Source: a virus. From it: a stretch of DNA of 64,000 nt. The translations under genes and the position numbers were made by a program. The notes under the pieces were generated by a model. That model was not told the origin of the DNA, did no database searches, and worked only from the letters and a program-made list of their open reading frames with translations. Shown in pieces: positions 1 through 64,000 of this stretch (the first letter of the stretch is position 1; each line of letters opens with the position of its first letter). The stretch is taken from the IMG/VR virus record IMGVR_UViG_3300024255_000004. The stretch is one strand, 5' to 3'.

Positions 1-2
1 AA

Positions 3-1286
3 TCCGTTCACTATCACAAGTTTTTACCTGACGTATATACAGCAATAGAAAGAGAGGGTAGACAAGTAGGTCAAATGGATTGTAAGACTGCAGATGGTGA
101 ATATGCAGATATAAGAGATTATGTAGAACTTACAGAAGAACAGAAATCAGATATGTGGTCTGAAATCCAAATAAACTCTATGTATTATCATAGTGCAAAA
201 GCACATTGGTTAATTCAGAGTATTCAAGAAGAAGGTTTAAGACACCCAATACAAGGGACTACATATAAAGTTGATAATAGATTTGGTTTTAGAATACACC
301 CAGGCACTATTAGGTCTAAAGTTTTTGAGGAATTGGAAGACCCCAACTTTGAAATATTTGCAACAGATATACATGATATCTTTGATATAACACCTTTAAC
401 TTGTGACGAAGCGTTAGAGTTTTGGAGAAAAAAACTAGAAGATAAAAAAGAACATGTAAGTCACCCTAGTCTATCAATAACTTTCTGTAATGGAAATTTA
501 GAATACAACCATAACTTAATGGAGTTAGGTTTTAGAGAAGAGGTTTATGCACATAGTAAAAAGGCTACACTTCAATCAAAAGGTAAACCCCTTAATATTT
601 ACATAGGATATGATTCTAATCACGGAGACCTACATGAGGTCAACAAAAATTCAATACTACATTCATTGTCTAAAAGTATGGGTCAATACCAAAAAGAACT
701 TCATTGGGAACCCGAAATCAAATTCCTTGACATTTCTAAACTTCCCGACTATAATAGGGAGTATGCAAATCAGTCTACTGAATTTACTTACAGTAGATTC
801 CTAATACCACATTTAGAAAACTATGAAGGATATAGTATCTTTATTGATAATGATTTCATATGGAGAAACAATATTCTACCTTTATTCTATTATCTGAATT
901 TAGATGATGCAGTTGCATGTATTCAGTATAAACAAATAGAACATGATACAACTAAGTTTAATGGTGAGGTCAATATAGATTATCCTAAAAAACTATGGTC
1001 GAGTCTTATGATTTTTAATAATAGTCATGAAGACTGTAAAAAGTTAACACCCGAAGCTGTCAATACATGGACAGGAAAACAACTACACCAATTCGAATGG
1101 ACTGATAAGATTAGTCCGATACCCGAAAAGTATGTATTTACCGAAGGGTATGATAACCCTGATGAAAAATGGGATTACCATGGTATTCACTATACAAGGG
1201 GAGGCCCATGGGTAAAAGACATGGATTATTCCAACATAAATAATCTAGATGATTGGATAAAAGCAAAAAACATCTTGCAAAAATAA
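3..1286 (+). CDS. Glycosyltransferase (GT-A/GT8-like C-terminal domain) with an N-terminal extension; 5' end truncated by the window
   Basis: The frame is open from position 3. C-terminal motifs IYIGYD, STEFTYSRFLIP, DNDF (DxD), WSSLMIFN and HYTRGGPW are typical of phage GT8-like enzymes. Confidence 0.75.
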   Translation, partial: SVHYHKFLPDVYTAIEREGRQVGQMDCKTADGEYADIRDYVELTEEQKSDMWSEIQINSMYYHSAKAHWLIQSIQEEGLRHPIQGTTYKVDNRFGFRIHPGTIRSKVFEELEDPNFEIFATDIHDIFDITPLTCDEALEFWRKKLEDKKEHVSHPSLSITFCNGNLEYNHNLMELGFREEVYAHSKKATLQSKGKPLNIYIGYDSNHGDLHEVNKNSILHSLSKSMGQYQKELHWEPEIKFLDISKLPDYNREYANQSTEFTYSRFLIPHLENYEGYSIFIDNDFIWRNNILPLFYYLNLDDAVACIQYKQIEHDTTKFNGEVNIDYPKKLWSSLMIFNNSHEDCKKLTPEAVNTWTGKQLHQFEWTDKISPIPEKYVFTEGYDNPDEKWDYHGIHYTRGGPWVKDMDYSNINNLDDWIKAKNILQK

Positions 1287-1321
1287 CAATTCTATTATAT
1301 AATGGAGAGAGGAACAAACAA

Positions 1322-1885
1322 ATGAATGCATTAATTTACACAGAAAGCGGAAAACTAATAATTAGAAAACCAAATGGTTTGGAATGGGAATATGAAAATG
1401 TAGACCAACCCGAACTAGGATTTGATTATGAGGTTCTTGTCTATGATGATATTGAAATTAAAATATTAAAATGGAATGACGAAATTAGAGATTTCGAAGG
1501 TCAAGAAAAATCCATACTAACTGATGAAGACAAACGTAGTATTGAATTATACATAGAAAATTCAGAACCACCTTTAGGATATAACTTAAATACACAATAT
1601 GTTAACAGACTAGAACAAACAATTGGTCAATATACTCAAGCGACTTCAGAGTTGTATGGTATGATTGATTTATATTATGCAACATACGCTGGAAGAGAAG
1701 GTTCAAATCACCCTAGACGTGCAGATGCAAGAAGAGTTTTAGAATATTGTGATACTGCATACTCATGTTTTAGTCAGATTGCTCAAGAGATAATGTCCAC
1801 AAGAGAAGATACTCTAAAACAATACGAAGAATACTTATCTGTAATTCCCGAACCACTAGTTCAGCCTGACTCTAGAACAGGTTAA
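1322..1885 (+). CDS. Hypothetical phage protein
   Basis: ATG at 1322 follows GGAGAGAGGA and an upstream TATAAT; no motif recognised. Confidence 0.7.
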   Translation: MNALIYTESGKLIIRKPNGLEWEYENVDQPELGFDYEVLVYDDIEIKILKWNDEIRDFEGQEKSILTDEDKRSIELYIENSEPPLGYNLNTQYVNRLEQTIGQYTQATSELYGMIDLYYATYAGREGSNHPRRADARRVLEYCDTAYSCFSQIAQEIMSTREDTLKQYEEYLSVIPEPLVQPDSRTG

Positions 1886-1888
1886 TGT

Positions 1889-2626
1889 ATGGAACTCATT
1901 TATCATGATGAGTCCTTTAAGTTAAAAGATATAGGATTCCCCCTTAAAGACATTCACATAATTGATAATTGGTTGCCAGTCCAACTACATCATTGGGTCG
2001 ATAAATCAATTGCTAATTCTAACATTTGGGCAAAAAGGAATGAAGTAAGAGGGACAAGTCCTACAGGTTTATCACATCATCAATTTTGGGGTGGAACACT
2101 ACTCTCTGCACTTGAAAGAAGTCCAAAATATACATATCCTAATTTCGCAGGTGATATTGCAGATTACCACAATTCTGCACCCAAACTAGTAGCAAGATTT
2201 TTAGATAAAAAACTACAAACTGATTTTGGTTTTGCATGGGAAAGATTTCAATATATGGGTTTAAACTCTCAGACACAAGGATTACATGGAACAACACACT
2301 CAGATTGTTCAGATGAAGATGAATGGAATCTATCATTTCTATATTACACTAATACGTTTTGGTCAAAACATTGGGGAGGCCCTTTGAGAATATATGACGA
2401 AATGCAACAGGGTTTACATGGAAGGAACGACCATATTAAGAATCACCAAATTGCAGAAATAGAATTTGTTCCAAATAGACTTGTTGTATTTGACGGAAGA
2501 ATACCACATGGTGCAGATGCACCCACACCCGAAGCACGATATATAGATAGGAAGTCAATAGTAATCAGAGGTGATGAAATTAGACTTGTAGAAGATAAGG
2601 AATGGTTTAAACAATGCCCACAATAG
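1889..2626 (+). CDS. 2OG-Fe(II) oxygenase (prolyl-hydroxylase-like)
   Basis: HSD (HxD), WGG, PNRLVVFDGRIPH (distal His) and a downstream RKS. Confidence 0.85.
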   Translation: MELIYHDESFKLKDIGFPLKDIHIIDNWLPVQLHHWVDKSIANSNIWAKRNEVRGTSPTGLSHHQFWGGTLLSALERSPKYTYPNFAGDIADYHNSAPKLVARFLDKKLQTDFGFAWERFQYMGLNSQTQGLHGTTHSDCSDEDEWNLSFLYYTNTFWSKHWGGPLRIYDEMQQGLHGRNDHIKNHQIAEIEFVPNRLVVFDGRIPHGADAPTPEARYIDRKSIVIRGDEIRLVEDKEWFKQCPQ

Positions 2627-3516
2627 AATTCAACACATTTAATGAACAGACTTTAAGAGACACTAAACCTGTATTAGCAAAATCTGTCACACCTGATTGG
2701 TGGAAAAATATGAAGTTCAATGAATATACTCGTGGAATCATGGGAACTACTATACGTGCATGTCCAGCCATGGACGATTGGTTAAAAAGTGGTTGGTATT
2801 TGTGTGCAAATCGAGATATGATTGTAAAAAATGGTCACATAGATGATAATGATGACAGTCAATATGTTAGTTCATCAGAATTTGGAGATGGTTGGGAAAC
2901 TTCTTCTCCTCATCACCCCTCATGGCAGATGGGATATGCATTTCAATATCTTCCTGATGATGAAGCACCCGTAAGGAGTGCATTTAAGTTTAGAAATGCA
3001 TGGAACATAACTACACCGCCTGGATATTCCACTATGTATCTAGACCCATTTTTATTTCAAAATAAATACTTTGCAACATGGCAGGGAATTATTGACACGG
3101 ATAAATTTAATGCAAACTATGACAATGCACAAATTATATTTTATCCACGTGTCAGTCATTCGTTTGTTATAAAGAAAGGAACTCCTTTAGTTCAAGTAAT
3201 ACCATTTAAAAGAGAGGAGTGGAATGCAACTTACCTAGTAAACGGAAGTGGAGACTGGACAAAGAATAGAAGTTATCTAACTGCAAATGAAGGTCGTCAA
3301 AAAACTATGGACGAGTTTTCAAGAGACCCATCAACTTCTAATGAAGCAAGAAGTGAAGAATTTGCATTAGGTGGATATAGAGGTGGGAAACTACATACAG
3401 GTAAGGGTAAAAACTTTAAAGAAGAGAGTCCACCACCCGAGTGTCCTTATCATGTCAGTGAAGACTCACCCGAAATACAACTAGAATTACCTATAGGAGA
3501 TAAAGATGGCGATTAG
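2614..3516 (+). CDS. Conserved marine-phage hypothetical protein (possible dUTPase-like beta fold)
   Basis: CPAMDDWL, KFRNAWNITTPPGYS and KKGTPLVQVIPFKR motifs, as in proteins found beside 2OG oxygenases in marine myoviruses. Confidence 0.6.
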   Translation: MPTIEFNTFNEQTLRDTKPVLAKSVTPDWWKNMKFNEYTRGIMGTTIRACPAMDDWLKSGWYLCANRDMIVKNGHIDDNDDSQYVSSSEFGDGWETSSPHHPSWQMGYAFQYLPDDEAPVRSAFKFRNAWNITTPPGYSTMYLDPFLFQNKYFATWQGIIDTDKFNANYDNAQIIFYPRVSHSFVIKKGTPLVQVIPFKREEWNATYLVNGSGDWTKNRSYLTANEGRQKTMDEFSRDPSTSNEARSEEFALGGYRGGKLHTGKGKNFKEESPPPECPYHVSEDSPEIQLELPIGDKDGD

Positions 3517-4213
3517 ATTACTATTTCCATATGCATGTATTGAAAGAAACCTTTTAGACGAAGGTGTATTAACACAAGATTATATGGATATGTTAGCAAA
3601 TACTATGGATAGTATGAGAAAGAAAGACCCGAAGGGTAGACAAGTCTCTAATCAGTATACTGGTTGGCAGTCTAATGATGGTGTAGAAAGAAATCCAACC
3701 TTCTCTAAAGCAATAAGAACAATTAAGAATACTTTTGATACTGAATTATTGAGTTATACAGGACATAGTCCAACAGAACTTCAATTATCAATAGGTAATG
3801 CATGGGCAAACATTAATGATAATACAGCATGGAATGCACCACACTTACATAATGGTTGTTGGTATAGTGGTGTGTTTTATATAAAAGCAGATGGTGATGA
3901 AGGTAATTTTATGGCTATTGATACAGACTGTAAAGTAGTTTCAGACTTTCCATATTCTCCTAGAGATGCACAGAACTGGAAACTTGCACCAAGAACTGGT
4001 CATTTATTTCTATTTCCAAGTGCATTAATGCATATGGTTGAACCCAATCTTACTCAAAAAGATAGATATAGTATATCATTCAATATGAATATGAATTTCC
4101 TTTCAAACAACTCAAGACATTCTCAGTTGCAAGGGTTCCACCCTGATGAACTTACTTTTCATACTGATGAAAATGGAAAACTAATACAAAACCAAACCAC
4201 TACAGACGAGTAG
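3506..4213 (+). CDS. 2OG-Fe(II) oxygenase (TIGR02466-like)
   Basis: GWQS, WANIN, HLH, SGVFY, LFLFPSALMHMV and RYSISFN. Confidence 0.85.
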   Translation: MAIRLLFPYACIERNLLDEGVLTQDYMDMLANTMDSMRKKDPKGRQVSNQYTGWQSNDGVERNPTFSKAIRTIKNTFDTELLSYTGHSPTELQLSIGNAWANINDNTAWNAPHLHNGCWYSGVFYIKADGDEGNFMAIDTDCKVVSDFPYSPRDAQNWKLAPRTGHLFLFPSALMHMVEPNLTQKDRYSISFNMNMNFLSNNSRHSQLQGFHPDELTFHTDENGKLIQNQTTTDE

Positions 4214-4218
4214 AATAT

Positions 4219-4226
4219 TATAAATA
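4219..4226 (+). promoter_or_regulatory. T4-type late promoter TATAAATA
   Basis: Exact gp55 consensus, 5 nt before ATG 4232. Confidence 0.75.
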
Positions 4227-4231
4227 ATGAT

Positions 4232-4492
4232 ATGGAAATAGTCATATCACCTTATATCTTATGGAATGTCATAATGACAGTTGTTATTCTACCCATAGGT
4301 TTCTTAGTTCGAAATGTTCTATCAGAACAAAAACGAATTGATATTCTAATCAATAAAACAAGAGAAGAGATTGCTAGAGATTATGCTACTAGAGAACAAA
4401 TTGAAGCCGACTTTCAAAGAATTATGGATTCAATTAGTAATATAGATACAAAGATAGATAGACTTCAAAGTAAAACCTATTTCCAAGATTAA
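4232..4492 (+). CDS. Small membrane protein with coiled coil
   Basis: N-terminal hydrophobic helix followed by a heptad-like region. Confidence 0.7.
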   Translation: MEIVISPYILWNVIMTVVILPIGFLVRNVLSEQKRIDILINKTREEIARDYATREQIEADFQRIMDSISNIDTKIDRLQSKTYFQD

Positions 4493-4498
4493 ATTCGT

Positions 4499-4506
4499 TA
4501 TAAATA
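4499..4506 (+). promoter_or_regulatory. T4-type late promoter TATAAATA
   Basis: Consensus upstream of gp13. Confidence 0.75.
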
Positions 4507-4527
4507 GTAGTATAACAGGAAACTACT

Positions 4528-5343
4528 ATGGCAGAACCAAATTCAAAAGCAACCTTTAAAGAGTATATCAAGAGAAAACTTGGAGCTCCAGTTTTAGAAA
4601 TCAATGTGGACGATGACCAATTTGATGACAGAATGGACGAGGCACTTCAATATTTCCGTGAATATCATTACGATGGTTCTATAAAAACATACCTTAAACA
4701 CCAAATTACACAACAAGAGATTGATTCATTTAAAACGAATGAAACTCACAATGCAGCGACAACTGGAACACATGCAATTTCAGGTCAGACGTTTGGTGAA
4801 GGTCAAAACTACATTACACTACCCGAACATGTGTTAAGTGTATTGCAGATATTCCCTTTCAATTCGGGTCAGACTTCAAGTATGTTTGATATTCAATACC
4901 AATTAAGACTCAATGACTTGTATGATTTAACTTCAACCAGTGTTTTATATTATTCACAAGTTCAATCACACTTATCACTCTTAAATGATATCTTAGTGGG
5001 TCAGATACCTATAAGATATAATATGCACTCTAACAGACTCTACATGGACTACAGTGCAAGTAAATTAAGTGCTGGGGAGTATATCATTATTGAATGTTAT
5101 AGAAAATTAGACCCTACAGACATGACTGATATCTATAATGATATGTGGTTGAAAAAATATGCAACTGCATTAGTTAAGTATCAATGGGGTGAAAACCTAT
5201 CCAAGTTCCAAGGTATTGCACTTCCAGGCGGGGTGACACTCGATGGTTCTGCAATGAAACAAGAAGCACAAGAAGAGATTACAAGATTAGAAGAAGAGTC
5301 TAGACTGAACTTTGAAATGCCAGTCATGGACTTAATGGGGTAA
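4528..5343 (+). CDS. gp13: Neck protein gp13
   Basis: RKLGAPVLEINVDDDQ, WLKKYATALVKYQWG and LPGGVTL; T4 synteny. Confidence 0.95.
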   Translation: MAEPNSKATFKEYIKRKLGAPVLEINVDDDQFDDRMDEALQYFREYHYDGSIKTYLKHQITQQEIDSFKTNETHNAATTGTHAISGQTFGEGQNYITLPEHVLSVLQIFPFNSGQTSSMFDIQYQLRLNDLYDLTSTSVLYYSQVQSHLSLLNDILVGQIPIRYNMHSNRLYMDYSASKLSAGEYIIIECYRKLDPTDMTDIYNDMWLKKYATALVKYQWGENLSKFQGIALPGGVTLDGSAMKQEAQEEITRLEEESRLNFEMPVMDLMG

Positions 5344-5346
5344 TAA

Positions 5347-6189
5347 ATGCCTACAAACGTATTTTTTAACCATGCAGTATCGACTGAACAACACCTCTAT
5401 GAGGATTTAGTTGTTGAGTCATTACGAATATATGGTCACGAAACATATTATCTACCAAGAGAAATTGTAGAGGAAGACACTATACTTGGTGAAGACGTGC
5501 AGTCAACATTCGGTGATGCATATTCTGTAGAAATGTATTTAGAAAATTCAGAAGGTTTTGAAGGAGAAGGAGACCTCATGTCTAAGTTTGGTGTCCAAGT
5601 AAGAGACCAAGCAACATTTATCATATCACTCAGAAGTTGGGAAAGATTTATATCATTAGACTCAAACCTTGCAACTTCAATGAGACCTAACGAAGGAGAT
5701 TTACTTTATTTCCCTCTCAGTGGTTCAATGTTTGAAATCAAATTCGTAGAACATGAGAATCCATTCTATCAAGTCGGAAAACTATTTGTATTTAAATTAC
5801 AATGTGAGTTGTTCGAATACAGTGGAGAAGATTTCGATACTGGTTCATATGCAGACTTAATAGAATTAGACCAAGCATATTCAATAGGATTAACAATGAA
5901 TGGGGAGAATGCCTATTCTATTGGTGAGAACATAACTAAGAACGGAGTTGTTGTTGGTGAGGTTCAGACTTCACTGGGTAATGCAACAACAATTATTCAT
6001 AACACTGCAACACTTACAGTTGGAGATACACTTGTTGGTGTAGATTCGGGTGTATCAGATACAATTGCAGCTATCAATGACGTATTGACTATGAGTAATG
6101 ATGGTTCTGCACAAAATAAAGACTTTGAAGACAAAGCAGATAACTACTTAGACTTCTCAGAAACAAACCCATTTGGTGAGGTCACATAA
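5347..6189 (+). CDS. gp14: Neck protein gp14
   Basis: EQHLYEDLVVESL, RPNEGDLLYFP and a C-terminal DFSETNPFG. Confidence 0.95.
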   Translation: MPTNVFFNHAVSTEQHLYEDLVVESLRIYGHETYYLPREIVEEDTILGEDVQSTFGDAYSVEMYLENSEGFEGEGDLMSKFGVQVRDQATFIISLRSWERFISLDSNLATSMRPNEGDLLYFPLSGSMFEIKFVEHENPFYQVGKLFVFKLQCELFEYSGEDFDTGSYADLIELDQAYSIGLTMNGENAYSIGENITKNGVVVGEVQTSLGNATTIIHNTATLTVGDTLVGVDSGVSDTIAAINDVLTMSNDGSAQNKDFEDKADNYLDFSETNPFGEVT

Positions 6190-7226
6190 TGTTTGGGACA
6201 CATTTTTATAATGAGACAATTAAAAGAGCAGTATCAATCTTCGGAACACTGTTTAATAATATCACATTAAAGAAAACAAAAGAAGACGGAACTGTGTTAA
6301 GTATAATAAAGGTTCCAATTTCATACGGCCCAAAACAAAAATTCCTTGCAAGACTACAGGAAGAACCAAATCTTTCAGATAATAATAGAAGTGCAATTTC
6401 TTTACCAAGACTTGCATTCGAACTGAATGGTTTTGAGTATGACCCTACAAGACAACAAAATAAATTGATAAGACATTCTAAATCTGATTTAGATACAGAC
6501 GGAGTGAATCGTTCATATCAATACAACCCAGCACCATACAACTTAACTTTTACACTAAGTGTTCTTGCAAAGAACATGAATGATGCATTACAAATCGTAG
6601 AACAAATTTTACCATATTTTCAACCCGAATATACAGTCACAATGAAAATGATTGACTCTATGACAGATACTAGAGATGTTCCAATTACACTTAATAGTGT
6701 TGCAATGGAAGATACTTATGAGGGTTCCTTTGAAGAAAGAAGAGTTATTGAGTATACCTTAGAGTTTACTATGAAACTATACTTCTTCGGCCCAGTCTAC
6801 ACTGGAAGTGTTATTAAAAGTGTTATTGAAAGAGAATATATCAATACTGGAAATGCAAACTTTACAACTTCAGAAATTGCAGAATCAGGTTTAATCAAAG
6901 AGGTTAAACACTATGAACCTGCCTTTGCAGAAATACCGAATGCAGTGTCTAACTCCACAACAATCACCTTTCCGAGTGCAATAAATACAAAGATAAGTGC
7001 AAATGACGAAATATTTGGAACAGGGAATGCAACCAATCCAACAGTTGTTTCAATTGCAGCTGATAAACTATCAATGGTAGTTTCAGGTGCAGTGACTATA
7101 GAAACAAACACTACACTTAAATTTGTAGGTTCTGTTGACCCAACAGATACATTCGTAGTTGCAGAAACAGTGACATTTTATGATGATGGTGCTAAAGAAA
7201 GTTTTAGTGAAACCAATGACAGTTAA
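6189..7226 (+). CDS. gp15: Tail sheath stabilizer/terminator gp15
   Basis: FGTLFNNI, VPISYGPKQKFL and QIVEQILPYFQP. Confidence 0.95.
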   Translation: MFGTHFYNETIKRAVSIFGTLFNNITLKKTKEDGTVLSIIKVPISYGPKQKFLARLQEEPNLSDNNRSAISLPRLAFELNGFEYDPTRQQNKLIRHSKSDLDTDGVNRSYQYNPAPYNLTFTLSVLAKNMNDALQIVEQILPYFQPEYTVTMKMIDSMTDTRDVPITLNSVAMEDTYEGSFEERRVIEYTLEFTMKLYFFGPVYTGSVIKSVIEREYINTGNANFTTSEIAESGLIKEVKHYEPAFAEIPNAVSNSTTITFPSAINTKISANDEIFGTGNATNPTVVSIAADKLSMVVSGAVTIETNTTLKFVGSVDPTDTFVVAETVTFYDDGAKESFSETNDS

Positions 7227-7228
7227 TT

Positions 7229-7636
7229 ATGACAAAAGAACCAATAGACGATAAGTTAAACTCTCTCTTAGATATCAACACCGATATCAAAAAAGAAACA
7301 CAAGTAGTTAAATTACCGACAAGAGCAGAGAACATGGACACGGACTATAAGTATGCTCGTGAGAACCTCTACAACCTCGTAGAACGTGGTCAAGATGCAA
7401 TAGACGGAATACTTGAGTTGTCTAAAGAAACGGAACACCCACGTGCATATGAGGTCGCAGGACAGTTGATAAAGACTGTAGCGGATACTGCAGAGAAACT
7501 ACTAGACGTTCAGAAAAAAATTAAGGATTTAGAAAAAGAGGACGAACAAAGAATAGGTAAAGTTGAAAATCACCTATATGTTGGTTCTACTTCAGAACTG
7601 CAGAAGTTTTTGAAGAAAGAAAAGAAAGATGGTTAA
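7229..7636 (+). CDS. gp16: Terminase small subunit gp16
   Basis: DYKYARENLY, HPRAYEV and VGSTSELQK. Confidence 0.95.
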   Translation: MTKEPIDDKLNSLLDINTDIKKETQVVKLPTRAENMDTDYKYARENLYNLVERGQDAIDGILELSKETEHPRAYEVAGQLIKTVADTAEKLLDVQKKIKDLEKEDEQRIGKVENHLYVGSTSELQKFLKKEKKDG

Positions 7637-9230
7637 ACCCACAAACGAAGGTTATCTTGGTAATAATCTAATCAAAAGAGCTGGAATCGAAACCCAGTAT
7701 ACCAAAAAACAAATGGAAGAATACTTGAAGTGTTCTGAAAATCCTGCTCATTTTATAGAAAATTACACACAAATCATATCACTAGACGAAGGTATGGTTC
7801 CCTTTACACTTCGTGGATATCAAGAAAACCTAATCAACCATTATAATGACAATCGTTTCAATGTGGTTCTTGCAAGTAGACAGAGTGGTAAATCAATTAC
7901 TTCTTGTGCATATTTGTTGTGGTTTCTATTATTTAAACCCGAAGTCACTGTAGCAGTTCTTGCTAACAAAGGTGCAATTGCAAGAGAAATGATTGCACGT
8001 ATTGTCACCATGTTAGAGTCTGTTCCATTCTTTTTACAGCCAGGAGTCAAGATTCTAAACAAAGGGTCAATAGAATTTGCAAATGATAGTAAAGTCGTTG
8101 CAGCTGCAACTTCTTCAAGTTCAATTCGTGGACTTTCAATCAACCTACTATACTTAGACGAGTTTGCATTCGTAGACGATGCAGAGACATTCTATACTGC
8201 AACATATCCCGTTGTGACCTCGGGTAAAGACTCTAAGGTTATTATTACTTCCACTGCAAATGGTGTAGGTAATATGTTTCATAAGATATATGAATCTGCA
8301 GTTCATAGTCAATCAGAATATAAATCCTTTCTTATCAACTGGTATGACGTGCCAGGCAGAGACGAAGAGTGGAAGAAAGAAACTATTGCAAACACCTCAG
8401 AAGCACAATTCGAACAAGAGTATGGGAACTCATTCTTAGGAACTGGTAATACACTTATTAACTCTAATACACTATTAGGTATGAGAGCGTTAGAACCCGA
8501 CTGGAATAGAGACAACTTATTCCTTTATGAGAAACCATTAGAGGGTCATAGATACGTTTGCACAGTAGACGTATCCAAAGGTAGGGGGTTAGATTACTCT
8601 TCGTTTACAATTATAGACGTGACTACAAGTCCCTTTAAACAAGTATGCACATATAGAGATAACATGATAAGTCCCCTTCTCTTCCCCGATATTATAAATA
8701 AATATGTTAAACATTATAATGAACCAGTCGTTATTATAGAAAATAATGCAGAGGGTGGAATGGTTGCAACACAACTACATTACGAGATAGAATATCCGAA
8801 TGTATTTGTTCAAGGTCAACTAAAAGCCGAAGACATAGGTGTGACCATGTCTAGAAAGATTAAGAGAATCGGTTGTTCTACACTTAAAGAATTATTAGAA
8901 GAAAATAGACTTATTCTGAATGACAGACATACTATTACAGAACTTATGACTTTTGTTCATAAGGGTAATAGTTGGGAAGCAGATAGAGGATATAATGACG
9001 ATATGGTCATGAATTTGGTATTATTCAGTTGGTTTGTGACCACTGCATACTTTGAACATTTAACCGATACACAAGTTAAAGATTTATTGTATTCAGAACA
9101 ACAGAGGTTAATCGAAGACGATTTATTACCAGCTGGTATATTTGACGGGGAGTCTCAGTCAGATACCTTCGTAGATAGTGAAGGAGACCGATGGTTTCAC
9201 AAAAGTATGGATATACCAATTAAATTATAG
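7629..9230 (+). CDS. gp17: Terminase large subunit gp17
   Basis: Walker A SRQSGKS, Walker B YLDEFAF, TSTANG, and nuclease motifs VDVSKG...DYS and NDDMVM. Confidence 0.97.
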   Translation: MVKPTNEGYLGNNLIKRAGIETQYTKKQMEEYLKCSENPAHFIENYTQIISLDEGMVPFTLRGYQENLINHYNDNRFNVVLASRQSGKSITSCAYLLWFLLFKPEVTVAVLANKGAIAREMIARIVTMLESVPFFLQPGVKILNKGSIEFANDSKVVAAATSSSSIRGLSINLLYLDEFAFVDDAETFYTATYPVVTSGKDSKVIITSTANGVGNMFHKIYESAVHSQSEYKSFLINWYDVPGRDEEWKKETIANTSEAQFEQEYGNSFLGTGNTLINSNTLLGMRALEPDWNRDNLFLYEKPLEGHRYVCTVDVSKGRGLDYSSFTIIDVTTSPFKQVCTYRDNMISPLLFPDIINKYVKHYNEPVVIIENNAEGGMVATQLHYEIEYPNVFVQGQLKAEDIGVTMSRKIKRIGCSTLKELLEENRLILNDRHTITELMTFVHKGNSWEADRGYNDDMVMNLVLFSWFVTTAYFEHLTDTQVKDLLYSEQQRLIEDDLLPAGIFDGESQSDTFVDSEGDRWFHKSMDIPIKL

Positions 9231-9249
9231 TTGTTGGGTTTTTAAAAGT

Positions 9250-9257
9250 TATAAATA
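9250..9257 (+). promoter_or_regulatory. T4-type late promoter TATAAATA
   Basis: Consensus upstream of gp18. Confidence 0.8.
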
Positions 9258-9296
9258 AAACAGTAAACAACTTTTTACATTAACAGGAGTAAAAGT

Positions 9297-11285
9297 ATGG
9301 CATTTCAAGTATCACCAGGCGTTCAGGTCTCCGAGATAGACCTGACTAATGTTGTCCCAGCCGTTTCATCGACTACAGGTGCATTTGCTGGACATTTCCA
9401 ATGGGGCCCTGTTGGTGAAGTAATAACAGTTTCAGATTCTAAGGGTTTAGTTGATAATTTTTATCAACCAGCTAATTCCGACGCTGGAGCAGAGGACTTC
9501 TATTCAGCGGAATCATTTCTAAAATATGGTTCATCACTTAGAGTGGTTAGAATCAACACATCTCAATTAAACAATGCAAACTCATCAAGTGGAACTGCAT
9601 TACTTAAAAACAATGACGAATATGTCAATACTTATCAAGATGGTTCTCAAAACGGAACTGTAGGTAATTATGTTGCAAAATACGCAGGTTCTTTAGGTAA
9701 TTCATTAAAGGTTTCAGTATGTGGGTCTGCAAATGCATATTTCAACGATGCAGTGACAACAGTCACAGGAACAGAGTCAGTGGGTCAAACAACTATAACA
9801 GTTGGTGATTCATCAGGTATGTTCGTAAGAGACATCGTGAGATTTGCTGGACATAACAACGAATACAGAGTATTGACGATTCCTGATGGAACTTCAATTA
9901 CTATCGAAGCACTTGGTCAACCAAGTGGAACAGGTCTATTAACTGCCGTCACAGGTGGTGCTAACGTAGATAGATACTGGGAATTTTATAATTCATTTGA
10001 TAAAGCACCTGCTAAGTCAGGAACAGCAACAGCTGCTGGTGGTTCAGATGATGAAATTCATGTTGTTGTATCAGACCAAGACGGATTATTCAGTGGAGTT
10101 AAAGACACAATTTTAGAATCATATGGATTCGTATCACTTGCGTCAGACTCTAAAGATGGTCAAGGTCAATCAAATTACTACAAAAACGTTATTGCAAGAG
10201 AATCAGACTACATTTACTGGTCAGGTCATTCAACAGACCTACTTACAACTGCAAACGAAACAAGAACTCATTTACAATCTGCAACGACTCCATTCGGTAG
10301 ACCTTCTGCAGTTATCACTTCATCACTTGCTGGTGGAGTTGACGGAAGAGTTCCTACTGCTGGTGAGAAATATGGTGCATACCAAACTCACTTCGGTGAT
10401 GCAGAAACAATAGACGTATCATTCTTAATTGCTGGTTCAACAAGAACTGATAACGGAAGTGGTGTCGAACAAGATATTCTTGCAGACCATAACACAATCG
10501 TTAATCAACTTATTGCAACTGCAGAAGGAAGAAAAGATTGTATGGTTATAGTTTCACCTAGACGTGCAAGTGTCGTAGGTGTATCAAGTGAATCTACACA
10601 ATCAACTAACGTGATTGCAGACTACGCATTAGTCACATCAAGTTCATATGTTGTATTAGACAGTGGTTGGGTATACCAATACGATAGATACAACGACAAA
10701 TACTGCTACGTGCCCTCTAATGGACACACAGCAGGTATAATGGCAAGGTCAGACTTATTAAGAGACCCATGGTTCTCACCTGCTGGTTTCTCAAGAGGTC
10801 AATACTTAGGTATAACTAAACTTGCGTTTAACCCTTCACAATCATCAAGAGATGACTTATATCGTGCAAGGATTAATCCAGTTGTGACATTTGCTGGACA
10901 AGGAACAGTATTATTTGGAGACAAAACAGGTCTTACAAGTCCTTCAGCATTCGATAGAATCAATGTCAGAAGGTTATTCATAGTCTTAGAAAAAGCAATC
11001 GCAGTTGCAGCGAAATCACAACTCTTTGAATTCAACGATGCATTCACAAGAGCTCAATTCCGTGCTGCTGTAGAACCTTTCCTAAGAGATGTTAAAAATA
11101 GAAGAGGTCTAGTAGATTTCTCAGTATTATGTGATGAAACTAACAACACTGATACAGTTATAGATAGAAATGAATTTGTTTGTTCTATCTTCGTGAAACC
11201 TGCTAGAAGTATTAATTTTATTACTTTAAACTTTGTTGCTGCTAGAAGTGGTGTTCAGTTTGAAGAAATATACAGTGCAGTTTAA
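9297..11285 (+). CDS. gp18: Tail sheath protein gp18
   Basis: SPGVQVSEIDLT, FQWGP, PWFSPAGFSRG and FDRINVRRLF. Confidence 0.97.
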   Translation: MAFQVSPGVQVSEIDLTNVVPAVSSTTGAFAGHFQWGPVGEVITVSDSKGLVDNFYQPANSDAGAEDFYSAESFLKYGSSLRVVRINTSQLNNANSSSGTALLKNNDEYVNTYQDGSQNGTVGNYVAKYAGSLGNSLKVSVCGSANAYFNDAVTTVTGTESVGQTTITVGDSSGMFVRDIVRFAGHNNEYRVLTIPDGTSITIEALGQPSGTGLLTAVTGGANVDRYWEFYNSFDKAPAKSGTATAAGGSDDEIHVVVSDQDGLFSGVKDTILESYGFVSLASDSKDGQGQSNYYKNVIARESDYIYWSGHSTDLLTTANETRTHLQSATTPFGRPSAVITSSLAGGVDGRVPTAGEKYGAYQTHFGDAETIDVSFLIAGSTRTDNGSGVEQDILADHNTIVNQLIATAEGRKDCMVIVSPRRASVVGVSSESTQSTNVIADYALVTSSSYVVLDSGWVYQYDRYNDKYCYVPSNGHTAGIMARSDLLRDPWFSPAGFSRGQYLGITKLAFNPSQSSRDDLYRARINPVVTFAGQGTVLFGDKTGLTSPSAFDRINVRRLFIVLEKAIAVAAKSQLFEFNDAFTRAQFRAAVEPFLRDVKNRRGLVDFSVLCDETNNTDTVIDRNEFVCSIFVKPARSINFITLNFVAARSGVQFEEIYSAV

Positions 11286-11295
11286 GGAGAAATAA

Positions 11296-11793
11296 ATGGC
11301 AACTATAGACCAATTTAAAGCACAACTTATCGGTGGAGGCCCACGTGCTAACCGATTTAAAGTTTTTATACCAAGAGCTGGTAATAAGATTGAGTTCTTA
11401 TGTAAAGCTGCTAATATCCCTGCGGGAACGTTGGGAGAAGTGGTAGTTCCTTTCAGAGGACACAACCTTAAACTTGCTGGAGAAAGAACTTTCGAAGATT
11501 GGCAGATTACAGTTATCAACGATGTTGAGTTCTCAGTAAGAAGTGGTCTAGAAGCATGGCAGGAAGAAATTCAAGCTATGGATAGTGGAGTAGGTTCAAC
11601 ATCTACAGATTATCTTATATCTAGAGCATTCGTAGAACAATTAAACAAAGATGACTCAGTCCTTGCGAGATACGAGTTTTTCAACATGTTCCCAAAAAAT
11701 ATTGGTGCAATCGAACTATCTTACGATACTGTTGATGCATTAGAGGAATTTACTGTTGACTTTACTTTCTCTCACTGGGAAAGAGTTCAGTAG
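11296..11793 (+). CDS. gp19: Tail tube protein gp19
   Basis: GGGPRANRF, LAGERTFEDW and EEFTVDF; follows gp18. Confidence 0.95.
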   Translation: MATIDQFKAQLIGGGPRANRFKVFIPRAGNKIEFLCKAANIPAGTLGEVVVPFRGHNLKLAGERTFEDWQITVINDVEFSVRSGLEAWQEEIQAMDSGVGSTSTDYLISRAFVEQLNKDDSVLARYEFFNMFPKNIGAIELSYDTVDALEEFTVDFTFSHWERVQ

Positions 11794-11828
11794 TCTTTAA
11801 AGTGAAGAATTACCACACATTTTGGTGG

Positions 11829-11836
11829 TATAAATA
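11829..11836 (+). promoter_or_regulatory. T4-type late promoter TATAAATA
   Basis: Consensus 5 nt before the gp20 ATG. Confidence 0.8.
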
Positions 11837-11841
11837 TTAGT

Positions 11842-13380
11842 ATGGAAATTTTAGGGTTTGAAATAAATCGTAAGAAAAACGATTTAAGAACGATAGAAGA
11901 CAAGAATCAAACGTCTTTTGTCCCACCAGTTGACGATGACGGGACTCCCGTCATTGAACAACAGAGTGGTTTTGTATCGGGAGCAGCCTATGGGTCGTTT
12001 GTCGATATGGAAGGCGGTGTCAAGAATGAGGCAGAACTTATTCGAAGATACCGAGAAACGTCTTTGGTGCCAGAGTGTGACTCTGCAATCGAAGACATAG
12101 TTAATGAGTGTATCACATCTGACACATCAGATAAGATAGTATCACTCGACCTCAGAGACGTTAAACTCTCTGATAGTATCAAGAAAAAGATACAAGAAGA
12201 GTTTAATCACATCTTATCTCTAATGAAGTTCAATCAGAACTCTCATGAATTGTTCAGAAAATGGTATGTCGATGGAAGAATTTACTTCCATAAAGTCGTT
12301 GACTCAAAAAGACCTAAATTAGGTCTAGTTGACTTAAGAAATGTTGACCCGATTAAAATTAAGAAGGTTAGAAACATTGAGAAGAAAAAGGGTGCCGACA
12401 AAATTGATAGAATTTCTAAAATAGAAGAGTTCTATCTCTTTAACGACAAAGGATTTGATAAATCCACTGCAACAGAAGGACATGTTGTAAGAATTGCACC
12501 TGAAGCTGTATGTTATACAACTTCGGGATTACTTGACTACACTAAAAACGTAGTCATTGGGTATCTGCATAAAGCATTGAAGACTGCAAATCAGTTATCA
12601 ATGTTGGAAGATGCACTTGTTATTTACAGAATATCACGTGCTCCCGAAAGAAGAATTTTCTACATTGACGTAGGAAACCTTCCAAAAGCAAAAGCAGAAC
12701 AGTATCTTGCAGACGTTATGAACCGATATAAGAACAAATTGGTTTACAATGCAGATACAGGGGAAATCAAAGACGATAGAAAACATATGAGTATGTTGGA
12801 AGATTTTTGGTTGCCTCGTAGAGAAGGTGGTAGAGGAACAGAAATTACTACACTGCCTGGTGGACAGAATTTAGATGATATTGCAGATATAGAATACTTT
12901 AAGAAGAAACTATATCAATCACTAAACGTCCCTGCCTCTAGAATGGAATCAGACAACGGATTCAATATGGGTCGTGCGTCTGAAATTTCTAGAGACGAAC
13001 TTAAATTTAATAAGTTCACAAACAGACTTCAGAAGAAGTTTGCAAGAGTTTTTACAGATATTCTTAAGACACAATTAGTTCTTAAGGAAATCACAACTGG
13101 AGATGAATTTGATAATATCAAAGACTTTCTTCAGTATGACTTTGCAACCGACAACCATTTTACAGAGTTGAAGGATGCAGAGATAATAAGAGAGAGATTA
13201 GATACTCTCTCAAATATTTCCGACTATGTTGGAGAGTATTTTTCTAAGGAATATGTTAGAAAATACATTCTAAGACAGACGGAAGAAGACATTAAATTAA
13301 TAGACTCACAAATCTCAAAAGAAGGAGATAGTGGTGAGGACAATGAAGGAAGTGATAGTAATGACTTCGGAGGATTTTAA
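11842..13380 (+). CDS. gp20: Portal protein gp20
   Basis: YRISRAPERRIFYIDVGNLPK and EDFWLPRREGGRGTEITTLPGG. Confidence 0.97.
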   Translation: MEILGFEINRKKNDLRTIEDKNQTSFVPPVDDDGTPVIEQQSGFVSGAAYGSFVDMEGGVKNEAELIRRYRETSLVPECDSAIEDIVNECITSDTSDKIVSLDLRDVKLSDSIKKKIQEEFNHILSLMKFNQNSHELFRKWYVDGRIYFHKVVDSKRPKLGLVDLRNVDPIKIKKVRNIEKKKGADKIDRISKIEEFYLFNDKGFDKSTATEGHVVRIAPEAVCYTTSGLLDYTKNVVIGYLHKALKTANQLSMLEDALVIYRISRAPERRIFYIDVGNLPKAKAEQYLADVMNRYKNKLVYNADTGEIKDDRKHMSMLEDFWLPRREGGRGTEITTLPGGQNLDDIADIEYFKKKLYQSLNVPASRMESDNGFNMGRASEISRDELKFNKFTNRLQKKFARVFTDILKTQLVLKEITTGDEFDNIKDFLQYDFATDNHFTELKDAEIIRERLDTLSNISDYVGEYFSKEYVRKYILRQTEEDIKLIDSQISKEGDSGEDNEGSDSNDFGGF

Positions 13381-13382
13381 AA

Positions 13383-13565
13383 ATGAGTAGTGAAATTGCA
13401 AAAGAAATAGTAGACTCAATTGAGAGTGGTAAGTTAGATACTGCGAAAGACCAAATATTTACTGGTATTAAACAGAAATCTGCAGAATCTATCGATATGA
13501 AAAGAGTTGAAATGCAAGTAGATTGGATGGATAAAGTTAACGAACCAGCTGGTGAAGTAGAATAA
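13383..13565 (+). CDS. Prohead core protein (gp67-like)
   Basis: Small acidic ORF directly after gp20; call rests on position. Confidence 0.6.
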   Translation: MSSEIAKEIVDSIESGKLDTAKDQIFTGIKQKSAESIDMKRVEMQVDWMDKVNEPAGEVE

Positions 13566-13568
13566 CTG

Positions 13569-13874
13569 ATGAAATCCTTTGCAGAAATCACTGTTGAGTT
13601 AAACGAAGCAAAGTTTAAATTGCCTCGTGGACATAAAGAACTCAAGAGAGATGTTGTAAAAATAGGTGGTAAGGATATAGTAATCACTTACACTGAATAT
13701 CGAGGTAAAGTTCATGTCTACATAGACGGACAAAGTTTCGGTGGTGCAACATACAAAGATTTAAAATCTGCTGAGAAAGAAATGAAATCCATGAAGGAAG
13801 TTATTAAAACAATGTCGGAAGAAGAAAATATAGACATAGAGGAAATTTTCAATGAAATTAATATCAGAGTTTAA
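13569..13874 (+). CDS. Prohead core/internal protein (gp68 position)
   Basis: Lies between the gp67-like gene and gp21; N-terminus MKSFAEI...LNE-A resembles a capsid-targeting leader. Confidence 0.55.
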   Translation: MKSFAEITVELNEAKFKLPRGHKELKRDVVKIGGKDIVITYTEYRGKVHVYIDGQSFGGATYKDLKSAEKEMKSMKEVIKTMSEEENIDIEEIFNEINIRV

Positions 13875-14505
13875 TAATTACAGTGTTTCTCCAATCATAA
13901 TTGAGGAGAACGACAAAGGACAAAAAGAATACTTCATTGAAGGTGTCTTTATGCAAGCCGAAATCAAAAACAGAAACGGCCGTGTATACCCTAAAGAGGT
14001 TATGCAGAAAGAAGTAAAAAGATACGTCAAAGAATTCGTAGAACAAGATAGAGCATTCGGTGAGTTAGGACACCCTGAAGGCCCTACAATTAATTTAGAC
14101 AAAGTTTCACATATGATTACCAAACTAGAAGAAGATGGTAATAACTATGTGGGACGTGCAAAGATTTTAAGCACCCCCAATGGTCAAATCGTAAGAAATT
14201 TGATTGATGATGGTGCTAAATTGGGAGTATCATCTCGTGGACTTGGTTCACTAGAACAAAAAGGTGGTGCTCAATATGTAAAAGATGACTTTCAACTTGC
14301 TACAGCAGGTGACATTGTTGCAGACCCGTCTGCACCTGAAGCTTTCGTTAACGGAATCATGGAAGGTGTGGAGTGGATTTATCAACATGGTAGACTTACT
14401 GCTCAAGAAATTGATGAGATGCATACCGAAATTAAGACGGGAAAATCACATAAATTGGAAGAAATCACTATAAAATCATGGAAAAGGTTCGTTGAGAGTC
14501 TTTAA
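13852..14505 (+). CDS. gp21: Prohead protease gp21
   Basis: NRNGRVYP, GELGHP, GVSSRGLGS and DIVADPSAP. Confidence 0.97.
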   Translation: MKLISEFNNYSVSPIIIEENDKGQKEYFIEGVFMQAEIKNRNGRVYPKEVMQKEVKRYVKEFVEQDRAFGELGHPEGPTINLDKVSHMITKLEEDGNNYVGRAKILSTPNGQIVRNLIDDGAKLGVSSRGLGSLEQKGGAQYVKDDFQLATAGDIVADPSAPEAFVNGIMEGVEWIYQHGRLTAQEIDEMHTEIKTGKSHKLEEITIKSWKRFVESL

Positions 14506-14507
14506 CA

Positions 14508-14515
14508 TATAAATA
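14508..14515 (+). promoter_or_regulatory. T4-type late promoter TATAAATA
   Basis: Consensus upstream of gp22-gp23. Confidence 0.8.
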
Positions 14516-14543
14516 AAAAAGTAAACTCAAACAGGAGAAAAAC

Positions 14544-15896
14544 ATGGCAGAGTTAGAAACAAACCTAGATACAGTTAAAGAAACTGTAGATGCATTAGAG
14601 GAAGGTCAACAGCCTAACGCTAAAGCAGAAGATGGTGACAAGAAGCCAGTAAAACAAGGGTCGTCCGACGCTGAGAAAATCGAAAGCGGAAAGGGTGATG
14701 TCGTCAAACCTGAAGAAAATCCTGTTGACAAAGCTGTTGCATCAGTAAAATCAGCTGAAACAGCACCTTCTAACGAAGGTGATGCTCAGAAGAAAGGTGC
14801 ATCAAAACCTGAAAAGGGTGATAAACTCAAAGAAGGTGAAGAAGATTCTAAGAAAGATGTTGCTACAACATCTAAAATGGAGAACATTAAAGCTATCGTC
14901 AACAATATGAAGGAAATGACTAAAGAAGAACTTCAAAAAACTTTTGGTAGTATATCAGAAGACGAAGTTGACGAAACCTTGACAAAAGCAGAAGTCGCTA
15001 GAAAAATCGTTGAAACACTAAAATCTATGAATGAAGCAGAAGTTGCTAAATTTGCAGAGAAGTATGAAGACGAAGAAGAAGATGGGAAAGAAGAAGAAGT
15101 CAAAGAAGAATCTGTTGACGAAGAAACTTCTGCAGAACTCGAATCTTCATTAGTAGAGATAGAAGTAGAAGACGACCTATCTGCAATCTCAGAAGCACTT
15201 GACCTTTCAGAAGAAAATCAAGAAAAAGCTAAAACAATCTTCAAAGCTGCAGTGACTTCAAAAGTTGCTGAAATCAAAGAAGAACTTGAGTCTCAATACT
15301 CAGAAGAATTAAAAACCTCAGTAGAGAAAGTTAAAGGTGACCTTGCGGAAGCTGTTGACAAGTATCTTACTTATTGTGCAGATGAATGGACGAAAGAAAA
15401 TGAACTTGCTATAGAAAGAGGTTTGAGGTCTGAGATGACTGAAAACTTTATCGAAGGATTGAAAACATTGTTCGTAGAACATTATGTTGACGTTCCTGAA
15501 GATAAGTATGACGTTATCGATGAACTCGCAAATCGTCTCGATGAGATGGAAGAGAAACTTGACAACGAAGTGTCTAAAAACATGGAAATTGTTGAAGAGA
15601 ACGACCAACTTAAGAGAAGTGACGTGATAAGAGAAGCCTGTAAAGACTTGTCTGAATCACAAAAAGAGAAAATGGTATCATTATCAAATGGTGTAGACTT
15701 TAAAGATATCGAAGACTTTAGTGATAAAGTTCAAGAAATCAAAGAAGCTTACTTCCCAGTTGAAGGTGAATCCATCTCTGAAGACACTATAGTTGAAGAA
15801 GGAACTGGAGAAATCTCAGAAGAGAAAGAACCTGTTCTAGAACCTTCAATTGCTAGATATTCAGAGGCATTATCAAAACTTAAACCATTAGGTTAA
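14544..15896 (+). CDS. gp22: Prohead scaffold protein gp22
   Basis: Acidic coiled coil with KAKTIFKAAV, VDKYLTY, ENELAIERG and LFVEHY. Confidence 0.93.
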   Translation: MAELETNLDTVKETVDALEEGQQPNAKAEDGDKKPVKQGSSDAEKIESGKGDVVKPEENPVDKAVASVKSAETAPSNEGDAQKKGASKPEKGDKLKEGEEDSKKDVATTSKMENIKAIVNNMKEMTKEELQKTFGSISEDEVDETLTKAEVARKIVETLKSMNEAEVAKFAEKYEDEEEDGKEEEVKEESVDEETSAELESSLVEIEVEDDLSAISEALDLSEENQEKAKTIFKAAVTSKVAEIKEELESQYSEELKTSVEKVKGDLAEAVDKYLTYCADEWTKENELAIERGLRSEMTENFIEGLKTLFVEHYVDVPEDKYDVIDELANRLDEMEEKLDNEVSKNMEIVEENDQLKRSDVIREACKDLSESQKEKMVSLSNGVDFKDIEDFSDKVQEIKEAYFPVEGESISEDTIVEEGTGEISEEKEPVLEPSIARYSEALSKLKPLG

Positions 15897-15916
15897 TTTA
15901 AAGGAGATTAAAAACA

Positions 15917-17212
15917 ATGTTTTTATCAGAAAACTTACAAGATAAGTGGTCGCCGATTCTAGAACACTCCGATTTACCAAAAATCGAAGATAACTACAAA
16001 CGTGCAGTCACAGCTGTTATCCTTGAAAACCAAGAAAAAGCTCTAAACGAAGACAGAGCTACTCTTGCAGAAGCAGCACCTTTAAATTCCACAGGCACAG
16101 GAATTTCTAACTGGGATCCAATATTGATTTCATTAGTAAGACGTGCTATGCCAAATCTCGTTGCATACGACATTTGCGGTGTTCAACCAATGACCGGCCC
16201 AACTGGACTTATCTTTGCTATGAAAGCAAGATATAACGATGACGTTGACGCTGATAGACTGAATACATCAGAAGCTTTACATAACGAAGCTAGAACTGAT
16301 TACTCAGCATCTGCTCAAACAACATCAACTTCAGTAGGAAGCGACCACTCAGGAGACCCATTCAATGGTTCTTATGCGTCACAGACTTCTACAGGTATGT
16401 CTACAGCTTCAGCAGAATCACTAGGTGATGGTGCTGGAAACCATTTTGCTGAAATGGCATTCTCAATCGAGAAAGCTACAGTGACAGCAAAGTCAAGAGC
16501 ACTAAAAGCGGAATATTCATTAGAACTTGCACAAGACCTTAAAGCAATCCACGGCCTTGATGCAGAATCAGAACTTGCAAATATATTATCATCAGAAATA
16601 TTAGCAGAAATCAACAGAGAAGTTGTAAGAAGTGTTAACAACCAAGCTAAAACAGGTGCGTCAGCAACTGCAGTTGGTGGAACATTTAACTTAGACGTTG
16701 ATGCTAACGGAAGATGGTCTGTAGAAAAGTTCAAAGGACTATTGTTCCAAATCGAAAGAGAATCAAATGTTATTGCTAAAGAAACAAGAAGGGGTAAAGG
16801 AAACTTTATTCTATGTTCTTCAGACGTAGCTTCAGCATTGTCAATGGCTGGTGTATTAGATTACGCACCTGCTCTTTCAACCAACTTAAACGTTGATGAT
16901 ACTGGTAATACTTTTGCTGGTGTATTAAACGGAAGAGTTAAAGTATACGTTGACCCATATGCTGGTTCAGACTACTTAACAGTTGGTTATAGAGGTTCAA
17001 ACCCTTATGACGCTGGTTTATTCTATTGCCCTTACGTTCCATTACAAATGGTTCGTGCAGTTGGTGAGAATACGTTCCAACCAAAAATCGGTTTCAAAAC
17101 TAGATATGGTATGGTTTCAAATCCATTCGTTGGTGCTACACCAGCAGACGGACTTGCTTCAGCAGGAACAAACCAATACTACAGAAAATTTGCAGTGTCA
17201 AACATTCTGTAA
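15917..17212 (+). CDS. gp23: Major capsid protein gp23
   Basis: KWSPIL, GVQPMTGPTGLIFAM, ELAQDLKAIHGLDAE and FQPKIGFKTRYG; probable maturation site LAE/AAP. Confidence 0.98.
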   Translation: MFLSENLQDKWSPILEHSDLPKIEDNYKRAVTAVILENQEKALNEDRATLAEAAPLNSTGTGISNWDPILISLVRRAMPNLVAYDICGVQPMTGPTGLIFAMKARYNDDVDADRLNTSEALHNEARTDYSASAQTTSTSVGSDHSGDPFNGSYASQTSTGMSTASAESLGDGAGNHFAEMAFSIEKATVTAKSRALKAEYSLELAQDLKAIHGLDAESELANILSSEILAEINREVVRSVNNQAKTGASATAVGGTFNLDVDANGRWSVEKFKGLLFQIERESNVIAKETRRGKGNFILCSSDVASALSMAGVLDYAPALSTNLNVDDTGNTFAGVLNGRVKVYVDPYAGSDYLTVGYRGSNPYDAGLFYCPYVPLQMVRAVGENTFQPKIGFKTRYGMVSNPFVGATPADGLASAGTNQYYRKFAVSNIL

Positions 17213-17243
17213 GACGAAAGTCTCATTCCTTAATCGGAATACT

Positions 17244-17273
17244 AAAAAGGTCTCTCACGAGACCTTTTTTTTT
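17244..17273 (+). terminator. Rho-independent terminator after gp23
   Basis: AAAAAGGTCTC-TCAC-GAGACC followed by T9. Confidence 0.9.
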
Positions 17274-17358
17274 GCTTTCAAAAAGTGAGTGTTATTGTCA
17301 ACCTAAATATAAGGTATCAATGATGATACAGACATAAACACACACACAGGAGGAAATT

Positions 17359-17574
17359 ATGTCAAATGGAAAATCAGGTTATGAAATACGAGCCGACTTA
17401 CTAAGTATGGCTCAGTCTATACTAATAGAAAACTTACAAAGGAAAAACGATGGGGTTTACACCCACAACGATAATCACCCTGATGATAAGAAACCATTAC
17501 TTACTACATCAATCAATGCACAGGATATTATTGCCGTTGCATCTGAATTGAATGAGTTTGTTAATGAAAAATAA
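17359..17574 (+). CDS. Hypothetical protein
   Basis: Strong SD AGGAGG; KSGYEIRADLL...DIIAVASELNEFV. Confidence 0.8.
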   Translation: MSNGKSGYEIRADLLSMAQSILIENLQRKNDGVYTHNDNHPDDKKPLLTTSINAQDIIAVASELNEFVNEK

Positions 17575-17575
17575 C

Positions 17576-17614
17576 TATAAATAGTATTGTGGGGTGATAT
17601 TATTCACCCCCTTT
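17576..17614 (+). promoter_or_regulatory. Late promoter TATAAATA followed by a GC-rich hairpin
   Basis: TATAAATA at 17576-17583, then GGGGTGA-TATTAT-TCACCCC-CTTT. Confidence 0.65.
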
Positions 17615-17627
17615 AGAAGGAAAAACT

Positions 17628-17849
17628 ATGACAGATTATGAAAGAACAGTGAAAGTTTTAGAAGGCCCTTGGTCAACTAAAGCATTCCCTAATGGGGAAG
17701 AAACAACAGATGGTATAATAAACAGAAAAATTACCACACTGTATGAAAAAGACGGATACCTTTGTGAAGAGGTAGTCAATAGAGAGTATAGAGGTAATGA
17801 TTACTTTGACACTTCAACAAATAAGAGAGTTTTAAAACTAAATGACTGA
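17628..17849 (+). CDS. Hypothetical protein
   Basis: ORF with SD AAGGA; overlaps the gp3 start. Confidence 0.7.
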   Translation: MTDYERTVKVLEGPWSTKAFPNGEETTDGIINRKITTLYEKDGYLCEEVVNREYRGNDYFDTSTNKRVLKLND

Positions 17850-18378
17850 AATTAACAAATCAATACTCAATAAGAATAACTTTAGATTACTAATTGATAA
17901 AGTTCCTACAGTGGAATACTATGTTCAATCAGTAAATATCCCAGGCTTATCATTCACTGAAACAGTCAGTGCAGCTGGTGTTGGATTAGATGCATTTTTC
18001 CCAGGCGATAAAGTGTCATTCGAATCACTAAGTGTATCATTCTTAGTTGACGAAGATTTGTCTAACTTCAAAGAAATGTATGACTGGATGAACGCAATCG
18101 TTCCAGTGTCAGACCCAAGTGCATATGCAAACTTTACTGGGACTGAGAAGACTGCAACAGGTCAATATAGTGATGTCACTAATGACCTTGCACAATATTC
18201 AGACATTACAATAGTAGTTAATACTAACAAAAACATACCAAATAAATTCTTCAGATTCCATGATGCATTCCCTATATCATTGAGTGGTATAGACCTACAA
18301 AGTGGTGCAGAAACAGAAGCGGTGGTTGCAACTGTAGAGTTTAGATTTACATATTACGATATAGAATCCACTTCCTAA
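17842..18378 (+). CDS. gp3: Tail tube terminator/completion protein gp3
   Basis: VQSVNIPG, PGDKVSF, FLVDEDL..F.E.YDWM and DAFPISLS. Confidence 0.9.
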   Translation: MTEINKSILNKNNFRLLIDKVPTVEYYVQSVNIPGLSFTETVSAAGVGLDAFFPGDKVSFESLSVSFLVDEDLSNFKEMYDWMNAIVPVSDPSAYANFTGTEKTATGQYSDVTNDLAQYSDITIVVNTNKNIPNKFFRFHDAFPISLSGIDLQSGAETEAVVATVEFRFTYYDIESTS

Positions 18379-18408
18379 AATACCATAAATATGGTATAAT
18401 AGTATATT

Positions 18409-18852
18409 ATGACATTAGATGAAATTAAGAGCCAGTGGGAAAAGGATTGTGAAATAGACGATATCGAACTTGATAAGTCTTCTTTAGAAATCCCTAAACT
18501 CCATGCAAAATATCAAGACTTACTAACAAGTAAGATTCTTGTTATGAAACAATACCAATTCAAATACGATACACTATTAAAAAATAAATGGTTATGGTAT
18601 AACGGAAAAATGTCAGAAGACCAAATAAAAGAACTTGGTTGGAATGATGACCCTTTAGACGGATTAAAGATTATGAAAAATGACTTACAATTATTCTATA
18701 ATTCAGATACAGATATACAAGAACTCAATGCAAAAATTGAGTATTTAAAAGTCACAATAGATTATCTCAAAGAGTGTATGACTAACATTACTTGGAGACA
18801 CCAAACGATTAAGAATACAATCGATTGGAGAAAATTCATGGCAGGTTCTTAA
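18409..18852 (+). CDS. uvsY: Recombination mediator UvsY
   Basis: IPKLHAKY, WYNGK and IKNTIDWRKFMAG. Confidence 0.92.
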   Translation: MTLDEIKSQWEKDCEIDDIELDKSSLEIPKLHAKYQDLLTSKILVMKQYQFKYDTLLKNKWLWYNGKMSEDQIKELGWNDDPLDGLKIMKNDLQLFYNSDTDIQELNAKIEYLKVTIDYLKECMTNITWRHQTIKNTIDWRKFMAGS

Positions 18853-19538
18853 TGCATTACGACAAACATGTTTGGATTGCAGAAGCATTCTTTAATGAGA
18901 CAGAAGTAAAGGAAATACTTGCAATTGCCAGTAAACTAGAATGGCATGGTGGTAGAGTTGGTGGTAATAGTTTTGACCCTGATGGAGAAGACCTAGAGGG
19001 TGGTGCAGAGGTTAGTGAAATTAGAATGTCTCAAGTCAAGTGGATGCAAGACCACCACTTACCACAAAAATTTCATGAAAAACTTGCAACTGCAATACAA
19101 CATGCAAGTGTAGAGAATCATTGGTTATGGGAATTTAGTCACTTTGAAAATTTTCAATTTACAAATTATACAAACAGACCACATTTAGGTGGTGGTGATT
19201 TCTATACTTGGCATACAGACAGTGGCCCAACAGGAATGATTCATGACGAAAAAACTGGAATGATACGTAAGTTGAGTATAACTATTCAGTTATCCGACCC
19301 TGATGATTATGAGGGTGGAAGGTTCGAGTGGTTAGAACCTGGCGGTTCTTTTGATAATTTAAGGTCTATAGATACTACAATTGATTTAAACAACATTTTA
19401 CAATCTGCACCATTCAGTGCAAAAACTAAAGGTAGTATTATCGTATTTCCTTCAGACGTTCATCACCAAGTCACACCAGTCACAAGGGGGACACGGGAAT
19501 CACTAGTAGGGTGGTTATTGGGTTATCCTTTTAAATAA
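18852..19538 (+). CDS. 2OG-Fe(II) oxygenase (PKHD/prolyl 4-hydroxylase type)
   Basis: WHTD, RKLSITIQLS..DYEGG and FPSDVHHQVTPVTRGTRESLVGW. Confidence 0.9.
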   Translation: MHYDKHVWIAEAFFNETEVKEILAIASKLEWHGGRVGGNSFDPDGEDLEGGAEVSEIRMSQVKWMQDHHLPQKFHEKLATAIQHASVENHWLWEFSHFENFQFTNYTNRPHLGGGDFYTWHTDSGPTGMIHDEKTGMIRKLSITIQLSDPDDYEGGRFEWLEPGGSFDNLRSIDTTIDLNNILQSAPFSAKTKGSIIVFPSDVHHQVTPVTRGTRESLVGWLLGYPFK

Positions 19539-19539
19539 A

Positions 19540-20961
19540 ATGGTTAAAGTTTCGAAGATAGATGATGTCTTTATGAAAGTCGATTGTGACGATGGTCTTG
19601 CAAGAGACTTATACGACTTTTTCTCATATACAGTTCCAAATGCAAAGTTCATGCCTTCATACCGAAATAAATTTTGGGACGGGAAGGTAAGATTATTTTC
19701 TTTAAAAACTAAAAAGATATACATAGGATTACTTCCATATGTAGATGAATTTTGTAGAGAACGTGGATTTGAGTTTGGTGGTATTGAAGATGTTATAGGG
19801 AAAAAAACTACAGAGAAGTGTAGTCAAGAATGGTTAGCTGATTTAAAACTTCCTTTTGAACCTAGAGATTATCAAATAGAAGCCTTCAATGAAACTATAA
19901 AATATGGAAGACAATTACTATTGTCTCCAACTGCAAGTGGTAAGTCATTAATCATATACTTACTTGCACGATACTATGATAAGAAAACTATTGTTATAGT
20001 TCCAACCACTTCTCTTGTGGAACAGTTAACCAAAGACTTTGTAGATTATGGTTATACAGAACCAGTCTGTAAAATATACCACGGACAAGAAGTTTTTGAT
20101 TCACCTATTACAGTCACCACATGGCAATCATTCGCAAAAGCTCCAAAGGAGGTGCTAGAGTCTTTTGATGTTGTCATTGGTGACGAAGCACATTTATTCA
20201 AAGCACAAACACTTAAAGGTATCTTGGAGAAGATGAAGACCACTGCAATTCGTATTGGAACTACAGGAACTTTGGACGGGTCAGAGGTTCATAGACTTCA
20301 ATTAGAAGGTTTATTCGGCCCAGTCAAAAAGGTCATAACTTCAAAAGAACTCATGGATTCGGGAACAATTGCAAATTTGAAAATTGATTGTGTCATACTT
20401 CGTCATACTAAACAGAAGAAAATGTCATACCAAGATGAAATGGATTACTTGGTAAGTTGTGATAGTAGGAACCAATTTATAACCAATCTTGTTGGTTCTC
20501 TGAGAGGTAATACACTCGTGTTATTTCAATACATAGAAAAACATGGACAACCATTATGGGAAATGTTCAATCCTATGGTTAGTAGAATGAATGGAACTTT
20601 ACATTATGTTCATGGTGGAACCGACACAGAAGACAGGGAAACAGTCAGAGAGATAGTCGACAATCCAAGGAAGAAAAAAAATAATGTCATACTAGCATCA
20701 TACGGAACTTTTTCTACAGGAATTAATATTAAAAAAATCAACAACGTTGTGTTTGCAAGTCCCTCTAAATCTAGAATAAGAAACTTGCAGTCAATTGGTA
20801 GAGGTCTAAGAAAGACCACTGGGAAGACTGAGATGAGATTATTTGATATTGCAGATGATTTGCAATGTGATAACTATACTCTCAACCACCTTAAAGAACG
20901 TATAAATATATACAACGAGGAGAACTTTTCCTACAACATACAACAATTTGATTTAAAATGA
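19540..20961 (+). CDS. uvsW: DNA helicase UvsW
   Basis: SPTASGKS, DEAH, TGT and QSIGRGLR. Confidence 0.96.
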   Translation: MVKVSKIDDVFMKVDCDDGLARDLYDFFSYTVPNAKFMPSYRNKFWDGKVRLFSLKTKKIYIGLLPYVDEFCRERGFEFGGIEDVIGKKTTEKCSQEWLADLKLPFEPRDYQIEAFNETIKYGRQLLLSPTASGKSLIIYLLARYYDKKTIVIVPTTSLVEQLTKDFVDYGYTEPVCKIYHGQEVFDSPITVTTWQSFAKAPKEVLESFDVVIGDEAHLFKAQTLKGILEKMKTTAIRIGTTGTLDGSEVHRLQLEGLFGPVKKVITSKELMDSGTIANLKIDCVILRHTKQKKMSYQDEMDYLVSCDSRNQFITNLVGSLRGNTLVLFQYIEKHGQPLWEMFNPMVSRMNGTLHYVHGGTDTEDRETVREIVDNPRKKKNNVILASYGTFSTGINIKKINNVVFASPSKSRIRNLQSIGRGLRKTTGKTEMRLFDIADDLQCDNYTLNHLKERINIYNEENFSYNIQQFDLK

Positions 20962-21449
20962 CAAGACCTTCAGACTTAATTAAAGAACAGAAATACGAAG
21001 TTATAAAACTTAAAACTGGTGCTGAGTTTGTGGGAATGGTAAGAGACTCTGCGGAAGGTATAGAAATCACACTACCTATGATATGTCATTTATCAGTTCA
21101 ACAACCAGTCAATTCAACACTTGCAACCTTCTATCCTTATGCACCCATGAGTGAAGACCCTATTGTCAAAATTCCTTTTGACCAAGTCTTGCATAGAAGT
21201 AGTATGAATCAACAGTTTATTCCCTTTTATGATGAAGCCTCTGCAAACTGGTTAAAAATGGTAGAATCTAAATCTATCCCATTAACAAATGATGTAAAGA
21301 AAATTAGTAAAGATTATATGAAAAAGGCAGTTGACTCTATTTTAGAGAATGTATCTGAAGAAGATTTATTTGATGAATACTTTGAAGAACTTGCAGAGAG
21401 TGATTTTGAATCCTCAATAAAACCAATCAACCCCAAGAAAATTCATTAG
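20958..21449 (+). CDS. Conserved T4-like hypothetical protein (Sm-like N-terminus)
   Basis: VIKLKTGAEFVG pattern; usual position between uvsW and gp55. Confidence 0.7.
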   Translation: MTRPSDLIKEQKYEVIKLKTGAEFVGMVRDSAEGIEITLPMICHLSVQQPVNSTLATFYPYAPMSEDPIVKIPFDQVLHRSSMNQQFIPFYDEASANWLKMVESKSIPLTNDVKKISKDYMKKAVDSILENVSEEDLFDEYFEELAESDFESSIKPINPKKIH

Positions 21450-21534
21450 ACTTTTAGTTTGTCTAAATAAGTGCGTATAATTTAGATTTATATCGCATTA
21501 TACAAAATACTTATAACTTAATTTTAGGAAAACC

Positions 21535-21714
21535 ATGACCACAGCAACCTTTTTTGCGAAGAGCATGGTGCGAAAAGCTAGAGAAGTCAATCATATCATT
21601 CGTCCTCAGAAACGAAAAGTGATTGAAACTATCGAATTTCTAGTGCTGATGACTCTTCCATTTTTACTACCATTCATCATAATGTTTTATGCATCATCGA
21701 TGAGAATGTTTTAA
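21535..21714 (+). CDS. Small membrane protein, 59 aa (not in the ORF track)
   Basis: SD AGGA; MTTATFFAKSMVRKAREVNHIIRPQKRKVIETIEFLVLMTLPFLLPFIIMFYASSMRMF. Confidence 0.65.
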   Translation: MTTATFFAKSMVRKAREVNHIIRPQKRKVIETIEFLVLMTLPFLLPFIIMFYASSMRMF

Positions 21715-21800
21715 TGAAACACAAACTTAGAGACACTTTGGAGATAAGCACACTTATGGCTGTCTTCTTAGTGTCTGTAATATCAATAACAGGAATATAA
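21714..21800 (+). CDS. Small membrane peptide, 28 aa (not in the ORF track)
   Basis: TAATG coupling; MKHKLRDTLEISTLMAVFLVSVISITGI. Confidence 0.5.
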   Translation: MKHKLRDTLEISTLMAVFLVSVISITGI

Positions 21801-21802
21801 TA

Positions 21803-22009
21803 ATGTTCATTCCTTGGTTCACAAAACCCGAAACAGAAAAGAAAGTATTACAAATCGTAAATCTCTCTCCTGATGAATCTTGGATTGAGAAAATTGTTGA
21901 CGTTCACCCAATGAAACAAGTTGCAATCATGTCAGTCGTGCAAGTCCTTGTTTTCGGTTTTATGTTGTTGTCCTTTTGGTTAATTAACGTAGGATTGGAT
22001 AGATTGTGA
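21803..22009 (+). CDS. Small membrane protein, 68 aa
   Basis: C-terminal TM helix; closely coupled to its neighbours. Confidence 0.6.
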   Translation: MFIPWFTKPETEKKVLQIVNLSPDESWIEKIVDVHPMKQVAIMSVVQVLVFGFMLLSFWLINVGLDRL

Positions 22010-22131
22010 AACACTATATAGTATATACAGTTTTAGGTTGGTGCATGTTTGAACTTGCCGTTGGTGATATCGATAGAATGAGTCGTGCAATTAATAGTCC
22101 TAATAAGAGTAGAGTAGTTTCCTACACTTAA
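22006..22131 (+). CDS. Small hydrophobic protein, 41 aa (not in the ORF track)
   Basis: GTGA overlap; MKHYIVYTVLGWCMFELAVGDIDRMSRAINSPNKSRVVSYT. Confidence 0.45.
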   Translation: MKHYIVYTVLGWCMFELAVGDIDRMSRAINSPNKSRVVSYT

Positions 22132-22167
22132 TCCCTTATTAGTATATTCCAACGCAGCAACATATTT

Positions 22168-22204
22168 ATTTTATCATACTTTTCCCATTTGTCTAGTGGG
22201 TTTT
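22168..22204 (-). promoter_or_regulatory. Leftward sigma70-like promoter, divergent from gp55
   Basis: Minus strand reads AAAACCCAC-TAGACA-16 nt (ending TGA)-TAAAAT. Confidence 0.5.
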
Positions 22205-22240
22205 GGTAAATAAATTAAAAAAATAAATACTTAAAACCCT

Positions 22241-22269
22241 CTTACAAAATAACGTATTTGGTGTATAAT
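22241..22269 (+). promoter_or_regulatory. Sigma70-like promoter for gp55
   Basis: AAAACCCT-CTTACA-17 nt-TATAAT, 6 nt before ATG 22276. Confidence 0.7.
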
Positions 22270-22275
22270 AGTGGT

Positions 22276-22833
22276 ATGACAACGAAAAAAGACCCCAAAA
22301 AAGCAGTCCATTACGTATCTAACAAAGACTTTACGGCTGCAGTCTCCGAGTTTAACATTGCATGTAAACTTGCAGAAGAGAAAGGTAAGTCTAAACCTCA
22401 AATGACAGAATACATTGGTGAATGTATCTATAAGATTGCGACTCGATTATCGACTCGTCCTAATTTTATCAACTACACATACAGAGATGAAATGATATGT
22501 GATGCAATTGAAAATTGTATTCAGTATATCGGAAATTTCAACCCCGAGAAATCAACTAACGCATTTGCATACATAACACAAATTTGTTATTATGCCTTCC
22601 TCAGAAGAATCCAAAAGGAGAAAAAACAAGTCTTCATTAAACAACAAGCAACAGACGCTGCTGGAATGATAACAAGTGCATTCGATACAATTGATGGAAT
22701 ACATGACCCAACCTTGACCAACACCAACGTGGAGTGGATGCAAGAAAATATGAATAGGGTCGAATACGAACCACGTAAGTCAAGAACAAAAAAAGTAAAA
22801 AAATCAACTAACTTAGAAAAATTCACTGAATGA
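22276..22833 (+). CDS. gp55: Late sigma factor gp55
   Basis: HYVSNKDF, YIGECIYKIA, RPNFINYTYRDEMI and AFAYITQICYYAFLRRIQKEKKQ. Confidence 0.96.
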   Translation: MTTKKDPKKAVHYVSNKDFTAAVSEFNIACKLAEEKGKSKPQMTEYIGECIYKIATRLSTRPNFINYTYRDEMICDAIENCIQYIGNFNPEKSTNAFAYITQICYYAFLRRIQKEKKQVFIKQQATDAAGMITSAFDTIDGIHDPTLTNTNVEWMQENMNRVEYEPRKSRTKKVKKSTNLEKFTE

Positions 22834-23897
22834 AAATTGCTCTACTAAATGATACCCATTGTGGTGTCCGTGGTGACATGGAAGCTATGTCAGACTATCA
22901 AGGAAGATTTTATAATGAAGTCTTCTTCCCATACTTAGATGAAAATGATATAAATCATATCATTCACTTAGGTGATTACTTTGATAGAAGAAAGTATATA
23001 AACTTCTCCTCTATGAAAGCAAATATAAAACACTTCATTGACCCCATGAATGAGAGAGGTATTACTATGGATTTAATCCTAGGTAATCATGATACTTATT
23101 ATAAGAATACAAATGAGGTGAATGCACCCGAACTTCTTTTATACAATCAACCAAACGTAAATGTTATTGTAGAACATGAAGTTAAAGAGTATGACGGATT
23201 TAACATTGCATTGTCTCCATGGATTAATCCCGAGAATTATGCAGATGCAGTCGACTTCTTAATGAGTGCAAATGCAAGTTGGTGTATGGGTCACTTTGAA
23301 TTTGAAGGTGCATTAATGATGCCAGGCATGACGTGTCAACACGGATTAGACCATTCTTATGTAAAAAGATTTGAAACAGTTTTGAGTGGTCATTTCCACC
23401 AAAAATCTGAATTTGCAAATATCAGATATCTTGGGTCTCAAATGCAATTTACTTGGTCAGACTATGGAGATAACAAATACTTTCATATCTTTGATACTGA
23501 TACACAAGAACTTACCCCAATTTTAAATCCAATTACTATGTTCGAAAAGTCATTCTATGATGACGAAAAAGAAACATTCGAAACAATTTCAAATCAAGAC
23601 TATTCAAAATACACTGGAAAGTTTGTAAAAGTTATAGTAGTGAACAAAGACAATCCATATTGGTTTGATACATTCTTAGATAAACTACATGCAAGTAATC
23701 CATTACACGTTGCAGTGGTTGATGATAACAAACACATGGATTTCTATGGTGACGATGATATAGAAGATATCGAAGACACCTTAACTATATTAAACAACTA
23801 TATTGACGGGTTAGAAATACAAGGAAAGAAAAAACCACTTTCAGAACTCATGTCGTCACTATACAATGAGGCTTTAGACGAACATAACTATCTATGA
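22830..23897 (+). CDS. gp47: Recombination endonuclease gp47 (Mre11-like)
   Basis: DTH, LGDYFD, GNHD and SGHFH. Confidence 0.95.
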   Translation: MKIALLNDTHCGVRGDMEAMSDYQGRFYNEVFFPYLDENDINHIIHLGDYFDRRKYINFSSMKANIKHFIDPMNERGITMDLILGNHDTYYKNTNEVNAPELLLYNQPNVNVIVEHEVKEYDGFNIALSPWINPENYADAVDFLMSANASWCMGHFEFEGALMMPGMTCQHGLDHSYVKRFETVLSGHFHQKSEFANIRYLGSQMQFTWSDYGDNKYFHIFDTDTQELTPILNPITMFEKSFYDDEKETFETISNQDYSKYTGKFVKVIVVNKDNPYWFDTFLDKLHASNPLHVAVVDDNKHMDFYGDDDIEDIEDTLTILNNYIDGLEIQGKKKPLSELMSSLYNEALDEHNYL

Positions 23898-25609
23898 TAA
23901 ATTTTAAGAAAGTAAGATATAAGAACTTACTATCCAGTGGAAATAAATTTACTGAAATACAATTAGACCAACACCAAACAACACTTATCTTAGGTGATAA
24001 TGGTGCTGGTAAATCTACATTACTTGATGCACTTTGTTTTGGTATGTATGGAAAGGGGTTCAGAAACCTCAAGAAAGACCTTCTAATCAACTCTATCAAT
24101 GGTGGAAACCTTTGGGTTGAGGTAGAGTTTTCTATTGGTAAAAAGGAATATAAGGTCATTAGGGGTGCAAAACCAAACAAATTCGAACTCTATGTTAATG
24201 ATGTGTTCGTCAATCAAGATGCAACAGTCAGAGACTATCAAGAACACTTAGAAAAGAACATACTCAAAATGAGTTATCGTTCCTTTACTCAAGTTGCAAT
24301 CCTCGGGTCAGCAAACTTTACTCCTTTCATGCAATTAAAGGCAACTGAAAGACGTAAACTCGTGGAAGACCTTTTGGATATATCAATCTTTTCTACAATG
24401 GGTGATATCCTTAAGAAAAAGATTTCTAACCATACTGTTGAGGTTAGAGAGAATAATCATGAAATCGACTTACTTGAAGAAAGAATTAACGGACTGAATG
24501 AACAACTTAATGCACTTCGTGAAAATCGTGAATCGAAAATCCTAAAATATGAATCTACTGTTGATGAAACTCAAGAGAATATTAATAACCTTTTAGGAGA
24601 CATAGATGAAAAGACGAAAAATGTGGTGGAGAAAACAACCAGTATCAGTGATAAAGATTCGAAAGAAACTAGACTCAAACAAGTTGTCGACATGGAAGCT
24701 GGACTTGAAAATGCTAGAAAGAAAGCACTTAAAGACATTGAGTTCTATGAAAACAATGACGATTGTCCAACATGCAAACAGGGATTAGACCATGAACATA
24801 AGAAGAAACACATTGAAGAGAAACAGACTAAAATCTCAGAAATCAAGGAGGCGATTGCAACACTTGATGAACAAGTCGAAGACCTTAATACCCGAATCCA
24901 AGAAATCAACGGAATCCAAGACCAAATAACTAAAGTTCAAAAGGAAGTTGGTATTCTACAAACAGAAGTTGTATCCAATCAGAAGTTTATCCAAAAGATT
25001 CAAAAAGAAATAGAAGAACTTAAAAAAGAAGGACAGGGTAATGGAGACGTTCAGAGTAGAATAGACGACAGTGAAGACAAACTAAACATTCTACATGCAA
25101 AGAAAGAGTCATTAGTTGACCAACAACACTACTATGAAATTGCACAAGTGTTATTACGTGACCAAGGTGTAAGACAGAAGATTATCAAACAGTATGTTCC
25201 AATCATGAATAAACTAATTAACAAGTATCTTGCACAATTGGAATTCTATGTTGGGTTTGAACTTAATGAAAAGTTTGAAGAAACAATCAAGTCAAGATTC
25301 AGAGACGTATTCAAATACGATAACTTCTCTCAAGGTGAGAAGATGAGAATCGACCTTGCACTACTATTCACATGGAGAAGTGTTGCAAGAATGAAGAATA
25401 GTGTTAACACTAACCTATTGATATTAGACGAAGTATTTGACTCTTCATTAGACACACAAGGAACAGACGATTTCTTAAAACTATTAAACAGCTTGACAGA
25501 AAAGACGAATGCATTTATCATATCTCATAAAGGAGAAGCACTATATGATAAATTTAATGACGTTATTAGGTTTGAGAAACACAAAAACTTCTCGAGAATT
25601 GCAGAATAA
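23894..25609 (+). CDS. gp46: Recombination ATPase gp46 (Rad50-like)
   Basis: GDNGAGKS, zinc hook CPTC, FSQGEK and LDEVFD. Confidence 0.96.
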   Translation: MINFKKVRYKNLLSSGNKFTEIQLDQHQTTLILGDNGAGKSTLLDALCFGMYGKGFRNLKKDLLINSINGGNLWVEVEFSIGKKEYKVIRGAKPNKFELYVNDVFVNQDATVRDYQEHLEKNILKMSYRSFTQVAILGSANFTPFMQLKATERRKLVEDLLDISIFSTMGDILKKKISNHTVEVRENNHEIDLLEERINGLNEQLNALRENRESKILKYESTVDETQENINNLLGDIDEKTKNVVEKTTSISDKDSKETRLKQVVDMEAGLENARKKALKDIEFYENNDDCPTCKQGLDHEHKKKHIEEKQTKISEIKEAIATLDEQVEDLNTRIQEINGIQDQITKVQKEVGILQTEVVSNQKFIQKIQKEIEELKKEGQGNGDVQSRIDDSEDKLNILHAKKESLVDQQHYYEIAQVLLRDQGVRQKIIKQYVPIMNKLINKYLAQLEFYVGFELNEKFEETIKSRFRDVFKYDNFSQGEKMRIDLALLFTWRSVARMKNSVNTNLLILDEVFDSSLDTQGTDDFLKLLNSLTEKTNAFIISHKGEALYDKFNDVIRFEKHKNFSRIAE

Positions 25610-25617
25610 TATAAATA
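25610..25617 (+). promoter_or_regulatory. T4-type late promoter TATAAATA
   Basis: Consensus 5 nt before ATG 25623. Confidence 0.75.
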
Positions 25618-25622
25618 GTAGT

Positions 25623-27122
25623 ATGAAATCATTCTCAGAGTTTACTAATCCAACATACGAAGGAGTCAAATTAGACTTACCTAAAGTTATATCTGAAGGT
25701 TCTAAAATGTCTAAGGGAGACCTATTCAAAAGACAAAATAGGGGTGGATTCTTACAAAAAGCAGAAGACGGAATATTACTTGATAAGGACGGAAACGAAC
25801 TTAAGATAAAAGACAAAGACCTTTGGTATGAATTATCCAGTGAACTACAATCTGCTGGAGACGAAAAAGACTTAACACTATGGACACCTAAGAACTTAAA
25901 AATGGTGTTTGGAACTACATTAGGGAATATTCTTAAAGGTGGTAATGGTTTTTCAACTGTAAATCAAGCAAATCCAACTGGTGAAGATTGGGAAGCTGGT
26001 ATTGCAGTAGGACTTCAAAAATTAGGAAAAGGTATAGACTATAACTCACCCGAGTGGTTGAGATTCGATAAGTATTGGACTGATTGGGAAGAGTCTGCAA
26101 TGAAAACTGCAATAGATTTCAAAAACAAGTTAGGTATATCAGAACTTAAACAAACTGGTTCTATGAAAGTAGGTGGACTTTCTAACGAATGGAAAGGAAC
26201 AAACACTACACCTAAAACCGACCTTATGGATAAGAGTGGTAATATTAGAGTATCACTTAAAAAATCGGGTGGTTCTCAGTTAATGTCTGCTGGTAAAGCA
26301 GAAGCAATATCTACAGTAGAGGCTGCAATGAGAGCATATGGAAACTCTTCCAGTGGTCAAAAAGAAGCACAAAAATTAGTCAAAGAACTAGAAGAGAAAA
26401 TGATTAAGTTATCTCATAAAGGTGCGGTAGGTGACTTAGAACAACTTAAAGGTAAAGACAAATTATCAAGAGAAGAAGAAGATAAACTTGCAGAATTAGA
26501 TATTGGACATAACTATGCACAAGAACTCAATCAAAGATTAGAAAAAACCTTTAATGGTAATGACGAATTGAAAAAACTATTTTGTTATGAAGCTGCAACT
26601 GGTCATGCAAAGTTCGGTAAAGACACTTGGCCAACTGCAACAATGATTGCAACCTTCTATGAAGGTGGAGGTCTTTCACATGTTCAAAACTTAAGAGACC
26701 CAATCAAACATGGTGGAGCACTTGCCTCGGGAAATGACTTTTATGTGTCATTCAAATCGAGTGGTAAAAGTTCACCATATCTTTCTTTAAGAAGTAAGAA
26801 AGCAAAACAAAAATTAAACATGGACACCCTCTCAGATATCATACACAACGAATGTGGAAATTCAAATCTTTTCTTAACAGAAGAGGTAGAAAATCTAACT
26901 GAATCACAACTGATAAATAAACTTATGAAAATGTCAAAAGAGTTTTCTTCTAAGGTTGCAAATGCAGCCAAGAAAATTCTTAATGAGATTACTAAGAGAA
27001 TACAGAATGCATTTAATTGGATTAAGAAACAAGGTGCAAAAATATGGAATGCAATCTTGTATTTCTTTGGATTTCAAATTTCAGATGTAAGAGTCAAAGG
27101 AGGAGGGGTTTACCCGTTATAA
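25623..27122 (+). CDS. Late protein with a capsid-targeting-like leader and a putative PD-(D/E)xK nuclease core
   Basis: Starts MKSFSEF; contains TGEDWEAGI...TPKTDL...RVSLKK. Confidence 0.55.
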   Translation: MKSFSEFTNPTYEGVKLDLPKVISEGSKMSKGDLFKRQNRGGFLQKAEDGILLDKDGNELKIKDKDLWYELSSELQSAGDEKDLTLWTPKNLKMVFGTTLGNILKGGNGFSTVNQANPTGEDWEAGIAVGLQKLGKGIDYNSPEWLRFDKYWTDWEESAMKTAIDFKNKLGISELKQTGSMKVGGLSNEWKGTNTTPKTDLMDKSGNIRVSLKKSGGSQLMSAGKAEAISTVEAAMRAYGNSSSGQKEAQKLVKELEEKMIKLSHKGAVGDLEQLKGKDKLSREEEDKLAELDIGHNYAQELNQRLEKTFNGNDELKKLFCYEAATGHAKFGKDTWPTATMIATFYEGGGLSHVQNLRDPIKHGGALASGNDFYVSFKSSGKSSPYLSLRSKKAKQKLNMDTLSDIIHNECGNSNLFLTEEVENLTESQLINKLMKMSKEFSSKVANAAKKILNEITKRIQNAFNWIKKQGAKIWNAILYFFGFQISDVRVKGGGVYPL

Positions 27123-27123
27123 T

Positions 27124-27750
27124 ATGTTAGAATTGATAGAAGAGGCCTCAAAGGTCTTACGAACACCACCACCCGAATTTGATTTCGAGAACCCACCCGA
27201 AGACCCCAAAGAGATAGAAATCAACATGGCAGCTGCTATGGAACAATTTGGTGGTATAGGATTATCTGCAAATCAAGTTGGATTGAACTACAGAATTTTT
27301 GTAATGAAAACTGCAGATAGTGGAACTAAAGCATTTTTTAATCCCGAGATTACTAAAGCATCTCAAGAAACTGATTTAATGAAAGAGGGTTGTCTATCCT
27401 TCCCCGACATTTATCTAATGATAAAAAGGTCAAAAGAGATAGAACTTAAATATCAAGATGCAGAGGGTGAAGAACACATAATACACTTAACTGGTTTAGG
27501 TGCAAGGTGTGTTCAACATGAATGTGACCATTTAAATGGAATACTATTCCTACAACGTGCATCTAGACTTAAACTGGAACGTGCATTAAAATCACGACCA
27601 AAAGAGAGAAAAAAGAGAATTGATTATGAAACAAGAATTGCATACGCAAGAGCAATACAAGAACGAGAAAGTCTTACTACTTCCGAATCTGATAACGGAG
27701 AAGGAATCGAAAGAACTGATTCTGTATCTGAAGAAACACTCGCATCTTAA
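27124..27750 (+). CDS. def: Peptide deformylase
   Basis: GIGLSANQVG, EGCLS and QHECDHLNG. Confidence 0.95.
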   Translation: MLELIEEASKVLRTPPPEFDFENPPEDPKEIEINMAAAMEQFGGIGLSANQVGLNYRIFVMKTADSGTKAFFNPEITKASQETDLMKEGCLSFPDIYLMIKRSKEIELKYQDAEGEEHIIHLTGLGARCVQHECDHLNGILFLQRASRLKLERALKSRPKERKKRIDYETRIAYARAIQERESLTTSESDNGEGIERTDSVSEETLAS

Positions 27751-28285
27751 AACAATAGGAGACGGGTCAGATTACACTGCAATAAACATATTGCATATTC
27801 ACACTCAATGGGTTCGAGATATCTTTAATAGACTATCTTTTGACGTTATTGGTGAGATATACAAAAATACAGGTGAAAGAGTATATCCCGAAATGTCTGC
27901 ACTTAATGAGTGGGATATAGGTGGTGTTCAAGAACCACATACAGATGAATTATCTGATGTCGATTTAAGAAACGATAACGTTAAAAAGGACGGACTAAGT
28001 AGAGAATGGACTGTTATTCTTTATATAAATGGTCATGAATCCTTCCAAGGTGGTGAGACTTATTTTCCCGATGAGGGGCCAAGTGGTGAGATTATAACCC
28101 CCGTATTAGGAACAGGGGTAGTATTTAGAGGAGTAGACCTAAAACATGGTGTATATCCCGTTAGAAGAGGTGCTAGATACACTATATCTCAATGGTTCAC
28201 TGCAGATAGAGACAGGATTATAACTGATTCTAGAACTAGAGACTTATCCCTTGACCATGTCACATTGAGACGCTCAGAGACTTGA
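27626..28285 (+). CDS. 2OG-Fe(II) oxygenase (prolyl 4-hydroxylase-like)
   Basis: PHTD, ILYIN..FQGGETYF and HGVYPVRRGARYTISQWF. Confidence 0.88.
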   Translation: MKQELHTQEQYKNEKVLLLPNLITEKESKELILYLKKHSHLKTIGDGSDYTAINILHIHTQWVRDIFNRLSFDVIGEIYKNTGERVYPEMSALNEWDIGGVQEPHTDELSDVDLRNDNVKKDGLSREWTVILYINGHESFQGGETYFPDEGPSGEIITPVLGTGVVFRGVDLKHGVYPVRRGARYTISQWFTADRDRIITDSRTRDLSLDHVTLRRSET

Positions 28286-28309
28286 CAATGACACCCCAAA
28301 AATGATAGT

Positions 28310-28332
28310 AAAACCCCGTTTGGGGTTTTTTT
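28310..28332 (+). terminator. Rho-independent terminator
   Basis: AAAACCCC-GTTT-GGGG followed by a T-run. Confidence 0.8.
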
Positions 28333-28347
28333 AGGCAAAAAATAAAT

Positions 28348-28377
28348 TTGACAATGGGTGTCACTTTTTGGTATACT
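28348..28377 (+). promoter_or_regulatory. Early promoter, copy 1 of a repeated motif
   Basis: TTGACA-ATGGGTGTCACTTTTTGG-TATACT. Confidence 0.8.
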
Positions 28378-28407
28378 ATGTATATAATGAAAAAACAAGG
28401 AGAAAAT

Positions 28408-28695
28408 GTGAATAATATAAACTATCTTACTGAATATGATTCAGTCAAATACGAACAAAGTGGTAAAACCTATGAAGGTGTTATTACTAAAGTTGTTAAT
28501 AACGACTTCCCCTTTATCGAAGGTAAATTTTACGAAATAGACAGTATTGGTCAAAGAGTTGATGATATGAGATTCAATGCAATTATCTATGCACAATCAT
28601 TCAAAGGTTTAAATATGGAATGGTGGTATGAAGGACAAGGTGGAGACAACTCTGCAATAGGTTGTAGTGGTTCATGGGAGACACTTGTAGCTTAA
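28408..28695 (+). CDS. Early hypothetical protein
   Basis: GTG start after AAGGAG (alternative ATG at 28387). Confidence 0.65.
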   Translation: MNNINYLTEYDSVKYEQSGKTYEGVITKVVNNDFPFIEGKFYEIDSIGQRVDDMRFNAIIYAQSFKGLNMEWWYEGQGGDNSAIGCSGSWETLVA

Positions 28696-28871
28696 TGAAA
28701 TATCTTAAAGAGATTACAGATTGGGAAATATCCAATCACACTTACATAGTCAATGATGCTGGACACTTAGTTGGATACATCAAGACTGGAACCAAAGAAG
28801 AGATTATCTTCAAATCCCCAATGAAACAATTTTCAAAATCAAGGAGAAAATTTATTACTCTCAAGCGTTGA
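28695..28871 (+). CDS. Early hypothetical protein
   Basis: TAATG coupling; LKEITDW..NHTYI...FSKSRRKF. Confidence 0.65.
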   Translation: MKYLKEITDWEISNHTYIVNDAGHLVGYIKTGTKEEIIFKSPMKQFSKSRRKFITLKR

Positions 28872-28897
28872 CAATGACCTTCACTTTTTAGTATACT
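28868..28897 (+). promoter_or_regulatory. Early promoter, copy 2
   Basis: TTGACA-ATGACCTTCACTTTTTAG-TATACT, 6 nt before ATG 28904. Confidence 0.8.
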
Positions 28898-28903
28898 ATA
28901 AAC

Positions 28904-31294
28904 ATGACAAAAATAACTAGACAAAAAGACCAATTAGCAAAATTAATGGCTGCAGAGAATATCACTGTTGTCCATAAGAAAATACCAACTGCATATTTTG
29001 ATGTAAAGAATAGGATACTTGCTTGTCCTATCTTTAAGGAAGATATCAGTAGTGAACTTTATGACCTATTCATGGGACATGAAGTTGGACATGCATTGAA
29101 TACACCTTACGAGGGTCTTCACTCTGCATTAGAAATGAATAGAACACTTAAAGGATATCTTAATGTTGTAGAAGACGTTAGGATTGAGAAAGCAATCAAA
29201 AACAAATTCCAAGGATTGAGAAAATCTTTCTTTACTGCATACAATGAATTAATGACAATGGACTTCTTCCAACTTAAGGAAAGAAATCTTTCAGAACTTT
29301 CATTGATTGACAAAATCAATTTACAAACTAAGGTCGGTTCAAGACTTGGTCTTCAGTTCAATAAAGTAGAACAAGAATTCTTAGACATGTCAGAAGCATG
29401 TAAGACTTGGGAAGACGTTGTTGAATGTGCTACTGCAATCTATGAGTGGTCTAAAGAGAATGAGACAAGGACTGAAGATGATGAGATGTTAGTTCCTCAA
29501 ATGTTTGACCTTGATGAAGATGGAGAAGAGGGTGACGAAGAAGAATCAGAAATGGAAGAGATGGAAAACGAATCTCAAGAATCTGCTGATGGTGGTGATT
29601 CAGACGAAGATGATGCAGAAGAGGATTCACTTCCCGAGTTAAACGATAACATTGACAGTGGTGACACTTCAGAGGAAGAAGCAGAACAAGAAGGTGACAC
29701 TGATGATGCAGAACAACAAGTCAAGTCTACTGGTGGTAAAGAAGGTGGTAAAGACCAAGGTTATCATGACGAAAAAGATGGTGCAAGGGAATCAATCACT
29801 GAACACTTTGCACATAACAATGAAGAACAATTTCTTTCAGACGAAAACATTATCAAAACTCAAATCAATCTAAAAGAAGTTTTTGCAAAAAATGATATGC
29901 ATAAAGTAGTTCTTCCTTTCAAACAAGTTCTATCTGATTGGAGAGAATACGTGGGTGTATGTCCCGAGTATAAGACTCAAGAAAATTGGACTAAAAATTA
30001 TGAGAGAGGTCTTTTCACTGGAAAGAAAATAGAAAACAAAAACAAAAAGATTGTTGCTCACATGGCAAAGGAATTTGAAATGAAACAGTCTGCACAACTT
30101 TCCAAGAAAGCATTCAGTGGTAAAACTGGTAAGTTAGATATGAATAGACTTGCAAAATACCAAATCGTTGATGACATTTTCAAAAGAGCTACATATCTTC
30201 CCGAAGGTAAAAACCACGGGTTGACTGTTTTACTTGATTGGAGTGGTTCAATCTGTGACGAAGTGACAGACCTATTAGAACAATCAATGATACTTGCAAT
30301 GTTCTGTAGAAAAGTTAACATTCCTTATAGAGTATACCTTTTCTCTGATGCATATTCTGATTCAAATAAAGATGAGTATGGTTTCGGAAACAATGAAGGT
30401 AAACTCATTGAGATTATGTCTAACGAAATGAACAATAGACAACACAAAGAAATGTTGGGATACTTGGGTTGCATTTATGCAAACTACTTCAGTCAGAAAA
30501 TCTCTTGGAGAAACTATGAAAAATCTATTGCATTATATAACGAGTTCTTCGGTGAGTTCGAATCAATCACTGCAGATAGAAGCTACTGGGATTTGGAGTG
30601 CAACTTCAGACCTCAAGACTATAGACTAGGTGGAACTCCACTTGACCAAACACTTGTTGCACTTAGACAACTACTTCCCGAGTTCAATGCACAATACGGA
30701 ATTGAGAAGTCAATCCTAACAGTTATCACTGATGGTTATTCTCATGGTGCCGACTTCCTTCAAAAAGGAACTGAGGAAAAGGAAGATTACAGAAATCAAG
30801 AAAAGACAATGGAAGATTCAGATGGATATTATTTCAGAAGTAAAAAATCTAGAGATATGATTGACCCATTCTTAAACAAAGTGTTTCCACTGGAAAGTAA
30901 GTCTGATTATTATGGAAGAAATAATTTCAAAACAACTCAAAACCTATTAGACTGGTTATCAGAAACTACTGGTGTTATTGTCACTGGATACTTTGTTCTC
31001 GGAAGAAAACAAGACCTTTATGGTGTTCTAGAACACACTAACGAGTATAGAAAAACTGACGTTGATACTGCATGGAAAGAGATTAGAAAAGAAGGAAAAA
31101 TTTTCACTGCTCATGGATACAACAAATTATTTTTCACTGCAGCTAACAACTTAGGAACTGCTGGAAATGACGAACTTGGAGAGGAATTTATTGATGCGAA
31201 GAAGGTTAGAGTAATGGCTGCCTTCAAAAGAAATCAGAAATCAAAAACCACTTCAAGATTTTTAACTAACGAATTTATAAAGGAGATTGCATAA
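28904..31294 (+). CDS. Metallopeptidase-like plus vWA protein (CobT-like partner of MoxR)
   Basis: HEVGH (HExxH), NVVEDVRIE, a long acidic linker, MIDAS DWSGS, GGTPL and ITDG. Confidence 0.85.
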   Translation: MTKITRQKDQLAKLMAAENITVVHKKIPTAYFDVKNRILACPIFKEDISSELYDLFMGHEVGHALNTPYEGLHSALEMNRTLKGYLNVVEDVRIEKAIKNKFQGLRKSFFTAYNELMTMDFFQLKERNLSELSLIDKINLQTKVGSRLGLQFNKVEQEFLDMSEACKTWEDVVECATAIYEWSKENETRTEDDEMLVPQMFDLDEDGEEGDEEESEMEEMENESQESADGGDSDEDDAEEDSLPELNDNIDSGDTSEEEAEQEGDTDDAEQQVKSTGGKEGGKDQGYHDEKDGARESITEHFAHNNEEQFLSDENIIKTQINLKEVFAKNDMHKVVLPFKQVLSDWREYVGVCPEYKTQENWTKNYERGLFTGKKIENKNKKIVAHMAKEFEMKQSAQLSKKAFSGKTGKLDMNRLAKYQIVDDIFKRATYLPEGKNHGLTVLLDWSGSICDEVTDLLEQSMILAMFCRKVNIPYRVYLFSDAYSDSNKDEYGFGNNEGKLIEIMSNEMNNRQHKEMLGYLGCIYANYFSQKISWRNYEKSIALYNEFFGEFESITADRSYWDLECNFRPQDYRLGGTPLDQTLVALRQLLPEFNAQYGIEKSILTVITDGYSHGADFLQKGTEEKEDYRNQEKTMEDSDGYYFRSKKSRDMIDPFLNKVFPLESKSDYYGRNNFKTTQNLLDWLSETTGVIVTGYFVLGRKQDLYGVLEHTNEYRKTDVDTAWKEIRKEGKIFTAHGYNKLFFTAANNLGTAGNDELGEEFIDAKKVRVMAAFKRNQKSKTTSRFLTNEFIKEIA

Positions 31295-31506
31295 TGCAAA
31301 TAGAAAGTAAAGATATGATGAATGAAACATTCACATTAGACAGAAATCAATATAAAGATTTCACATATAGGATTGACCTATTAAAAGAAACCAAAGGTGT
31401 TGAAGCACCTTATCTTGTAGAACACGACTTTGTGCTAGACACATTTGAAGTGACACTACTTCACAAGTCATATGACTTAAACTTTGTTATGGGAGAATTA
31501 ACATGA
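31294..31506 (+). CDS. Hypothetical protein
   Basis: SD AAGGAG and TAATG coupling. Confidence 0.65.
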   Translation: MQIESKDMMNETFTLDRNQYKDFTYRIDLLKETKGVEAPYLVEHDFVLDTFEVTLLHKSYDLNFVMGELT

Positions 31507-31748
31507 GAGATACATTAAGAGTAGACGAAGCATATTACATTTCACATGATTCAGATTACAGTAAATTTGCAGATGCAGTCATGGACGTGGGGCCTTCACC
31601 TTGCGTCAGATATGATTGTCCTATGTTCAATGAATGTAAAACTGAAGAGAAGGAATGTTTTGCGTTTAGAATTTGGGTCAACAATGGTGGTGAACTGAAT
31701 GAGAAACAACAACTGAAAATGGGGACTAGATTTGAGTCAATTAAATAG
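31503..31748 (+). CDS. Hypothetical Cys-rich protein
   Basis: PCVRYDCPMFNECKTEEKEC, a possible metal-binding cluster. Confidence 0.65.
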   Translation: MRDTLRVDEAYYISHDSDYSKFADAVMDVGPSPCVRYDCPMFNECKTEEKECFAFRIWVNNGGELNEKQQLKMGTRFESIK

Positions 31749-31756
31749 AAAAAGAC

Positions 31757-31786
31757 TTGACAATGACCCTCACTTTTTAGTATACT
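31757..31786 (+). promoter_or_regulatory. Early promoter, copy 3
   Basis: TTGACA-ATGACCCTCACTTTTTAG-TATACT. Confidence 0.8.
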
Positions 31787-31835
31787 ATACAAGATGAGAA
31801 AAATAACTAATAACAACTTAAAAGGAGACTATAAT

Positions 31836-33083
31836 ATGGATAAAAGAAGTTATGACAGAAGTGAATCGATTGACGTGATGGGAAAGCCGTTTCACTACAC
31901 ACCCGATAGGAAGGAATTTTTAGATACGTTGATATCTAAATATCCGAATCAATCGGTTTTTACTAAAGAAGAAATTGACAATGTTGGGACGTTCCCATAT
32001 TGGGTGAAATCTTCTAGGTATAATTTTAGAGACAGTGGTGTCTTTAATCTTACTGCAATAATCAGTGGATACAATGGTGGATATTCCGAGAGTGGAATAG
32101 TTCCTCCAGTAGAACAACCAAAAGTTGTTCCAGTTGCACCAATGCAATCAGTTTCAAACATGCCAGTTGCAGCTGCAACTCAAACTGTTAACGTGAATGA
32201 CAATGTAAAAATCATTCCCGAGAAAATGTCAAACTATGTTCCTTTTGGACACTTCAAAGATGTCAAAGGAATTATCAAATCTAAAATCTTTTTCCCAGTA
32301 TTCATTACTGGACTAAGTGGTAATGGTAAAACATTAATGATTGAACAAACTTGTGCTCAATTGAAGAGAGAACTCTTCAGAGTCAATATCACTATTGAGA
32401 CAGACGAAGACGACCTAATGGGTGGTCACACTTTGGTCAATGGTAATGTCGTCTTCAGAGAAGGCCCTGTTATCAAAGCAATGAGAAAAGGTGCTGTCCT
32501 TCTTCTTGACGAAGTTGACTTGGGTTCTAACAAACTAATGTGTCTACAATCAGTTCTTGAAGGTAAAGGATACCTAATCAAGAAAACTGGTGAGTGGGTT
32601 TCACCTAAAGAAGGTTTCACAATCCTTGCAACTGCAAACACGAAAGGACAAGGTTCTGATGATGGAAAGTTCATAGGAACTCAAATCATGAATGAAGCCA
32701 TGTTGGAAAGATTTGCAATCACCATGCAACAGGAATATCCACCAGTGACTACTGAAAGAAGTATTCTTAAAAAAGAAATGGAATTGACTGGTGAAGTCGA
32801 TAACGAATTCTGTGAGAAACTAGTAGATTGGGCAGACATTATCAGAAAAACCTACTATGAAGGTGCTATTGATGATGTTATTACCACTAGAAGATTGGTT
32901 CACATTGTCAATGCATTCAGAATGTTTGACGACAAACTGAAGTCAATCACTATGTGTATTTCAAGGTTTGACGAAGAGACTAGAAATAGTATCCTCGACC
33001 TCTACTCCAAGATTGATGCTGGAGTAGACTTGAATGCAGAAAACCCAGTTGACGAAACTGAGTCTTCAGAGTATAATGACTAG
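31836..33083 (+). CDS. cobS: MoxR-family AAA+ ATPase (CobS-like)
   Basis: GLSGNGKT, LLLDEVD, ATANTKGQG and LERF; ATG 31836 follows AAGGAG. Confidence 0.9.
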   Translation: MDKRSYDRSESIDVMGKPFHYTPDRKEFLDTLISKYPNQSVFTKEEIDNVGTFPYWVKSSRYNFRDSGVFNLTAIISGYNGGYSESGIVPPVEQPKVVPVAPMQSVSNMPVAAATQTVNVNDNVKIIPEKMSNYVPFGHFKDVKGIIKSKIFFPVFITGLSGNGKTLMIEQTCAQLKRELFRVNITIETDEDDLMGGHTLVNGNVVFREGPVIKAMRKGAVLLLDEVDLGSNKLMCLQSVLEGKGYLIKKTGEWVSPKEGFTILATANTKGQGSDDGKFIGTQIMNEAMLERFAITMQQEYPPVTTERSILKKEMELTGEVDNEFCEKLVDWADIIRKTYYEGAIDDVITTRRLVHIVNAFRMFDDKLKSITMCISRFDEETRNSILDLYSKIDAGVDLNAENPVDETESSEYND

Positions 33084-33084
33084 T

Positions 33085-33393
33085 ATGGGATTATTTAAGA
33101 CTAAGTCAAAACCAATTGACTACAAATATGACGAGGGAGAACTTCTTAAAGAGTTCTCCACGTATATTGATACAACTTATGACCAACACTACAGTTTAAA
33201 CAAATACCAGTCCACTGAATTTATAATTGACAGTGGTCATGGGGAAGGATTTTGTATCGGGAACATACTGAAGTATGCCCAAAGATACGGAAAAAAAGGT
33301 GGGAAGAATCGTGCAGATATACTTAAAGTATTACACTATGCATTATTCATGCTTCACGTTCACGATAAAGCGATAAAGGAGGCTAACAAGTGA
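33085..33393 (+). CDS. Conserved phage protein (DUF3310-like)
   Basis: GEGFCIGNILKYAQRYGKK and DILKVLHYA; promoter TTGACG..TATAAT lies inside the cobS 3' end. Confidence 0.75.
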   Translation: MGLFKTKSKPIDYKYDEGELLKEFSTYIDTTYDQHYSLNKYQSTEFIIDSGHGEGFCIGNILKYAQRYGKKGGKNRADILKVLHYALFMLHVHDKAIKEANK

Positions 33394-34058
33394 TGAAAAT
33401 TAGTAATGATACGAGGAATATCTTCAAAAATTTCTCAACAATAAACCAAGGGATTAAAGTAAGTAGTGGAAACACACTTCAAACAATCTCTAATATGAAA
33501 AACATTCTTGCAGTTGCAACGATACCCGAAGACTTTCCACAAGACTTCAGTATCTACAATCTGCCAGAGTTTTTAGGTGCAACCAGTTTACTGGAAGACC
33601 CCGAGTTTGAATTCGGTGATACAAGTCTAACAGTTGCAGACACAAATTCTAGTCTTGCGTATTTTTATGCAAGTGAAGGAATGGTGACTTCACCCGAAAA
33701 AATGATAACAATGCCTGATGCAGAAATCGGTATTGATATCTCTTCTACACTTCTAAACGAGTTGCAGAAAGCAGCAAGTGTTCTAGGTGTCGGAGATTTA
33801 ATTCTTTCTTCAAATGGAACTACAATTAAATTGGAAGTGACTGATAAGAAGAATGCAACTTCAAACACATTCTCAAGAATCGTGGGTGAAGGAAATGGTG
33901 TTTCATACACTATGAACTTTAAGATTGAGAACCTTAAAGTCTTGGACGGAAACTATGAAGTATTAGTTTCGTCAAAAGGAATCTCACACTTTAAAAACAA
34001 AGATGTGGATTTAGAATACTTTATTGCATTGGAGCCTGATTCAAAATACAATGTTTAA
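33390..34058 (+). CDS. gp45: Sliding clamp gp45
   Basis: KNFSTINQ, FSIYNLPEFL and YFIALEPDS. Confidence 0.95.
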   Translation: MMKISNDTRNIFKNFSTINQGIKVSSGNTLQTISNMKNILAVATIPEDFPQDFSIYNLPEFLGATSLLEDPEFEFGDTSLTVADTNSSLAYFYASEGMVTSPEKMITMPDAEIGIDISSTLLNELQKAASVLGVGDLILSSNGTTIKLEVTDKKNATSNTFSRIVGEGNGVSYTMNFKIENLKVLDGNYEVLVSSKGISHFKNKDVDLEYFIALEPDSKYNV

Positions 34059-34071
34059 CCTAAATAAAAGA

Positions 34072-34173
34072 GTAAGTGTTGCACTAGTCTCTGCAATGCA
34101 TACGGGACATAAGACATCTCATCAATCTTCAAGGGTTCTTATGACAGTTAATTCGGAGGGGTTTTAACTTCTT
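34072..34173 (+). ncRNA. Candidate structured cis-regulatory RNA in the gp44 leader
   Basis: Three consecutive stem-loops containing G-U pairs, with possible loop pairings (see findings). Confidence 0.45.
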
Positions 34174-35121
34174 ATGATGAATGAATTTTTATTTGTAGAA
34201 AAGTATCGTCCTCAAACAATTGAGGACACGATACTACCCGAGGGTATTAAGAATACTTTTAGAGAATTTGTAAAACAGGGAGAGATACCAAATCTCATGT
34301 TGTGTGGTTCTGCTGGTGTTGGTAAAACAACAATTGCAAAAGCACTATGCAACGAACTGGGTGCAGACTTTATAGTAATCAATGGGTCAGACGAAGGTCG
34401 TTTGATTGATACCTTAAGAACTAAAATTAAAAACTTTGCATCTACAGTTTCACTTAGTGGTGGGTCAAAGGTTGTTATCCTTGATGAAGCAGATTACATT
34501 TCTGCAGACTCGGTTCAACCTGCCTTGAGAAACTTCATAGAGGAGTTCTCTTCGAACTGTAGATTTATCTTTACTTGTAATTACAAGAATAGAATTATTA
34601 AACCACTACATTCAAGAACAACAGTCATAGACTTCAAACTAACACCCAGTGATAAACAACAACTTGCTGGAATATTCCTTTCAAGACTTAAACAAATTTG
34701 TGATAACGAAAGTATTAAGTATGACGAAAAGGTTTTGGTTGAACTTATATTAAAGTTCTTCCCCGATTTCAGAAGGTGTATCAACGAGGTTCAAAGATAT
34801 GGAGTCAGTGGTGTAATAGACACTGGTCTTATTGCAACACTAGCCGAAGAGAAACTAACACCACTTATTGATATGATGAAGGACAAGAACTGGACTTCTA
34901 TGAGGAAGTGGGTTGCACAAAATAGTGATAATGATTTTGATACTTTGTTTAGAAAGGTCTTTAATACACTTGAACAAAGACTAGAACCTTCTAGTATTCC
35001 AGCAAGTGTTTTGATTATTGCAGACTATCAATACAAGTCTGCTTTTGCAATGGATAGTGAAATCAATTTCGTTGCATGTCTCACCGAGATTATGTCGGAG
35101 TGTAAATTCAAAGATGGGTAA
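34174..35121 (+). CDS. gp44: Clamp loader subunit gp44
   Basis: VEKYRP, GSAGVGKT, ILDEAD and FPDFRR. Confidence 0.96.
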   Translation: MMNEFLFVEKYRPQTIEDTILPEGIKNTFREFVKQGEIPNLMLCGSAGVGKTTIAKALCNELGADFIVINGSDEGRLIDTLRTKIKNFASTVSLSGGSKVVILDEADYISADSVQPALRNFIEEFSSNCRFIFTCNYKNRIIKPLHSRTTVIDFKLTPSDKQQLAGIFLSRLKQICDNESIKYDEKVLVELILKFFPDFRRCINEVQRYGVSGVIDTGLIATLAEEKLTPLIDMMKDKNWTSMRKWVAQNSDNDFDTLFRKVFNTLEQRLEPSSIPASVLIIADYQYKSAFAMDSEINFVACLTEIMSECKFKDG

Positions 35122-35239
35122 ACTAAGACAATGGTTTAGAAAATGGTTTGATATTCAAATAGAGAAATCAATGCAAAGAAAATCAGACAGAATGTTTTCA
35201 AAACATAGTGTAGAATATAGAGATGGAGATAACACATGA
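35114..35239 (+). CDS. Small hypothetical protein
   Basis: MGKLRQWFRKWFD...; bridges gp44 and the next ORF. Confidence 0.5.
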   Translation: MGKLRQWFRKWFDIQIEKSMQRKSDRMFSKHSVEYRDGDNT

Positions 35240-35505
35240 CAGAATATAATGAAACAGTAGAACGACAAAGACTGCTACTAGAAGCTGAAGAATGGGCTAG
35301 TGGTGTTAAATCTGCACATGCACATTCACTGAATTCAATGTGGTATGATACAAGACCACAAGACACTGAAAATGGAAAAGGTGTCTTAGATATTCAATAC
35401 AATGACGAAACAGTTAAAAGAACTTTAGACAATGGAGAAACCTATATCTTTGGAACTCCATTGAAAGGACAAGCCTTAATTGATTCTTATGTAAGAAGCA
35501 CTTAA
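35236..35505 (+). CDS. Hypothetical protein
   Basis: SD GGAG and ATGA overlap. Confidence 0.65.
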   Translation: MTEYNETVERQRLLLEAEEWASGVKSAHAHSLNSMWYDTRPQDTENGKGVLDIQYNDETVKRTLDNGETYIFGTPLKGQALIDSYVRST

Positions 35506-35897
35506 TGTCTAAAAGAAATCCATTCGATTTTGTAAAATCGGTCTCTTCCGATAAAACTGATATCATGGTTGATGATATCGAAGAGAAATCATATCAACCA
35601 TTCTTAATAAACAAAGCATTATCTTATCACCAAGATTCTGTTTTTCTTACTAACGAAATGAACATTAGACATGGTGTAGACAATCGTCTTCAATATGTCT
35701 TTTTCCTAAATACTCTTAGGAAACGTCAAAGGTTCTCCAAGTGGAGTAAACCTTACGTTAGTAAAAAACTCGATATAATTAAAGATTATTATCAGATATC
35801 AACAAAAGAAGCAAAAGAATATGCAACTTTACTATCTGAAAAACAATATCGTGAATTGAAAAACAGTATGAAAACTGGTGGTAGAGATAATGGATAA
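35505..35897 (+). CDS. gp62: Clamp loader small subunit gp62
   Basis: YQPFLINKALS, NEMN and LRKRQRFSKW. Confidence 0.92.
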   Translation: MSKRNPFDFVKSVSSDKTDIMVDDIEEKSYQPFLINKALSYHQDSVFLTNEMNIRHGVDNRLQYVFFLNTLRKRQRFSKWSKPYVSKKLDIIKDYYQISTKEAKEYATLLSEKQYRELKNSMKTGGRDNG

Positions 35898-36300
35898 CCA
35901 AGAAGAAATAGTAAAAGGCCTAGTAGAGGTCACATTCCCCGAAAAAGATGATTTTTTAAAAATTAGAGAAACACTTTCTAGAATAGGTGTCGCATCAAGA
36001 AAGGATAAGGAATTATTTCAGTCTTGTCATATTCTACACAAACGTGGTAAGTATTATATCACACATTTCAAAGAGTTATTCAAACTCGATGGTAAACCTT
36101 CTAATCTTGATGAGTCAGATATTGCACGAAGAAACACTATAGTGTCACTTTTAGAACAATGGAAACTAGTATCTGTAGTCAATAAGACTCAAATAGAAGA
36201 CCCAAAAGCACCCCTAAGTCAGATAAAAATTATACCATTTAGAGAGAAATCCGAATGGAAATTGACAACAAAATACTCAATCGGTTCCCAAAATCCCTAA
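35890..36300 (+). CDS. regA: Translational repressor RegA
   Basis: DDFLKIRETLSRIGVAS and QSCHILHKRGKYYITHFKELF. Confidence 0.96.
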   Translation: MDNQEEIVKGLVEVTFPEKDDFLKIRETLSRIGVASRKDKELFQSCHILHKRGKYYITHFKELFKLDGKPSNLDESDIARRNTIVSLLEQWKLVSVVNKTQIEDPKAPLSQIKIIPFREKSEWKLTTKYSIGSQNP

Positions 36301-36326
36301 ATACAACTGTTATAAATAAATAACAA

Positions 36327-36545
36327 ATGGAGGAAACTATGTTATCAAGCATAATAGACTTTATTATGGGGATTTGGAACTTACTTATGGTAATTCCAAT
36401 CGTTATATCTATTTGTAGTGTTATTGTCGCTTTGACACCAACACCCGCAGATGATAAGATATGGGCAAAGGTATACAAATACCTAGAAGTTCTTGCACTA
36501 GTAATAGGTAAGGCCAAGAATAAAAATCCATTGTTAGAAAAATAA
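36327..36545 (+). CDS. Small membrane protein (possibly holin-like)
   Basis: TM helix then ALTPTPADD; late promoter at 36311; start may be 36339. Confidence 0.6.
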   Translation: MEETMLSSIIDFIMGIWNLLMVIPIVISICSVIVALTPTPADDKIWAKVYKYLEVLALVIGKAKNKNPLLEK

Positions 36546-36559
36546 ACTGAGGAAATGTA

Positions 36560-36802
36560 ATGGAAATCATAATTGGAATAATAGTTGTTGTAGGTATTGT
36601 TTACTTTATTCAAAATAAGAAGGATAAAGGTTCAAGTGTGTCAAAACCGACACCAGCACCTAAACCTAAAACACCAAGTGTTGCAGAATTAAAGAAACTT
36701 ACCAAGAATCAACTCATTGAAATGGCAGATAAGAAAAATCTTAAAGTCAAGAAGAGTGGTTCTAAAGCAAATGTTATAAGTGAATTACGAGAACAGTTAT
36801 AA
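36560..36802 (+). CDS. Membrane-anchored protein with a C-terminal SAP/Rho-N-like helical domain
   Basis: N-terminal TM helix, Pro-rich linker, then ELKKLTKNQLIEMA...KANVISEL. Confidence 0.6.
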   Translation: MEIIIGIIVVVGIVYFIQNKKDKGSSVSKPTPAPKPKTPSVAELKKLTKNQLIEMADKKNLKVKKSGSKANVISELREQL

Positions 36803-36817
36803 ACTGAACGTAATAAC

Positions 36818-36843
36818 AAAAGGGTGCTTATGCACCCTTTTTT
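36818..36843 (+). terminator. Rho-independent terminator
   Basis: AAAAGGGTGC-TTAT-GCACCC followed by T6. Confidence 0.88.
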
Positions 36844-36865
36844 ATTGTCTGTAAACAGTTATTAG

Positions 36866-36873
36866 TATAAATA
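36866..36873 (+). promoter_or_regulatory. Late promoter of the curli/cyclase operon
   Basis: TATAAATA 5 nt before ATG 36879. Confidence 0.78.
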
Positions 36874-36878
36874 AAGGT

Positions 36879-37172
36879 ATGGATATATTTGGTTTGATAA
36901 GTGAAGTGGGAGCTCCGATTGCTGGAAGTCTAGTGATGGGTTTCTTTATTTTTACAGTTATCAAACAAATACTAGAAGGTGTCGTTGATTCTATCAAAAC
37001 CCTTACCATGTTCTGTAAGTCACTAGAAAATCGTGCAAGAACAATGTCTAACGAAATGATTAAGATAGACATGTTAGTGTCAAGTGCCTTAGAACTTAGA
37101 CCCGATATAGAGAGAATTGCACGTGCAGAGAACTTTATAGAAGACGGGAAACTAGACGTGAGAAGGGACTAG
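36879..37172 (+). CDS. Small membrane protein (first gene of the curli-type operon)
   Basis: LISEVGAPIA then a TM helix and coiled coil; resembles the next ORF. Confidence 0.7.
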   Translation: MDIFGLISEVGAPIAGSLVMGFFIFTVIKQILEGVVDSIKTLTMFCKSLENRARTMSNEMIKIDMLVSSALELRPDIERIARAENFIEDGKLDVRRD

Positions 37173-37453
37173 TGGAAAATATTGCACAACTTATTTCTGA
37201 TTATGGATTTCCAATCGTAATGATGGTTGGACTTGGATATTTCGTATATTATGTTTGGTGGTTTGTGGGTGAAAAATTGGAACCCGAAATCGAAAAACAA
37301 CACTTTGCATTGATTAAAGTGATTGACCAAGTGCGAATGTTAGACCAAGACTTGATTCGTCTACAACAAAAAGTAGACGTAGTTCTCGAATACAAAGAGA
37401 ATCAAAAAAAGAGAGGAAACATGACAGATGATAAAACCGACAGTAATAATTAG
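37172..37453 (+). CDS. Small membrane protein (second gene of the curli-type operon)
   Basis: LISDYGFPIV then a TM helix and IDQVRMLDQDLIRL. Confidence 0.7.
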   Translation: MENIAQLISDYGFPIVMMVGLGYFVYYVWWFVGEKLEPEIEKQHFALIKVIDQVRMLDQDLIRLQQKVDVVLEYKENQKKRGNMTDDKTDSNN

Positions 37454-37886
37454 TATTTGTTTTGCACTTAGTGTAAGTGCAGATGAAATAGTTCACAAAT
37501 TCAAAAGTCCTTCCTTCAATGGAATAGGACAATCATCACACTATCTCACAATTGAGAATCAAGAAAAATCAAGACGTGATAAGATAGCACAAGACATAGA
37601 AGACCGAATTGCAAAAGCAGAAAGAGATGCAGATAATACCACTCTTGCAAAATTTTTAAGAAACGTAGAAAGTAGAATTTATGCTCAGATAGCAAAACAG
37701 TTAGTAGAAAATATGTTCTCTAACGGAGAAGCTGCATCATATGGAGTTTTCTCAATAGAAGGGAATACAGTCACATACGAAAAATTAGTTGGTGAAGATG
37801 GTGCAGAATTTATTAGGTTAACCATTGTAGCAGAAGACGGGACGACAACAACTTTAGATATACCAGTTGGAACAGGAAGTTTCTAA
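37428..37886 (+). CDS. csgF: Curli assembly protein CsgF-like
   Basis: Signal peptide, mature N-terminus DEIVHKFKSPSFNG (compare CsgF FQFRNPNFGG), C-terminal DGTTTTLDIP; next to csgG. Confidence 0.8.
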   Translation: MIKPTVIISICFALSVSADEIVHKFKSPSFNGIGQSSHYLTIENQEKSRRDKIAQDIEDRIAKAERDADNTTLAKFLRNVESRIYAQIAKQLVENMFSNGEAASYGVFSIEGNTVTYEKLVGEDGAEFIRLTIVAEDGTTTTLDIPVGTGSF

Positions 37887-38798
37887 ATGAAAAATGTAGG
37901 ATTAGTAGGACTAATTATGGTCTTGCTCACTAGTGGGTGTGCAAGTATTCCTTCCATGCAAGACACTTGTGATTCTACAGTTATGCAACGTGTAGGTTCA
38001 TGTATTGAAGATGCAGAGGTTGTGAAGATACCAACCTACCAAGAACTTGCAGACTTACCAGCTGCAGAGACAATGCCTATTGTTGCAGTGTATGGTTTTT
38101 TAGATAAGACAGGACAAAGGAAGAGAATGGACGGAGTTGCATCATTCTCAACTGCAGTGACCCAAGGTGCAGAAGCATTCTTGATTGATGCACTTAAGAC
38201 TGCTGGAAAAGGTAAATGGTTTAGAGTAGTAGAGAGAACAAATTTAGATGCACTTGTAAGAGAGAGACAAATCATACGAAGTGCAAGAGAAGACTTTGCA
38301 AATCAAGAAGGTAATGAAGATTCCCCAACAGGAATTCAACCTCTTTTATTTGCTGGTATCCTTCTTGACGGAGGGATAGTTGGTTATGACACTAACATTG
38401 AAAGTGGTGGACGAGGTGCAAGAACATTAGGCATCGGTGCATCAAACTCCTATAGGAGAGATGTGGTGACTGTAAGTTTGAGAGGAATTTCAACACTTAC
38501 TGGTGAAATATTATTAAACGTCCAAACTAAGAAGACGATTCTTAGCACGGGTGGTGGGTATGATGTATTCAAGTTTGTGGATATGGATACTCAACTAGTG
38601 GAAGTAGAAGATGGTGTAGCACAAAACGAAGGAGTCACAAAAGCGACTCGTTCTGCAATTGAACTTGCCGTCTTAGAATTAATATACCAAGGACACGATA
38701 GAGGTTTTTGGGAAATAAAAAGTGGACATCGTCACCCTCATGGAACTCATGGGAGAAACGAACTTCACAATATAGAGGAAAAACAAAATGAAGAATAA
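37887..38798 (+). CDS. csgG: Curli secretion pore lipoprotein CsgG
   Basis: Lipobox LTSGC, AVYGFLDKTGQRK, FSTAVTQG, WFRVVER..L..L.RERQIIR and GGIVGYD. Confidence 0.93.
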   Translation: MKNVGLVGLIMVLLTSGCASIPSMQDTCDSTVMQRVGSCIEDAEVVKIPTYQELADLPAAETMPIVAVYGFLDKTGQRKRMDGVASFSTAVTQGAEAFLIDALKTAGKGKWFRVVERTNLDALVRERQIIRSAREDFANQEGNEDSPTGIQPLLFAGILLDGGIVGYDTNIESGGRGARTLGIGASNSYRRDVVTVSLRGISTLTGEILLNVQTKKTILSTGGGYDVFKFVDMDTQLVEVEDGVAQNEGVTKATRSAIELAVLELIYQGHDRGFWEIKSGHRHPHGTHGRNELHNIEEKQNEE

Positions 38799-39516
38799 AC
38801 TTCTTTTATTATGTTTATCATTAGGGTTAACTGGTTTCGTATCTGCAGCTGCAGATGATAACGAGATTTGGATACAACAGTCGGGTGACAATTTAATATT
38901 GAATTTCACTCAAAAAGGTTATGGAAACAAAGTTGGTGGAGATGATTTCTCTGGCACTTCAATTGACATGATTTTAACTGGTGCAACTAACAGTTTAACA
39001 TTATTACAAGACGGAGATAACAATAAGTTATTCGGGCCTTTTATTGCAGATACTTCAACAGTAAATTTAACTTTTACTGGTGATTCTAACTCAATGGATT
39101 GGAACGTAGGATATGTTGGTAGTGCAGATAACTTAAACATGTTAGGTGTTATTACAGGTGACTCAAACACATTTGACATTGATGTCGGATATGATGCATC
39201 TGCAGAATACCTTAACTGGGATTTAGTGTTAACTGGAGATTCAAACGTATTCACTACTAAAATAGATAGTGACAATGCAGTTTGGAACTGGACTATTACT
39301 GGAGATTCAAATGATATTAATACTAACCAATCAGATGCAACCGATAACAGTATCACTGCAGTCTTAACTGGTTCTACAAATGATATAGACATCATTCAAA
39401 AGAGTGGTTCAGATGCTGGTTGTCCTTCAGGGTCATCTTGTAGTGGTATTATTGATGTATCTTTCGTGACTTCTAATGCAAATATTGATATCGTTCAGAA
39501 AGATACTAACGATTAA
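38788..39516 (+). CDS. Secreted curlin-like beta-repeat protein
   Basis: Signal peptide, QxGxxN units, five TG(D/S)(S/T)N repeats about 23-28 aa apart, and a C-terminal Cys pair. Confidence 0.75.
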   Translation: MKNKLLLLCLSLGLTGFVSAAADDNEIWIQQSGDNLILNFTQKGYGNKVGGDDFSGTSIDMILTGATNSLTLLQDGDNNKLFGPFIADTSTVNLTFTGDSNSMDWNVGYVGSADNLNMLGVITGDSNTFDIDVGYDASAEYLNWDLVLTGDSNVFTTKIDSDNAVWNWTITGDSNDINTNQSDATDNSITAVLTGSTNDIDIIQKSGSDAGCPSGSSCSGIIDVSFVTSNANIDIVQKDTND

Positions 39517-40612
39517 TCTTTTACTTATTGGTTCAGTTTCAGCTGAACCAATAGGTGAGATTATAGAATATAAGGGTTCAGCAGGACTTCAGAGAGACGG
39601 AGAGTCTACTCTTGTCAGTGCAAATACTGAACCTGATGTGTTGATGTATGATACAGCACAAACTCAGAATGGGAGAATGAAGATTGAGTTCAAAGGTGAA
39701 GAACGACTGGACTTAACAGAACACTCCAAGGTTTGGATTGACGAGGTATATTACGACCCCGACCCTTCTAAATCCAAAATGGCCATACGAATGGCACAAG
39801 GCACCGCTAGATTTGCTTCAGGATTCGGTGGGAAGATAAAGAAAAGTAATATTAAAGTATCGACACCTACAGCACAAATTGCTGTGGTTGGAACAGATTT
39901 CACTACAAGTATTGATGAACTTGGAAGGTCACTTGTTATACTTTTGCCTGACGAATTTGGTAATCCTTCAGGAAAAATTATTGTGAGTAATGCTGGTGGA
40001 AGTGTCACATTGGAAGAGGCTTATCAAGCAACTATGGTATCCACTTTTGACGATTCACCTACTAAACCAGTGACAGTGAATGGTATTGATGGGAGTATGA
40101 TTGACAATATGTTTATTGTGAATCCACCCGAAGAGGTGAAAGAACAAGTTGCAGAAGAATCGTCTAACAACGAAAATGATAGTAGCAACATTCTTGACGT
40201 GGACTTTTTAGAGTTCAATGATTTAGAAGAAGATTACTTTGAAGACGATGAATTAGAATATACAGAACTCGATAGAGACTTATTAGATATCGATTTCTTA
40301 CAAGATTTACTAGATGTAGTTTTGGAGATTGACCGAAAGGTTGGTATCGATGCAGAAAGAAAGGCAGACCCTTTCGGAGTTGCAAGAATAGAAGGAACTG
40401 CATTTGGGTTTGATAAGGACTCTCAATACAATACAATTGTTGATAAGGGTCTTGGTCAAATTTGGTTCTACAGGGAAGTTCAAGGAGTTATCTCCATTAA
40501 AATCCCAATCTATGCACAAGCAACGATTAGAACCACTACAGACGAAAAAGGTTCACTAATTAAAGTGGGTGATGGTTCGTCTATAAATATTACCATTACA
40601 CAAACAAACTAG
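39476..40612 (+). CDS. FecR-domain periplasmic protein
   Basis: Signal-like N-terminus, D...T..GR..I.F, LTEHSKV.ID and TPTAQIAVVGTDF, followed by an acidic tract. Confidence 0.85.
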   Translation: MQILISFRKILTINLLLIGSVSAEPIGEIIEYKGSAGLQRDGESTLVSANTEPDVLMYDTAQTQNGRMKIEFKGEERLDLTEHSKVWIDEVYYDPDPSKSKMAIRMAQGTARFASGFGGKIKKSNIKVSTPTAQIAVVGTDFTTSIDELGRSLVILLPDEFGNPSGKIIVSNAGGSVTLEEAYQATMVSTFDDSPTKPVTVNGIDGSMIDNMFIVNPPEEVKEQVAEESSNNENDSSNILDVDFLEFNDLEEDYFEDDELEYTELDRDLLDIDFLQDLLDVVLEIDRKVGIDAERKADPFGVARIEGTAFGFDKDSQYNTIVDKGLGQIWFYREVQGVISIKIPIYAQATIRTTTDEKGSLIKVGDGSSINITITQTN

Positions 40613-40621
40613 GAGAAATAT

Positions 40622-40771
40622 ATGAATAGTATGTTAGAAAAACTTCGTAATTGGCACGAATTTCAGTTAACTGGATTTCAAGATGCAATGAGACTGGACG
40701 ATTACCACATGTTGTGGTTATCATTTGGAAAAGGAGTAGTATTTACAATATTATTTTTATGGATTATCTAA
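40622..40771 (+). CDS. Small membrane protein, 49 aa (not in the ORF track)
   Basis: SD AGGAG; MNSMLEKLRNWHEFQLTGFQDAMRLDDYHMLWLSFGKGVVFTILFLWII; TAATG-coupled to the next gene. Confidence 0.65.
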   Translation: MNSMLEKLRNWHEFQLTGFQDAMRLDDYHMLWLSFGKGVVFTILFLWII

Positions 40772-41406
40772 TGAAAAAAAGTTTATTATTAATTTTATTG
40801 ACACCTCTAACATGGGCTGGGGATAACCACGTCCATGTTGAGCAGGTTGCAAGTGGAGACGTTGACCTTAACATAACACAAGCAGGTTATGATAATGAAA
40901 TTAAGTTCTCATTTGCACATAGTGGAAACACATTCAATCTATTACAAACAGGAAATGGAAACTCTATTTCTTGGGTCTCTTACTGGGGGCCTGGAAAGTC
41001 TTGGGGTGGTGACGTAGACGGAATCAACAATACTGAAAACGTAGAACAGATTGGTGGTGCAACATATGGTAGACACATATGGGGTAATAATAATACAGTA
41101 GATGTATATCAAAACGGAAGTCATACACATAACATAGACGTTCACTCAAATTCAGTAGACCACGAAATACACCAGTCGGGTAGTGGTTCACATTATGCAC
41201 ACACTTACTTCTATGGAAGTGCAACAGGTTCAGATAGTAGTATCATGCAGAAGGGTTCAGGAAATCATAATGCACAAATTACTTTACAGGGTTCATATCC
41301 AACAACACTTAACCTTTTACAAGAAGGTTCAACAAACAAAGCATATACACTCACCCAAAACTGCGTCACAGCAGGTGGTTGTTCAGTATCGGTCACTCAA
41401 CAATGA
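40771..41406 (+). CDS. Secreted curlin-repeat protein (His-rich)
   Basis: Signal peptide MKKSLLLILLTPLTWA; repeats QAGYDN, QTGNGN, QSGSGSH, QKGSGNH and QEGSTN; C-terminal CVTAGGC. Confidence 0.8.
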   Translation: MKKSLLLILLTPLTWAGDNHVHVEQVASGDVDLNITQAGYDNEIKFSFAHSGNTFNLLQTGNGNSISWVSYWGPGKSWGGDVDGINNTENVEQIGGATYGRHIWGNNNTVDVYQNGSHTHNIDVHSNSVDHEIHQSGSGSHYAHTYFYGSATGSDSSIMQKGSGNHNAQITLQGSYPTTLNLLQEGSTNKAYTLTQNCVTAGGCSVSVTQQ

Positions 41407-41621
41407 ATTCAGAATGTCCCCAACCTATCGAGTGGGACGATGAACTCGAATCATCAGAACTTGAATTAGGAGATGTCGAAGCTGCATCTGATTTCGTATG
41501 GCAAGTTCTCTTCCTTACACCAATAGAGTTGGTCTACATAGGATTCACAATGACAGTCCTTGCAACATATGGACTTTCTATTTACTATATCTATAAACGA
41601 ATACAAAAGAAATTCTCATAA
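41403..41621 (+). CDS. Small membrane protein
   Basis: Acidic N-terminus plus a TM helix; coupled to genes on both sides. Confidence 0.6.
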   Translation: MNSECPQPIEWDDELESSELELGDVEAASDFVWQVLFLTPIELVYIGFTMTVLATYGLSIYYIYKRIQKKFS

Positions 41622-43459
41622 TGTATAGTTGGAAAACAGTCCTAATCACCATTGGTGTATTTGTAGGACTTAAAATTTGGTCTCCTTACTTAGTAGAGAA
41701 TATTAAGTGGTCTTACTTTGATGTTCTTCATCAGAGTCAGGAGAAAGTTCAGGTAGAAGATATTGTCTTAGTAGACATAGACGAGAAGTCACTTGAAGTG
41801 TTCGGTCAGTATCCTATCAAACGTAGTATCTATAGGGATTTACTCCTTGACACTCATTACACTAACACACATGTTTTCACTCAACTCTTTAATCAACCTG
41901 ATAGAAATCAGGGAGAAGACGAAATCTTTGCAGAAGGATTGGTCAATAGATTAACAATTCTATCAGCTGCACCCACCATTCAAAAGAACACTGGTTCTGC
42001 ACCCTTCGTAGGAAACTCTACTTTCGGTAGTGGAAATGCAACAGACTACCTATGGAACTTCTCAGGAATTTCAAGTCCTATCAGGATACTTCAGGACAAT
42101 ACTTATGGAGTTGGGGTCACTGTTGCAACACCTAGTGTTAGTGGAACACCAAACTTTGACGGGACAACTAGGTCTATCCCTTTAATCATAACTGCAAATG
42201 AACAGGTATATCCGTCTCTTGCACTGGAAACACTTCGTGCATTAAAAGACCAACCTTCGTATCAAACTAAAATTACAGAAGTTGGAGTAGAGTGGGTAAG
42301 AATGGGCAGAGACAAACCTATCACCACCACTCCAACGAGTGACGTTATGGTGTCCTATTGGAACGAATTCCAACGGGTTTCTGCTGTCGACTTACCTAAT
42401 CTAAATCTTACTAATAAAATTCTGATATGGGGTTTGACTGCAGAGGGATTGAATAATCCAGTTTCAACTCCAGTGGGAATATTGTATCCTCACGAAGTGC
42501 AAGCGAACCATATCCAAACCTCTTTGTCAGGAGTTCAAATACAACAATCCTACTATCTTGAATTGCTTGAGATTGCTCTTCTGATGACAGTTCTTGTATT
42601 GATATTGGTGATGGTTTACAAACTTCCCACAATTCTTTCGGGGGTAATGAGTCTAACACTTGTAGGACTTCAAATCTTCGGGAGTTATTATATTTGGACT
42701 TCAGAGCTCGTTCTTTTCGATACCTTCTTTTCATCAATTGCCTCCTTGATTGTTTTTGGTCATGCCTCTTTCAATCAATACTATACAACCTACCAACTCA
42801 AAGAAGAAATCAAGAAGCAGTTCCAAAAGTATTTATCTCCCGACATGGTTGACCAACTTGCAGAAAACCCCGATTTACTTAAATTGGGTGGAGATAGAAA
42901 AGAGTTAACTTTCATGTTTATGGACATATGTGGATTCACCCCCATAAGCGAACACTACATGAAACAAGACGACCCCGAGGGATTAGTGGAACTCATTAAC
43001 AAATTCCTTGACATGCAAACAAAGATAATCCTAAATAACAATGGAACCATTGATAAGTATATGGGTGATTGTATTATGAGTTTTTGGAATGCACCTTTAG
43101 ATTGTCCCGACCATGCCGAGATGGCAGTCAAGTCTGCAGAAGAAATACTAATTGCTACCAAGGAACTCAATGAAGAACTCAAACCACTCGGTCTTCCCCC
43201 TATCAATGTTGGTATTGGTATTAACACTGGGGAGTGTATCGTTGGAAACATGGGGTCAGAACTTAGATTTGACTATTCCGTCATTGGAGATGCAGTTAAC
43301 CTCGGAGCTAGACTCGAAGGACAAACGAGAAATTATGATGGGGTGGACGTGTTGTTGGGACAAGAAACATATCTACAATGTCCGTCTAGAGCATTCACTG
43401 AAGTCGATAGGATTACAGTCAAAGGAAAATCTGAACCAGTCACAGTTTACACTATCTGA
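41621..43459 (+). CDS. CHASE2-domain class III adenylate cyclase
   Basis: CHASE2 motifs (IVLVDIDEKSL..GQYP, DGTTRSIPL, PSLALE, TPVG), three TM helices, and catalytic FMDICGFT, DKYMGD, GDAVNLGARLEG and KGK. Confidence 0.93.
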   Translation: MYSWKTVLITIGVFVGLKIWSPYLVENIKWSYFDVLHQSQEKVQVEDIVLVDIDEKSLEVFGQYPIKRSIYRDLLLDTHYTNTHVFTQLFNQPDRNQGEDEIFAEGLVNRLTILSAAPTIQKNTGSAPFVGNSTFGSGNATDYLWNFSGISSPIRILQDNTYGVGVTVATPSVSGTPNFDGTTRSIPLIITANEQVYPSLALETLRALKDQPSYQTKITEVGVEWVRMGRDKPITTTPTSDVMVSYWNEFQRVSAVDLPNLNLTNKILIWGLTAEGLNNPVSTPVGILYPHEVQANHIQTSLSGVQIQQSYYLELLEIALLMTVLVLILVMVYKLPTILSGVMSLTLVGLQIFGSYYIWTSELVLFDTFFSSIASLIVFGHASFNQYYTTYQLKEEIKKQFQKYLSPDMVDQLAENPDLLKLGGDRKELTFMFMDICGFTPISEHYMKQDDPEGLVELINKFLDMQTKIILNNNGTIDKYMGDCIMSFWNAPLDCPDHAEMAVKSAEEILIATKELNEELKPLGLPPINVGIGINTGECIVGNMGSELRFDYSVIGDAVNLGARLEGQTRNYDGVDVLLGQETYLQCPSRAFTEVDRITVKGKSEPVTVYTI

Positions 43460-43763
43460 ACTACCTAATACGTTTGATTGGACTGCATTCTATACTCTTC
43501 AACTACTAGATATCTACACAACATATCGTGGACTTAAATATGATTGTGTCGAAGAACTAAATCCACTCGTAGGAGAGTCTCCTTCAGTCCCTAAAATGTT
43601 CGCAGTTAAGACTGCAATTCTATTACCTGCTATCGAGATGGATAGAAGAACCCACGAATTAACTTCAGATACATTCGACTATATGAACATTCTTATGGGT
43701 GTAGTGATTGTAAATAACATTCAACAAGTAAGTGATGCAAAAAAATATTGCAATAAAAGATAA
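43206..43763 (+). CDS. Membrane-associated protein (DUF5658-like) overlapping the cyclase 3' end; start uncertain
   Basis: LDIYTTYRGL..ELNPL motif; the only plausible start codons lie inside the cyclase gene. Confidence 0.5.
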   Translation: MLVLVLTLGSVSLETWGQNLDLTIPSLEMQLTSELDSKDKREIMMGWTCCWDKKHIYNVRLEHSLKSIGLQSKENLNQSQFTLSELPNTFDWTAFYTLQLLDIYTTYRGLKYDCVEELNPLVGESPSVPKMFAVKTAILLPAIEMDRRTHELTSDTFDYMNILMGVVIVNNIQQVSDAKKYCNKR

Positions 43764-43770
43764 AACCCCC

Positions 43771-43819
43771 TTGAAATTTTAGAAAAAGTCCTTATAATAG
43801 TAGTATGGTGTTATAAATA
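43771..43819 (+). promoter_or_regulatory. Tandem sigma70-like (TTGAAA..TATAAT) and late (TATAAATA) promoters for hsp20
   Basis: CCCCC-TTGAAA at 43771, TATAAT at 43793, TATAAATA at 43812. Confidence 0.65.
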
Positions 43820-43823
43820 CCAT

Positions 43824-43878
43824 TGTGATGCCCATTAGGGGTCACATAACAATAACTTGCTTAATAAAGGAGAAAACT
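43824..43878 (+). promoter_or_regulatory. ROSE-like RNA thermometer in the hsp20 leader
   Basis: CUUGCUU pairs with the SD AAGGAG leaving a bulged G; upstream UGUGA...UCACA hairpin. Confidence 0.6.
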
Positions 43879-44292
43879 ATGACTATCTATGACGATGTCT
43901 TCGGGAAATCATTCCCATTCGCAATCGGGTTCGACAGAACTCTACAACTATTAGAACGTGCTGATACACATTCTAGTTCAAACTATCCACCTTACAACAT
44001 TGTAAAAATCGATGAGGAAAATTTCCAAATTGAAATGGCAGTGGCTGGGTTCGATAAGAAAGAGGTTTCTATCTCTAAAGAGAAAGAGAAACTAATTATC
44101 GAGGGAGAACAGGATACGGAATCAAAAGAGTATGTCCACCAAGGACTTGCTTCTCGTTCATTCAAAAGGTCATTCACACTTGCAGACGATATAATCGTTA
44201 AGGGTGCAAATATGAAGAATGGTATTTTGATTGTAAGTTTAGAGAGAATTGTGCCTGAGGAAGACAAACCTCAAGAAATCAAAATTTCTTAA
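43879..44292 (+). CDS. hsp20: Small heat-shock protein Hsp20 (IbpA-like)
   Basis: IGFDR, NYPPYNIVK, EMAVAGF, HQGLASRSFKRSF and A.MKNGIL. Confidence 0.95.
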   Translation: MTIYDDVFGKSFPFAIGFDRTLQLLERADTHSSSNYPPYNIVKIDEENFQIEMAVAGFDKKEVSISKEKEKLIIEGEQDTESKEYVHQGLASRSFKRSFTLADDIIVKGANMKNGILIVSLERIVPEEDKPQEIKIS

Positions 44293-44299
44293 AAACCCC

Positions 44300-44345
44300 C
44301 TTACAGATACACCTGTTATGAGTTATAATGGGTGTATCTTTTTAT
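44300..44345 (+). terminator. Terminator hairpin overlapping a sigma70-like promoter
   Basis: 15-bp stem AGATACACCTGTTAT/ATAATGGGTGTATCT with G-U pairs, then a T-run; overlaps CTTACA-18 nt-TATAAT. Confidence 0.6.
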
Positions 44346-44361
44346 ATTATGGAGAAAAAAT

Positions 44362-44862
44362 ATGTTAAACGTAGGAGATAAGATTCCACAAGTTATTCTA
44401 CCCGTTAGAGTAGGAGACACTTTTGAACACTTAGATACATGGGAACAATTTGAAGGTAAGAGGGTAATTATATTTGCACTGCCTGGTGCATTTACACCAA
44501 CTTGTTCAGAACAACAATTGCCAGGCTTTGACGAGAAGTTTGAAACATTCCATGACGAAAAAGGAATAGATTCAATTTACTGTTTATCAGTGAATGATTC
44601 CTTTGTTATGAATGCATGGTTTGAGTCACAAGGAACTGTTGACGTATTCCCACTTCCCGATGGAAACGGAGAGTTTACAGAAGGTATGGGTGCAAGTGTG
44701 CAGAAAGCAAATCTAGGATTTGGTATTAGGTCTTGGAGATATGCAATTGTTGTAAATGACAATGTCATTGAACATGTATTTGCAGAAGAAGGATTCGGTG
44801 ACAATATCGATTCAGACCCTTATGAAGTATCTACACCCGAAAATGTCCTTGCAAACATCTAA
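44362..44862 (+). CDS. Peroxiredoxin (Prx5 type)
   Basis: PGAFTPTCS, SVNDSFVMNAW, DGNGEFT and RSWRYA. Confidence 0.95.
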   Translation: MLNVGDKIPQVILPVRVGDTFEHLDTWEQFEGKRVIIFALPGAFTPTCSEQQLPGFDEKFETFHDEKGIDSIYCLSVNDSFVMNAWFESQGTVDVFPLPDGNGEFTEGMGASVQKANLGFGIRSWRYAIVVNDNVIEHVFAEEGFGDNIDSDPYEVSTPENVLANI

Positions 44863-46276
44863 ACTTTATCAAGTCTTAAAAGATAATGCAAACGAAAAGA
44901 GATTGCCTATTATTGATGGTAGTCTCTTTGATGCATTAACTGAAGAACATGGGAGAGAATACTTCCGTGAGGTTCTTGCAGAATACATAGAAACTGAAAG
45001 ACCCGAGTTTCCTCTAAAACAAATCTCTCATGAAGATATGAGAAACACCTTTATTAAACTTTTAGAATATCCTGTTTGGAAGTTTATATACCCACACGAA
45101 AATTTAGAACAGGAAGTCGTAGAGAAATATGACGACTACAAATACCCTTATTCAGAATGGGGACATGGAATGGTCAATGCACCTTCCACATTTAATGATG
45201 CAAGTGATTACTTTATGCAAGATTTAAGATTGTCTTGTGATTCGTATGGACATAGAGCTCCATTGAATGCATTTAGAGAATCGACTGCAAAAGAATTGAA
45301 ATCACCCCTCGGTGCAATATGGAGAGGTGTTAATGATATCACAAAAGAAGTATCAAAAGACGTAGACGGAAACGAGGTTATAAAACTTGTTGGTGGTTCA
45401 TTGAGAGAAGACACTTACAGAATGGCATTCAGACTTGGTGCCTATATTGCAACACAATTTAAACCAGTGGTTGCAAAGTGTTTCTATGAAATGACTGATG
45501 CAAGAACTGTATTGGATACAAGTTGTGGTTGGGGAGATAGACTATGTGGATTCTTTGCAAGTAAAGGAACTACAGTGTATATTGGTTGTGACCCAAACCC
45601 AAACACATTTGAAAGATATAAGAAACAATGTATAGAATATGAAACAATTCTTACAGGTCATGCACCAAAGATTACAGAAACCAAAGACAAGTTTATGTCA
45701 GTTGGTGAAAAGAGAGTTGTAATCTATAGAAGTGGTGCAGAGGATATTCCTTATGAAAAATTCCCACCAATAGATTGTGCATTTACTTCACCACCATATT
45801 TCTCAACAGAGACATACAACAAAGGTGGAGAACACGAAGAAGACCAATCATGGAGTAAGTTCTCAGAATATGAATCATGGAGAGACGACTTCTTTATTCC
45901 AGTTTCTAAAAAATCATTTGAAGTGTTATCAGATAACGGACACTTATTGATTAACATTATGAATCCAAAAATAAAAGGTAAAATGTTTCCCTCATGTGAC
46001 GAAGTAGTAGACGAATTAAGAGAACACTTCAAAGGTCAGATAGGAATGAGAATCATGCAAAGGCCTCAATCTTCTACTGCATTCTTAGAGAAGTGGTCAG
46101 ACGTGAAAGGTGATAGTGACGACAACCAAGTATCAGATAAAGAAGGAATTGATAGAACTGCAATGCAAGACTTTATGAAAAAACTATACATGGAAAATGT
46201 ATGGTGGTTTGCAAAAGAAGATAAAGATTTATTCCTACCTAACAAACACAATTCATTGGAGAGTTTCTTTGGGTAA
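44843..46276 (+). CDS. SAM-dependent DNA amino-methyltransferase (N4C/N6A type)
   Basis: SAM motif VLDTSCGWGDRL, IGCDPN and catalytic FTSPPYF. Confidence 0.8.
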   Translation: MSLQTSKLYQVLKDNANEKRLPIIDGSLFDALTEEHGREYFREVLAEYIETERPEFPLKQISHEDMRNTFIKLLEYPVWKFIYPHENLEQEVVEKYDDYKYPYSEWGHGMVNAPSTFNDASDYFMQDLRLSCDSYGHRAPLNAFRESTAKELKSPLGAIWRGVNDITKEVSKDVDGNEVIKLVGGSLREDTYRMAFRLGAYIATQFKPVVAKCFYEMTDARTVLDTSCGWGDRLCGFFASKGTTVYIGCDPNPNTFERYKKQCIEYETILTGHAPKITETKDKFMSVGEKRVVIYRSGAEDIPYEKFPPIDCAFTSPPYFSTETYNKGGEHEEDQSWSKFSEYESWRDDFFIPVSKKSFEVLSDNGHLLINIMNPKIKGKMFPSCDEVVDELREHFKGQIGMRIMQRPQSSTAFLEKWSDVKGDSDDNQVSDKEGIDRTAMQDFMKKLYMENVWWFAKEDKDLFLPNKHNSLESFFG

Positions 46277-46583
46277 TACACCATTATTTGACGAAGGTGT
46301 TTATTGTGTTGTTGACAATAATAAATTAAACATGTCAGGCATTCAACTTACTAAAGGAATATGGGAAGGACTCATATACACATATGGTAAAGTAGAGTTT
46401 GTAGAAGGTAAGAAACACTTAAACTTTCAAAGGAATCTTATCAAAGTTCCCGACAATCATGACTTTGAAGAACTCCTAAATAATACCGAACTTAATAACC
46501 TTATGGGTGACATATTGGTTGAATTAATAGAAGAACAAGCGAGGAAAGAGAATGAACAAAGAGATATTGAAAGAACAGATTAA
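46269..46583 (+). CDS. Hypothetical protein
   Basis: Probable TTG start after GGAG; YTYGKV and MGDILVELI motifs. Confidence 0.6.
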   Translation: MGNTPLFDEGVYCVVDNNKLNMSGIQLTKGIWEGLIYTYGKVEFVEGKKHLNFQRNLIKVPDNHDFEELLNNTELNNLMGDILVELIEEQARKENEQRDIERTD

Positions 46584-47007
46584 AAGACATGAGGGAGAAG
46601 TCCTCGAAGTTTACGCAGATTCACTAGGATACTTAACACTAGGTGTCGGACATCTTATCAAAGAAGGTGACGCAGAATATGGACAACCTGCTGGGACTCC
46701 AGTGAGTCAAGAAGTAGTAGATGCATACTATGAATCAGACTTTGATAAACATGTAGAAGAAACCATTCATGTATTTGAATCAAAAGGTGGAGAAGATTTC
46801 TATGCACTACCCGAAGACATTCAACACGTTTTAGTTAACATGACATTCAACTTAGGTGGAACAAGATTCAGCAAGTTTAATAACATGTGGAAAGGTGTTG
46901 TTTCATGTGACTGGGAAAAGGTTGCAGTTGAAATGGAAGATTCTAAATGGTTCGGACAGGTAGGAAGACGAAGTGTTGAATTACAGGAGATGGTAAGAAG
47001 TGTCTAA
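46552..47007 (+). CDS. Lysozyme (T4-type, GH24)
   Basis: HEG..(E-x8-D-x5-T)..GVGHL, NMTFNLG and DSKWFGQVGRR. Confidence 0.92.
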   Translation: MNKEILKEQIKRHEGEVLEVYADSLGYLTLGVGHLIKEGDAEYGQPAGTPVSQEVVDAYYESDFDKHVEETIHVFESKGGEDFYALPEDIQHVLVNMTFNLGGTRFSKFNNMWKGVVSCDWEKVAVEMEDSKWFGQVGRRSVELQEMVRSV

Positions 47008-47281
47008 AGTAAAATGTATAAGACTAGATACTGGAGAAGTTCTAATTGGATTCGTTGAGAGAACTATATTAGGAAATTACAAAATCATAGATGCACAAAT
47101 TTGTTTAACAAATACAGAAGACGGAAAGTATGAAGTTAATCTTGCACCATGGATTCCTTTTGCAAAAGAATACACGTTCATATTAAACAGTGATTTAGTT
47201 CAAACAGTTTTTGAACCAAGACCACAACTTGAAACCAACTTTAAAGTTGCAACAGGTAATAAAGTAAGGGGTAATAAATAA
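47000..47281 (+). CDS. Conserved hypothetical protein (Sm-like)
   Basis: IRLDTGEVLIG and LAPWIPFA. Confidence 0.7.
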   Translation: MSKVKCIRLDTGEVLIGFVERTILGNYKIIDAQICLTNTEDGKYEVNLAPWIPFAKEYTFILNSDLVQTVFEPRPQLETNFKVATGNKVRGNK

Positions 47282-47514
47282 TGGGAAGAGAAACACTATT
47301 AAAAGCACTAATGAGTCAGTATCAAGGTGAAATGGATATTGCAATGGCAAACATTGAAGTATACAAAAACAACCCAGCTGGTATTGGTGAACACCCCGAC
47401 ATTGCACAAGCACTCGATACTCAAATTGAGAAACTTGCAAATGCAAAAGAAAAATATGATGTCACTTACGACATTTTACACGGAAAAAGTAATCTTACTA
47501 CCTTGACAGAATAG
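47281..47514 (+). CDS. Conserved hypothetical protein
   Basis: ANIEVY.NNPAGIGEHPDI motif. Confidence 0.75.
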   Translation: MGRETLLKALMSQYQGEMDIAMANIEVYKNNPAGIGEHPDIAQALDTQIEKLANAKEKYDVTYDILHGKSNLTTLTE

Positions 47515-47532
47515 ACCCCCTTGTAGTATAAT
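47503..47532 (+). promoter_or_regulatory. Sigma70-like promoter for gp43
   Basis: TTGACA-18 nt-TATAAT, 6 nt before ATG 47539. Confidence 0.75.
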
Positions 47533-47538
47533 AACTAC

Positions 47539-50055
47539 ATGGATTTCTATACTAACGTTTGCAGAACACGTGACAAAATACTTGTCAAAGGATATAAGAA
47601 CGGAAAACAACAAAAACTATCCGTATCTTATAGACCCAATCATTATATCCCTTCTAAGAAGGGAGACACACCATTCAAATCATTAGACGGAAGGTCACTA
47701 GAAGTAGTGAACCTAAACTCTATGGGTGGTGCAAGAAAATTTCGAGAGAATTATGCTGGAACTCATGGATTTGAAATCCATGGATATGACCGATATATCT
47801 ATACATATATTGCAGATAAATTTCAAGGTGAGATAAACTGGAATCTAAATCAGATTAAGATTGCAACACTTGATATTGAGTGTGAGTGTGAAGACGGATT
47901 CCCCGAACCAACCCTTGCAACTGAAAAGGTCAATGCAATTTCAATGAAACCACTTGGTAAAGATACACATGTTTTTGGTATCGGGCCTTGGGAACACAAC
48001 AGAACAGATGTAATCTATTACAATTGTTTAAATGAGGTTGACCTTTTAACCCAGTTCGTTAAATACTGGAGACAAGAGTGGTTCGATATTATCACAGGTT
48101 GGAATGTAAACTCTTTTGATATCACCTATCTCTGTAATCGTATTGATAGAATACTAGGAGAGGGAGAACATAAGAAACTCTCACCATGGGGTCAATGTGA
48201 TGTCAGAGAGTTCATGTCTACTTATGGTCAGAAACAAATGATATTCAATCTATATGGTATCAATGTTCTTGACTACCTTGAGATATATCGTAAACATACA
48301 TTCGTAAATCAAGAATCCTACAAACTAGAAAACATTGCACAAGTAGAACTTGGAACTGGTAAACTAGATTACTCAGAGTATGGAAATCTACATACACTTT
48401 ACAAACAAGACTATCCAAAGTTCTTGGAATACAATGTCAAAGACGTTGTCCTTGTTGAAGAACTAGAGGACAAACTAGGACTATTGGAACTAACACTTGC
48501 AATGTCCTATAATGCAAAGTGTAATTATAATGACACATTCGGAATGGTGAAGTATTGGGAAACCATAATCTACAATCACCTCAAAGACCAAAACATACAA
48601 ACCCCACCCCAAAGATTAAGGAGTGGTAATGATAAGACACACCAAATTGTTGGTGCATATGTCAAAGACCCAATAGTCGGTGGACATGATTGGGTAGTGT
48701 CATTTGACTTGAACTCACTGTATCCACATATCATTATGCAATACAATATCTCACCCGAGAAAATGATAAAAGGAAACAGACAGGACTTAACCATTGATAG
48801 AATGTTAAACAAAGAATGTGACTTATCATATGTTCACCAACAGGGTCATGCAGTGTGTCCAAATGGTGTAATGTATTCTAAAAACAAACAAGGATTTCTT
48901 CCCGAACTTATGGAAAAACTCTATGACGAGAGAAAGGAGTGGAAGAAGAAAATGATTAAGTATCAACAAGAACGAGAAGTCTGTAAAGAAACCAAACGTA
49001 AGAAAGAACTTGATACACTTATCAAACGTGCATACAACAATCAACAGGTTCGTAAGATTGCACTTAACTCTGCATATGGAGCTCTTGCAAATCAATACTT
49101 TGCATTCTTTTCTATTGACCTTGCAGAGTCAATCACAACCAGTGGTCAGTTAATTATTAAGTGGTCAGAGAAAACTATCAATGAGTTCCTAAACAAAACA
49201 CTTGGAACAGATAACGAAGACTATGTGATTGCAATGGACACTGATTCAGTTTATATCACTATGGATAAACTGGTCAAGAAAGTCTTACCCGAAGAAACAG
49301 ACAAGACCAAGATTGTGGATTTCCTAAACAAGTCAGAAGGTATGATTGAACAAGTTCTTGCACGTGGTTTTGACGACCTTGCAGAATATACTAATGCATT
49401 CCAACAGAAAATGCAAATGGGTCGTGAAGTAATTGCAGATAGAGGTATTTGGACTGCAAAGAAACGATACATTCTAAATGTCCATGACAACGAAGGTGTC
49501 CGACTTGCAGAACCCAAACTTAAAATGATGGGTATTGAGACTGCAAAGTCCTCTACACCACAATGGGTCAGAACTAAACTAACAGAAGCCTTAAAGGTAG
49601 TAATGAATGGAACTGAACAGGACTTATGGGAGTTCGTAGAGACTGCACGAAAAGAATTTAGAAACCTTCCACCCGAGGAAGTTGCATTTCCTAGAGGTGT
49701 CAAAAACCTTGTGACGTATTCAGACCCGACTCATATCTATGGGAAAGGAACACCGATTCATGTCAGAGGTTCACTCTTACACAATCACTTACTGAAATCT
49801 AAAAATCTTGACTTAAGATATGAAATGATTAAGAACTCAGATAAGATTCGTTTCTCATATCTTACAACACCAAATCCAATCAATGAGAATGTAATATCAT
49901 TCTCAAGTTCTCTACCAAGAGAGTTGGACTTACATAGATTTATTGACTATGATATGCAGTTTGATAAAGCATTTAATGAACCACTAAAGAATATTGTGAA
50001 CTTAATTAACTGGAATGTAGAACCAGTTGCAAGCTTAGATTCTTTTTTCGGATAA
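47539..50055 (+). CDS. gp43: DNA polymerase gp43 (family B)
   Basis: Exonuclease DIE and GWNVNSFD; polymerase SFDLNSLYPHI, KIALNSAYG and DTDS. Confidence 0.98.
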   Translation: MDFYTNVCRTRDKILVKGYKNGKQQKLSVSYRPNHYIPSKKGDTPFKSLDGRSLEVVNLNSMGGARKFRENYAGTHGFEIHGYDRYIYTYIADKFQGEINWNLNQIKIATLDIECECEDGFPEPTLATEKVNAISMKPLGKDTHVFGIGPWEHNRTDVIYYNCLNEVDLLTQFVKYWRQEWFDIITGWNVNSFDITYLCNRIDRILGEGEHKKLSPWGQCDVREFMSTYGQKQMIFNLYGINVLDYLEIYRKHTFVNQESYKLENIAQVELGTGKLDYSEYGNLHTLYKQDYPKFLEYNVKDVVLVEELEDKLGLLELTLAMSYNAKCNYNDTFGMVKYWETIIYNHLKDQNIQTPPQRLRSGNDKTHQIVGAYVKDPIVGGHDWVVSFDLNSLYPHIIMQYNISPEKMIKGNRQDLTIDRMLNKECDLSYVHQQGHAVCPNGVMYSKNKQGFLPELMEKLYDERKEWKKKMIKYQQEREVCKETKRKKELDTLIKRAYNNQQVRKIALNSAYGALANQYFAFFSIDLAESITTSGQLIIKWSEKTINEFLNKTLGTDNEDYVIAMDTDSVYITMDKLVKKVLPEETDKTKIVDFLNKSEGMIEQVLARGFDDLAEYTNAFQQKMQMGREVIADRGIWTAKKRYILNVHDNEGVRLAEPKLKMMGIETAKSSTPQWVRTKLTEALKVVMNGTEQDLWEFVETARKEFRNLPPEEVAFPRGVKNLVTYSDPTHIYGKGTPIHVRGSLLHNHLLKSKNLDLRYEMIKNSDKIRFSYLTTPNPINENVISFSSSLPRELDLHRFIDYDMQFDKAFNEPLKNIVNLINWNVEPVASLDSFFG

Positions 50056-50064
50056 ATAATTAAT

Positions 50065-50487
50065 ATGGCATATAGTAATAAAGTAGTAGAGAGATTCGAA
50101 GACGTTTTAAATAACCCTAAGAAACATGGTGTTGGTAGATTCGACCCCAATGACCCTAATGTTGCAACAGGACTAACGGGTGCTCCAGCATGTGGAGACG
50201 TTATGAAATTGGATATAAAAATAAATCCCGATACTGATGTTATTGAAGATGTTAAGTTTAAAACATATGGTTGTGGAAGTGCAATTGCAAGTTCGTCTCT
50301 TTTCGTAGACATGTTAACGGGAAAGACTATTGAAGAAGCAAGTCAGATAAAAGACAAAGAGATTGCAGAAGCCTTAGAACTTCCCCCAATAAAATTGCAC
50401 TGCAGTGTTCTTGCAGAAGACTCTATTAGAAAAGCAATTCAAGATTGGTCAGAAAAAACCGCACATAGGAAACATAATTATGTATGA
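50065..50487 (+). CDS. iscU: Fe-S cluster scaffold IscU
   Basis: GAPACGDVM, FKTYGCGSAIASS and LPPIKLHCSVLAE. Confidence 0.95.
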   Translation: MAYSNKVVERFEDVLNNPKKHGVGRFDPNDPNVATGLTGAPACGDVMKLDIKINPDTDVIEDVKFKTYGCGSAIASSSLFVDMLTGKTIEEASQIKDKEIAEALELPPIKLHCSVLAEDSIRKAIQDWSEKTAHRKHNYV

Positions 50488-50941
50488 GTATAAAGTTAAA
50501 GTAGTCAAAGTTGTAGATGGAGACACTATTGATGTGGATATCGATTTAGGTTTCGGTATGGTCTATAAAAAACAAAGAGTCCGAATGGTTGGAATCGATA
50601 CGCCAGAATCTAGAACTAGAGACAAAGTAGAAAAACTATTTGGTAAAGCTTCTAAAAAACACTTAAAGAAATTACTAGAAGAATGTGAAACTGTATCACT
50701 TGTATCACATGACAAAGGTAAGTTCGGAAGAATCTTAGGAACACTATATGCACATCATGTAGAAGGACACCCTGTATTCGGACACAAAGTAGATATCAAT
50801 ACTCAAATGATTAAAGATTGTCATGCAGTAGTTTATAGTGGAGAGAATAAAGACTTGGTTGAACAACAACATTTAGATAACAGAAAATTTGTTATGGACA
50901 ATGGATATGTGACCCAAGAGGATATAGATAAGGTATCATGA
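50480..50941 (+). CDS. Thermonuclease (SNase) family protein
   Basis: VVDGDTID, RMVGIDTPES and KGKFGRILG. Confidence 0.9.
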   Translation: MYEYKVKVVKVVDGDTIDVDIDLGFGMVYKKQRVRMVGIDTPESRTRDKVEKLFGKASKKHLKKLLEECETVSLVSHDKGKFGRILGTLYAHHVEGHPVFGHKVDINTQMIKDCHAVVYSGENKDLVEQQHLDNRKFVMDNGYVTQEDIDKVS

Positions 50942-51102
50942 TTATAACAATGATGGACTGTTTCTATATCCTTATGATAGCCGTAATCTTTGGATTCATT
51001 ATACACTTAGAATCTAAAGTTAATCAACTTGTTTCTATGATGGAAGAACACATCAAAGTTGACGAAAGACTTTGTGAGATTTCACAAAAATTAGATAACT
51101 AA
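50938..51102 (+). CDS. Small membrane protein, 54 aa (not in the ORF track)
   Basis: ATGA overlap; MIITMMDCFYILMIAVIFGFIIHLESKV... Confidence 0.55.
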   Translation: MIITMMDCFYILMIAVIFGFIIHLESKVNQLVSMMEEHIKVDERLCEISQKLDN

Positions 51103-51168
51103 TAAAAACCCCCTTTACAATTTTACCTTTCTTCTGTATAATAGAGTGATACATTATGGAGAAGTGTT

Positions 51169-52221
51169 ATGTCATTTATTAAAGATTTAGTCAAATCAAC
51201 TGGAAACGAATATGCAAATATAGTTTCAGATGGTGTGGCTGCTGGAGACGTAGATACATTCGTAGATACGGGTAGTTATGTCTTCAATTCACTTTTGAGT
51301 GGTTCACTATATGGTGGACTTCCCTCAAACAAAATCACTGCAATCGCAGGTGAATCTGCAACAGGAAAAACTTACTTTGCCTTGGGTATGGTAAAACAAT
51401 TCCTTGAAGACCACCCCGATTCTGCAGTAATATATTTCGAATCTGAATCTGCAATCAGTAAAACAATGATTGAAGATAGAGGAATCGATTCAAAAAGAAT
51501 GGTTATCGTGCCTGTGGTCACTGTTCAAGAATTCAGAAAACAGGCAATATCCATACTTGATAAGTATCTTGAAACACCCAAGGATAAGAGACCACCTATG
51601 ATGATGTGTCTTGACTCACTTGGTATGTTATCAACTACTAAAGAAATCGAGGACACTGCCGAGGGTAAAGAAACCCGAGACATGACTCGTGCTCAAGTTG
51701 TTAAAGGTGCATTCAGAGTTCTAACACTTAAGTTAGGACGTGCTGGTGTTCCAATGATAGTCACGAACCACACATATGATGTGATTGGTTCTATGTTCCC
51801 TCAAAAAGAAATGGGTGGTGGAAGTGGTCTCAAATATGCAGCCTCTTCAATCATTTATCTTTCTAAAAAGAAAGAGAAAGAAGGAACGGAAGTCGTTGGT
51901 AATATCATTCATTGTAAGAATGCAAAATCTAGATTGACTGTAGAAAATAGAATAGTTGACGTAAGACTATCTTATGACAGTGGACTGGATAGATACTATG
52001 GTCTTTTAGACCTTGCACTTGCAAGTGGAATCTTTGAGAAGAGTTCCACACGTATCAAACTACCAAATGGTAAAACAGAATTTGGTAAAACAATTAACAA
52101 CAACCCCGAGAAATACTTTACACCTGATGTAATGGAAAGACTCGAAACAGTAGTAGAAGGATACTTTAAATATGGAAACACGCATAGAACAGACGATACT
52201 GAAGAATCTGATTCGGAGTGA
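51169..52221 (+). CDS. uvsX: Recombinase UvsX
   Basis: [14 protein letters not shown] and [12 protein letters not shown]. Confidence 0.96.
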
Positions 52222-53569
52222 AGAGTTTGCACGAAAGTGCGTCCCATTCATTAAGTCAGAGTATTTTGCCGATACTGAAGAAAGAACTGTATTCAATGAA
52301 ATACACGAATACTTTCAGAAGTATACTAAATCACCAACTGTAGAAGCACTTCTCATAAACCTTGAAAACAATACTTCTCTTAACGAGAATATTGCAAAGG
52401 GTTCAAAAACTATAGTTGATAAGATTGGTAAAGATAAGGAGACCACACCAAGTGAGTGGTTAGTGGAAGAAACGGAGAAATGGTGTAAGGATAGAGCAAT
52501 CTATATTGCAGTCATGGATTCGATTGAAGTCATTGACAAGAAATCACAGAGGTCTACTGGTGAAATACCCGAACTATTGAAGGACGCACTTTCCGTGTCT
52601 TTTGACACAAACATTGGACATGACGTGTTAGAAGATGCAGATGCAAGATTTGAATTCTATCATACGGAAGAAGAGAAGATTCCGTTTGACTTAGAATACT
52701 TCAACAAGATTACCAAAGGTGGATTACCTAATAAAACACTTAACATTGTTCTTGCTGGAACTGGTGTTGGTAAATCATTGTTTATGTGTCACCAAGCAGC
52801 TTCATGTCTTATGATGAACAAGAATGTTTTATACATTACTATGGAAATGTCAGAAGAAAGGATTGCAGAGAGAATCGATGCAAACACTATGAATGTTCCT
52901 ATGAAAGATTTACCCGATTTATCTAAGAAAATGTTTGATAAGAAAGTTGAGAAACTAAAAAACAAAACTAAAGGTAAACTCATAGTAAAAGAATACCCTA
53001 CTGCAACTGCACACGTTGGACACTTCAGACACCTATTACAAGAATTGGATATCAAGAAAGACTTCCAACCCGATATTATATTTGTCGATTATCTAAACAT
53101 ATGTGCTTCACATAGAGTGAGGCCAGGTGCTGGTGCAAACTCTTATACACTTGTAAAGAGTATTGCAGAAGAACTTAGAGGACTTGCAGTGGAATTTAAC
53201 GTTCCATTAGTAAGTGCAACCCAAACAACCCGAAGTGGTTATGGTTCCACTGATATTGGACTCGAAGACACTTCGGAAAGTTTTGGTCTACCTGCGACTG
53301 CAGACTTAATGTTTGCACTGATTACCAGTGACGAACTAGAAGAACTAGACCAACTCGTAGTGAAACAGTTGAAGAATCGATATAATGACCCCACAATCTT
53401 TAAAAGGTTTGTAATCGGTATTGATAGAAGTAGAATGAAACTCTATGATTGTGAACAAGAAGCACAAGAAGAACTATTTGAGAATGATTCTACCTACAAT
53501 GATGATGTTCCTGTATTTGATAGAGGAAGGAATGATGGACAGAAGAGAGATTTTAACGACTTCAAATAA
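52172..53569 (+). CDS. gp41: Replicative helicase gp41
   Basis: [25 protein letters not shown] and KQLKNRY. Confidence 0.96.
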
Positions 53570-53616
53570 AAACCCCCTTTACAGACCACCTAAATAATGT
53601 TATACTAGATGGTTCT

Positions 53617-53793
53617 ATGAAGAAAGTGATAAAAAGTTCAGAGGTTATATCAAAGATAACCGAAAAAATTGAACTCAAGAAACAATTGAGAGATGCACGT
53701 GTGTCTAAAGATTCTAAAGAAATTGATAAAATAAACAAAAAAATATCAAGAATAGAATCAAAATTGTCTTCCTCACCACTTGCAAAATCCTAA
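53617..53793 (+). CDS. Small basic coiled-coil protein, 58 aa (not in the ORF track)
   Basis: Follows the promoter TTTACA..TATACT; MKKVIKSSEVISKITEKIELKKQLR... Confidence 0.55.
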   Translation: MKKVIKSSEVISKITEKIELKKQLRDARVSKDSKEIDKINKKISRIESKLSSSPLAKS

Positions 53794-53838
53794 ATAATAA
53801 CATAGATTACATACACTATAGTAAATCACGGAGAATTT

Positions 53839-54276
53839 ATGTCAAGAGAAACAGCAAGAGCCGACTTAGTATCTAAAATTGCAGGCTTAACTAATCAGAA
53901 GAATTGGTTAAAGGGTGTAAGTCAAGAATATCAAGTCACTAATCAACCTAACGGAACAGACCATACTGCACGTGGTAGTAAATCTGCATGGACAGGTGCT
54001 GGACTTGTTGGTTGGTTATCTGCATGGAAAACTGCAAACTCTTCAATAACTGCAACTGCAGATTGGAATCCAGCAGACTTTGACGGAAGTAATTGGACAC
54101 ATGACGATTGGCAACAATACTATTTCCAAGAACATGCAAAAGGTATATCAAATAAAACAGATTCAGATAAAGCTATTACAGATATAGATGCTTCTTTAAC
54201 TGCATATCAATCAGACTTAGACGATATCGACGCAGGAATAGCTGCTGGTGATATTGACCAAGTTGACCCAAGTTAG
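53839..54276 (+). CDS. Hypothetical protein (possibly virion-associated)
   Basis: SD GGAG; Trp/Ala/Asp-rich; upstream CTAAATA. Confidence 0.65.
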   Translation: MSRETARADLVSKIAGLTNQKNWLKGVSQEYQVTNQPNGTDHTARGSKSAWTGAGLVGWLSAWKTANSSITATADWNPADFDGSNWTHDDWQQYYFQEHAKGISNKTDSDKAITDIDASLTAYQSDLDDIDAGIAAGDIDQVDPS

Positions 54277-54336
54277 TAAACAAAAAAATACCATAAATAG
54301 TAGTAATACCACCAAGAATGTGGTATAATTACTATT

Positions 54337-55539
54337 ATGGGTGCAAAAAATCTACATTTAGAACACTTAGAAGACGAGATTATCAATCAAGGGATTGATG
54401 GTGGTCGTGGTGCTATAAACTTTTTACAGGGTCTTAGAGACATGTTAAAAGGAAACTCTAATTCAAGTGTTAATATGACTGTTAAGTGGGACGGAGCTCC
54501 TGCTATTTTCTGTGGTCAACACCCCGAAACTAATCAATTCTTTGTTGCAAAGAAATCTCTATTCAATAAAGAACCTAAGTTTTACACTTCAGAACATGAA
54601 ATTAAAAATGCAGACGAACTAAGTGGTGCATTAAAAGAAAAGTTCTTAACTTCATTTCAATGTTTATCTAAACTATCTTGGAATACAATCATGCAAGGTG
54701 ATTTAATGTATACCAATGATAAGAAAATGCAAAAGATTGACGGAAAATCATTCGTCACATTCCAACCAAATACAATCATGTATGCAGTAGATATTAATTC
54801 AGATTTAGGTAAAGAGATTGCAAACTCTAAAATGGGTATTGTGTTTCATACCACATACACTGGTTCTACAATAGAAGACTTGGGTGCAAGTTTTGGTGCA
54901 AACATATCTAAACTAGGAAACAGTAAAGATGTTTGGATTGACGATGCAACATATAAAGATGTCAGTGGTAAAGGTTCAATGACTGCAAAAGAAACACTTA
55001 CACTTACACAAGAACTATCCAAAACAGGTAAAGCCTTCCACGGAATCAAAAAGAAAGATTTAGATAAGTTCCAAAAAATACAGGAAGAGATTGGAAAGAA
55101 AGGTGCTGGTGCATCTTACAAAACATATTGTAATACACTTATCAGAGGTGGTAGTTTCAATCCAACATACAAAGGATATATGGAACACTTCGAAAGCTAC
55201 TGGAGAGATAAGGTGGTTGCAAAGGTCAAAATGGAAAAGACCAAACAAATCAAACAAGAGATTGGTGAACAACTTTATAACGAACTCAGAAGTTTAAAGA
55301 ACATGATAACTAATCTAACTTCCTTTATGGGACACCTAGTAGTTGCAAAACAACTTATCATAAATGCACTAAATAGAGTAAAGAGTATAGGAACTTTCAA
55401 AAAGACTGCAAATGGTTTTGAGGTAGTAAACCCCGAAGGATACGTTGCAATCGATAAAACAGGAAGTGCAGTTAAACTTGTAGACAGAATGGAGTTTGCA
55501 TTCAATAACTTCACTGCACAAAAATCATGGGACAAGTAA
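54337..55539 (+). CDS. Conserved T4-like protein (DUF6267-like) with ligase-type nucleotidyltransferase motifs
   Basis: HLEHLED, TVKWDG (motif I), QGDL, PEGYV (motif IV) and VKLVDR (motif V). Confidence 0.7.
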   Translation: MGAKNLHLEHLEDEIINQGIDGGRGAINFLQGLRDMLKGNSNSSVNMTVKWDGAPAIFCGQHPETNQFFVAKKSLFNKEPKFYTSEHEIKNADELSGALKEKFLTSFQCLSKLSWNTIMQGDLMYTNDKKMQKIDGKSFVTFQPNTIMYAVDINSDLGKEIANSKMGIVFHTTYTGSTIEDLGASFGANISKLGNSKDVWIDDATYKDVSGKGSMTAKETLTLTQELSKTGKAFHGIKKKDLDKFQKIQEEIGKKGAGASYKTYCNTLIRGGSFNPTYKGYMEHFESYWRDKVVAKVKMEKTKQIKQEIGEQLYNELRSLKNMITNLTSFMGHLVVAKQLIINALNRVKSIGTFKKTANGFEVVNPEGYVAIDKTGSAVKLVDRMEFAFNNFTAQKSWDK

Positions 55540-56948
55540 TGAAATCATTCAATGCATTTCTAACAGAAGCTAAAGATAAGGGTGTAGTGTTTACTTTTGG
55601 TAGATTCAATCCACCTACAACAGGTCATGGAAAGTTAGTAGACAAACTTAAAAAACAATCGGGTGGTGATGACGTTCTGTTATTCACTTCACATTCAAAT
55701 GACAAGGTTAAAAATCCACTATCACACCGAGACAAGATATCGTATCTAAGAAAATTCTTTGGGAAGATTGTTGCAGACGTAAATGCAAGAACAGTATTTG
55801 AGATTGCAACAGAATTACATAAGAAGAAATATAAAAGAGTCTCAATGGTTGTTGGGTCAGACAGAGTAAAAGAGTTTGAAACACTACTAAACAAATACAA
55901 TGGTGTTAAAGCACGTCATGGATTCTATAAGTTCGAAGAGATTAATATTGTATCTGCTGGAGAGAGAGACCCTGATGCAGATGATGTCAGTGGAATGTCT
56001 GCAAGTAAACTCAGAGGATATGCAGAACAAGGAGACTTTGACAATTTCAAATTAGGTGTTCCAACAAAGAATAAAGGATTAGTTCAGAAACTTTATAACG
56101 ATATCCGTAAAGGAATGGGTATTGCAGAAGGAACACTACCACACTACATGGTAGAAGATTTGATACAAGAAGGAGTCTATGACCCAGGCACTTTCAAAGC
56201 AGTTTTCCTAAGTGGTGGGCCAGGCAGTGGTAAATCTGCAGTTGTAAAGAAATTAGGTTTGACTGCACTTGGTTTAAAAATGGTCAACACTGATAAAGCA
56301 TTTGAGAACGGACTAAAGAAAGCAGGAATGTCACTTGACCTTAGAGGTGCAGACTTTGATAAAGTAGACCCTATCCGTGCAAAAGCAAAAAGTATTACAG
56401 GTAAAAACTTAGATGCATATATCGATGGAAGACTAGGTCTTATCTTTGACACTACAAGTGCAAAGTCGGGTAAGATTAAGAACTACAAAAAAATGTTAGA
56501 CACATTAGGATATGAATACAAAATGATATTTGTTAATGCAAGTCTAGACAATGCACAAAAAAGAAATGACTTAAGGTCTAGAAAACTACCACCCAAAATT
56601 GTAAAAGGTGACTGGGACGCTGCACAAAAGAATGCAACGGAATATAAATCAATTTTTGGTAGAGACTTTGTAGAGATTAAGAATGATGATGACATTGCAA
56701 GTCTTGATAAAAAGGCAAATTCACTATACAGTAAACTACTAGGTTGGTCTACTTCATTCCCTAAAAACAAAATTGCAATGAAATGGAAATCTTACGAACT
56801 GATGAAGAAGACTCTTGGGTATTCATCTATGAGAAGTAAAGATGCGGTGAAAAAACCACCAACAGATAAACCAAGTCCGTTTGGGTCAAATTTAAAAACA
56901 TTCAAAAGTAGAAGGACTGGTAAGAAGACAGTAATCGGAAAGATATAA
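55539..56948 (+). CDS. HxGH cytidylyltransferase-like domain fused to a P-loop kinase
   Basis: Leader MKSFNAFLTE; FGRFNPPTTGH, VVGSDR and MSASKLR; then GGPGSGKS, IFDTT and RN..RSR. Confidence 0.85.
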   Translation: MKSFNAFLTEAKDKGVVFTFGRFNPPTTGHGKLVDKLKKQSGGDDVLLFTSHSNDKVKNPLSHRDKISYLRKFFGKIVADVNARTVFEIATELHKKKYKRVSMVVGSDRVKEFETLLNKYNGVKARHGFYKFEEINIVSAGERDPDADDVSGMSASKLRGYAEQGDFDNFKLGVPTKNKGLVQKLYNDIRKGMGIAEGTLPHYMVEDLIQEGVYDPGTFKAVFLSGGPGSGKSAVVKKLGLTALGLKMVNTDKAFENGLKKAGMSLDLRGADFDKVDPIRAKAKSITGKNLDAYIDGRLGLIFDTTSAKSGKIKNYKKMLDTLGYEYKMIFVNASLDNAQKRNDLRSRKLPPKIVKGDWDAAQKNATEYKSIFGRDFVEIKNDDDIASLDKKANSLYSKLLGWSTSFPKNKIAMKWKSYELMKKTLGYSSMRSKDAVKKPPTDKPSPFGSNLKTFKSRRTGKKTVIGKI

Positions 56949-56956
56949 ATAGTATT

Positions 56957-58432
56957 ATGTTAGAAGAACTTAGAGAAAAATTACGTAAGACCCAACAAGA
57001 CAAAGAAGTTGAAGGCAAGAAAGGTTCTCAACCTAAGAAGTATTATGCTAAAGACGCAGACGGAGACGAAATGTCTCAGTCTACAAAAGATAAACGTGCA
57101 GACCACTTTAAGAATAATAAAGATAAAGAAGGTGAAGATGCATTTAAACCAGCACCTGGCGATTCAAAAGCAGATACTAAACCTTCACAACATACTAAGA
57201 AGTATAAGAAAATGTTTGGAGAAGGTGCAGCTGATAAATCTCTACAAAAGAAAGCAGACAAGAGTGGAATGCCAGTTGGTATTCTAAAACAAGTCTACAA
57301 ACGTGGAGTTGCAGCTTGGAAAGGTGGACATAGGCCAGGAACTACACCCGAACAATGGGGACATGCACGTGTTAATTCTTTTGTGACTAAATCCAGTGGA
57401 ACATGGGGTGGTGCAGACCAAGACCTTGCAAAGAAAGTTTCGGGTAAATCAGAGTCAATAGAAGAAGGAATTGATATCAGAAAACAACTCAAAAAGATTA
57501 AAGGATTAACTAAGAAACAATTAGAAACATTATCAACAATGAACACTTCACAACTAACAGTTTTAGTTCAACAGTTAAGTGGTTTGGTTATGGGTGAACA
57601 AGACGAGTTAGAAGAAAGATATGCAGATAGACTAAGAGACAAAAATAAGTCTCAACAAAAGGCACATCAAAAAAGAATGATGAAGTCTGCAAAAAAATCT
57701 ATCAAAGACTATGATGCAAAGAATAAGAACAAGAACGAAGAGTCTGAAGTAGAAGAAGGTAAACTTGTCACTGATTACAGAAGTGTCTTAGATTTCATAT
57801 TTAAAAATATCAAAAAGATGATTGAAAAGGAATATGAAAAGAACTCTGAAAAAGGTTTAGGAATGATTAATCAGTTAGGTTCTTATGTTGGAATGAAAGT
57901 CACTGATAAGAAACAGGAGAAAAATAGACTCTTCCTTAAGTTTGGTGACAACATACAAGAAGACGCTACAGTTGACGCTGCAAATCTAAAAGCAAAACAA
58001 ACTGAAGAACTAGAAAGATTAAAGGCAAAACAATTACAAGAGTTAGAAGCACTACAAGATAGACACGAAAGAGAAACAGACAAAGTCAATCAACAGAAAG
58101 AAAAAGAAGCTGCAAATAAACAAATTCAAGCAAAACGTGATGCAGATAGAAAAGCTGCAGAGAAACAAAACGAAGAAAGAGATTACAAAAAAGAGTATGA
58201 GAACTACCACTCAGACCCCGAACAAATTAAAAGACGTGCAAAAAGAAATGAAGCACGAAGAAGTCTAAAGGACAGAAAAGGTATAAAAGGAAAGGACGTT
58301 CACCATAAGGACAACAATCCTATGAATAATGACAAGTCTAACTTATCAATTGTATCACAAAAATACAATAGAACAGAACCAAGACTTAGAAAATTGAAAG
58401 AGAAGGGGATACTTCCAAGTGGCAGGAAATAA
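56957..58432 (+). CDS. Modular Lys/Glu-rich late protein with a C-terminal HNH motif
   Basis: Late promoter at 56944; module VYKRGVAAW..HRPG..QWGHARVNSF; C-terminal DVHHKDNNPMNN..NL....YNR. Confidence 0.75.
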   Translation: MLEELREKLRKTQQDKEVEGKKGSQPKKYYAKDADGDEMSQSTKDKRADHFKNNKDKEGEDAFKPAPGDSKADTKPSQHTKKYKKMFGEGAADKSLQKKADKSGMPVGILKQVYKRGVAAWKGGHRPGTTPEQWGHARVNSFVTKSSGTWGGADQDLAKKVSGKSESIEEGIDIRKQLKKIKGLTKKQLETLSTMNTSQLTVLVQQLSGLVMGEQDELEERYADRLRDKNKSQQKAHQKRMMKSAKKSIKDYDAKNKNKNEESEVEEGKLVTDYRSVLDFIFKNIKKMIEKEYEKNSEKGLGMINQLGSYVGMKVTDKKQEKNRLFLKFGDNIQEDATVDAANLKAKQTEELERLKAKQLQELEALQDRHERETDKVNQQKEKEAANKQIQAKRDADRKAAEKQNEERDYKKEYENYHSDPEQIKRRAKRNEARRSLKDRKGIKGKDVHHKDNNPMNNDKSNLSIVSQKYNRTEPRLRKLKEKGILPSGRK

Positions 58433-59096
58433 ACACGACAACGGAGTTCACGAACAGGGAACAGACGAAACAGTAAAAGCATATCAAGAAGATACGCCTG
58501 GTCAATCAGTTGAGAAATACGTAAAAGAGAATCAAAAATCATATCACGATTCAAAGAAAACATTTTCTCAAATTGCAATCAACGAAACACTCGATACACT
58601 TCAAAAAGAAAAAACCAATCTACTAGACAATCCATTTCGTTTAGGTTCTATGATGTATTTTGAATGTATTAATGAAGCAAGAAACCTTATCAAAGAAGAC
58701 CGATACAGACTTACTGAAGTTGATAAGAATATAATGGAAACAGATATTGGTGAGTTCGAAGTGTATGAGGGAGAATTAGTTCCACTAGATTGTCCACAAT
58801 ATGAGTTTATAAACGAAGAAGAAGAACCCGAACTCAACAAACCAAAAGCAGGTGGCCCTAAGAAATACTATGTATATGTTAGAGACCCACAAACTAAAAA
58901 GATTAAAAAAGTCACATGGGGAGACACTACAGGTCTCAAAGTGAAACTCGGAAACGAGAAAGCAAGAAAATCCTTCGCTGCACGACATAAGTGTTCACAA
59001 CAGAAAGATAAAACTACTGCATCATATTGGGCATGTAGATTACCTTACTATGCAAAACAGTTAGGTCTATCAGACGGGGGAAATTTTTATTGGTAA
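58419..59096 (+). CDS. Modular late protein
   Basis: GTG start; FRLGS...VPLDCP module and KKYYVYV...RKSFAARHKC...YWAC module. Confidence 0.7.
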   Translation: MAGNKHDNGVHEQGTDETVKAYQEDTPGQSVEKYVKENQKSYHDSKKTFSQIAINETLDTLQKEKTNLLDNPFRLGSMMYFECINEARNLIKEDRYRLTEVDKNIMETDIGEFEVYEGELVPLDCPQYEFINEEEEPELNKPKAGGPKKYYVYVRDPQTKKIKKVTWGDTTGLKVKLGNEKARKSFAARHKCSQQKDKTTASYWACRLPYYAKQLGLSDGGNFYW

Positions 59097-59108
59097 TGGA
59101 GATACATA

Positions 59109-59366
59109 ATGAAAAAAGAATTATATCATACTTATGCAAAAGACGACAGATATGCTGAAGTCTTTAAGTCAAAAGAAGGTTTTGAAGTAGACCTATACGA
59201 AGAGAAAAAACTCTTAGAAACAAGACAACTATACAATCATTCAGAATCATATGCAGAGGATTGTGCCGATAATTGGGTTCAAGGTTTGTTTAATATAGAG
59301 AAAGAAGGAAGTTTCTACGGCTATAACGAAAGAGATGATAATTACTATCCCGAGATAGATGACTAA
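59109..59366 (+). CDS. Hypothetical protein
   Basis: SD GGAG; HSESYAEDCADNWV. Confidence 0.7.
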   Translation: MKKELYHTYAKDDRYAEVFKSKEGFEVDLYEEKKLLETRQLYNHSESYAEDCADNWVQGLFNIEKEGSFYGYNERDDNYYPEIDD

Positions 59367-59652
59367 CCCTTATAAAGACCAAGTATATACCCAACACGGG
59401 ACTGAACTGAAATACGTCATTAGAACGTTTTCTGCAGAAGTAGACGAAAACGAACTGGTTTGGCATAGAGATAAAGAGTCTAGAACTATCCATGTATTGA
59501 GTGGAAATGGGTGGGAATTACAAAAAGAAGACAAATTACCCGAAGAATTAGAGATAGGAAAAGACTATTTTATCATAAAGAATAATTACCATAGAGTAAT
59601 AAAAGGTGAAGGAGATTTGGTTCTCCGTATAGACAGTAAAAATAACATATAA
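59359..59652 (+). CDS. Small cupin-like protein
   Basis: ELVWHRD, GWELQ and YHRVIKG. Confidence 0.7.
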   Translation: MTNPYKDQVYTQHGTELKYVIRTFSAEVDENELVWHRDKESRTIHVLSGNGWELQKEDKLPEELEIGKDYFIIKNNYHRVIKGEGDLVLRIDSKNNI

Positions 59653-59745
59653 AACTGCACTAAATATTACTGCAAAATCAACTAATAGAGAGATTGTTCT
59701 TAATATCATGCACATGACCTCTCAAAAATTATAAATAATACTGTT

Positions 59746-60348
59746 ATGAGTTATAAATCAGAAAACTGGAAAGAAAAACTAGAACAAGTCCGTAGTCACA
59801 TCGCTTTGAAAGAAGGGAGTGTGGAAAAAACTGCAGACGAAATAATTAGTGAAGATATCGAAAACGACCTTCTAACTGGATTCGAAGAAGACGTTAAAGT
59901 AGTCGAAGATGAAATCACTGAAGAATTAGTTCTTGAAGCCTCAATGGGTGATATGATTAAGAAGGTATTCAATACAGATAGTGAAACAGAAGCTATGGGT
60001 ATTGCAAAACTTCTTAACATGACAGACGTTAAGGTTGCACTTGCAATGCAGAAACAAAATCCTAATGGATTTAAGAAGACTACATTCGGTATGGGTGCAG
60101 ACAATAAACAAAGAGACATGATTAAGGATAAAGACCTTATGAAAATGTTTAAGAAAGCAGGTGTCAAACCTCTTAAAGATTCAGTCGAAGTTGAAGAAGA
60201 AAAATCAGTAAAAGAATCAGTAGAGAAATCTGCAGAAAAACTCGTAGAAAAAAATATGCTTGGTAGACTTGCAAAACAATTACATTTAACAACAGAAGGT
60301 AAACAGAAAATGTTTGACTACTTCGAAAAAGGGGAATTAGAACAATGA
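59746..60348 (+). CDS. Late Lys/Glu-rich protein
   Basis: Late promoter at 59730; acidic linkers flank a basic module. Confidence 0.7.
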   Translation: MSYKSENWKEKLEQVRSHIALKEGSVEKTADEIISEDIENDLLTGFEEDVKVVEDEITEELVLEASMGDMIKKVFNTDSETEAMGIAKLLNMTDVKVALAMQKQNPNGFKKTTFGMGADNKQRDMIKDKDLMKMFKKAGVKPLKDSVEVEEEKSVKESVEKSAEKLVEKNMLGRLAKQLHLTTEGKQKMFDYFEKGELEQ

Positions 60349-60599
60349 AACTAACATCAATGGGTCTATCACCCGAATTACTAGAAGCGTCTAGAATAGT
60401 TTTACAGAACTCAAAAGAATACGAAGAGTTCTTCCAATCTGCACTTAAAAAATTTGGTGTAGATTCCCCTGCTGATTTTAAATCAGATGAAGAGAAAAAG
60501 AAATTCTTTGATTACATAGATAAAAACTATAAAGGTAAAAACGAAGAAGAAGTTGCAGAAGGTGAATGTGCCTCTGATAAAAAGAAAAAACAATATTAG
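60345..60599 (+). CDS. Small late protein
   Basis: FFQSALKKFGVDSPAD...KKKFFDYIDK. Confidence 0.7.
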   Translation: MKLTSMGLSPELLEASRIVLQNSKEYEEFFQSALKKFGVDSPADFKSDEEKKKFFDYIDKNYKGKNEEEVAEGECASDKKKKQY

Positions 60600-60607
60600 G
60601 AACTGGT

Positions 60608-62440
60608 ATGAACCTCTTTTACGAAGCCAAAAAGGTATTAGATAAGGACGGGAAAGTTAACCCACTCGGCCCTTATGGAAAACAGAAACTTACTGGACGT
60701 GAGATTCAAGTCTATTTCCGTAGAAACAAAGTCAAAGACAAAGTAGTCAAGAAAGCAGTCGAGGTTGCATTAGACCTTGGTGGTGCAATGGATATTGCAA
60801 TCAAATCCATTAAAGACTATTACGGGGATAAAGTCCTAAAAGCAAAAGAAGTTCAAAATGCACTTCAATTTGCAAACGAAGAATCATTCAAAGATTCATT
60901 CAATATGTTAGACGAAGATTACAAAAAAGTAATCAAAATGTTTCCAAGAGATAGAGATTGGAAAAAACTTATAACAAAACACAAGAGACATATTGATGCA
61001 TTCAGAAGTGATAATCAAAAAGATTTACCTAAAAAAGTAGAAGACGATTTACTAGGTTGGGGTTCACAAAATGGTGAAATAGGTAGTAAAGACGATGCAG
61101 AAGACTTTATAATGTCAATCCTTGACGAGAAATACAAACCTTATTCCGACTCAACCTTTTCTAGATGTGTAGACTTCTACATTCAATTCAGAGGTGGTAA
61201 AGGAGACAGAATCACTTCAGAAGAGAATAAGAAAGACTTCGAAAAAGCAAAGAAGATGATTGATGCATATTGCAAATCAAACAAAATCAAACAAAAACCA
61301 GTTTACTCAACACCTGAAGAAGGTTCAAGTGCATACAAAGTCGGTCTTATGATTGACCCAACTTACAGTAAAACAGATGACTATAAAAATGGTGTAGACT
61401 TACAACCTTTATATGTTGAATTAGGTAAACTTAAAACTGCAGAAGACCATGGTGGTGGTTGGGATAAACCATCAACAAACGAATCAGAAGTTTTAGAAAA
61501 GAAAAGTAAAATCAAATATCGTGGTAATCTAAAAGGTTTACATGAATCTATAAAAAGTATAATGACAGAAGGTAAGAACCTTATGCCTGATTTACAAAAG
61601 ATTGTAGACAAAAAGAGTGCAACTAAAGTTGGTGGTGTAATGGTTGATATGTTTACTGCTTCAATGATTACACAAATCTATGGTAAAGTAAACGACAAAA
61701 ACAAAGAGAGAATGGAGAAATCTAATATCTCTACACTTGTTGACCTTGCACAAAGAATGATGCAAAAGTCAGAGAACGACCCACTCGAAGAAGGAACAAT
61801 GGCTATCGGTATTAAGTCTAGAGACAGAAAAGAAGTTGAAAAATCACAAAAACAACTTGAAAAAATGTTAAAAAAAGATGGTAATAAAAAAGTAGGTTCT
61901 AAAGAAGGTAAGAAGTTTGATGAAGTTTTAGATACTTATATATTATCAGACGACCAATTAGCAGATGAATTTGCAAATCCAAAAAACAAAAATATGAAAG
62001 TTATAGATTTGTTGAAGAAACATTCAAAAAGACTCAATGTTAATTTTGATGAATCTGTAGAAGAAGGAAATGCAGTATCAAGTGCTCAACAAGCTGCAAT
62101 CGCAATTGCAAAGAAAAAGAAAAATGAATCAGTCATGGATTCTTACAGACAAATGTGGGAATCAGAAAATCTTGAAGAGAAAAAAGAATTTAAACAAAAT
62201 GATATCGATAAAGTTGCAAAACTTACTGATAGAAACGAACACACTAAATCACTCATACACATTGCAAAATCAATGGGTGACAAAAAGTCATTAAAAAAAT
62301 TAGAATTAATCGACAAAATGCATAACGAATATGGTCACATGCCTAAAGGTCTTATGGACATGAGAAATGAAGTCTATGATGACCTGAAGAAGGATATGGA
62401 AAAATATTCTAATGGTAAAGACATGTATAATGCAACATAA
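60608..62440 (+). CDS. Large modular Lys/Glu-rich late protein
   Basis: 610-aa ORF with basic modules separated by xLxE/xVxE linkers. Confidence 0.75.
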   Translation: MNLFYEAKKVLDKDGKVNPLGPYGKQKLTGREIQVYFRRNKVKDKVVKKAVEVALDLGGAMDIAIKSIKDYYGDKVLKAKEVQNALQFANEESFKDSFNMLDEDYKKVIKMFPRDRDWKKLITKHKRHIDAFRSDNQKDLPKKVEDDLLGWGSQNGEIGSKDDAEDFIMSILDEKYKPYSDSTFSRCVDFYIQFRGGKGDRITSEENKKDFEKAKKMIDAYCKSNKIKQKPVYSTPEEGSSAYKVGLMIDPTYSKTDDYKNGVDLQPLYVELGKLKTAEDHGGGWDKPSTNESEVLEKKSKIKYRGNLKGLHESIKSIMTEGKNLMPDLQKIVDKKSATKVGGVMVDMFTASMITQIYGKVNDKNKERMEKSNISTLVDLAQRMMQKSENDPLEEGTMAIGIKSRDRKEVEKSQKQLEKMLKKDGNKKVGSKEGKKFDEVLDTYILSDDQLADEFANPKNKNMKVIDLLKKHSKRLNVNFDESVEEGNAVSSAQQAAIAIAKKKKNESVMDSYRQMWESENLEEKKEFKQNDIDKVAKLTDRNEHTKSLIHIAKSMGDKKSLKKLELIDKMHNEYGHMPKGLMDMRNEVYDDLKKDMEKYSNGKDMYNAT

Positions 62441-62441
62441 C

Positions 62442-62978
62442 ATGAAAGATTTATTTAAAACATATCGTGAGATGCACTTACAAGAAGTGAAACAAAAAGA
62501 AGTTGATTCACTGAAAAAACTATCTAAGGACATGCAAGCAGTTCTAAAAGGTTATCAGAAGATTGTAAAGATGGGTGACAACGAACTTAAGGACAAGAAG
62601 TATAACAAAGACTATGAAGCAGTCCTTAATGCAAGAGATGTAATCTTCTCATTGATTGGTAAAGTAAACACTCAAAAACTTTTAAATAAAGAAGAGACAA
62701 CAGTAGACTTAGACGAAAGAATAAATTTTCATGGTAAAAGTCCTGCTGAGAAAAAGAACTCAGAGTTCGATAGAAAATCAGAAATCAATGGTTATAAAAA
62801 GATTTTAAAAACTATTGAAAAGATTAACAAAGACCACGAGAAGTTTCAATATAACAATCGTGCAGAAGGCCCATCTAATATATTTAAAGGTCTACAAGAA
62901 GTTGAAAGAACATGTTATGACATGATACGAGAAATCGAACAAGGTAAATGGGACGGAACAGTGGACTTAGATGACTAA
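62442..62978 (+). CDS. Late protein, two modules
   Basis: Leader MKDLFKTYREMHLQE; internal VDLDE. Confidence 0.7.
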   Translation: MKDLFKTYREMHLQEVKQKEVDSLKKLSKDMQAVLKGYQKIVKMGDNELKDKKYNKDYEAVLNARDVIFSLIGKVNTQKLLNKEETTVDLDERINFHGKSPAEKKNSEFDRKSEINGYKKILKTIEKINKDHEKFQYNNRAEGPSNIFKGLQEVERTCYDMIREIEQGKWDGTVDLDD

Positions 62979-63517
62979 TGGATAGAGTAGACGCAAGATA
63001 CAAAACCTTTAAAGAGAAATTAAAGAAACTCGGATACATTAAAGATTCTGCAAAACAGACTAACAAAATCGTAGAGAAAATTGGTGATTTTGGAATGATG
63101 TCTGATACAGGAAACAAAAAAATTGCTCGTGCAGTTTCACAATCAAAGAACGAGAAAGACCTGCGTGCAAAGTTAGAGAAAATCTCTACAATGGCAAAAG
63201 GTAAGTATGCTGAAGCAGGTGAAGATGAAGTAATTGATAGAGCATTAGATGCACTTGGTAGTAAAGCGAAGGGAGTTCAAAACAGACCCGACGCTGCAAT
63301 GCTAATGCAACTTCGTAAGTTTAAAGACGGAACTAAAGATGGTGAGGTCAGAACAGACGATATGCAGAAAATTAAGGTAAAAAGAGACGATGCGGTGAAA
63401 GTTCATGACGTTTTAATGAGGGTTAAGACACCCATTCGGTCTAAATACCTACAGTTATTACAAAAAGACAAAAAGTCTTTCGATAAAGCATTTAAAGCAA
63501 TCTTAAAGGTTGCATAA
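62978..63517 (+). CDS. Late basic protein
   Basis: TAATG-coupled; starts VDARYKTFKE. Confidence 0.7.
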   Translation: MDRVDARYKTFKEKLKKLGYIKDSAKQTNKIVEKIGDFGMMSDTGNKKIARAVSQSKNEKDLRAKLEKISTMAKGKYAEAGEDEVIDRALDALGSKAKGVQNRPDAAMLMQLRKFKDGTKDGEVRTDDMQKIKVKRDDAVKVHDVLMRVKTPIRSKYLQLLQKDKKSFDKAFKAILKVA

Positions 63518-63530
63518 CTAGGAGAAAAAC

Positions 63531-63815
63531 ATGGCACTTTGGGGATTATTAGACAACGAAGCTTCTAAACCAAAATATCTTAACACTGCTGATAAAGCAG
63601 AATGTTATGGTGCTGATACAGCTGAGGTCGGTGCGACTGCTGGTGTTAATTCAGAAGGTTGGGTGTTAAGAAAAGTAGTAGGGTCAAGAACTCAATTTGA
63701 AACATTGGTTGCAATGTCTTCAGGTTCAATGGGTGCTGACGTTGCTGACTTTGATGACGACTCAGACGTGAATACACCTGATATCGATGACGATACAGTA
63801 TTATCAGACAGTTAA
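63531..63815 (+). CDS. Conserved probable virion protein
   Basis: SD AGGAG; MALWG...KPKYL...GWV...ETLVAM. Confidence 0.7.
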   Translation: MALWGLLDNEASKPKYLNTADKAECYGADTAEVGATAGVNSEGWVLRKVVGSRTQFETLVAMSSGSMGADVADFDDDSDVNTPDIDDDTVLSDS

Positions 63816-63828
63816 TAGAGGATAAATT

Positions 63829-64000
63829 ATGAAAACATTTAAGAACTTCATTATTGAAGAGGGTGGAAGTCAAATTCCAACAGATTCTAACGCATTTTTT
63901 GTGGGTGCAGCTGGACTAAGTTCAGAAAAAGTCCCACATGATATAGACGATGCAGACGTTAAAGCTAAGGTTAATGCAATCTTAGGACAAACTGCAGTAT
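63829..64000 (+). CDS. Protein with a capsid-targeting-like leader; 3' end truncated by the window
   Basis: SD GAGG; MKTFKNFIIEEGG..., open to the window end. Confidence 0.65.
   Translation, partial: MKTFKNFIIEEGGSQIPTDSNAFFVGAAGLSSEKVPHDIDDADVKAKVNAILGQTAV

Follow-up and report, generated by a model that had tools for sequence, protein, structure and literature searches.

A viral curli cassette with a FecR-fold protein and a CHASE2 adenylate cyclase in a marine T4-like phage

We analyzed a gene cassette in a marine T4-like phage and found that it is the 'viral curli' block published for phages of SAR11 and OM43, in intact form. Its gene content is therefore already known and not new. Wittmers et al. 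2022 described a T8SS cluster of phages that contains FecR, an adenylate cyclase and a second CsgA/B but no CsgE, and expression of the cluster was seen in metatranscriptomes (PMC9599517); csgFG in such phages was first noted by Zaragoza-Solas 2020 (PMC7029224). As a whole, we read the cassette as the myovirus version of the viral type VIII secretion (curli) cassette published for pelagiphages, in which export or envelope state would be signalled through cAMP, a reading that we hold to be somewhat probable. An earlier note on this DNA had proposed a similar pathway, with the timing of lysis as one example of its use. Its parts, operon layout, intact ATP-type cyclase, missing CsgE, FecR/CHASE2 adjacency and csgFG linkage were confirmed. 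Nothing was found that ties the operon to lysis timing, and the implied novelty does not hold, as the cluster including FecR and cyclase was published in 2022 (PMC9599517).

Gene content and layout

All parts that had been named were found, on the + strand, at the following coordinates of the window, i.e. the whole 64,000-nt stretch analyzed:

36820..36846, +, intrinsic terminator of the preceding gene (8-bp G+C-rich stem, 4-nt loop, T-run; read from the sequence)
36866..36873, +, T4-type late promoter TATAAATA, 13 nt before tmA
36879..37172, +, tmA, 97-aa bitopic membrane protein (phrog_18771 at 4e-24)
37172..37453, +, tmB, 93-aa paralog of tmA (phrog_18771 at 1.6e-23)
37428..37886, +, CsgF homologue with signal peptide (Pfam PF10614 at 2.4e-11, above cut-off; phrog_35372)
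37887..38798, +, CsgG outer-membrane lipoprotein channel (Pfam PF03783 at 1e-48)
38788..39516, +, cur1, repeat protein exported by Sec, with weak likeness to curlins (NCBIfam CsgB 1.2e-3, CsgA 2e-3, below cut-offs)
39476..40612, +, periplasmic FecR-fold protein (Pfam PF04773 at 9.5e-11)
40582..40589, +, further copy of TATAAATA within the 3' end of the FecR gene, possible internal late promoter
40622..40771, +, 49-aa protein with C-terminal TM (hydrophobic segment residues 31–49; ORF with RBS GGAG)
40771..41406, +, cur2, Sec-exported curlin-like beta-solenoid (NCBIfam CsgA 1.2e-8, CsgB 5.7e-8, below cut-offs)
41403..41621, +, 72-aa single-TM protein whose N-terminus is acidic; its start and the cur2 stop overlap in ATGA
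41621..43459, +, CHASE2 class III adenylate cyclase (Pfam CHASE2 3.4e-27, Guanylate_cyc 1.7e-16)
43170..43763, +, overprinted gene (197 aa), read in frame +1 across the final 96 codons of the cyclase

The late-operon layout was upheld, with the terminator followed by the TATAAATA late promoter and then by coupled genes. On the + strand of the window we counted 15 copies of this motif compared to 5.6 expected. Among 36 distinct upstream regions from relatives, 25 have it between −13 and −27. The internal copy at 40582 is possibly a late promoter as well; of 35 distinct relatives only 13 keep it, and in these it falls on the codons for S-I-N-I.

tmA has a single N-terminal TM (hydrophobic segment at residues 10–28) and a helical tail, shows no match in Pfam or NCBIfam, and is a paralog of tmB (22% identity, E 1e-6). 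The papers on HTVC008M and Melnitz and that of Wittmers call these two small proteins histidine kinases; this label was not confirmed here and is unsupported, tmA containing neither a His residue nor a kinase domain. The 49-aa and 72-aa TM genes are each present in only part of the relatives.

Profile searches matched CsgG, CsgF, FecR, CHASE2 and Guanylate_cyc; the curlin scores were sub-threshold. CsgG shares 40% identity with its E. coli homologue along 274 aa and has a lipobox-like sequence TSGC; in its constriction loop F56 is kept, N55 is replaced by Ser and Y51 is not kept. The sequence FKSPSFNG at the mature N-terminus of CsgF looks to us like the CsgF pore-insertion motif. The proposed absence of CsgE was borne out in three near-complete phage relatives, none of which was found to encode it.

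For cur1 and cur2 the likeness to curlins was seen, but it is weaker than had been stated: cur2 reaches an E-value of 1.2e-8, below the cut-off, and cur1 only about 1e-3. Both are probably Sec-exported curlin-like proteins. cur1 has a hydrophobic signal at the N-terminus and its profile also matches cur2 ORFs, and cur2 carries a Cys pair at the C-terminus. The AlphaFold2 model of cur2 (pLDDT 76) is all-beta, and its best fold match is CsgA 8c50 (Z 16.6, rmsd 8.9, 193 aligned, 19% identity); against 8enq we obtained Z 11.9 and rmsd 8.6 with 107 aligned. No other gene of the block varies as much as cur2, which shows 31–94% identity among relatives.

The region singled out in the earlier note runs to 43763, but the cyclase stops at 43459; positions 43460–43763 belong to the overlapping gene at 43170–43763, which the earlier note did not describe. 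Its ATG at 43170 is preceded by AAGGA and 5 nt, and its product begins like a signal peptide and resembles DUF5658 in its C-terminal part (matches in 5 members at 6e-5 to 5e-3, below cut-off). In every one of the 64 distinct relatives the +1 frame is free of stops over the last 98–117 codons of the cyclase, and compared to synonymous shuffles this open frame gave P <= 0.001 in each of 10 sequences.

Conservation among phage relatives

In all 82 cyclase-anchored loci with enough upstream DNA we observed tmA, tmB, CsgF, CsgG, cur1, FecR, cur2 and cyclase in this order. When we anchored on CsgG and considered loci with at least 6 kb downstream, the cyclase was present in 32 of 33 and FecR in 33 of 33, which confirms the linkage of the cyclase to csgFG in relatives. 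The cassette genes are thus shown to be inherited together in nearly all relatives.

For comparison with known pelagiphage cassettes we used HTVC008M (Pelagibacter phage; KC465899 7181–13807), Melnitz (Methylophilales phage; MZ577097 50118–56876) and the myo- and podovirus genomes of PMC9599517. The annotations of HTVC008M and Melnitz give the same gene order (two small proteins, CsgF, CsgG, curlin-like, FecR, curlin-like, cyclase), CsgE is likewise missing and the context is again a T4-like phage. However, the proteins share only 27–49% identity with those of HTVC008M and Melnitz, and the clade of our phage has two extra small TM genes compared to these cassettes. The overprinted gene occurs in this clade and is lacking in HTVC008M, because an opposite-strand gene follows the cyclase there. 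In Melnitz-infected cells no clumping was seen by Buchholz et al. (PMC9004378).

Cyclase, FecR-fold protein and bacterial counterparts

The cyclase consists of TM1, a periplasmic CHASE2 domain, three TMs and a cytoplasmic catalytic domain (TM segments 7–25 and 315–381), so that, as judged from its domains, the sensor domain of the cassette is CHASE2. The active site is predicted to be complete and of ATP type: D435, K479, D483, N560 and R564 are all present, including the ATP-specifying residue, as had been claimed. Of these, D435, K479, D483 and R564 do not vary across the aligned sequences; in the Melnitz cyclase Ser replaces the transition-state Asn. At the position of the Lys, the guanylyl cyclase Cya2 (2w01) carries Glu and the adenylate cyclases 6fht and 3r5g likewise bear Lys. 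We looked for a cNMP-binding domain (PF00027) in three near-complete relatives of the phage and in five genomes of SAR11, a possible host group, and found none; a cAMP signal would therefore lack a receiver of this type in the genomes searched. No class III cyclase was found in the SAR11 genomes searched.

The FecR-fold protein comprises a signal peptide, a FecR domain (residues 56–212), an acidic linker and a beta-rich C-terminal part; the latter had a pLDDT below 50, and the fold comparison covered residues 56–212. The domain model matches the PupR C-terminal signalling domain 6ovm (Z 16.4, rmsd 2.7, 133 residues) and 4m0h (Z 14.2), with the next match at Z 5.1. The exported protein has no anti-sigma part. 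FecR-domain identity and CHASE2 identity correlate across relatives (r 0.94), which is weak evidence as it is confounded by shared descent.

Of 80 bacterial loci that surround the closest homologues of the cyclase, 22 have a FecR ORF, 20 have HlyD plus ABC and 12 have a cNMP-binding ORF. Together with the Burkholderia and S. meliloti loci below, this agrees with the claim that FecR genes adjoin CHASE2 in bacteria. The FecR proteins of these loci carry RTX, cadherin or NIDO modules. The nearest cellular homologues (30–35% identity, full length) lie in alphaproteobacterial loci (e.g. L150 2484–11166, L116, L083), which likewise combine a FecR-domain gene, a dedicated beta-roll/solenoid secretion system and the cyclase in one block. 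In contrast to the phage, secretion there is of type I (ABC, HlyD, TolC-like) and not of type VIII, the FecR domain is part of the secreted protein and not a separate one, and a cNMP-binding protein is often adjacent, in one locus as a cNMP_binding-HlyD fusion directly before the cyclase. Our literature search found no paper treating FecR-headed protein, type I secretion and CHASE2 cyclase loci together.

In S. meliloti, the NsrA–CyaD1/CyaD2/CyaK–Clr cascade has alphaproteobacterial-type CHASE2 adenylate cyclases, a cAMP output that depends on an outer-membrane beta-barrel protein, and a FecR-domain extracytoplasmic protein encoded beside the cyclase, smc02177 adjoining cyaD1 (PMC5498481, PMC13001267). 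That NsrA acts upstream of CyaD1/D2/K is an experimentally tested precedent (PMC13001267). Unlike the phage cassette, the outer-membrane partner is NsrA and not CsgG, the Crp-type receptor Clr is encoded next door while none was found for the phage cassette, and SMc02177 is dispensable for signal perception (PMC5498481). The Burkholderia 'BiofilmReg' operon (response regulator, LysM-FecR protein, CHASE2 histidine kinase, DUF4136; PMC5192318) also places the gene for an exported FecR-domain protein directly before that for a CHASE2 sensor, but its output is a histidine kinase and not a cyclase, its FecR protein carries LysM, and it has no secretion system. With E. coli csgBAC/csgDEFG the cassette shares the CsgG channel, the CsgF partner and exported Q/N/G-rich beta-solenoid subunits. 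It differs in lacking CsgE, CsgC and CsgD, in curlin-like proteins that are far below the CsgA/CsgB family cut-offs and have the C-terminal Cys pair, in the altered constriction loop, and in the FecR and cyclase genes of the operon.

Export, cAMP and alternative readings

By analogy, a pathway from pore through relay to cAMP appears plausible. Late in infection the cell would build the pore and export the curlin-like proteins to its surface, the periplasmic FecR-fold protein would be a partner or ligand of the CHASE2 domain, and the state of export or envelope would set cytoplasmic cAMP synthesis. Alternatively, two independent functions could share one operon without a signalling link: a curli-based surface change (aggregation, 'sibling capture', exclusion of other phages) and a separate cyclase effect, in which a cAMP flood or ATP drain reprograms metabolism. 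This would fit with the observations that CsgG never adjoins the nearest bacterial cyclase homologues (80 loci), that the cyclase and the second curlin are often missing from podoviruses (PMC9599517), that one related myovirus-type cassette (L196) lacks the cyclase, and that SMc02177 is not needed for perception. We nevertheless regard it as rather unlikely, since linkage and order are near-complete down to ~70% cyclase identity, a constitutive enzyme would not need a large periplasmic sensor, CyaD1 becomes constitutive once CHASE2 is deleted (PMC5498481), and the FecR–CHASE2 pairing recurs in unrelated bacterial contexts (the 80 loci and PMC5192318).

Still less probable is the proposal made for Melnitz (PMC9004378) that the CsgG/CsgF pore is a gated channel or pinholin-like device which times lysis by depolarising or opening the envelope; in the cassette, cyclase and FecR would then act as its regulators. 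The late promoter, the absence of the periplasmic gate CsgE, the changed residues of the constriction loop, a weak likeness of the tmB N-terminus to a holin PHROG (20 residues only) and a weak Holin_BhlA lead for tmA point in this direction. However, CsgG is in the outer membrane and therefore unable to depolarise the inner membrane, the resemblances to holins fail to reach any threshold, the block contains no lysis gene, and two conserved exported solenoid proteins would be left without a role. Import of nutrients or cofactors (iron-siderophore, cobalamin), as suggested in PMC7029224 and PMC9599517, would explain FecR as an iron-related regulator, the family name pointing to ferric citrate signalling. 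It leaves the curlin-like genes unexplained, the block has no gene for a TonB-dependent transducer or ECF sigma, and the protein is a FecR fold domain only, with a signal peptide and without the cytoplasmic anti-sigma domain and TM, which makes this role very improbable. It is hardly credible that the curlin-like proteins are virion fibres not secreted through CsgG: late expression, a beta-helix fold that also matches tailspikes (Z 9–10) and a hypervariable cur2, like receptor-binding proteins, would suit such fibres, but both proteins start with Sec-type signals, which cytoplasmically assembled T4-type virion proteins lack, their top fold and sequence matches are CsgA, and their genes always lie between csgG and cyclase.

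Taken together, the block is in effect a repeat-protein secretion system plus a FecR/CHASE2-cyclase pair, a combination that Alphaproteobacteria show as well, there with type I secretion and with RTX or cadherin proteins headed by FecR. To the published picture of the viral curli cassette our analysis adds CHASE2 as the predicted sensor and the overprinted gene at the cyclase 3' end, neither of which is named in the pelagiphage papers.

Curli-type secretion genes in a phage operon

The window derives from the genome of a marine T4-like myovirus. Its PHROG matches include tail sheath, gp43-type DNA polymerase, clamp loader and helicase, its G+C content is about 35%, and the + strand carries nearly all genes. 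The exact octamer TATAAATA was found in 15 copies on the + strand of the window compared to 5.6 expected, an excess that fits T4-type late promoters. The gene parts described in the earlier note, and their arrangement in one operon behind a terminator and a promoter, were recovered in our analysis. Neighbouring cassette genes overlap or lie a few bases apart, and all exported cassette proteins start with a hydrophobic signal-like segment.

Features of the cassette region (window coordinates)
36820-36846: hairpin and T-run, terminating the preceding gene
36866-36873: TATAAATA, 13 nt upstream of the first cassette gene (tmA)
36879-37172: tmA, small membrane protein
37172-37453: tmB, paralog of tmA
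37428-37886: CsgF
37887-38798: CsgG
38788-39516: cur1, curlin-like protein
39476-40612: FecR-domain protein
40622-40771: 49-aa TM protein
40771-41406: cur2, curlin-like protein
41403-41621: 72-aa TM protein
41621-43459: CHASE2 and class III cyclase
43170-43763: overprinted gene, 197 aa, sharing the final 96 cyclase codons in the +1 frame; own ribosome-binding site and ATG, signal-peptide-like start, DUF5658-like C-terminal part

A second exact TATAAATA at 40582-40589, within the 3' end of the FecR gene and 33 nt upstream of the next start codon, may be a promoter or a chance occurrence. Only 13 of 35 distinct relatives retain it, and in these it codes for S-I-N-I; we make no promoter claim for this copy because it is clade-specific and lies within coding sequence. 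Upstream of the terminator, an 80-aa ORF (36560-36802) combines an N-terminal TM segment with a Lys-rich C-terminal helix-turn motif which, by reading, resembles a SAP or Rho-N type domain; its sole match is a weak one to PHROG phrog_2250 (4e-4). Downstream of the cassette, an Hsp20 gene (43812-44292; phrog_432, 3.9e-42) with its own TATAAATA is the conserved neighbour in nearly all relatives.

The gene content of the cassette is already known. The genes csgF and csgG were described in pelagimyophages by Zaragoza-Solas et al. 2020 (PMC7029224), and Wittmers et al. 2022 reported the complete cluster from pelagiphages of both podo- and myovirus type, with one or two 'histidine kinases', CsgF, CsgG, CsgA/B, FecR, a second CsgA/B and adenylate cyclase, lacking CsgE, globally distributed and expressed in metatranscriptomes (PMC9599517). 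The window cassette has this published order of the pelagiphage viral T8SS (small proteins, CsgF, CsgG, CsgA/B-like, FecR, second CsgA/B-like, adenylate cyclase), and the annotations of the Pelagibacter phage HTVC008M and the Methylophilales phage Melnitz show the same order, so that the observation of the earlier note had already been published. The word CHASE2 is absent from PMC7029224, PMC9004378 and PMC9599517.

The cyclase proved to be linked to csgFG in relatives as well. In a cyclase-anchored set of 80 IMG/VR loci and the two isolates HTVC008M and Melnitz, all eight core genes are present in an unchanged order wherever the locus includes enough DNA upstream, and among CsgG-anchored loci with at least 6 kb downstream we observed the cyclase in 32 of 33 and FecR in 33 of 33. 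The 49-aa and 72-aa TM genes are found in only part of the relatives, and cur2 is the most variable cassette gene (31-94% identity among relatives). Two loci, L196 (a CsgG-anchored related cassette) and L206, have a second curlin-like gene after FecR and no cyclase within the 9 kb (L196) or 4.8 kb (L206) downstream of CsgG. Loci L006, L007, L010, L022, L026 and L040 contain about 1 kb of extra DNA between tmB and csgF, so that tmA and tmB do not always directly adjoin the pore genes.

When domains were searched with HMMs, CsgF, CsgG, FecR, CHASE2 and Guanylate_cyc scored above the Pfam cut-offs, whereas the curlin models stayed below theirs. CsgG (PF03783, 1e-48, above cut-off) shares 40% identity with E. 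coli CsgG across 274 aa and has a Cys after the signal sequence, matching the outer-membrane lipoprotein channel of a type VIII secretion (curli) system. CsgF (PF10614, 2.4e-11, 44.4 bits compared to a cut-off of 25.8) is the predicted accessory protein of such a system; a direct BLASTP against E. coli CsgF gave no significant match. The absence of CsgE held not only within the window operon (Pfam) but also in three near-complete phage relatives of 146-154 kb, in which PF10627 had no match at E <= 0.1 while the E. coli control was positive.

For the two curlin-like proteins the assignment is weaker and stays tentative. cur2 matches NCBIfam CsgA at 1.2e-8, yet with only 35 bits compared to a cut-off of 160; CsgB is also at about 1e-8 and far below cut-off, and Pfam Curlin_rpt reaches 17.5 bits (cut-off 20.7). 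The hhalign probability of the cur2 family against E. coli CsgA is 13%, and Foldseek gave no match at E <= 0.001. The AlphaFold2 model of cur2 (pLDDT 76) consists of stacked short strands and is structurally closest to curli CsgA 8c50 (Z 16.6, rmsd 8.9, 193 aligned, 19% identity); CsgA 8enq is at Z 11.9 (rmsd 8.6, 107 aligned), and other beta-helices reach Z 13-14, close behind 8c50. cur1 reaches curlin models (NCBIfam) only at E ~1e-3, and cur1 and cur2 are related to each other. A reading of both as virion fibres was rejected because they have signal sequences.

The small membrane proteins tmA and tmB are bitopic paralogs of 93-97 aa. They gave no Pfam or NCBIfam match at E <= 0.1, neither HisKA nor HATPase among them, and tmA has no His residue. 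The label 'histidine kinase' in PMC9599517 is unsupported by these searches, and we rejected it. Their nearest ESM Atlas neighbours are unnamed phage proteins, the leads to YvrJ and Holin_BhlA being weak; we did not adopt a holin reading, whose sole basis is a PHROG match over 20 residues and an Atlas lead scoring below 0.9.

FecR-fold protein, CHASE2 cyclase and overprinted gene

The FecR protein matches PF04773 at 9.5e-11. Its residues 56-212 are predicted to adopt the fold of the periplasmic FecR (CJM) domain: the model matches the C-terminal signalling domain of PupR (6ovm) with Z 16.4 (rmsd 2.7, 133 aligned), the next unrelated structural match being at Z 5.1. The full-length model is poor outside these residues (overall pLDDT 49.7), and an acidic linker and a C-terminal part beyond the FecR domain lie outside the modelled portion. 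The domain begins about 35 residues after a signal-peptide-like N-terminus, with no further hydrophobic segment and no other Pfam match in the protein. The N-terminal cytoplasmic anti-sigma domain and the single TM of FecR/PupR regulators are absent from the phage protein. With a signal sequence in their place, it is therefore a free periplasmic FecR-fold protein and not a FecR regulator. Among the operon genes, neither an ECF sigma factor nor a TonB-dependent transducer was found by Pfam or PHROG. Across relatives, divergence of the FecR domain tracks that of CHASE2 (r 0.94) and the C-terminal part diverges with cur1 (r 0.99), which is only a hint because all parts share descent.

In the cyclase, the CHASE2 domain (PF05226, 3.4e-27) covers residues 15-326 and hydrophobic segments are located at 7-25, 315-333, 335-353 and 363-381. 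This corresponds to a predicted CyaD1-type layout, in which a periplasmic CHASE2 domain lies between TM1 and a block of three TMs, with the catalytic domain after it in the cytoplasm. Alignment to solved cyclases bore out the motifs that the earlier note had read, namely both metal-binding Asp (D435, D483), the substrate Lys (K479) and the NxxxR motif with the transition-state residues N560 and R564. At the purine-specifying position the phage cyclase has Lys, as do the adenylate cyclases 6fht and CyaB (3r5g), whereas Glu occupies this position in the guanylyl cyclase Cya2 (2w01). At the second specificity position, the phage cyclase has Ser and P. aeruginosa CyaB has Thr. Judged by these residues, the enzyme looks competent and ATP-specific. 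In the Melnitz cyclase (L002, 12498-14546), Ser replaces the transition-state Asn of NxxxR and a 70-aa C-terminal extension is present; its activity may differ.

The stretch described in the earlier note ends at 43763, but the cyclase stops at 43459 and the remainder belongs to the overprinted gene, which the note does not mention. The last 100 residues of the latter lie downstream of the cyclase, lack a start codon of their own and are 33-89% conserved in relatives; in five members the C-terminal part matches DUF5658 just below cut-off. In 64 of 64 distinct relatives no stop interrupts the +1 frame along the last 98-117 cyclase codons, compared to a stop in almost every 25-codon bin elsewhere. 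Synonymous shuffles predict 6-8 stops in the overlap (P <= 0.001 in each of ten divergent sequences), synonymous variation is lower there than in the neighbouring catalytic part (0.75 bits compared to ~1.0 bits), and the cyclase Leu codons in the overlap are CTC or CTT, avoiding +1 stops. We considered a +1 frameshift fusing the tail (43460-43763) to the cyclase, but rejected it in favour of an internal start because the +1 frame is open for just about 100 codons in all relatives, because in many of them it opens exactly at a conserved ATG, directly after a stop, and reads as a textbook signal peptide, and because the ATG at 43170 has a ribosome-binding site (AAGGA, 5 nt upstream) and encodes a signal-peptide-like start.

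Bacterial cyclase loci and the fate of the messenger

Among cellular proteins, the nearest homologues of the cyclase share 30-35% identity with it along the full length and come mostly from Alphaproteobacteria, with some from SAR86. In the 9 kb around the 80 nearest homologue genes, a profile of the phage FecR protein detected a FecR ORF in 22 loci, in line with the earlier statement that FecR proteins sit beside CHASE2 cyclases in bacteria; HlyD and ABC genes of T1SS type occur in 20 of the 80 and a cNMP-binding ORF in 12. Profiles of phage CsgG, CsgF, cur1, cur2, tmA and tmB had no match in these 80 loci, and no bacterial ancestor combining curli genes with the cyclase was seen among them. 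The bacterial FecR proteins are large, with RTX, cadherin/Big_9 or NIDO modules. In several Bradyrhizobium-like loci (e.g. L150, 2484-11166) FecR-giant, ABC, HlyD and cyclase follow in order on one strand, and in the best match, L083, the cyclase is surrounded by genes for ABC, HlyD, a TolC-like protein and a FecR protein of 653 aa. From these contexts it follows that the FecR/CHASE2-cyclase pair is habitually accompanied by a system that secretes a repeat protein; in the phage this system is of curli type. In L116, from a marine alphaproteobacterial single-cell genome, an HlyD membrane-fusion protein with an N-terminal cNMP-binding domain (7243-8958) is encoded directly upstream of the CHASE2 cyclase, after a C39-ABC exporter and a TolC-like gene, which points to gating of a type I secretion system by cAMP.

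Published systems provide parallels to the phage pair: in Burkholderia the gene of a CHASE2 kinase is preceded by one for a LysM-FecR protein (PMC5192318), and in S. meliloti cyaD1 adjoins the FecR-domain gene smc02177 (PMC5498481), while activation of the CHASE2 cyclases requires the outer-membrane protein NsrA (PMC13001267). However, smc02177 is not required for signal perception (PMC5498481), which argues against a simple co-sensor role of the FecR protein.

Judged on gene linkage and analogy only, a sensor leading from surface fibre to cAMP is the best-supported mechanism. The relay interpretation of the earlier note is partly supported, through its parts, their linkage and the analogy, but a role in lysis timing has no support. 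A lysis-timing pore was proposed for Melnitz by Buchholz et al. 2022, who saw no clumping (PMC9004378). We found neither the cNMP-binding domain PF00027 nor a GAF domain in the three phage relatives of 146-154 kb; PF00027 and class III cyclases were likewise absent from five SAR11 genomes (three of them of 1.3-1.4 Mb), an indirect test, as a SAR11 host is not established for the window phage. With a SAR11-like host, the phage would introduce a messenger without a known reader in either partner, which weakens any specific downstream story, including lysis timing. A broader reading, which we consider unlikely, is that the exported FecR-fold protein or the accompanying fibre would be the long-sought input of the orphan CHASE2 sensor, in one general device by which the cytoplasm is informed about the state of a surface fibre, built on type I secretion in Alphaproteobacteria and rebuilt on curli secretion in these phages. 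As the phage relatives and the tested SAR11 genomes are without cNMP-binding domains, the receptor for cAMP would then be of a new kind, perhaps a small membrane protein of the cassette or the product of the overprinted gene.

Beyond published work, our analysis adds the parallel with type I secretion in bacteria, the absence of a cAMP receptor from the genomes searched, the lack of support for the kinase label, and the overprinted gene. Phages of SAR11 and OM43 are among the most abundant marine viruses. The cassette takes up about 6.5 kb of the phage genome and gives the infected cell functions that host genomes lack: a curli pore and, as far as the tested SAR11 genomes show, a class III cyclase. 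Its function, once shown, would explain a widespread viral trait and could give the CHASE2 domain its first ligand.

Follow-up and report, generated by a model that had tools for sequence, protein, structure and literature searches.

A variable gene block of a marine T4-like myovirus with candidate polyproteins for the prohead protease

Background

The closest described counterparts of the gene block reported here are the internal proteins IPI, IPII and IPIII (and Alt) of phage T4, which are small, basic and Lys-rich, and differ in set between related phages. Their leader, the capsid-targeting sequence (CTS), has ten residues, with positions 4, 7, 8 and 10 governing targeting and processing, and the prohead protease gp21 cuts after L/I-x-Glu (PMC9026906). 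The pattern is an aromatic residue at position 4, Phe at 7, Ile/Leu at 8 and Glu at 10; as read from ipI-III in NC_000866, the leader of IPII and IPIII is MKTYQEFIAE/A (a slash marks a cut or proposed cut). Polyvalent proteins (Iyer et al. 2017) hold many unrelated domains in one polypeptide, and the prediction is that they travel with the DNA and are set free by proteolysis (PMC5512222). In the giant phages phiKZ, 201phi2-1 and SPN3US, the prohead protease processes many head, inner-body and ejection proteins after a Glu, and some of them enter the host by ejection (PMC9026906, PMC10052503).

The phage has a protease of the T4 family, and the block resembles the T4 internal proteins in its basic Lys-rich products and, in some ORFs, in CTS-like leaders, but differs in having many modules per ORF, internal joints, a freely permuted module order and enzymes among the putative cargo; its two largest ORFs lack a T4-like CTS, it lies beside replication genes, and it is known from sequence alone. 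Polyvalent proteins own an embedded MPTase and a repertoire that includes MuF, ART and ParB-like domains, whereas Pfam and PHROGs searches found none of these, nor a MuF/portal fusion, in the block: Pfam gave only CTP_transf_like, a P-loop kinase, DUF5824 and a sub-threshold HNH_3. Release would here occur in trans, by the prohead protease acting at a fixed joint. The giant-phage motif is S/A/G-x-Glu as against hydrophobic-x-Glu here, and the proteins concerned are mostly single ones losing propeptides, not shuffled chains of the beads-on-a-string kind. No published description of such a cassette was found in the literature.

Organization of the block

The 64,000-nucleotide stretch of DNA analysed (the window) comes from a marine T4-like myovirus of the pelagimyophage/Melnitz type. 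From ~54.3 kb to beyond 64 kb, the block lies in a variable gap between the helicase (gp41 homologue) and primase genes, the counterpart of the T4 41-61 gap (the replication-side variable region). It adjoins replication genes rather than head genes, which counts against its products being capsid cargo. Its features are as follows.

54292..55539, + strand: late-like promoter CATAAATA (one mismatch) and DUF6267 ORF 54337-55539 (Pfam DUF6267, E=1.4e-102), which has a KxDG motif and is translationally coupled to ORF 55539
55539..56948, + strand: fusion of a cytidylyltransferase-like domain and a P-loop kinase (Pfam CTP_transf_like 19-122, Zeta_toxin/AAA_33 220-387), separated by IAE/G and IQE/G; 10-aa CTS-like leader MKSFNAFLTE/A, kept in relatives
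56944..56951, + strand: late promoter motif TATAAATA (T4-type), 5 nt upstream of the ATG of ORF 56957
56957..58432, + strand: candidate polyprotein 1, 491 aa, pI 9.7 (family matches, relatives' alignments, AlphaFold); leader, DUF5824 as two halves, three small basic modules, coiled coil and HNH-like end, with joints after residues 7, 89, 170, 214/220, 267, 335 and 407
58419..59096, + strand: 225-aa ORF with GTG start and conserved N-terminus (phrog_7595 for the C-terminal part)
59109..59652, + strand: two small ORFs (85 and 97 aa) that overlap, not Lys-rich, conserved in relatives and Melnitz (gp19)
59730..59737, + strand: late promoter motif TATAAATA (T4-type), 8 nt upstream of the ATG of ORF 59746
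59746..60599, + strand: acidic 200-aa ORF (pI 5.0, 8 [LIV]xE) and 84-aa Lys-rich ORF (sequence composition)
60608..62440, + strand: candidate polyprotein 2, 610 aa, pI 9.0 (relatives' alignments, AlphaFold); seven modules, A 1-103, B 104-174, C 175-321, D 322-395, E 396-486, F 487-524 and G 525-610
62442..63517, + strand: two Lys-rich ORFs, 178 and 179 aa (sequence); homology of the first to an 83% identical relative (L003) ends after DLDE/
63531..63815, + strand: 94-aa ORF, not Lys-rich, with an N-terminal domain common to proteins of HTVC008M and Melnitz annotated 'S-layer'
63829..64000, + strand: first part of a 146-aa ORF that runs past the window end (full length in L003, 13180-13620), with leader MKTFKNFIIE/E, conserved in at least 14 relatives

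The original prediction had described Lys-rich late ORFs built as strings of small modules. The composition is as predicted, with 14.6-19% Lys in eight block ORFs, whereas most of the remaining ORFs in the window have ~2-13%. The modular layout was recovered for ORFs 56957 and 60608 but not for ORF 55539, which is the enzyme fusion listed above. A near-identity DNA search of the block against cultured phages and a tblastn search of ORF 60608 against the same set both gave zero matches, and neither Pfam nor PHROGs assigned ORF 60608 or most of the small ORFs to a family. The kinase, transferase and DUF5824 domains occur as separate or otherwise fused ORFs in relatives (L072, L043-L069) and in Melnitz and HTVC008M.

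These two cultured phages possess the system, so that the proposal set out below can be tested directly. Joints are mostly absent from the HTVC008M homologues, and this counts against a cargo function.

Late expression is suggested by canonical, position-conserved promoter motifs before ORFs 56957 and 59746. TATAAATA occurs 15 times in the window, all on the + strand, compared to 5.6 expected, and in relatives its strand count is 139 to 3, with the position kept. The arrangement before the 56957 homologue recurs in 7 related loci, the motif before the 59746 homologue is conserved in 28, and in 8 an exact copy lies 37 nt upstream of the DUF6267 homologue. As a point against the cargo reading, late promoter motifs also stand upstream of non-virion genes, such as a curli-like operon at 36.3-43.8 kb.

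Proposed processing

On balance, the sequence comparisons incline us to the reading that the late proteins of this block are prohead-loaded modules, cut apart by the S77 protease after hydrophobic-x-Glu and delivered with the DNA. Loading, cutting, ejection and a role of the modules in the host, in anti-defence or takeover, are what we infer from the features described here. The block proteins would be made late and enter the prohead. The long ORFs would consist of independently folding modules of ~40-120 aa, mostly basic and linked by short acidic joints, the commonest joint form being Glu-Ser-(Val/Ile/Leu)-x-Glu, then Gly. Cutting by the S77 prohead protease after the hydrophobic-x-Glu of the joints would yield ~20-25 small proteins plus the cytidylyltransferase-like enzyme, the P-loop kinase and the HNH-like module. 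These products may remain in the head with the DNA, like processed T4 internal proteins, and enter the host at infection. Since every module ends in the same joint, modules could be gained, lost, put in another order or transferred to another ORF with function preserved, and being interchangeable, they would differ in set between related phages.

Number and placement of joint motifs

All predicted joint motifs are in place: in ORF 56957, LRE (aa 5-7), SIEE/G (170), LEE/R (220), VEE/G (267), IQE/D (335) and QNEE/R (407), and in ORF 60608, LDE/D (103), LDE/K (174), VLE/K (297), LEE/G (395), VEE/G (486) and LEE/K (524). QNEE/R has no hydrophobic-x-Glu in the window, and relatives show EVEE/D at the same joint.

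The number of motifs in these two ORFs is not above chance, while their placement is non-random. ORF 56957 has 8 [LIV]xE against 6.4 expected (z=0.7), and ORF 60608 has 7 against 8.5 (z=-0.6). Because the count per ORF fails to set the two apart, it was replaced by tests of placement and of breakpoints. In ORF 60608, none of the nine [LIVM]xE falls inside an AlphaFold-confident domain (5.4 expected, p=0.002), all nine being in low-confidence linkers; in ORF 56957, 8 lie within linkers compared to 2.75 expected (p=0.001). The form [LIVM]xE-G, a motif picked after inspection, occurs 11 times in the block ORFs against 2.9 expected (p=2e-4), and in the remainder of the window 20 times against 21.4 expected.

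The predicted structures agree with the expectation of independent domains with disordered linkers, in that confident domains are separated by low-confidence segments. For polyprotein 1 (pTM 0.25), pLDDT dips at 163-172, 209-216, 245-267 and 332-338, and for polyprotein 2 (pTM 0.31) it is below 50 at 92-114, 173-176, 290-358, 368-401, 481-491 and 514-530; these dips partly reflect mosaic input alignments.

Shuffling of modules among related viruses

In a comparison set of 73 related IMG/VR viral loci (numbered with L), modules were found deleted (L010), replaced (L017, L003), permuted (L030, L058), split between ORFs (L051), standing alone (L043, L069, L072) or moved between the two polyproteins (L050). 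Shuffling with breakpoints at the linkers, as the original prediction had proposed, is thus borne out by these loci, and the alignments of relatives likewise agree with homologues that are not collinear and in which the joint Glu is conserved. The ES(V/I/L)xEG joint connects many differing left and right neighbour modules.

Such a pattern might also arise in ordinary multi-domain cytoplasmic proteins, for example nucleoid-binding or takeover proteins, that are never cleaved; the joint would then be a hinge and a stretch of recombination microhomology, and MK.FKE a favoured start context spread by recombination. Short shared joints would aid recombination regardless of the role of the protein, and both the location in the replication-side variable region and the T4 gp61.1 start (see below) are in keeping with this explanation, which we nevertheless regard as unlikely. 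A hinge needs no Glu over Asp, yet homology breakpoints lie within 1 aa of [LIVM]xE at 2.8-4.1 times the level of random positions, while the control ratios are 0.7-1.3 for [LIVM]xD, 0.7 for [LIVM]xK and 1.0 for D. Nor does a hinge call for a hydrophobic residue at P3 while P2 is free. Joint 395 has Glu at P1 in 20/20 sequences and a hydrophobic P3 in 19/20, with at least 9 different residues at P2, and joints 321, 335, 174 and 103 follow the same pattern (P3 and P1 kept, P2 variable); E395 and E267 are among the few columns conserved at 90% or more. The joint codons vary synonymously, with Ser as TCA, TCT or AGT (both TCN and AGY) and Gly as GGT, GGA or GGC, which points to selection on the peptide. 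Stand-alone ORFs have no need of a hinge, yet they carry MK.FKE-type leaders whose final hydrophobic-x-Glu falls in the column of the joint. The free permutation of module order argues for modules that act separately, and the avoidance of the motif within the domains of ORF 60608 also speaks against uncleaved proteins.

Leader sequences

Two further ORFs with CTS-like starts lie elsewhere in the window.

13569..13874, + strand: small ORF in the portal-protease interval (the T4 gp67/68 slot), start MKSFAEITVE/L (sequence and position)
25610..27122, + strand: TATAAATA, then an ORF of 499 aa whose leader is CTS-like (MKSFSEF..., then ISE/G) (sequence)

The leaders predicted at 55539, 63829, 62442, 13569 and 25623 all read as given. 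Those at 55539 and 63829 agree with T4 IPII/IPIII at positions 4, 7, 8 and 10, and the 13569 and 25623 starts nearly follow the CTS pattern. Homologues of the 499-aa ORF, HTVC008M gp126 and Melnitz gp15, both adjoin DUF6267, and the N-terminus of Melnitz gp15 is MQGFKTFLSE/A. ORF 58419 contains an internal leader copy, KKTFSQIAINE/T, whose counterpart in relatives, MKTFHELAINE/T, is the N-terminus of an ORF standing alone. Neither of the two large polyproteins starts with a T4-like CTS: ORF 56957 has a conserved leader of its own with the end L/I-x-E, and ORF 60608 starts with MNLFYE, with Phe at P3.

The CTS pattern also fits the start of T4 gp61.1 (MKTFKEFIKE), a hypothetical protein of 54 aa encoded beside the primase gene, which, to our knowledge, has not been described as a virion component; by itself, the leader is therefore no proof of targeting. 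Scans of two large related contigs for the leader-codon pattern were too noisy for use.

Module identity and head genes

Most modules are basic (pI 9-10) and have no recognisable fold or family. A Foldseek search of the PDB with the ORF 60608 model found nothing at E <= 0.001, and in a protein atlas search module C gave only generic ferredoxin-like look-alikes; with these results, no function can be assigned to the modules. The end module of polyprotein 1 matches Pfam HNH_3 below threshold (E=3e-4, 20.8 bits compared to a cut-off of 24.8) and phrog_4590 (E=3e-12), a family without an assigned function, and is 54-68% identical to small pelagipodophage ORFs, some of them annotated as HNH endonuclease.

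The window genome encodes both an S77 prohead protease and a scaffold core, as in phages with T4-type internal proteins.

13852..14505, + strand: T4-type prohead protease (gp21 homologue), the proposed cutter (Pfam Peptidase_S77, E=8e-39; phrog_207, head maturation protease, E=3e-77)
14544..15896, + strand: scaffold (gp22 homologue), motif-rich (Pfam T4_CASP, E=2.5e-68)

The Peptidase_S77 match confirms the predicted identity of the protease. The scaffold is rich in protease-type sites, as had been claimed, with 28 [LIV]xE compared to 17 expected (z=3.2), among them LEE/G, LKE/G and VEE/G, and LAE/AAP is present in gp23.

The block proteins might be loaded and cut but serve head assembly only, as additional parts of the core or scaffold or as basic proteins that pack DNA, and be expelled or inert afterwards. 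In T4, gp22, gp67 and gp68 are themselves fragmented by gp21 (PMC9026906), the product of ORF 59746 is core-protein-like in being acidic and site-rich, and basic modules lacking a recognisable fold or family would suit such a role. However, core components are normally conserved, whereas these modules differ even among relatives that are 83-93% identical, and the same strings hold enzyme- or nuclease-like domains (cytidylyltransferase, kinase, HNH-like), all of which makes a purely structural role improbable.

It is very improbable that another Glu-specific protease, of the host or encoded elsewhere in the phage, cuts the joints in the cytoplasm with no packaging: the joint Glu-Ser-Val-x-Glu-Gly is longer and more fixed than the minimal L/I-x-Glu of gp21, but the S77 enzyme is the only protease found in the window, the scaffold has joints of the same flavour, and Pfam and PHROGs detected no embedded peptidase domain in any block ORF. 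Two further candidates were rejected: intein-like or self-cleaving joints, since no Cys, Ser or Asn is conserved there, and internal translation starts, since the first residue of a module is Gly, Lys, Asp or Arg and not Met.

Proposed cargo delivery and evidence from cyanophage virions

SAR11 and OM43 phages are among the most numerous marine viruses, and for most of their genes no role is known. Tentatively, delivery of cleaved modules may be extended to a wider and rather doubtful proposal, that abundant ocean myophages of the pelagimyophage/Melnitz group carry a combinatorial library of mini-proteins and enzymes with one universal joint, which the head protease would turn into two dozen injected effectors, a swappable kit for counter-defence or takeover. 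If the strings are indeed cut into injected proteins, hydrophobic-x-Glu joints together with the short leader would identify the delivered proteome of the whole phage group from sequence, and the hypervariable region would be explained. It would also provide a natural design for changeable multi-protein loading of T4-type capsids, and would carry the concept of T4 internal proteins over from proteins tagged one by one to polyproteins with shuffled modules.

Homologues of the first domain of ORF 55539 are found among the cytidyltransferase/NMNAT-like proteins of T4-like cyanophages (S-SZBM1, S-CREM2, S-SCSM1 and S-CBWM1). The S-SZBM1 protein, S-SZBM1_140, was found by MS in CsCl-purified virions with 2 peptides (PMC9146016), and in three more cyanophages the cytidylyltransferase homologue was likewise detected in virions, with which, according to the authors, abundant proteins may co-purify (PMC10665884). 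Along with the CTS-like leaders, these detections lend indirect support to packaging. The cyanophage papers make no mention of a targeting leader or protease joints. The cyanophage protein lacks the kinase and has a different C-terminal region. With the transferase domain of ORF 55539, S-SZBM1_140 shares 47% identity (E=3.7e-38); it has the same upstream DUF6267 neighbour and begins with a CTS-like N-terminus, MRFRQFIIE/A.

Genomic placement of the block and its late-promoter motifs

The window carries a T4-type structural module and a replication module that includes a gp46/47 nuclease, with the following genes:

9297-11285, sheath
11296-11793, tube
11842-13380, portal
13852-14505, prohead protease
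14544-15896, scaffold
15917-17212, major capsid protein
47539-50055, DNA polymerase
51169-52221, UvsX
52172-53569, gp41-type helicase

The capsid protein is 66% identical to its counterparts in Methylophilales phage Melnitz and Pelagibacter phage HTVC008M. The block of Lys-rich ORFs proposed to encode capsid cargo starts directly 3' of the helicase gene. In an 83% identical relative, the IMG/VR locus L003, it stops soon after the homologue of the ORF starting at 63829 (ORFs are named by start coordinate), and genes for primase and ribonucleotide reductase lie a few genes beyond. Since the helicase gene precedes the block and the primase gene follows soon after its end in L003, the block, judged by gene order, is in the variable helicase-primase gap. 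It adjoins replication genes rather than head genes, which counts against the capsid-cargo reading.

The T4 late-promoter motif TATAAATA has 15 exact copies in the window, against 5.6 expected over the two strands. Every copy is on the coding (+) strand, and most are a few bases upstream of where an ORF begins, as for ORFs 56957, 59746 and 25623. Across 73 related loci the motif occurs 139 vs 3 times by strand, and it is retained upstream of homologues of ORF 59746 in 28 loci, of ORF 56957 in 7 and of the DUF6267 gene in 8; the window's own DUF6267 gene has a one-mismatch version at 54292. The motif also precedes curli-like genes, so late expression alone does not imply a virion protein. These genes form an operon of CsgF/CsgG type (36300-43800) with late promoter motifs, and are known from pelagimyophages (PMC7029224). 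Many ORFs, including the portal gene, have the motif just 5-8 nt before the start codon:

4219, 11829, 25610, 36866 and 56944, + strand, TATAAATA 5 nt before ATG
36311, 43812 and 59730, + strand, TATAAATA 8 nt before ATG

This distance leaves no space for a leader or Shine-Dalgarno sequence, so late mRNAs may be leaderless.

Module shuffling at the joints

The related loci were obtained by scanning viral contigs with ORF 60608, and all their ORFs were compared with those of the window. This ORF (60608-62440, 610 aa) consists of seven modules, by residue:

1-103, module A
104-174, module B
175-321, module C
322-395, module D
396-486, module E
487-524, module F
525-610, module G

The original prediction was that modules would be found shuffled, with breakpoints at the linkers, and across the related loci the seven indeed act as independent cassettes. 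Module C is absent from L010, and module E is substituted in L017 and L003, while in L043 it occurs alone within a 228-aa ORF. The order is permuted to B/C, D, then A in L030 and to B, then A in L058; module B is N-terminal in L069 and L072, and in L051 the B/C joint coincides with the boundary between two ORFs. Alignment of the second main polyprotein, ORF 56957 (56957-58432, 491 aa), with 19 relatives reveals the same cassette behaviour, and in L050 modules from both polyproteins are mixed within one ORF. That their order is so freely permuted speaks for the modules functioning separately.

The positions of these rearrangements were examined by all-against-all comparison of 390 distinct block ORFs. 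Breaks in homology are found no more than one residue from [LIVM]xE at 2.8-4.1 times the rate for random positions, a ratio that grows with match identity, against control ratios of 0.7-1.3 for [LIVM]xD, 0.7 for [LIVM]xK and 1.0 for Asp alone; the counts come from related sequences and hence from non-independent events, but the contrast between Glu and Asp is unaffected by kinship. Among matches of at least 75% identity, 46% of breakpoints are within 3 residues of [LIVM]xE, compared with 13% at random.

In many relatives, residues 221-267 of ORF 56957 are replaced by a Cys-containing mini-module of about 30 aa (CWDGY ... PNCVP), seen in L001, L013, L020, L050, L054 and Melnitz gp18 (9001-10953 in L093, the Melnitz record). 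In some relatives it cuts DUF5824 in two halves, so this Pfam family covers two separable modules.

Position and conservation of the joints

All motifs and leaders listed in the original prediction are found in place, and the Lys richness is borne out (14.6-19% Lys in eight block ORFs vs ~2-13% in most of the window's remaining ORFs). The site called looser, QNEE/R (a slash marks the proposed cut), is at a joint where relatives show EVEE/D, but it is not a proper site in the window itself. ORF 55539, described as a string of modules, is instead a fusion of two enzyme domains, one cytidylyltransferase-like and one a P-loop kinase, with IAE/G and IQE/G between them.

By count, [LIV]xE motifs are no more frequent than chance predicts in either main polyprotein (z=0.7 for ORF 56957, z=-0.6 for ORF 60608); the scaffold protein gp22 has 28 vs 17 expected (z=3.2). 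It is the position of the motifs in the two polyproteins, not their number, that is non-random. As expected for independent domains with disordered linkers, AlphaFold pTM is very low (0.31 for ORF 60608, 0.25 for ORF 56957) and pLDDT minima coincide with the predicted sites in both. None of the nine [LIVM]xE motifs of ORF 60608 falls inside a confidently predicted domain (5.4 expected, p=0.002), and eight of those in ORF 56957 fall in linkers (2.75 expected, p=0.001). The longer motif [LIVM]xE-Gly, picked post hoc, has 11 matches in the block vs 2.9 expected and 20 in the remaining window vs 21.4 expected.

In collinear homologues the joints retain a hydrophobic residue at P3 and Glu at P1 (the third and the last residue before the cut), while P2 is free. 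The conserved Glu that cleavage would predict is found at joint 395 in 20 of 20 sequences, with a hydrophobic P3 in 19 of 20 and at least 9 different residues at P2. Elsewhere Glu is retained in 16/17 (joint 321), 17/18 (335), 9/9 (174) and 12/14 (103). In alignments with little conservation otherwise, E395 and E267 belong to the handful of columns that are at least 90% conserved. The commonest joint, Glu-Ser-(Val/Ile/Leu)-x-Glu-Gly, combinatorially joins many different left and right neighbours. Its codons vary (TCA, TCT or AGT for Ser; GGT, GGA or GGC for Gly), an indication that selection acts at the peptide level and not on a DNA site for recombination.

Leaders and comparison with T4

Where modules occur as small ORFs of their own, they carry a leader of the MK.FKE type, whose hydrophobic-x-Glu end falls in the same column of the alignment as the polyprotein's joint. 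The pattern holds for module B, the best conserved module of ORF 56957 and the second half of ORF 58419; in the last of these, the window retains an internal remnant of the leader. In relatives, 15 or more different families of small block ORFs begin with such a leader. A linker is not required in a stand-alone protein. That leader and joint end at one point is consistent with a processing site, which would set the mature N-terminus. ORF 58419 has a GTG start and overlaps the end of ORF 56957 by 14 nt (58419-58432); its N-terminus, MAGNKHDNGVHE, is kept in relatives at the start of ORFs that carry different sets of modules.

In T4 (NC_000866), IPII and IPIII begin MKTYQEFIAE/A and IPI begins MKTFKEFT..., with its leader ending ITE/A; the three contain 12.5-15% Lys, and the gp23 maturation site is LTE/A. 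T4 gp21 cleaves after L/I-x-Glu, and the first 10 residues of IPIII are enough for capsid loading; within this capsid-targeting sequence (CTS), residues 4 and 7 serve targeting and 8 and 10 processing, which Asp at 10 prevents (PMC9026906; PMC3012670). The leaders of ORFs 55539 and 63829 match the T4 CTS at all four positions, and partial agreement is seen for those of ORF 25623 and of ORF 13569, the latter located between the portal and protease genes, the slot of gp67/68. The largest block ORFs, unlike the T4 internal proteins, have N-termini that are not T4-like, and this counts against the capsid-cargo reading.

Among T4 ORFs starting MK(S/T)(F/Y), scanned as a control, only gp61.1, apart from the three internal proteins, continues in a CTS-like manner. 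The gene for this hypothetical protein of 54 aa (18966-19130) adjoins that for primase, and the protein starts MKTFKEFIKE/D. To our knowledge gp61.1 is not a known virion protein, so a CTS-like leader is suggestive, not diagnostic. Its near-perfect leader is found in the same helicase-primase gap as the window block.

Homologues in cultured phages

The transferase domain of ORF 55539 is a member of the 'cytidyltransferase' family, common among T4-like cyanophages (564 phage records). Such proteins are reported from the virion proteomes of S-CREM2, S-CBWM1, S-SZBM1 and S-SCSM1, with the caution that abundant proteins may co-purify (PMC10665884). S-SZBM1_140, detected in CsCl-purified virions by 2 peptides with 13.5% coverage (PMC9146016), is 47% identical to ORF 55539 (E=3.7e-38), starts with a leader ending IIE/A and, like ORF 55539, follows a DUF6267 gene.

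In Melnitz too, the helicase gene is followed by this block. One of its proteins is homologous to ORF 25623 and starts in a CTS-like manner; another is a DUF6267 protein, whose own leader has 13 residues and ends ITE. Also present are a 130-aa protein with 21% Lys and an MKKFSE leader, a 650-aa fusion of the transferase, DUF5824 and further modules, and two Lys-rich proteins that contain homologues of modules E and F. In HTVC008M, the enzymes are in a different order and there are few joints. The papers on these two phages contain no virion proteomics and do not mention joint-bearing polyproteins, and a literature search found no account of such polyproteins in marine T4-like phages.

Predicted products

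These sequence patterns are most economically read as a block of capsid-cargo genes whose products the S77 (T4-type) prohead protease cleaves at the joints. Such cleavage would yield about 20-25 products of 40-120 residues, mostly of pI 9-10, plus a few short acidic peptides; in size and charge the predicted products are akin to the processed internal proteins of T4. No recognisable fold or family was found for individual modules except DUF5824, the two enzymes and an HNH-like end module. A role in anti-defence or host takeover is suggested solely by analogy with T4 IPI and Alt, and roles in DNA packing or the head core are equally possible.

Other genes

DUF6267 (54337-55539) contains a KWDG motif resembling motif I of covalent nucleotidyltransferases (ligases or capping enzymes), and its pairing with the cytidylyltransferase gene is conserved out to cyanophage S-SZBM1 (genes 141/140). 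ORF 25623 (25623-27122, 499 aa) belongs to no family, has a late promoter and a CTS-like leader, and follows the gp46 homologue in the window; its homologues HTVC008M gp126 and Melnitz gp15 are directly upstream of DUF6267, and all three have in common the conserved stretch TPKTD...SLK.G..QLMSGG. ORF 63531-63815, which is not Lys-rich, shares an N-terminal domain (MALWG..D..SKPK.L) with HTVC008M gp135 and Melnitz gp23, both annotated as 'S-layer'; it may be a structural protein or part of the virion surface.

Follow-up and report, generated by a model that had tools for sequence, protein, structure and literature searches.

The locus analyzed here raises the question which function is served by a pair of phage genes that is widespread and yet uncharacterised. 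Sequenced cyanophages, pelagiphages and methylophages carry the family DUF6267 and its transferase partner by the hundreds, and metagenomes add thousands of clusters; DUF6267 is at present annotated only as 'hypothetical' and was not named anywhere in the literature searched. A preliminary description of the DNA had read the pair as a ligase-like protein coupled to a protein with an HxGH-type domain and a PNK/zeta-toxin-like kinase. Here we report a computational analysis of the locus.

The gene pair and its neighbourhood

The window, which is the whole stretch of viral DNA analyzed, comprises 64,000 nucleotides. The pair and its surroundings contain the following features:

54292..54300, plus strand: possible late promoter of the CATAAATA type, 37-45 nt upstream of ORF1 (consensus match only)
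54306..54326, plus strand: 7-bp stem-loop, located after the upstream ORF and before the start of ORF1, from a terminator-like scan
54337..55539, plus strand: ORF1, DUF6267 protein of 400 aa, predicted ligase-type covalent nucleotidyltransferase
54484..54495, plus strand: motif I of ORF1 (KWDG) with Lys50, the predicted nucleotidyl-accepting lysine; K50, D52 and G53 invariant (n=58)
54985..55371, plus strand: helical insert of ORF1, aa 217-345 (about 129 aa), separating motifs IIIa and IV; helices in the model
55435..55488, plus strand: motifs IV (EGYV, E367) and V (AVKLVDR, K380, R384) of ORF1, invariant columns
55539..55568, plus strand: leader of ORF2 (MKSFNAFLTE), candidate capsid-targeting sequence with an L-x-E cleavage motif at its end
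55575..56129, plus strand: NMNAT-like HxGH nucleotidyltransferase domain of ORF2 (aa 13-197), by Pfam, PHROG and VIA-align
56121..56186, plus strand: linker of ORF2 with IAE/G (aa 195-198) and IQE/G (aa 209-212), candidate prohead-protease sites
56187..56846, plus strand: PNK/zeta-type P-loop kinase domain of ORF2 (aa 217-436), by Pfam and VIA-align
56847..56948, plus strand: basic, disordered C-terminal tail of ORF2 and stop codon; pLDDT <50 for aa 443-469
56944..56951, plus strand: TATAAATA, late promoter consensus of the T4 type, 13 nt ahead of ORF3
56957..58432, plus strand: ORF3, with DUF5824 (aa 61-156), a charged middle and an HNH_3-like end
58419..59096, plus strand: ORF4, C-terminal domain matching phrog_7595 (E 2.4e-11), a further module partner

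The TAA stop codon of ORF1 (55537-55539) overlaps the ATG of ORF2 (55539-55541) to form the TAATG coupling noted in the preliminary description. Since ORF2 homologues begin with MK[ST]F, the start of ORF2 was placed at 55539 and not at the upstream ATG at 55527. An in-frame stop at 54304-54306, 11 codons upstream of ORF1, rules out an N-terminal extension that might hide a leader. The pattern [ACG]ATAAATA was found 11 times on the plus and twice on the minus strand, with several copies just 5' of ORFs. For the T4-type late promoter consensus 15 copies were counted in the window, all on the plus strand, versus 5.6 expected, nine of them at most 60 nt away from the start of an ORF. A sigma-70 promoter scan around ORF1 and ORF2 gave no signal above shuffles.

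Comparison of 32 related loci revealed that the linkage of the two genes is conserved: a transferase is encoded at most 5 kb downstream of DUF6267 in 31 of them. Within the same distance DUF5824 was found in 20 loci and a kinase in 14, the kinase being missing from more than half of the loci; phrog_7595 is present in 22. Fused forms were seen as well, with DUF6267 and the nucleotidyltransferase in either order: DUF6267 followed by the nucleotidyltransferase and DUF5824, and the nucleotidyltransferase followed by DUF6267. A further fusion joins phrog_7595 to DUF6267 (in P0141). The domains of ORF3 (DUF5824, E 2.2e-18; HNH_3, E 3e-4 and below the Pfam cut-off) occur fused to the transferase in other phages, and the profile phrog_3041 covers the transferase together with DUF5824; a protein atlas search with the DUF5824 part of ORF3 returned nothing. 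The soil phage DLP6 keeps the DUF6267-transferase pair, apart from its replication genes.

Fold and motifs of ORF1

ORF1 is a full-length DUF6267 protein (Pfam, E 1.4e-102). An atlas search with ORF1 retrieved DUF6267 clusters and nothing else; the family comprises 2,575 clusters at 50% identity, which were viral only in this analysis. The nucleotidyltransferase motifs proposed earlier were located in the correct order as KWDG (aa 50-53), QGDL (120-123), EGYV (367-370) and VKLV (379-382). An alignment of 58 sequences with 33-70% identity showed that K50, D52, G53, D122, Y149, E367, G368, V370, K380 and R384 are invariant, so that the motifs are conserved features of the family and not chance strings. 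The residues H7, H10, H171, N266 and K338 are also invariant and specific to the family.

In the AlphaFold (AF2) model of ORF1 (pLDDT 92.3, pTM 0.88) motifs III, IIIa, IV and V lie in canonical order, all on predicted beta-strands; Lys50 ends the strand 46-50, and motifs IV and V are located on strands 368-372 and 378-382. An OB-fold domain after the nucleotidyltransferase domain is absent from the model, and the chain ends 20 aa past motif V. Using VIA-align we compared the model with 48,161 chains and took a second look at the top 50 entries. The best matches were RNA ligases with Z scores of 8.6-6.5 over 163-191 aa, a Z of about 8 being in the 'middling' range by the tool's own grading. NgrRnl reached 8.4-8.6 over 184 aa, followed by Trl1-LIG (7.7), T4 Rnl2 (7.4), Rnl1 (6.7) and REL1 (6.6). 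Polynucleotide ligases made up 46 of the 50 entries in the second look, in which RNA ligases scored 8.6-6.6 and DNA ligases 6.4-5.5. The comparison with Rnl1 and Rnl2 that had been suggested for ORF1 thus yielded a ligase-type fold.

Searches of other kinds gave no such relationship. Foldseek found no match for ORF1 in the PDB at E <= 1e-3, a single-sequence phmmer search and a profile search against PDB chain sequences retrieved no ligase, and hhalign of the DUF6267 family profile with T4 Rnl2 gave a probability of 0.1. The models PF01068, PF01653, PF09414 and PF09511 did not match ORF1, for which Pfam yields DUF6267 alone, and an NMN-binding module resembling domain Ia could not be recognised in DUF6267. 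The distance between motifs IIIa and IV is 219 aa in ORF1 compared with 88 aa in T4 Rnl2; after subtraction of the 129-aa insert the motif spacing equals that of T4 Rnl2. Because of the structural match and the invariant motifs we assign a ligase-type fold to ORF1. ORF1 is probably a very divergent lysine-nucleotidyl (covalent) transferase, with a predicted fold closest to the nick-sealing RNA ligases Rnl5, Rnl2 and Trl1-LIG.

Domains, leader and linker of ORF2

Numbered from 55539, the protein contains TTGH at aa 27-30, MSASKLR at 153-159 and GGPGSGKS at 226-233. The HxGH-type domain of the preliminary description turned out to be NMNAT-like. It matches CTP_transf_like (Pfam, 26.1 bits, cut-off 21), phrog_3041 (E 1e-60) and phrog_395 (E 6e-47), both annotated 'cytidyltransferase', and also phrog_3462, an NMNAT. 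VIA-align gave Z scores of 13.0 with NadM, 12.8 with NaMNAT and 12.7 with the M. jannaschii NMNAT (13.0-12.5 for this group), PPAT (11.7) following within about 1.3 Z. NCBIfam NMNAT models scored 14-23 bits against cut-offs of 112-341 (23 vs 341 for one of them), and a weak match to nadR_NMN_Atrans was seen. At least 95% conserved in the homologues are GRFNPPTxGH, GSDR, SAGxRDPD, a loop specific to this transferase family, and GxSxSKxR; GRFNPPTxGH and GSDR...F resemble NMNAT motifs.

The kinase assignment was also borne out. The Pfam matches Zeta_toxin (E 1.1e-7) and AAA_33 (E 1.4e-7) are effectively tied, and the best VIA-align scores, 16.3-14.1, were obtained with members of the PNK clade, PSTK (16.3), C. 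thermocellum Pnkp (16.2) and T4 Pnk (14.1), followed by zeta toxin (13.8), UMP kinase (13.2) and an AvrRxo1-type kinase (12.7), so by fold the domain also fits the zeta and AvrRxo1-type small-molecule kinases. Its features include a P-loop, a DxT motif, an Arg-rich lid and a conserved Asp that follows strand 2; across 21 kinases, conservation reaches at least 95% at Walker A (226-233), D252, R280, D304, T306, R346 and R348. The top Foldseek match of ORF2 was NadR over both domains (1lw7, E 1.2e-6, about 430 columns); NadR chains were not among the VIA-align top 50 for the kinase domain. The C-terminal tail is missing from aligned homologues.

The capsid-targeting sequence (CTS) of T4 is MKTYQEFIAE (PMC8442874); it is cut once and the cargo remains in the capsid (PMC8442874; PMC3012670). 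The leader of ORF2 has four positions identical to it and five conservative ones, is disordered in the model and is conserved in homologues, one of which begins with MKTYQRFMTE. Among 465 Met positions in long plus-strand ORFs of the window, the pattern M..[FYLMW]..[FYILMW][LIMVFA].[EDQ] matched a single one, the ORF2 start. The same genome encodes a scaffold and a gp21-type prohead protease (phrog_207, E 3e-77), its major capsid protein (MCP) contains TLAE/AA, and the ORF at the core position of the head module (13569-13874) begins with MKSFAEITVELNE/AK. The resemblance of the leader to the T4 sequence, claimed in the preliminary description, is thus supported at the level of sequence. Given this T4-style capsid tag, injection of the enzymes together with the DNA is probable. 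Many DUF6267 homologues have a capsid leader, among them that of Stenotrophomonas phage DLP6, but ORF1 of this phage lacks one and may for this reason not be packaged with ORF2.

Both proposed linker sites were located, in a region of low model confidence (pLDDT 53-73). An [LIVM]-x-E at the boundary of the transferase domain is present in 40 of 44 homologues, with E197 at least 95% conserved. The total count of [LI]xE was dropped as evidence for polyprotein cutting, since about 5-6 sites are expected by chance from a rough residue-frequency estimate, and the linker argument uses the conserved boundary I-x-E only. Homologues described as NMNAT-like or cytidylyltransferase proteins have been detected in virions of the cyanophages S-SCSM1, S-CBWM1 and S-CREM2 by few peptides, and the authors allow for carry-over (PMC9602691; PMC10665884).

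Possible functions and related systems

We propose that ORF1 and ORF2 are the conserved core of a cargo/enzyme module of marine T4-like myoviruses, whose likely job is the mending of broken nucleic-acid ends early in infection; to this reading we give an even chance. The basis of the module was observed here and consists of the folds, invariant residues of a catalytic type, the leader, the conserved boundary Glu, the linkage and the fusions. Packaging and cleavage of the ORF2 protein, all substrates and the biological purpose of the module are what we infer from it, with break repair, NAD supply and a replicative ligase as candidate functions.

According to the proposed mechanism Lys50 of ORF1 would take up AMP and pass it on to a 5'-phosphate end, whose ligation to a 3'-OH would follow. 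ORF2 would be made as a polyprotein from the overlapping TAATG start, and MKSFNAFLTE would act like the T4 CTS and bring the protein into the prohead core. The gp21-type protease would cut it after Glu10 and probably also in the linker, at IAE/G and IQE/G, releasing two products, the NMNAT-like adenylyltransferase and the PNK-like kinase, which would remain in the head and pass into the cell along with the DNA. There the kinase would add 5'-phosphates to 5'-OH ends, the ligase-like ORF1 would seal the treated ends, and the NMNAT-like enzyme would supply or recycle the adenylate donor by forming NAD+ from NMN and ATP. The observations of the preliminary description were confirmed and its interpretation is supported in part, with counter-defence as a possible role. 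Of the RNA-repair set like T4 Pnk plus ligase that had been suggested, the ligase-type fold and the PNK-like kinase were recovered, but a 3'-end-healing enzyme (2H or HAD-type) was not found among the neighbours in the window or in five related complete genomes. PF13563 matched in none of these five, and the one match of PF08645, in DLP6, fell below the cut-off. This weakens the idea of a complete heal-and-seal set of the T4 kind with a 2H or PNK3P-type esterase, and full repair of 2',3'-cyclic-phosphate breaks is not accounted for.

A role in the NAD+ economy, which we consider unlikely, would make ORF2 NadR-like, its kinase converting nicotinamide riboside (NR) to NMN and its transferase NMN and ATP to NAD+. 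DUF6267 would then ligate with NAD+, or the transferase would simply recycle the NMN set free by the NAD+-dependent LigA of the host; in either case ligation would not stall while phage DNA is made or when NAD-depleting defences act. The NadR match over both domains in the same order, the weak nadR_NMN_Atrans and phrog_3462 matches and the motifs resembling those of NMNATs point in this direction, as do the many proteins in which ligase-like and NMNAT-like domains are fused, one of them encoded 7 kb from a NAMPT gene; DLP6 has NAMPT too. An NAD role was also proposed by the authors of the virion studies (PMC9602691; PMC10665884). On the other hand, the kinase is closer to the PNK clade than to any NadR chain, ORF2 stays below the NMNAT cut-offs, DUF6267 lacks a recognisable NMN-binding module, and NAMPT is absent from four of five related genomes; with NAMPT in just one of the five, the transferase as half of a NAMPT-NMNAT salvage pair is weakened as well.

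Somewhat less probable still is that DUF6267 is the replicative DNA ligase 'missing' from cyanomyovirus-like phages (Kyanoviridae) and that its placement beside gp43, uvsX and gp41 reflects the sealing of Okazaki fragments. Synteny with DNA polymerase, UvsX and gp41 is seen in the window and in Syn1, P-TIM40, HTVC008M and Melnitz, and PF01068, PF01653 and PF09414 found no match in these four complete genomes, the DLP6 ligase being detected as positive control for PF01068. Homologues of g30 and rnh were not found in cyanomyoviruses in an earlier study, which leaves room for distant homologues (PMC2984593). However, DUF6267 occurs alongside a gp30-type ligase in DLP6, where the pair lies away from replication genes, and alongside an Rnl2-type ligase in contig L094, which weakens it as a simple gp30 replacement. 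The missing OB domain, a fold nearer to RNA than to DNA ligases, a capsid leader on many homologues that would be odd for a replisome enzyme, and a transferase instead of a replication protein as constant partner also argue against this role. We regard it as quite improbable that ORF1 joins no strands and AMP-caps a 5'-phosphate RNA or DNA end or nucleotidylates a protein or small molecule, with a donor from the neighbouring transferase, for end protection, signalling or interference with host defence. The single lysine in motif V, the lack of an OB or Rnl2-type C-terminal domain, the five family-specific invariant residues without assigned role and the tight coupling to a second nucleotidyltransferase, which is not seen in known repair systems, would suit such a tagging enzyme, but all five ligase motifs are retained, the closest structural matches are enzymes that truly join strands, and a PNK-like kinase is a frequent partner.

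If an enzyme set for end mending is indeed packed into the capsid, strand-break repair fuelled by locally made NAD+/adenylate would be ready before phage gene expression. Such an ejected set of enzymes would be of a new kind, DUF6267 would be a previously unrecognised ligase family, and it could also provide the long-sought ligase activity of cyanomyoviruses. The assignment of DUF6267 to the ligase superfamily touches a gap noted since 2010, the lack of a recognisable ligase in these phages (PMC2984593), and allows a cheap and concrete biochemical test. The module further suggests that T4-style injection of enzymes is widespread in the ocean. That the commonest surface-ocean myoviruses pack the DUF6267 ligase family, NMNAT-like and often PNK-like enzymes by a T4-type peptide and inject them is possible, though we hold this only tentatively.

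Several known systems resemble parts of the module. The bifunctional NMN adenylyltransferase/ribosylnicotinamide kinase NadR (1lw7) has the domain order of ORF2, an HxGH transferase followed by a P-loop kinase. Unlike NadR, ORF2 lacks an HTH domain and has a leader and a linker with protease sites; TM-scores are just 0.24-0.31, the NCBIfam cut-off is missed by far, and the kinase is nearer to PNK and PSTK. With the T4 internal proteins IPI-III and other CTS cargo, ORF2 shares a 10-residue leader of the same pattern with an (L/I)-x-E end, a gp21-type protease and scaffold in the genome and, in related phages, a variable neighbourhood with many leader-bearing small ORFs. IPI-III are small basic inhibitor proteins, whereas the predicted ORF2 cargo consists of large enzymes.

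Rnl5 (NgrRnl, PDB 5cot) and T4 Rnl2 (2hvq) have the nucleotidyltransferase fold in common with ORF1 over about 180 aligned residues, including a KxDG-type lysine, motifs III, IIIa, IV and V in the same order and an N-terminal LE(N/H)H element at the same position. EGYV (EGYVLK in T4 Rnl2) and (F/M)Y(V/A)xDI (MYAVDI in ORF1, FYVFDI in T4 Rnl2) are nearly identical. In contrast to these ligases, to neither of which it has detectable sequence homology, ORF1 carries its 129-aa helical domain inside the catalytic domain, where Rnl5 and Rnl2 append an N- or C-terminal domain; its motif I reads KWDGAP, its motif V has one lysine (AVKLVDR vs AIKCK in T4 Rnl2), and many members of its family bear a capsid leader. 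Finally, T4 Pnkp with Rnl1, bacterial Pnkp/Hen1 and fungal Trl1 (LIG-KIN-CPD) couple a ligase-type enzyme to a PNK-clade kinase as seen here, the VIA-align Z scores of the ORF2 kinase being 16.2 with CthPnkp, 14.1 with T4 Pnk, 12.9 with Pnkp1 and 11.3 with Trl1-KIN. Unlike in these systems, no 3'-phosphatase or cyclic phosphodiesterase was found here; where the healing esterase would be expected there is an NMNAT-like transferase, related loci may lack the kinase, and delivery from the capsid is predicted.

Predicted fold and family of the DUF6267 protein

Three genes of the locus are referred to throughout:
54337-55539 (+), ORF1, DUF6267 protein of 400 aa
55539 (+, start), ORF2, leader, NMNAT-like HxGH transferase, linker and PNK/zeta-like P-loop kinase; residues numbered from 55539
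56957-58432 (+), ORF3, protein containing DUF5824

The preliminary description had read ORF1 as ligase-like from the motifs KWDG, QGDL, EGYV and VKLV, and all four are present in this order. The protein is a full-length member of DUF6267 (Pfam, E 1.4e-102) and belongs to the PHROG family phrog_455. A single search returned at least 8,000 close relatives, the family comprises 2,575 representatives at 50% identity, and viruses were the only source seen in the searches made here. An alignment of 58 sequences with 33-70% identity revealed invariant columns at H7, H10, K50, D52, G53, G60, P63, K73 and D122 in the first half, and at Y149, G167, H171, N266, K338, E367, G368, V370, K380, R384, F387 and N391 in the rest. 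The positions assigned earlier to ligase motifs I, III, IV and V are each among these columns, and an IIIa-like aromatic residue is additionally invariant. Kinship to ligases was detected by none of the sequence methods used.

The AlphaFold model of ORF1 is confident (pLDDT 92.3, pTM 0.88). Foldseek on its own gave no significant match for this model. In a second, Foldseek-independent fold search of 48,161 representative chains, RNA ligases occupied ranks 1 to 8, followed by archaeal Rnl3 and DNA ligases. The matches included NgrRnl (Z 8.4), Trl1-LIG (7.7), REL1 (6.6) and both enzymes with which a comparison had been proposed, T4 Rnl2 (7.4) and Rnl1 (6.7). On a second look, polynucleotide ligases accounted for 46 of the 50 best entries, and the alignments of non-ligase entries were confined to the helical part.

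The motif layout, read from the T4 record, is shared with T4 Rnl2. Both proteins carry an N-terminal LE(N/H)H element at residue 7-8, and the motifs pair as EKIHGTN/VKWDGAP, VFGEF/MQGDL, FYVFDI/MYAVDI, EGYVLK/EGYVAI and AIKCK/AVKLV (Rnl2/ORF1). The single large difference is the distance from motif IIIa to IV, which is 219 residues in ORF1 but 88 in T4 Rnl2; the extra length is exactly a six-helix block (217-345 of the model). Judged from the model, ORF1 is predicted to have a ligase-type covalent nucleotidyltransferase fold with catalytic-type residues. The family it represents is new and very divergent, has its helical domain in an internal position and lacks an OB domain.

Predicted enzyme domains and candidate capsid-targeting leader of ORF2

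The proposed TAATG coupling was confirmed, as the stop codon of ORF1 overlaps the ATG at 55539; homologues begin at this ATG rather than at the one at 55527, and it is taken as the ORF2 start. The motifs TTGH, MSASKLR, IAE/G, IQE/G and GGPGSGKS named for this protein were all found. The ORF2 model (pLDDT 85.7) consists of two domains with a low-confidence linker between them, and its best Foldseek match, spanning both domains, is NadR (1lw7, E 1.2e-6), an NMNAT plus ribosylnicotinamide kinase with a similar two-domain arrangement. Neighbours of the transferase domain are NadM (Z 13.0), NaMNATs (12.8-12.5), an archaeal NMNAT (12.7) and PPAT (11.7), and GRFNPPTxGH, GSDR, SAGxRDPD and GxSxSKxR are conserved. 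The kinase domain is close to PSTK (Z 16.3), the Clostridium thermocellum Pnkp kinase (16.2) and T4 Pnk (14.1), with further matches to zeta toxin (13.8) and nucleotide kinases (about 13); the P-loop, D252, R280, DxT and R346/R348 are conserved. Specific NMNAT and NadR models scored far under their cut-offs.

Internal proteins of T4 carry a 10-residue capsid-targeting sequence, MKTYQEFIAE, which the prohead protease removes in one cut, and the cargo, foreign fusion proteins included, remains in the head (PMC8442874, PMC3012670). The N-terminus of ORF2, MKSFNAFLTE/AKDKG, matches this leader at four identical and five conservative positions, and one transferase homologue begins with MKTYQRFMTE. 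In the model this leader has no ordered structure, and it is conserved across transferase homologues; of the 465 Met positions within long ORFs of the window, only the ORF2 start fits the pattern. Of 44 homologues, 40 have [LIVM]-x-E where the transferase domain ends; the boundary Glu is at least 95% conserved despite its location in a flexible linker. The capsid protein of the window contains TLAE/AA.

A small ORF between the portal and prohead protease genes, where T4 has its core proteins gp67/gp68, begins in the same style as ORF2:
13569-13874 (+), small ORF, start MKSFAEITVELNE/AK; no PHROG match, DUF5798 match sub-threshold only

The strict leader pattern MxxFxxFLxE directly precedes the conserved KNxHLEH in 16 of 51 DUF6267 homologues, and about as many again have looser L/I-x-E variants by eye. 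The DUF6267 protein of phage DLP6 has a leader; ORF1 has none, and cannot have one because of an in-frame stop upstream. The same leader begins dozens of unknown ORFs adjoining DUF6267 in related loci. In several relatives the gene directly upstream of DUF6267 starts with MQGFKTFLSE/AK and shares a KAEDYEAA segment (L001:4887-5972, which is Melnitz gene 15; L048:3625; L062:896), and may represent another conserved cargo family; the equivalent place in the window holds an unrelated 145-aa ORF. Independent support for capsid targeting comes from the virion proteomes of the cyanophages S-SCSM1, S-CBWM1 and S-CREM2, which contained NMNAT-like or cytidylyltransferase proteins; in S-CREM2 the following two ORFs were detected as well. 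The authors warn of carry-over (PMC9602691, PMC10665884).

Genomic setting, linkage and putative late promoters

The window, which derives from a marine T4-like myovirus, encodes a T4-type portal, gp21-type head protease, scaffold and major capsid protein. Directly upstream of ORF1 and ORF2 lie a family-B DNA polymerase, a UvsX-like recombinase and a DnaB/gp41-type helicase. The closest isolates by ORF1 are Methylophilales phage Melnitz (53% identity) and Pelagibacter phage HTVC008M (44%), followed by hundreds of Synechococcus and Prochlorococcus myoviruses, all Kyanoviridae-like. Two further genes are located between the polymerase and the UvsX-like gene:
50065-50487 (+), IscU/NifU_N-type Fe-S scaffold protein, E 1e-41
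50405-50941 (+), staphylococcal-nuclease-like protein, E 1e-13

Linkage was counted in 79 IMG/VR loci with an ORF1 relative, 32 of which have enough flank.

Partners on the same strand, at most 5 kb downstream of the ORF1 relative
Transferase: 31/32 loci
phrog_7595 domain: 22/32 loci
DUF5824: 20/32 loci
Kinase: 14/32 loci

The DUF6267-transferase linkage is conserved in these counts, and fusions were found in several arrangements (DUF6267+transferase+DUF5824, DUF6267+transferase, transferase+DUF6267, phrog_7595+DUF6267 and DUF6267+transferase+RimK+RimB-like). The soil Stenotrophomonas phage DLP6 keeps the pair far from replication genes. One long fusion lies directly downstream of DnaB, Rnl2-type RNA ligase and HNH genes, with a NAMPT gene 7 kb away:
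L094:8001-11978 (Logan SRR24319181 contig), 1,325-aa DUF6267 + transferase + RimK-type ATP-grasp + RimB-like Zn protease

ORF3 carries DUF5824 and a long stretch that is charged and coiled, and resembles HNH_3 at its C-terminus (phrog_4590; HNH_3 E 3e-4, under the Pfam cut-off); in relatives its pieces are shuffled among ORFs and frequently fused to the transferase.

A perfect match to the T4 late promoter, TATAAATA, is located 13 nt upstream of ORF3. The window contains 15 copies of this motif, all of them on the coding (+) strand, compared with 5.6 copies expected on both strands; nine of the 15 are followed by an ORF start within 60 nt. By sequence, the set looks like working T4-type late promoters. 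A variant, CATAAATA, is found 45 nt upstream of ORF1.
4499, 9250, 11829, 14508, 36866, 43812, 56944, 59730 (+), examples of TATAAATA sites, motif match
54306-54326 (+), 7-bp stem-loop adjoining the ribosome-binding region of ORF1 on its upstream side; a TGgTATAAT extended -10-like string overlaps the stem-loop

Possible functions and known systems

The predicted folds favour adenylate chemistry at the ends of nucleic acids. We give an even chance to a module that would be made late, largely delivered from the capsid, and used for break repair and adenylate supply; the repair part is suggested by RNA ligases as best matches of ORF1 and by a PNK-clade kinase as a frequent partner. Counting against a complete T4-like heal-and-seal set, neither the neighbourhood nor five related genomes yielded a 3'-healing esterase of the 2H or HAD type. 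NAD+-using ligases release NMN, the substrate of NMNAT, and a role of the pair in NAD metabolism would fit both the NadR-like architecture of ORF2 and the finding that a ligase-like enzyme is constantly coupled with an NMNAT-like one. However, NAMPT is present in just one of five related genomes; we consider this role unlikely.

Somewhat less probable still is that DUF6267 is the missing replicative ligase of cyanomyovirus-like phages. Synteny with replication genes speaks for it, as does the lack of a recognisable ligase in Melnitz, Syn1, HTVC008M and P-TIM40, together with the 2010 statement that cyanomyoviruses are without g30 (PMC2984593). Against it, DLP6 has a gp30-type ligase alongside DUF6267, and the metagenomic phage carrying the 1,325-aa fusion has an Rnl2-type ligase.

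The searched literature contained neither a ligase-fold assignment of DUF6267 nor T4-type leaders on these enzymes or the conserved protease-type boundary; virion association and NMNAT likeness of the transferase are already described. Taken together, the DUF6267-transferase module, for which we prefer the break-repair and adenylate-supply reading, is real, widespread and open to simple assays, and it belongs to known kinds, a predicted ligase-superfamily enzyme and candidate cargo tagged with a capsid-targeting sequence.
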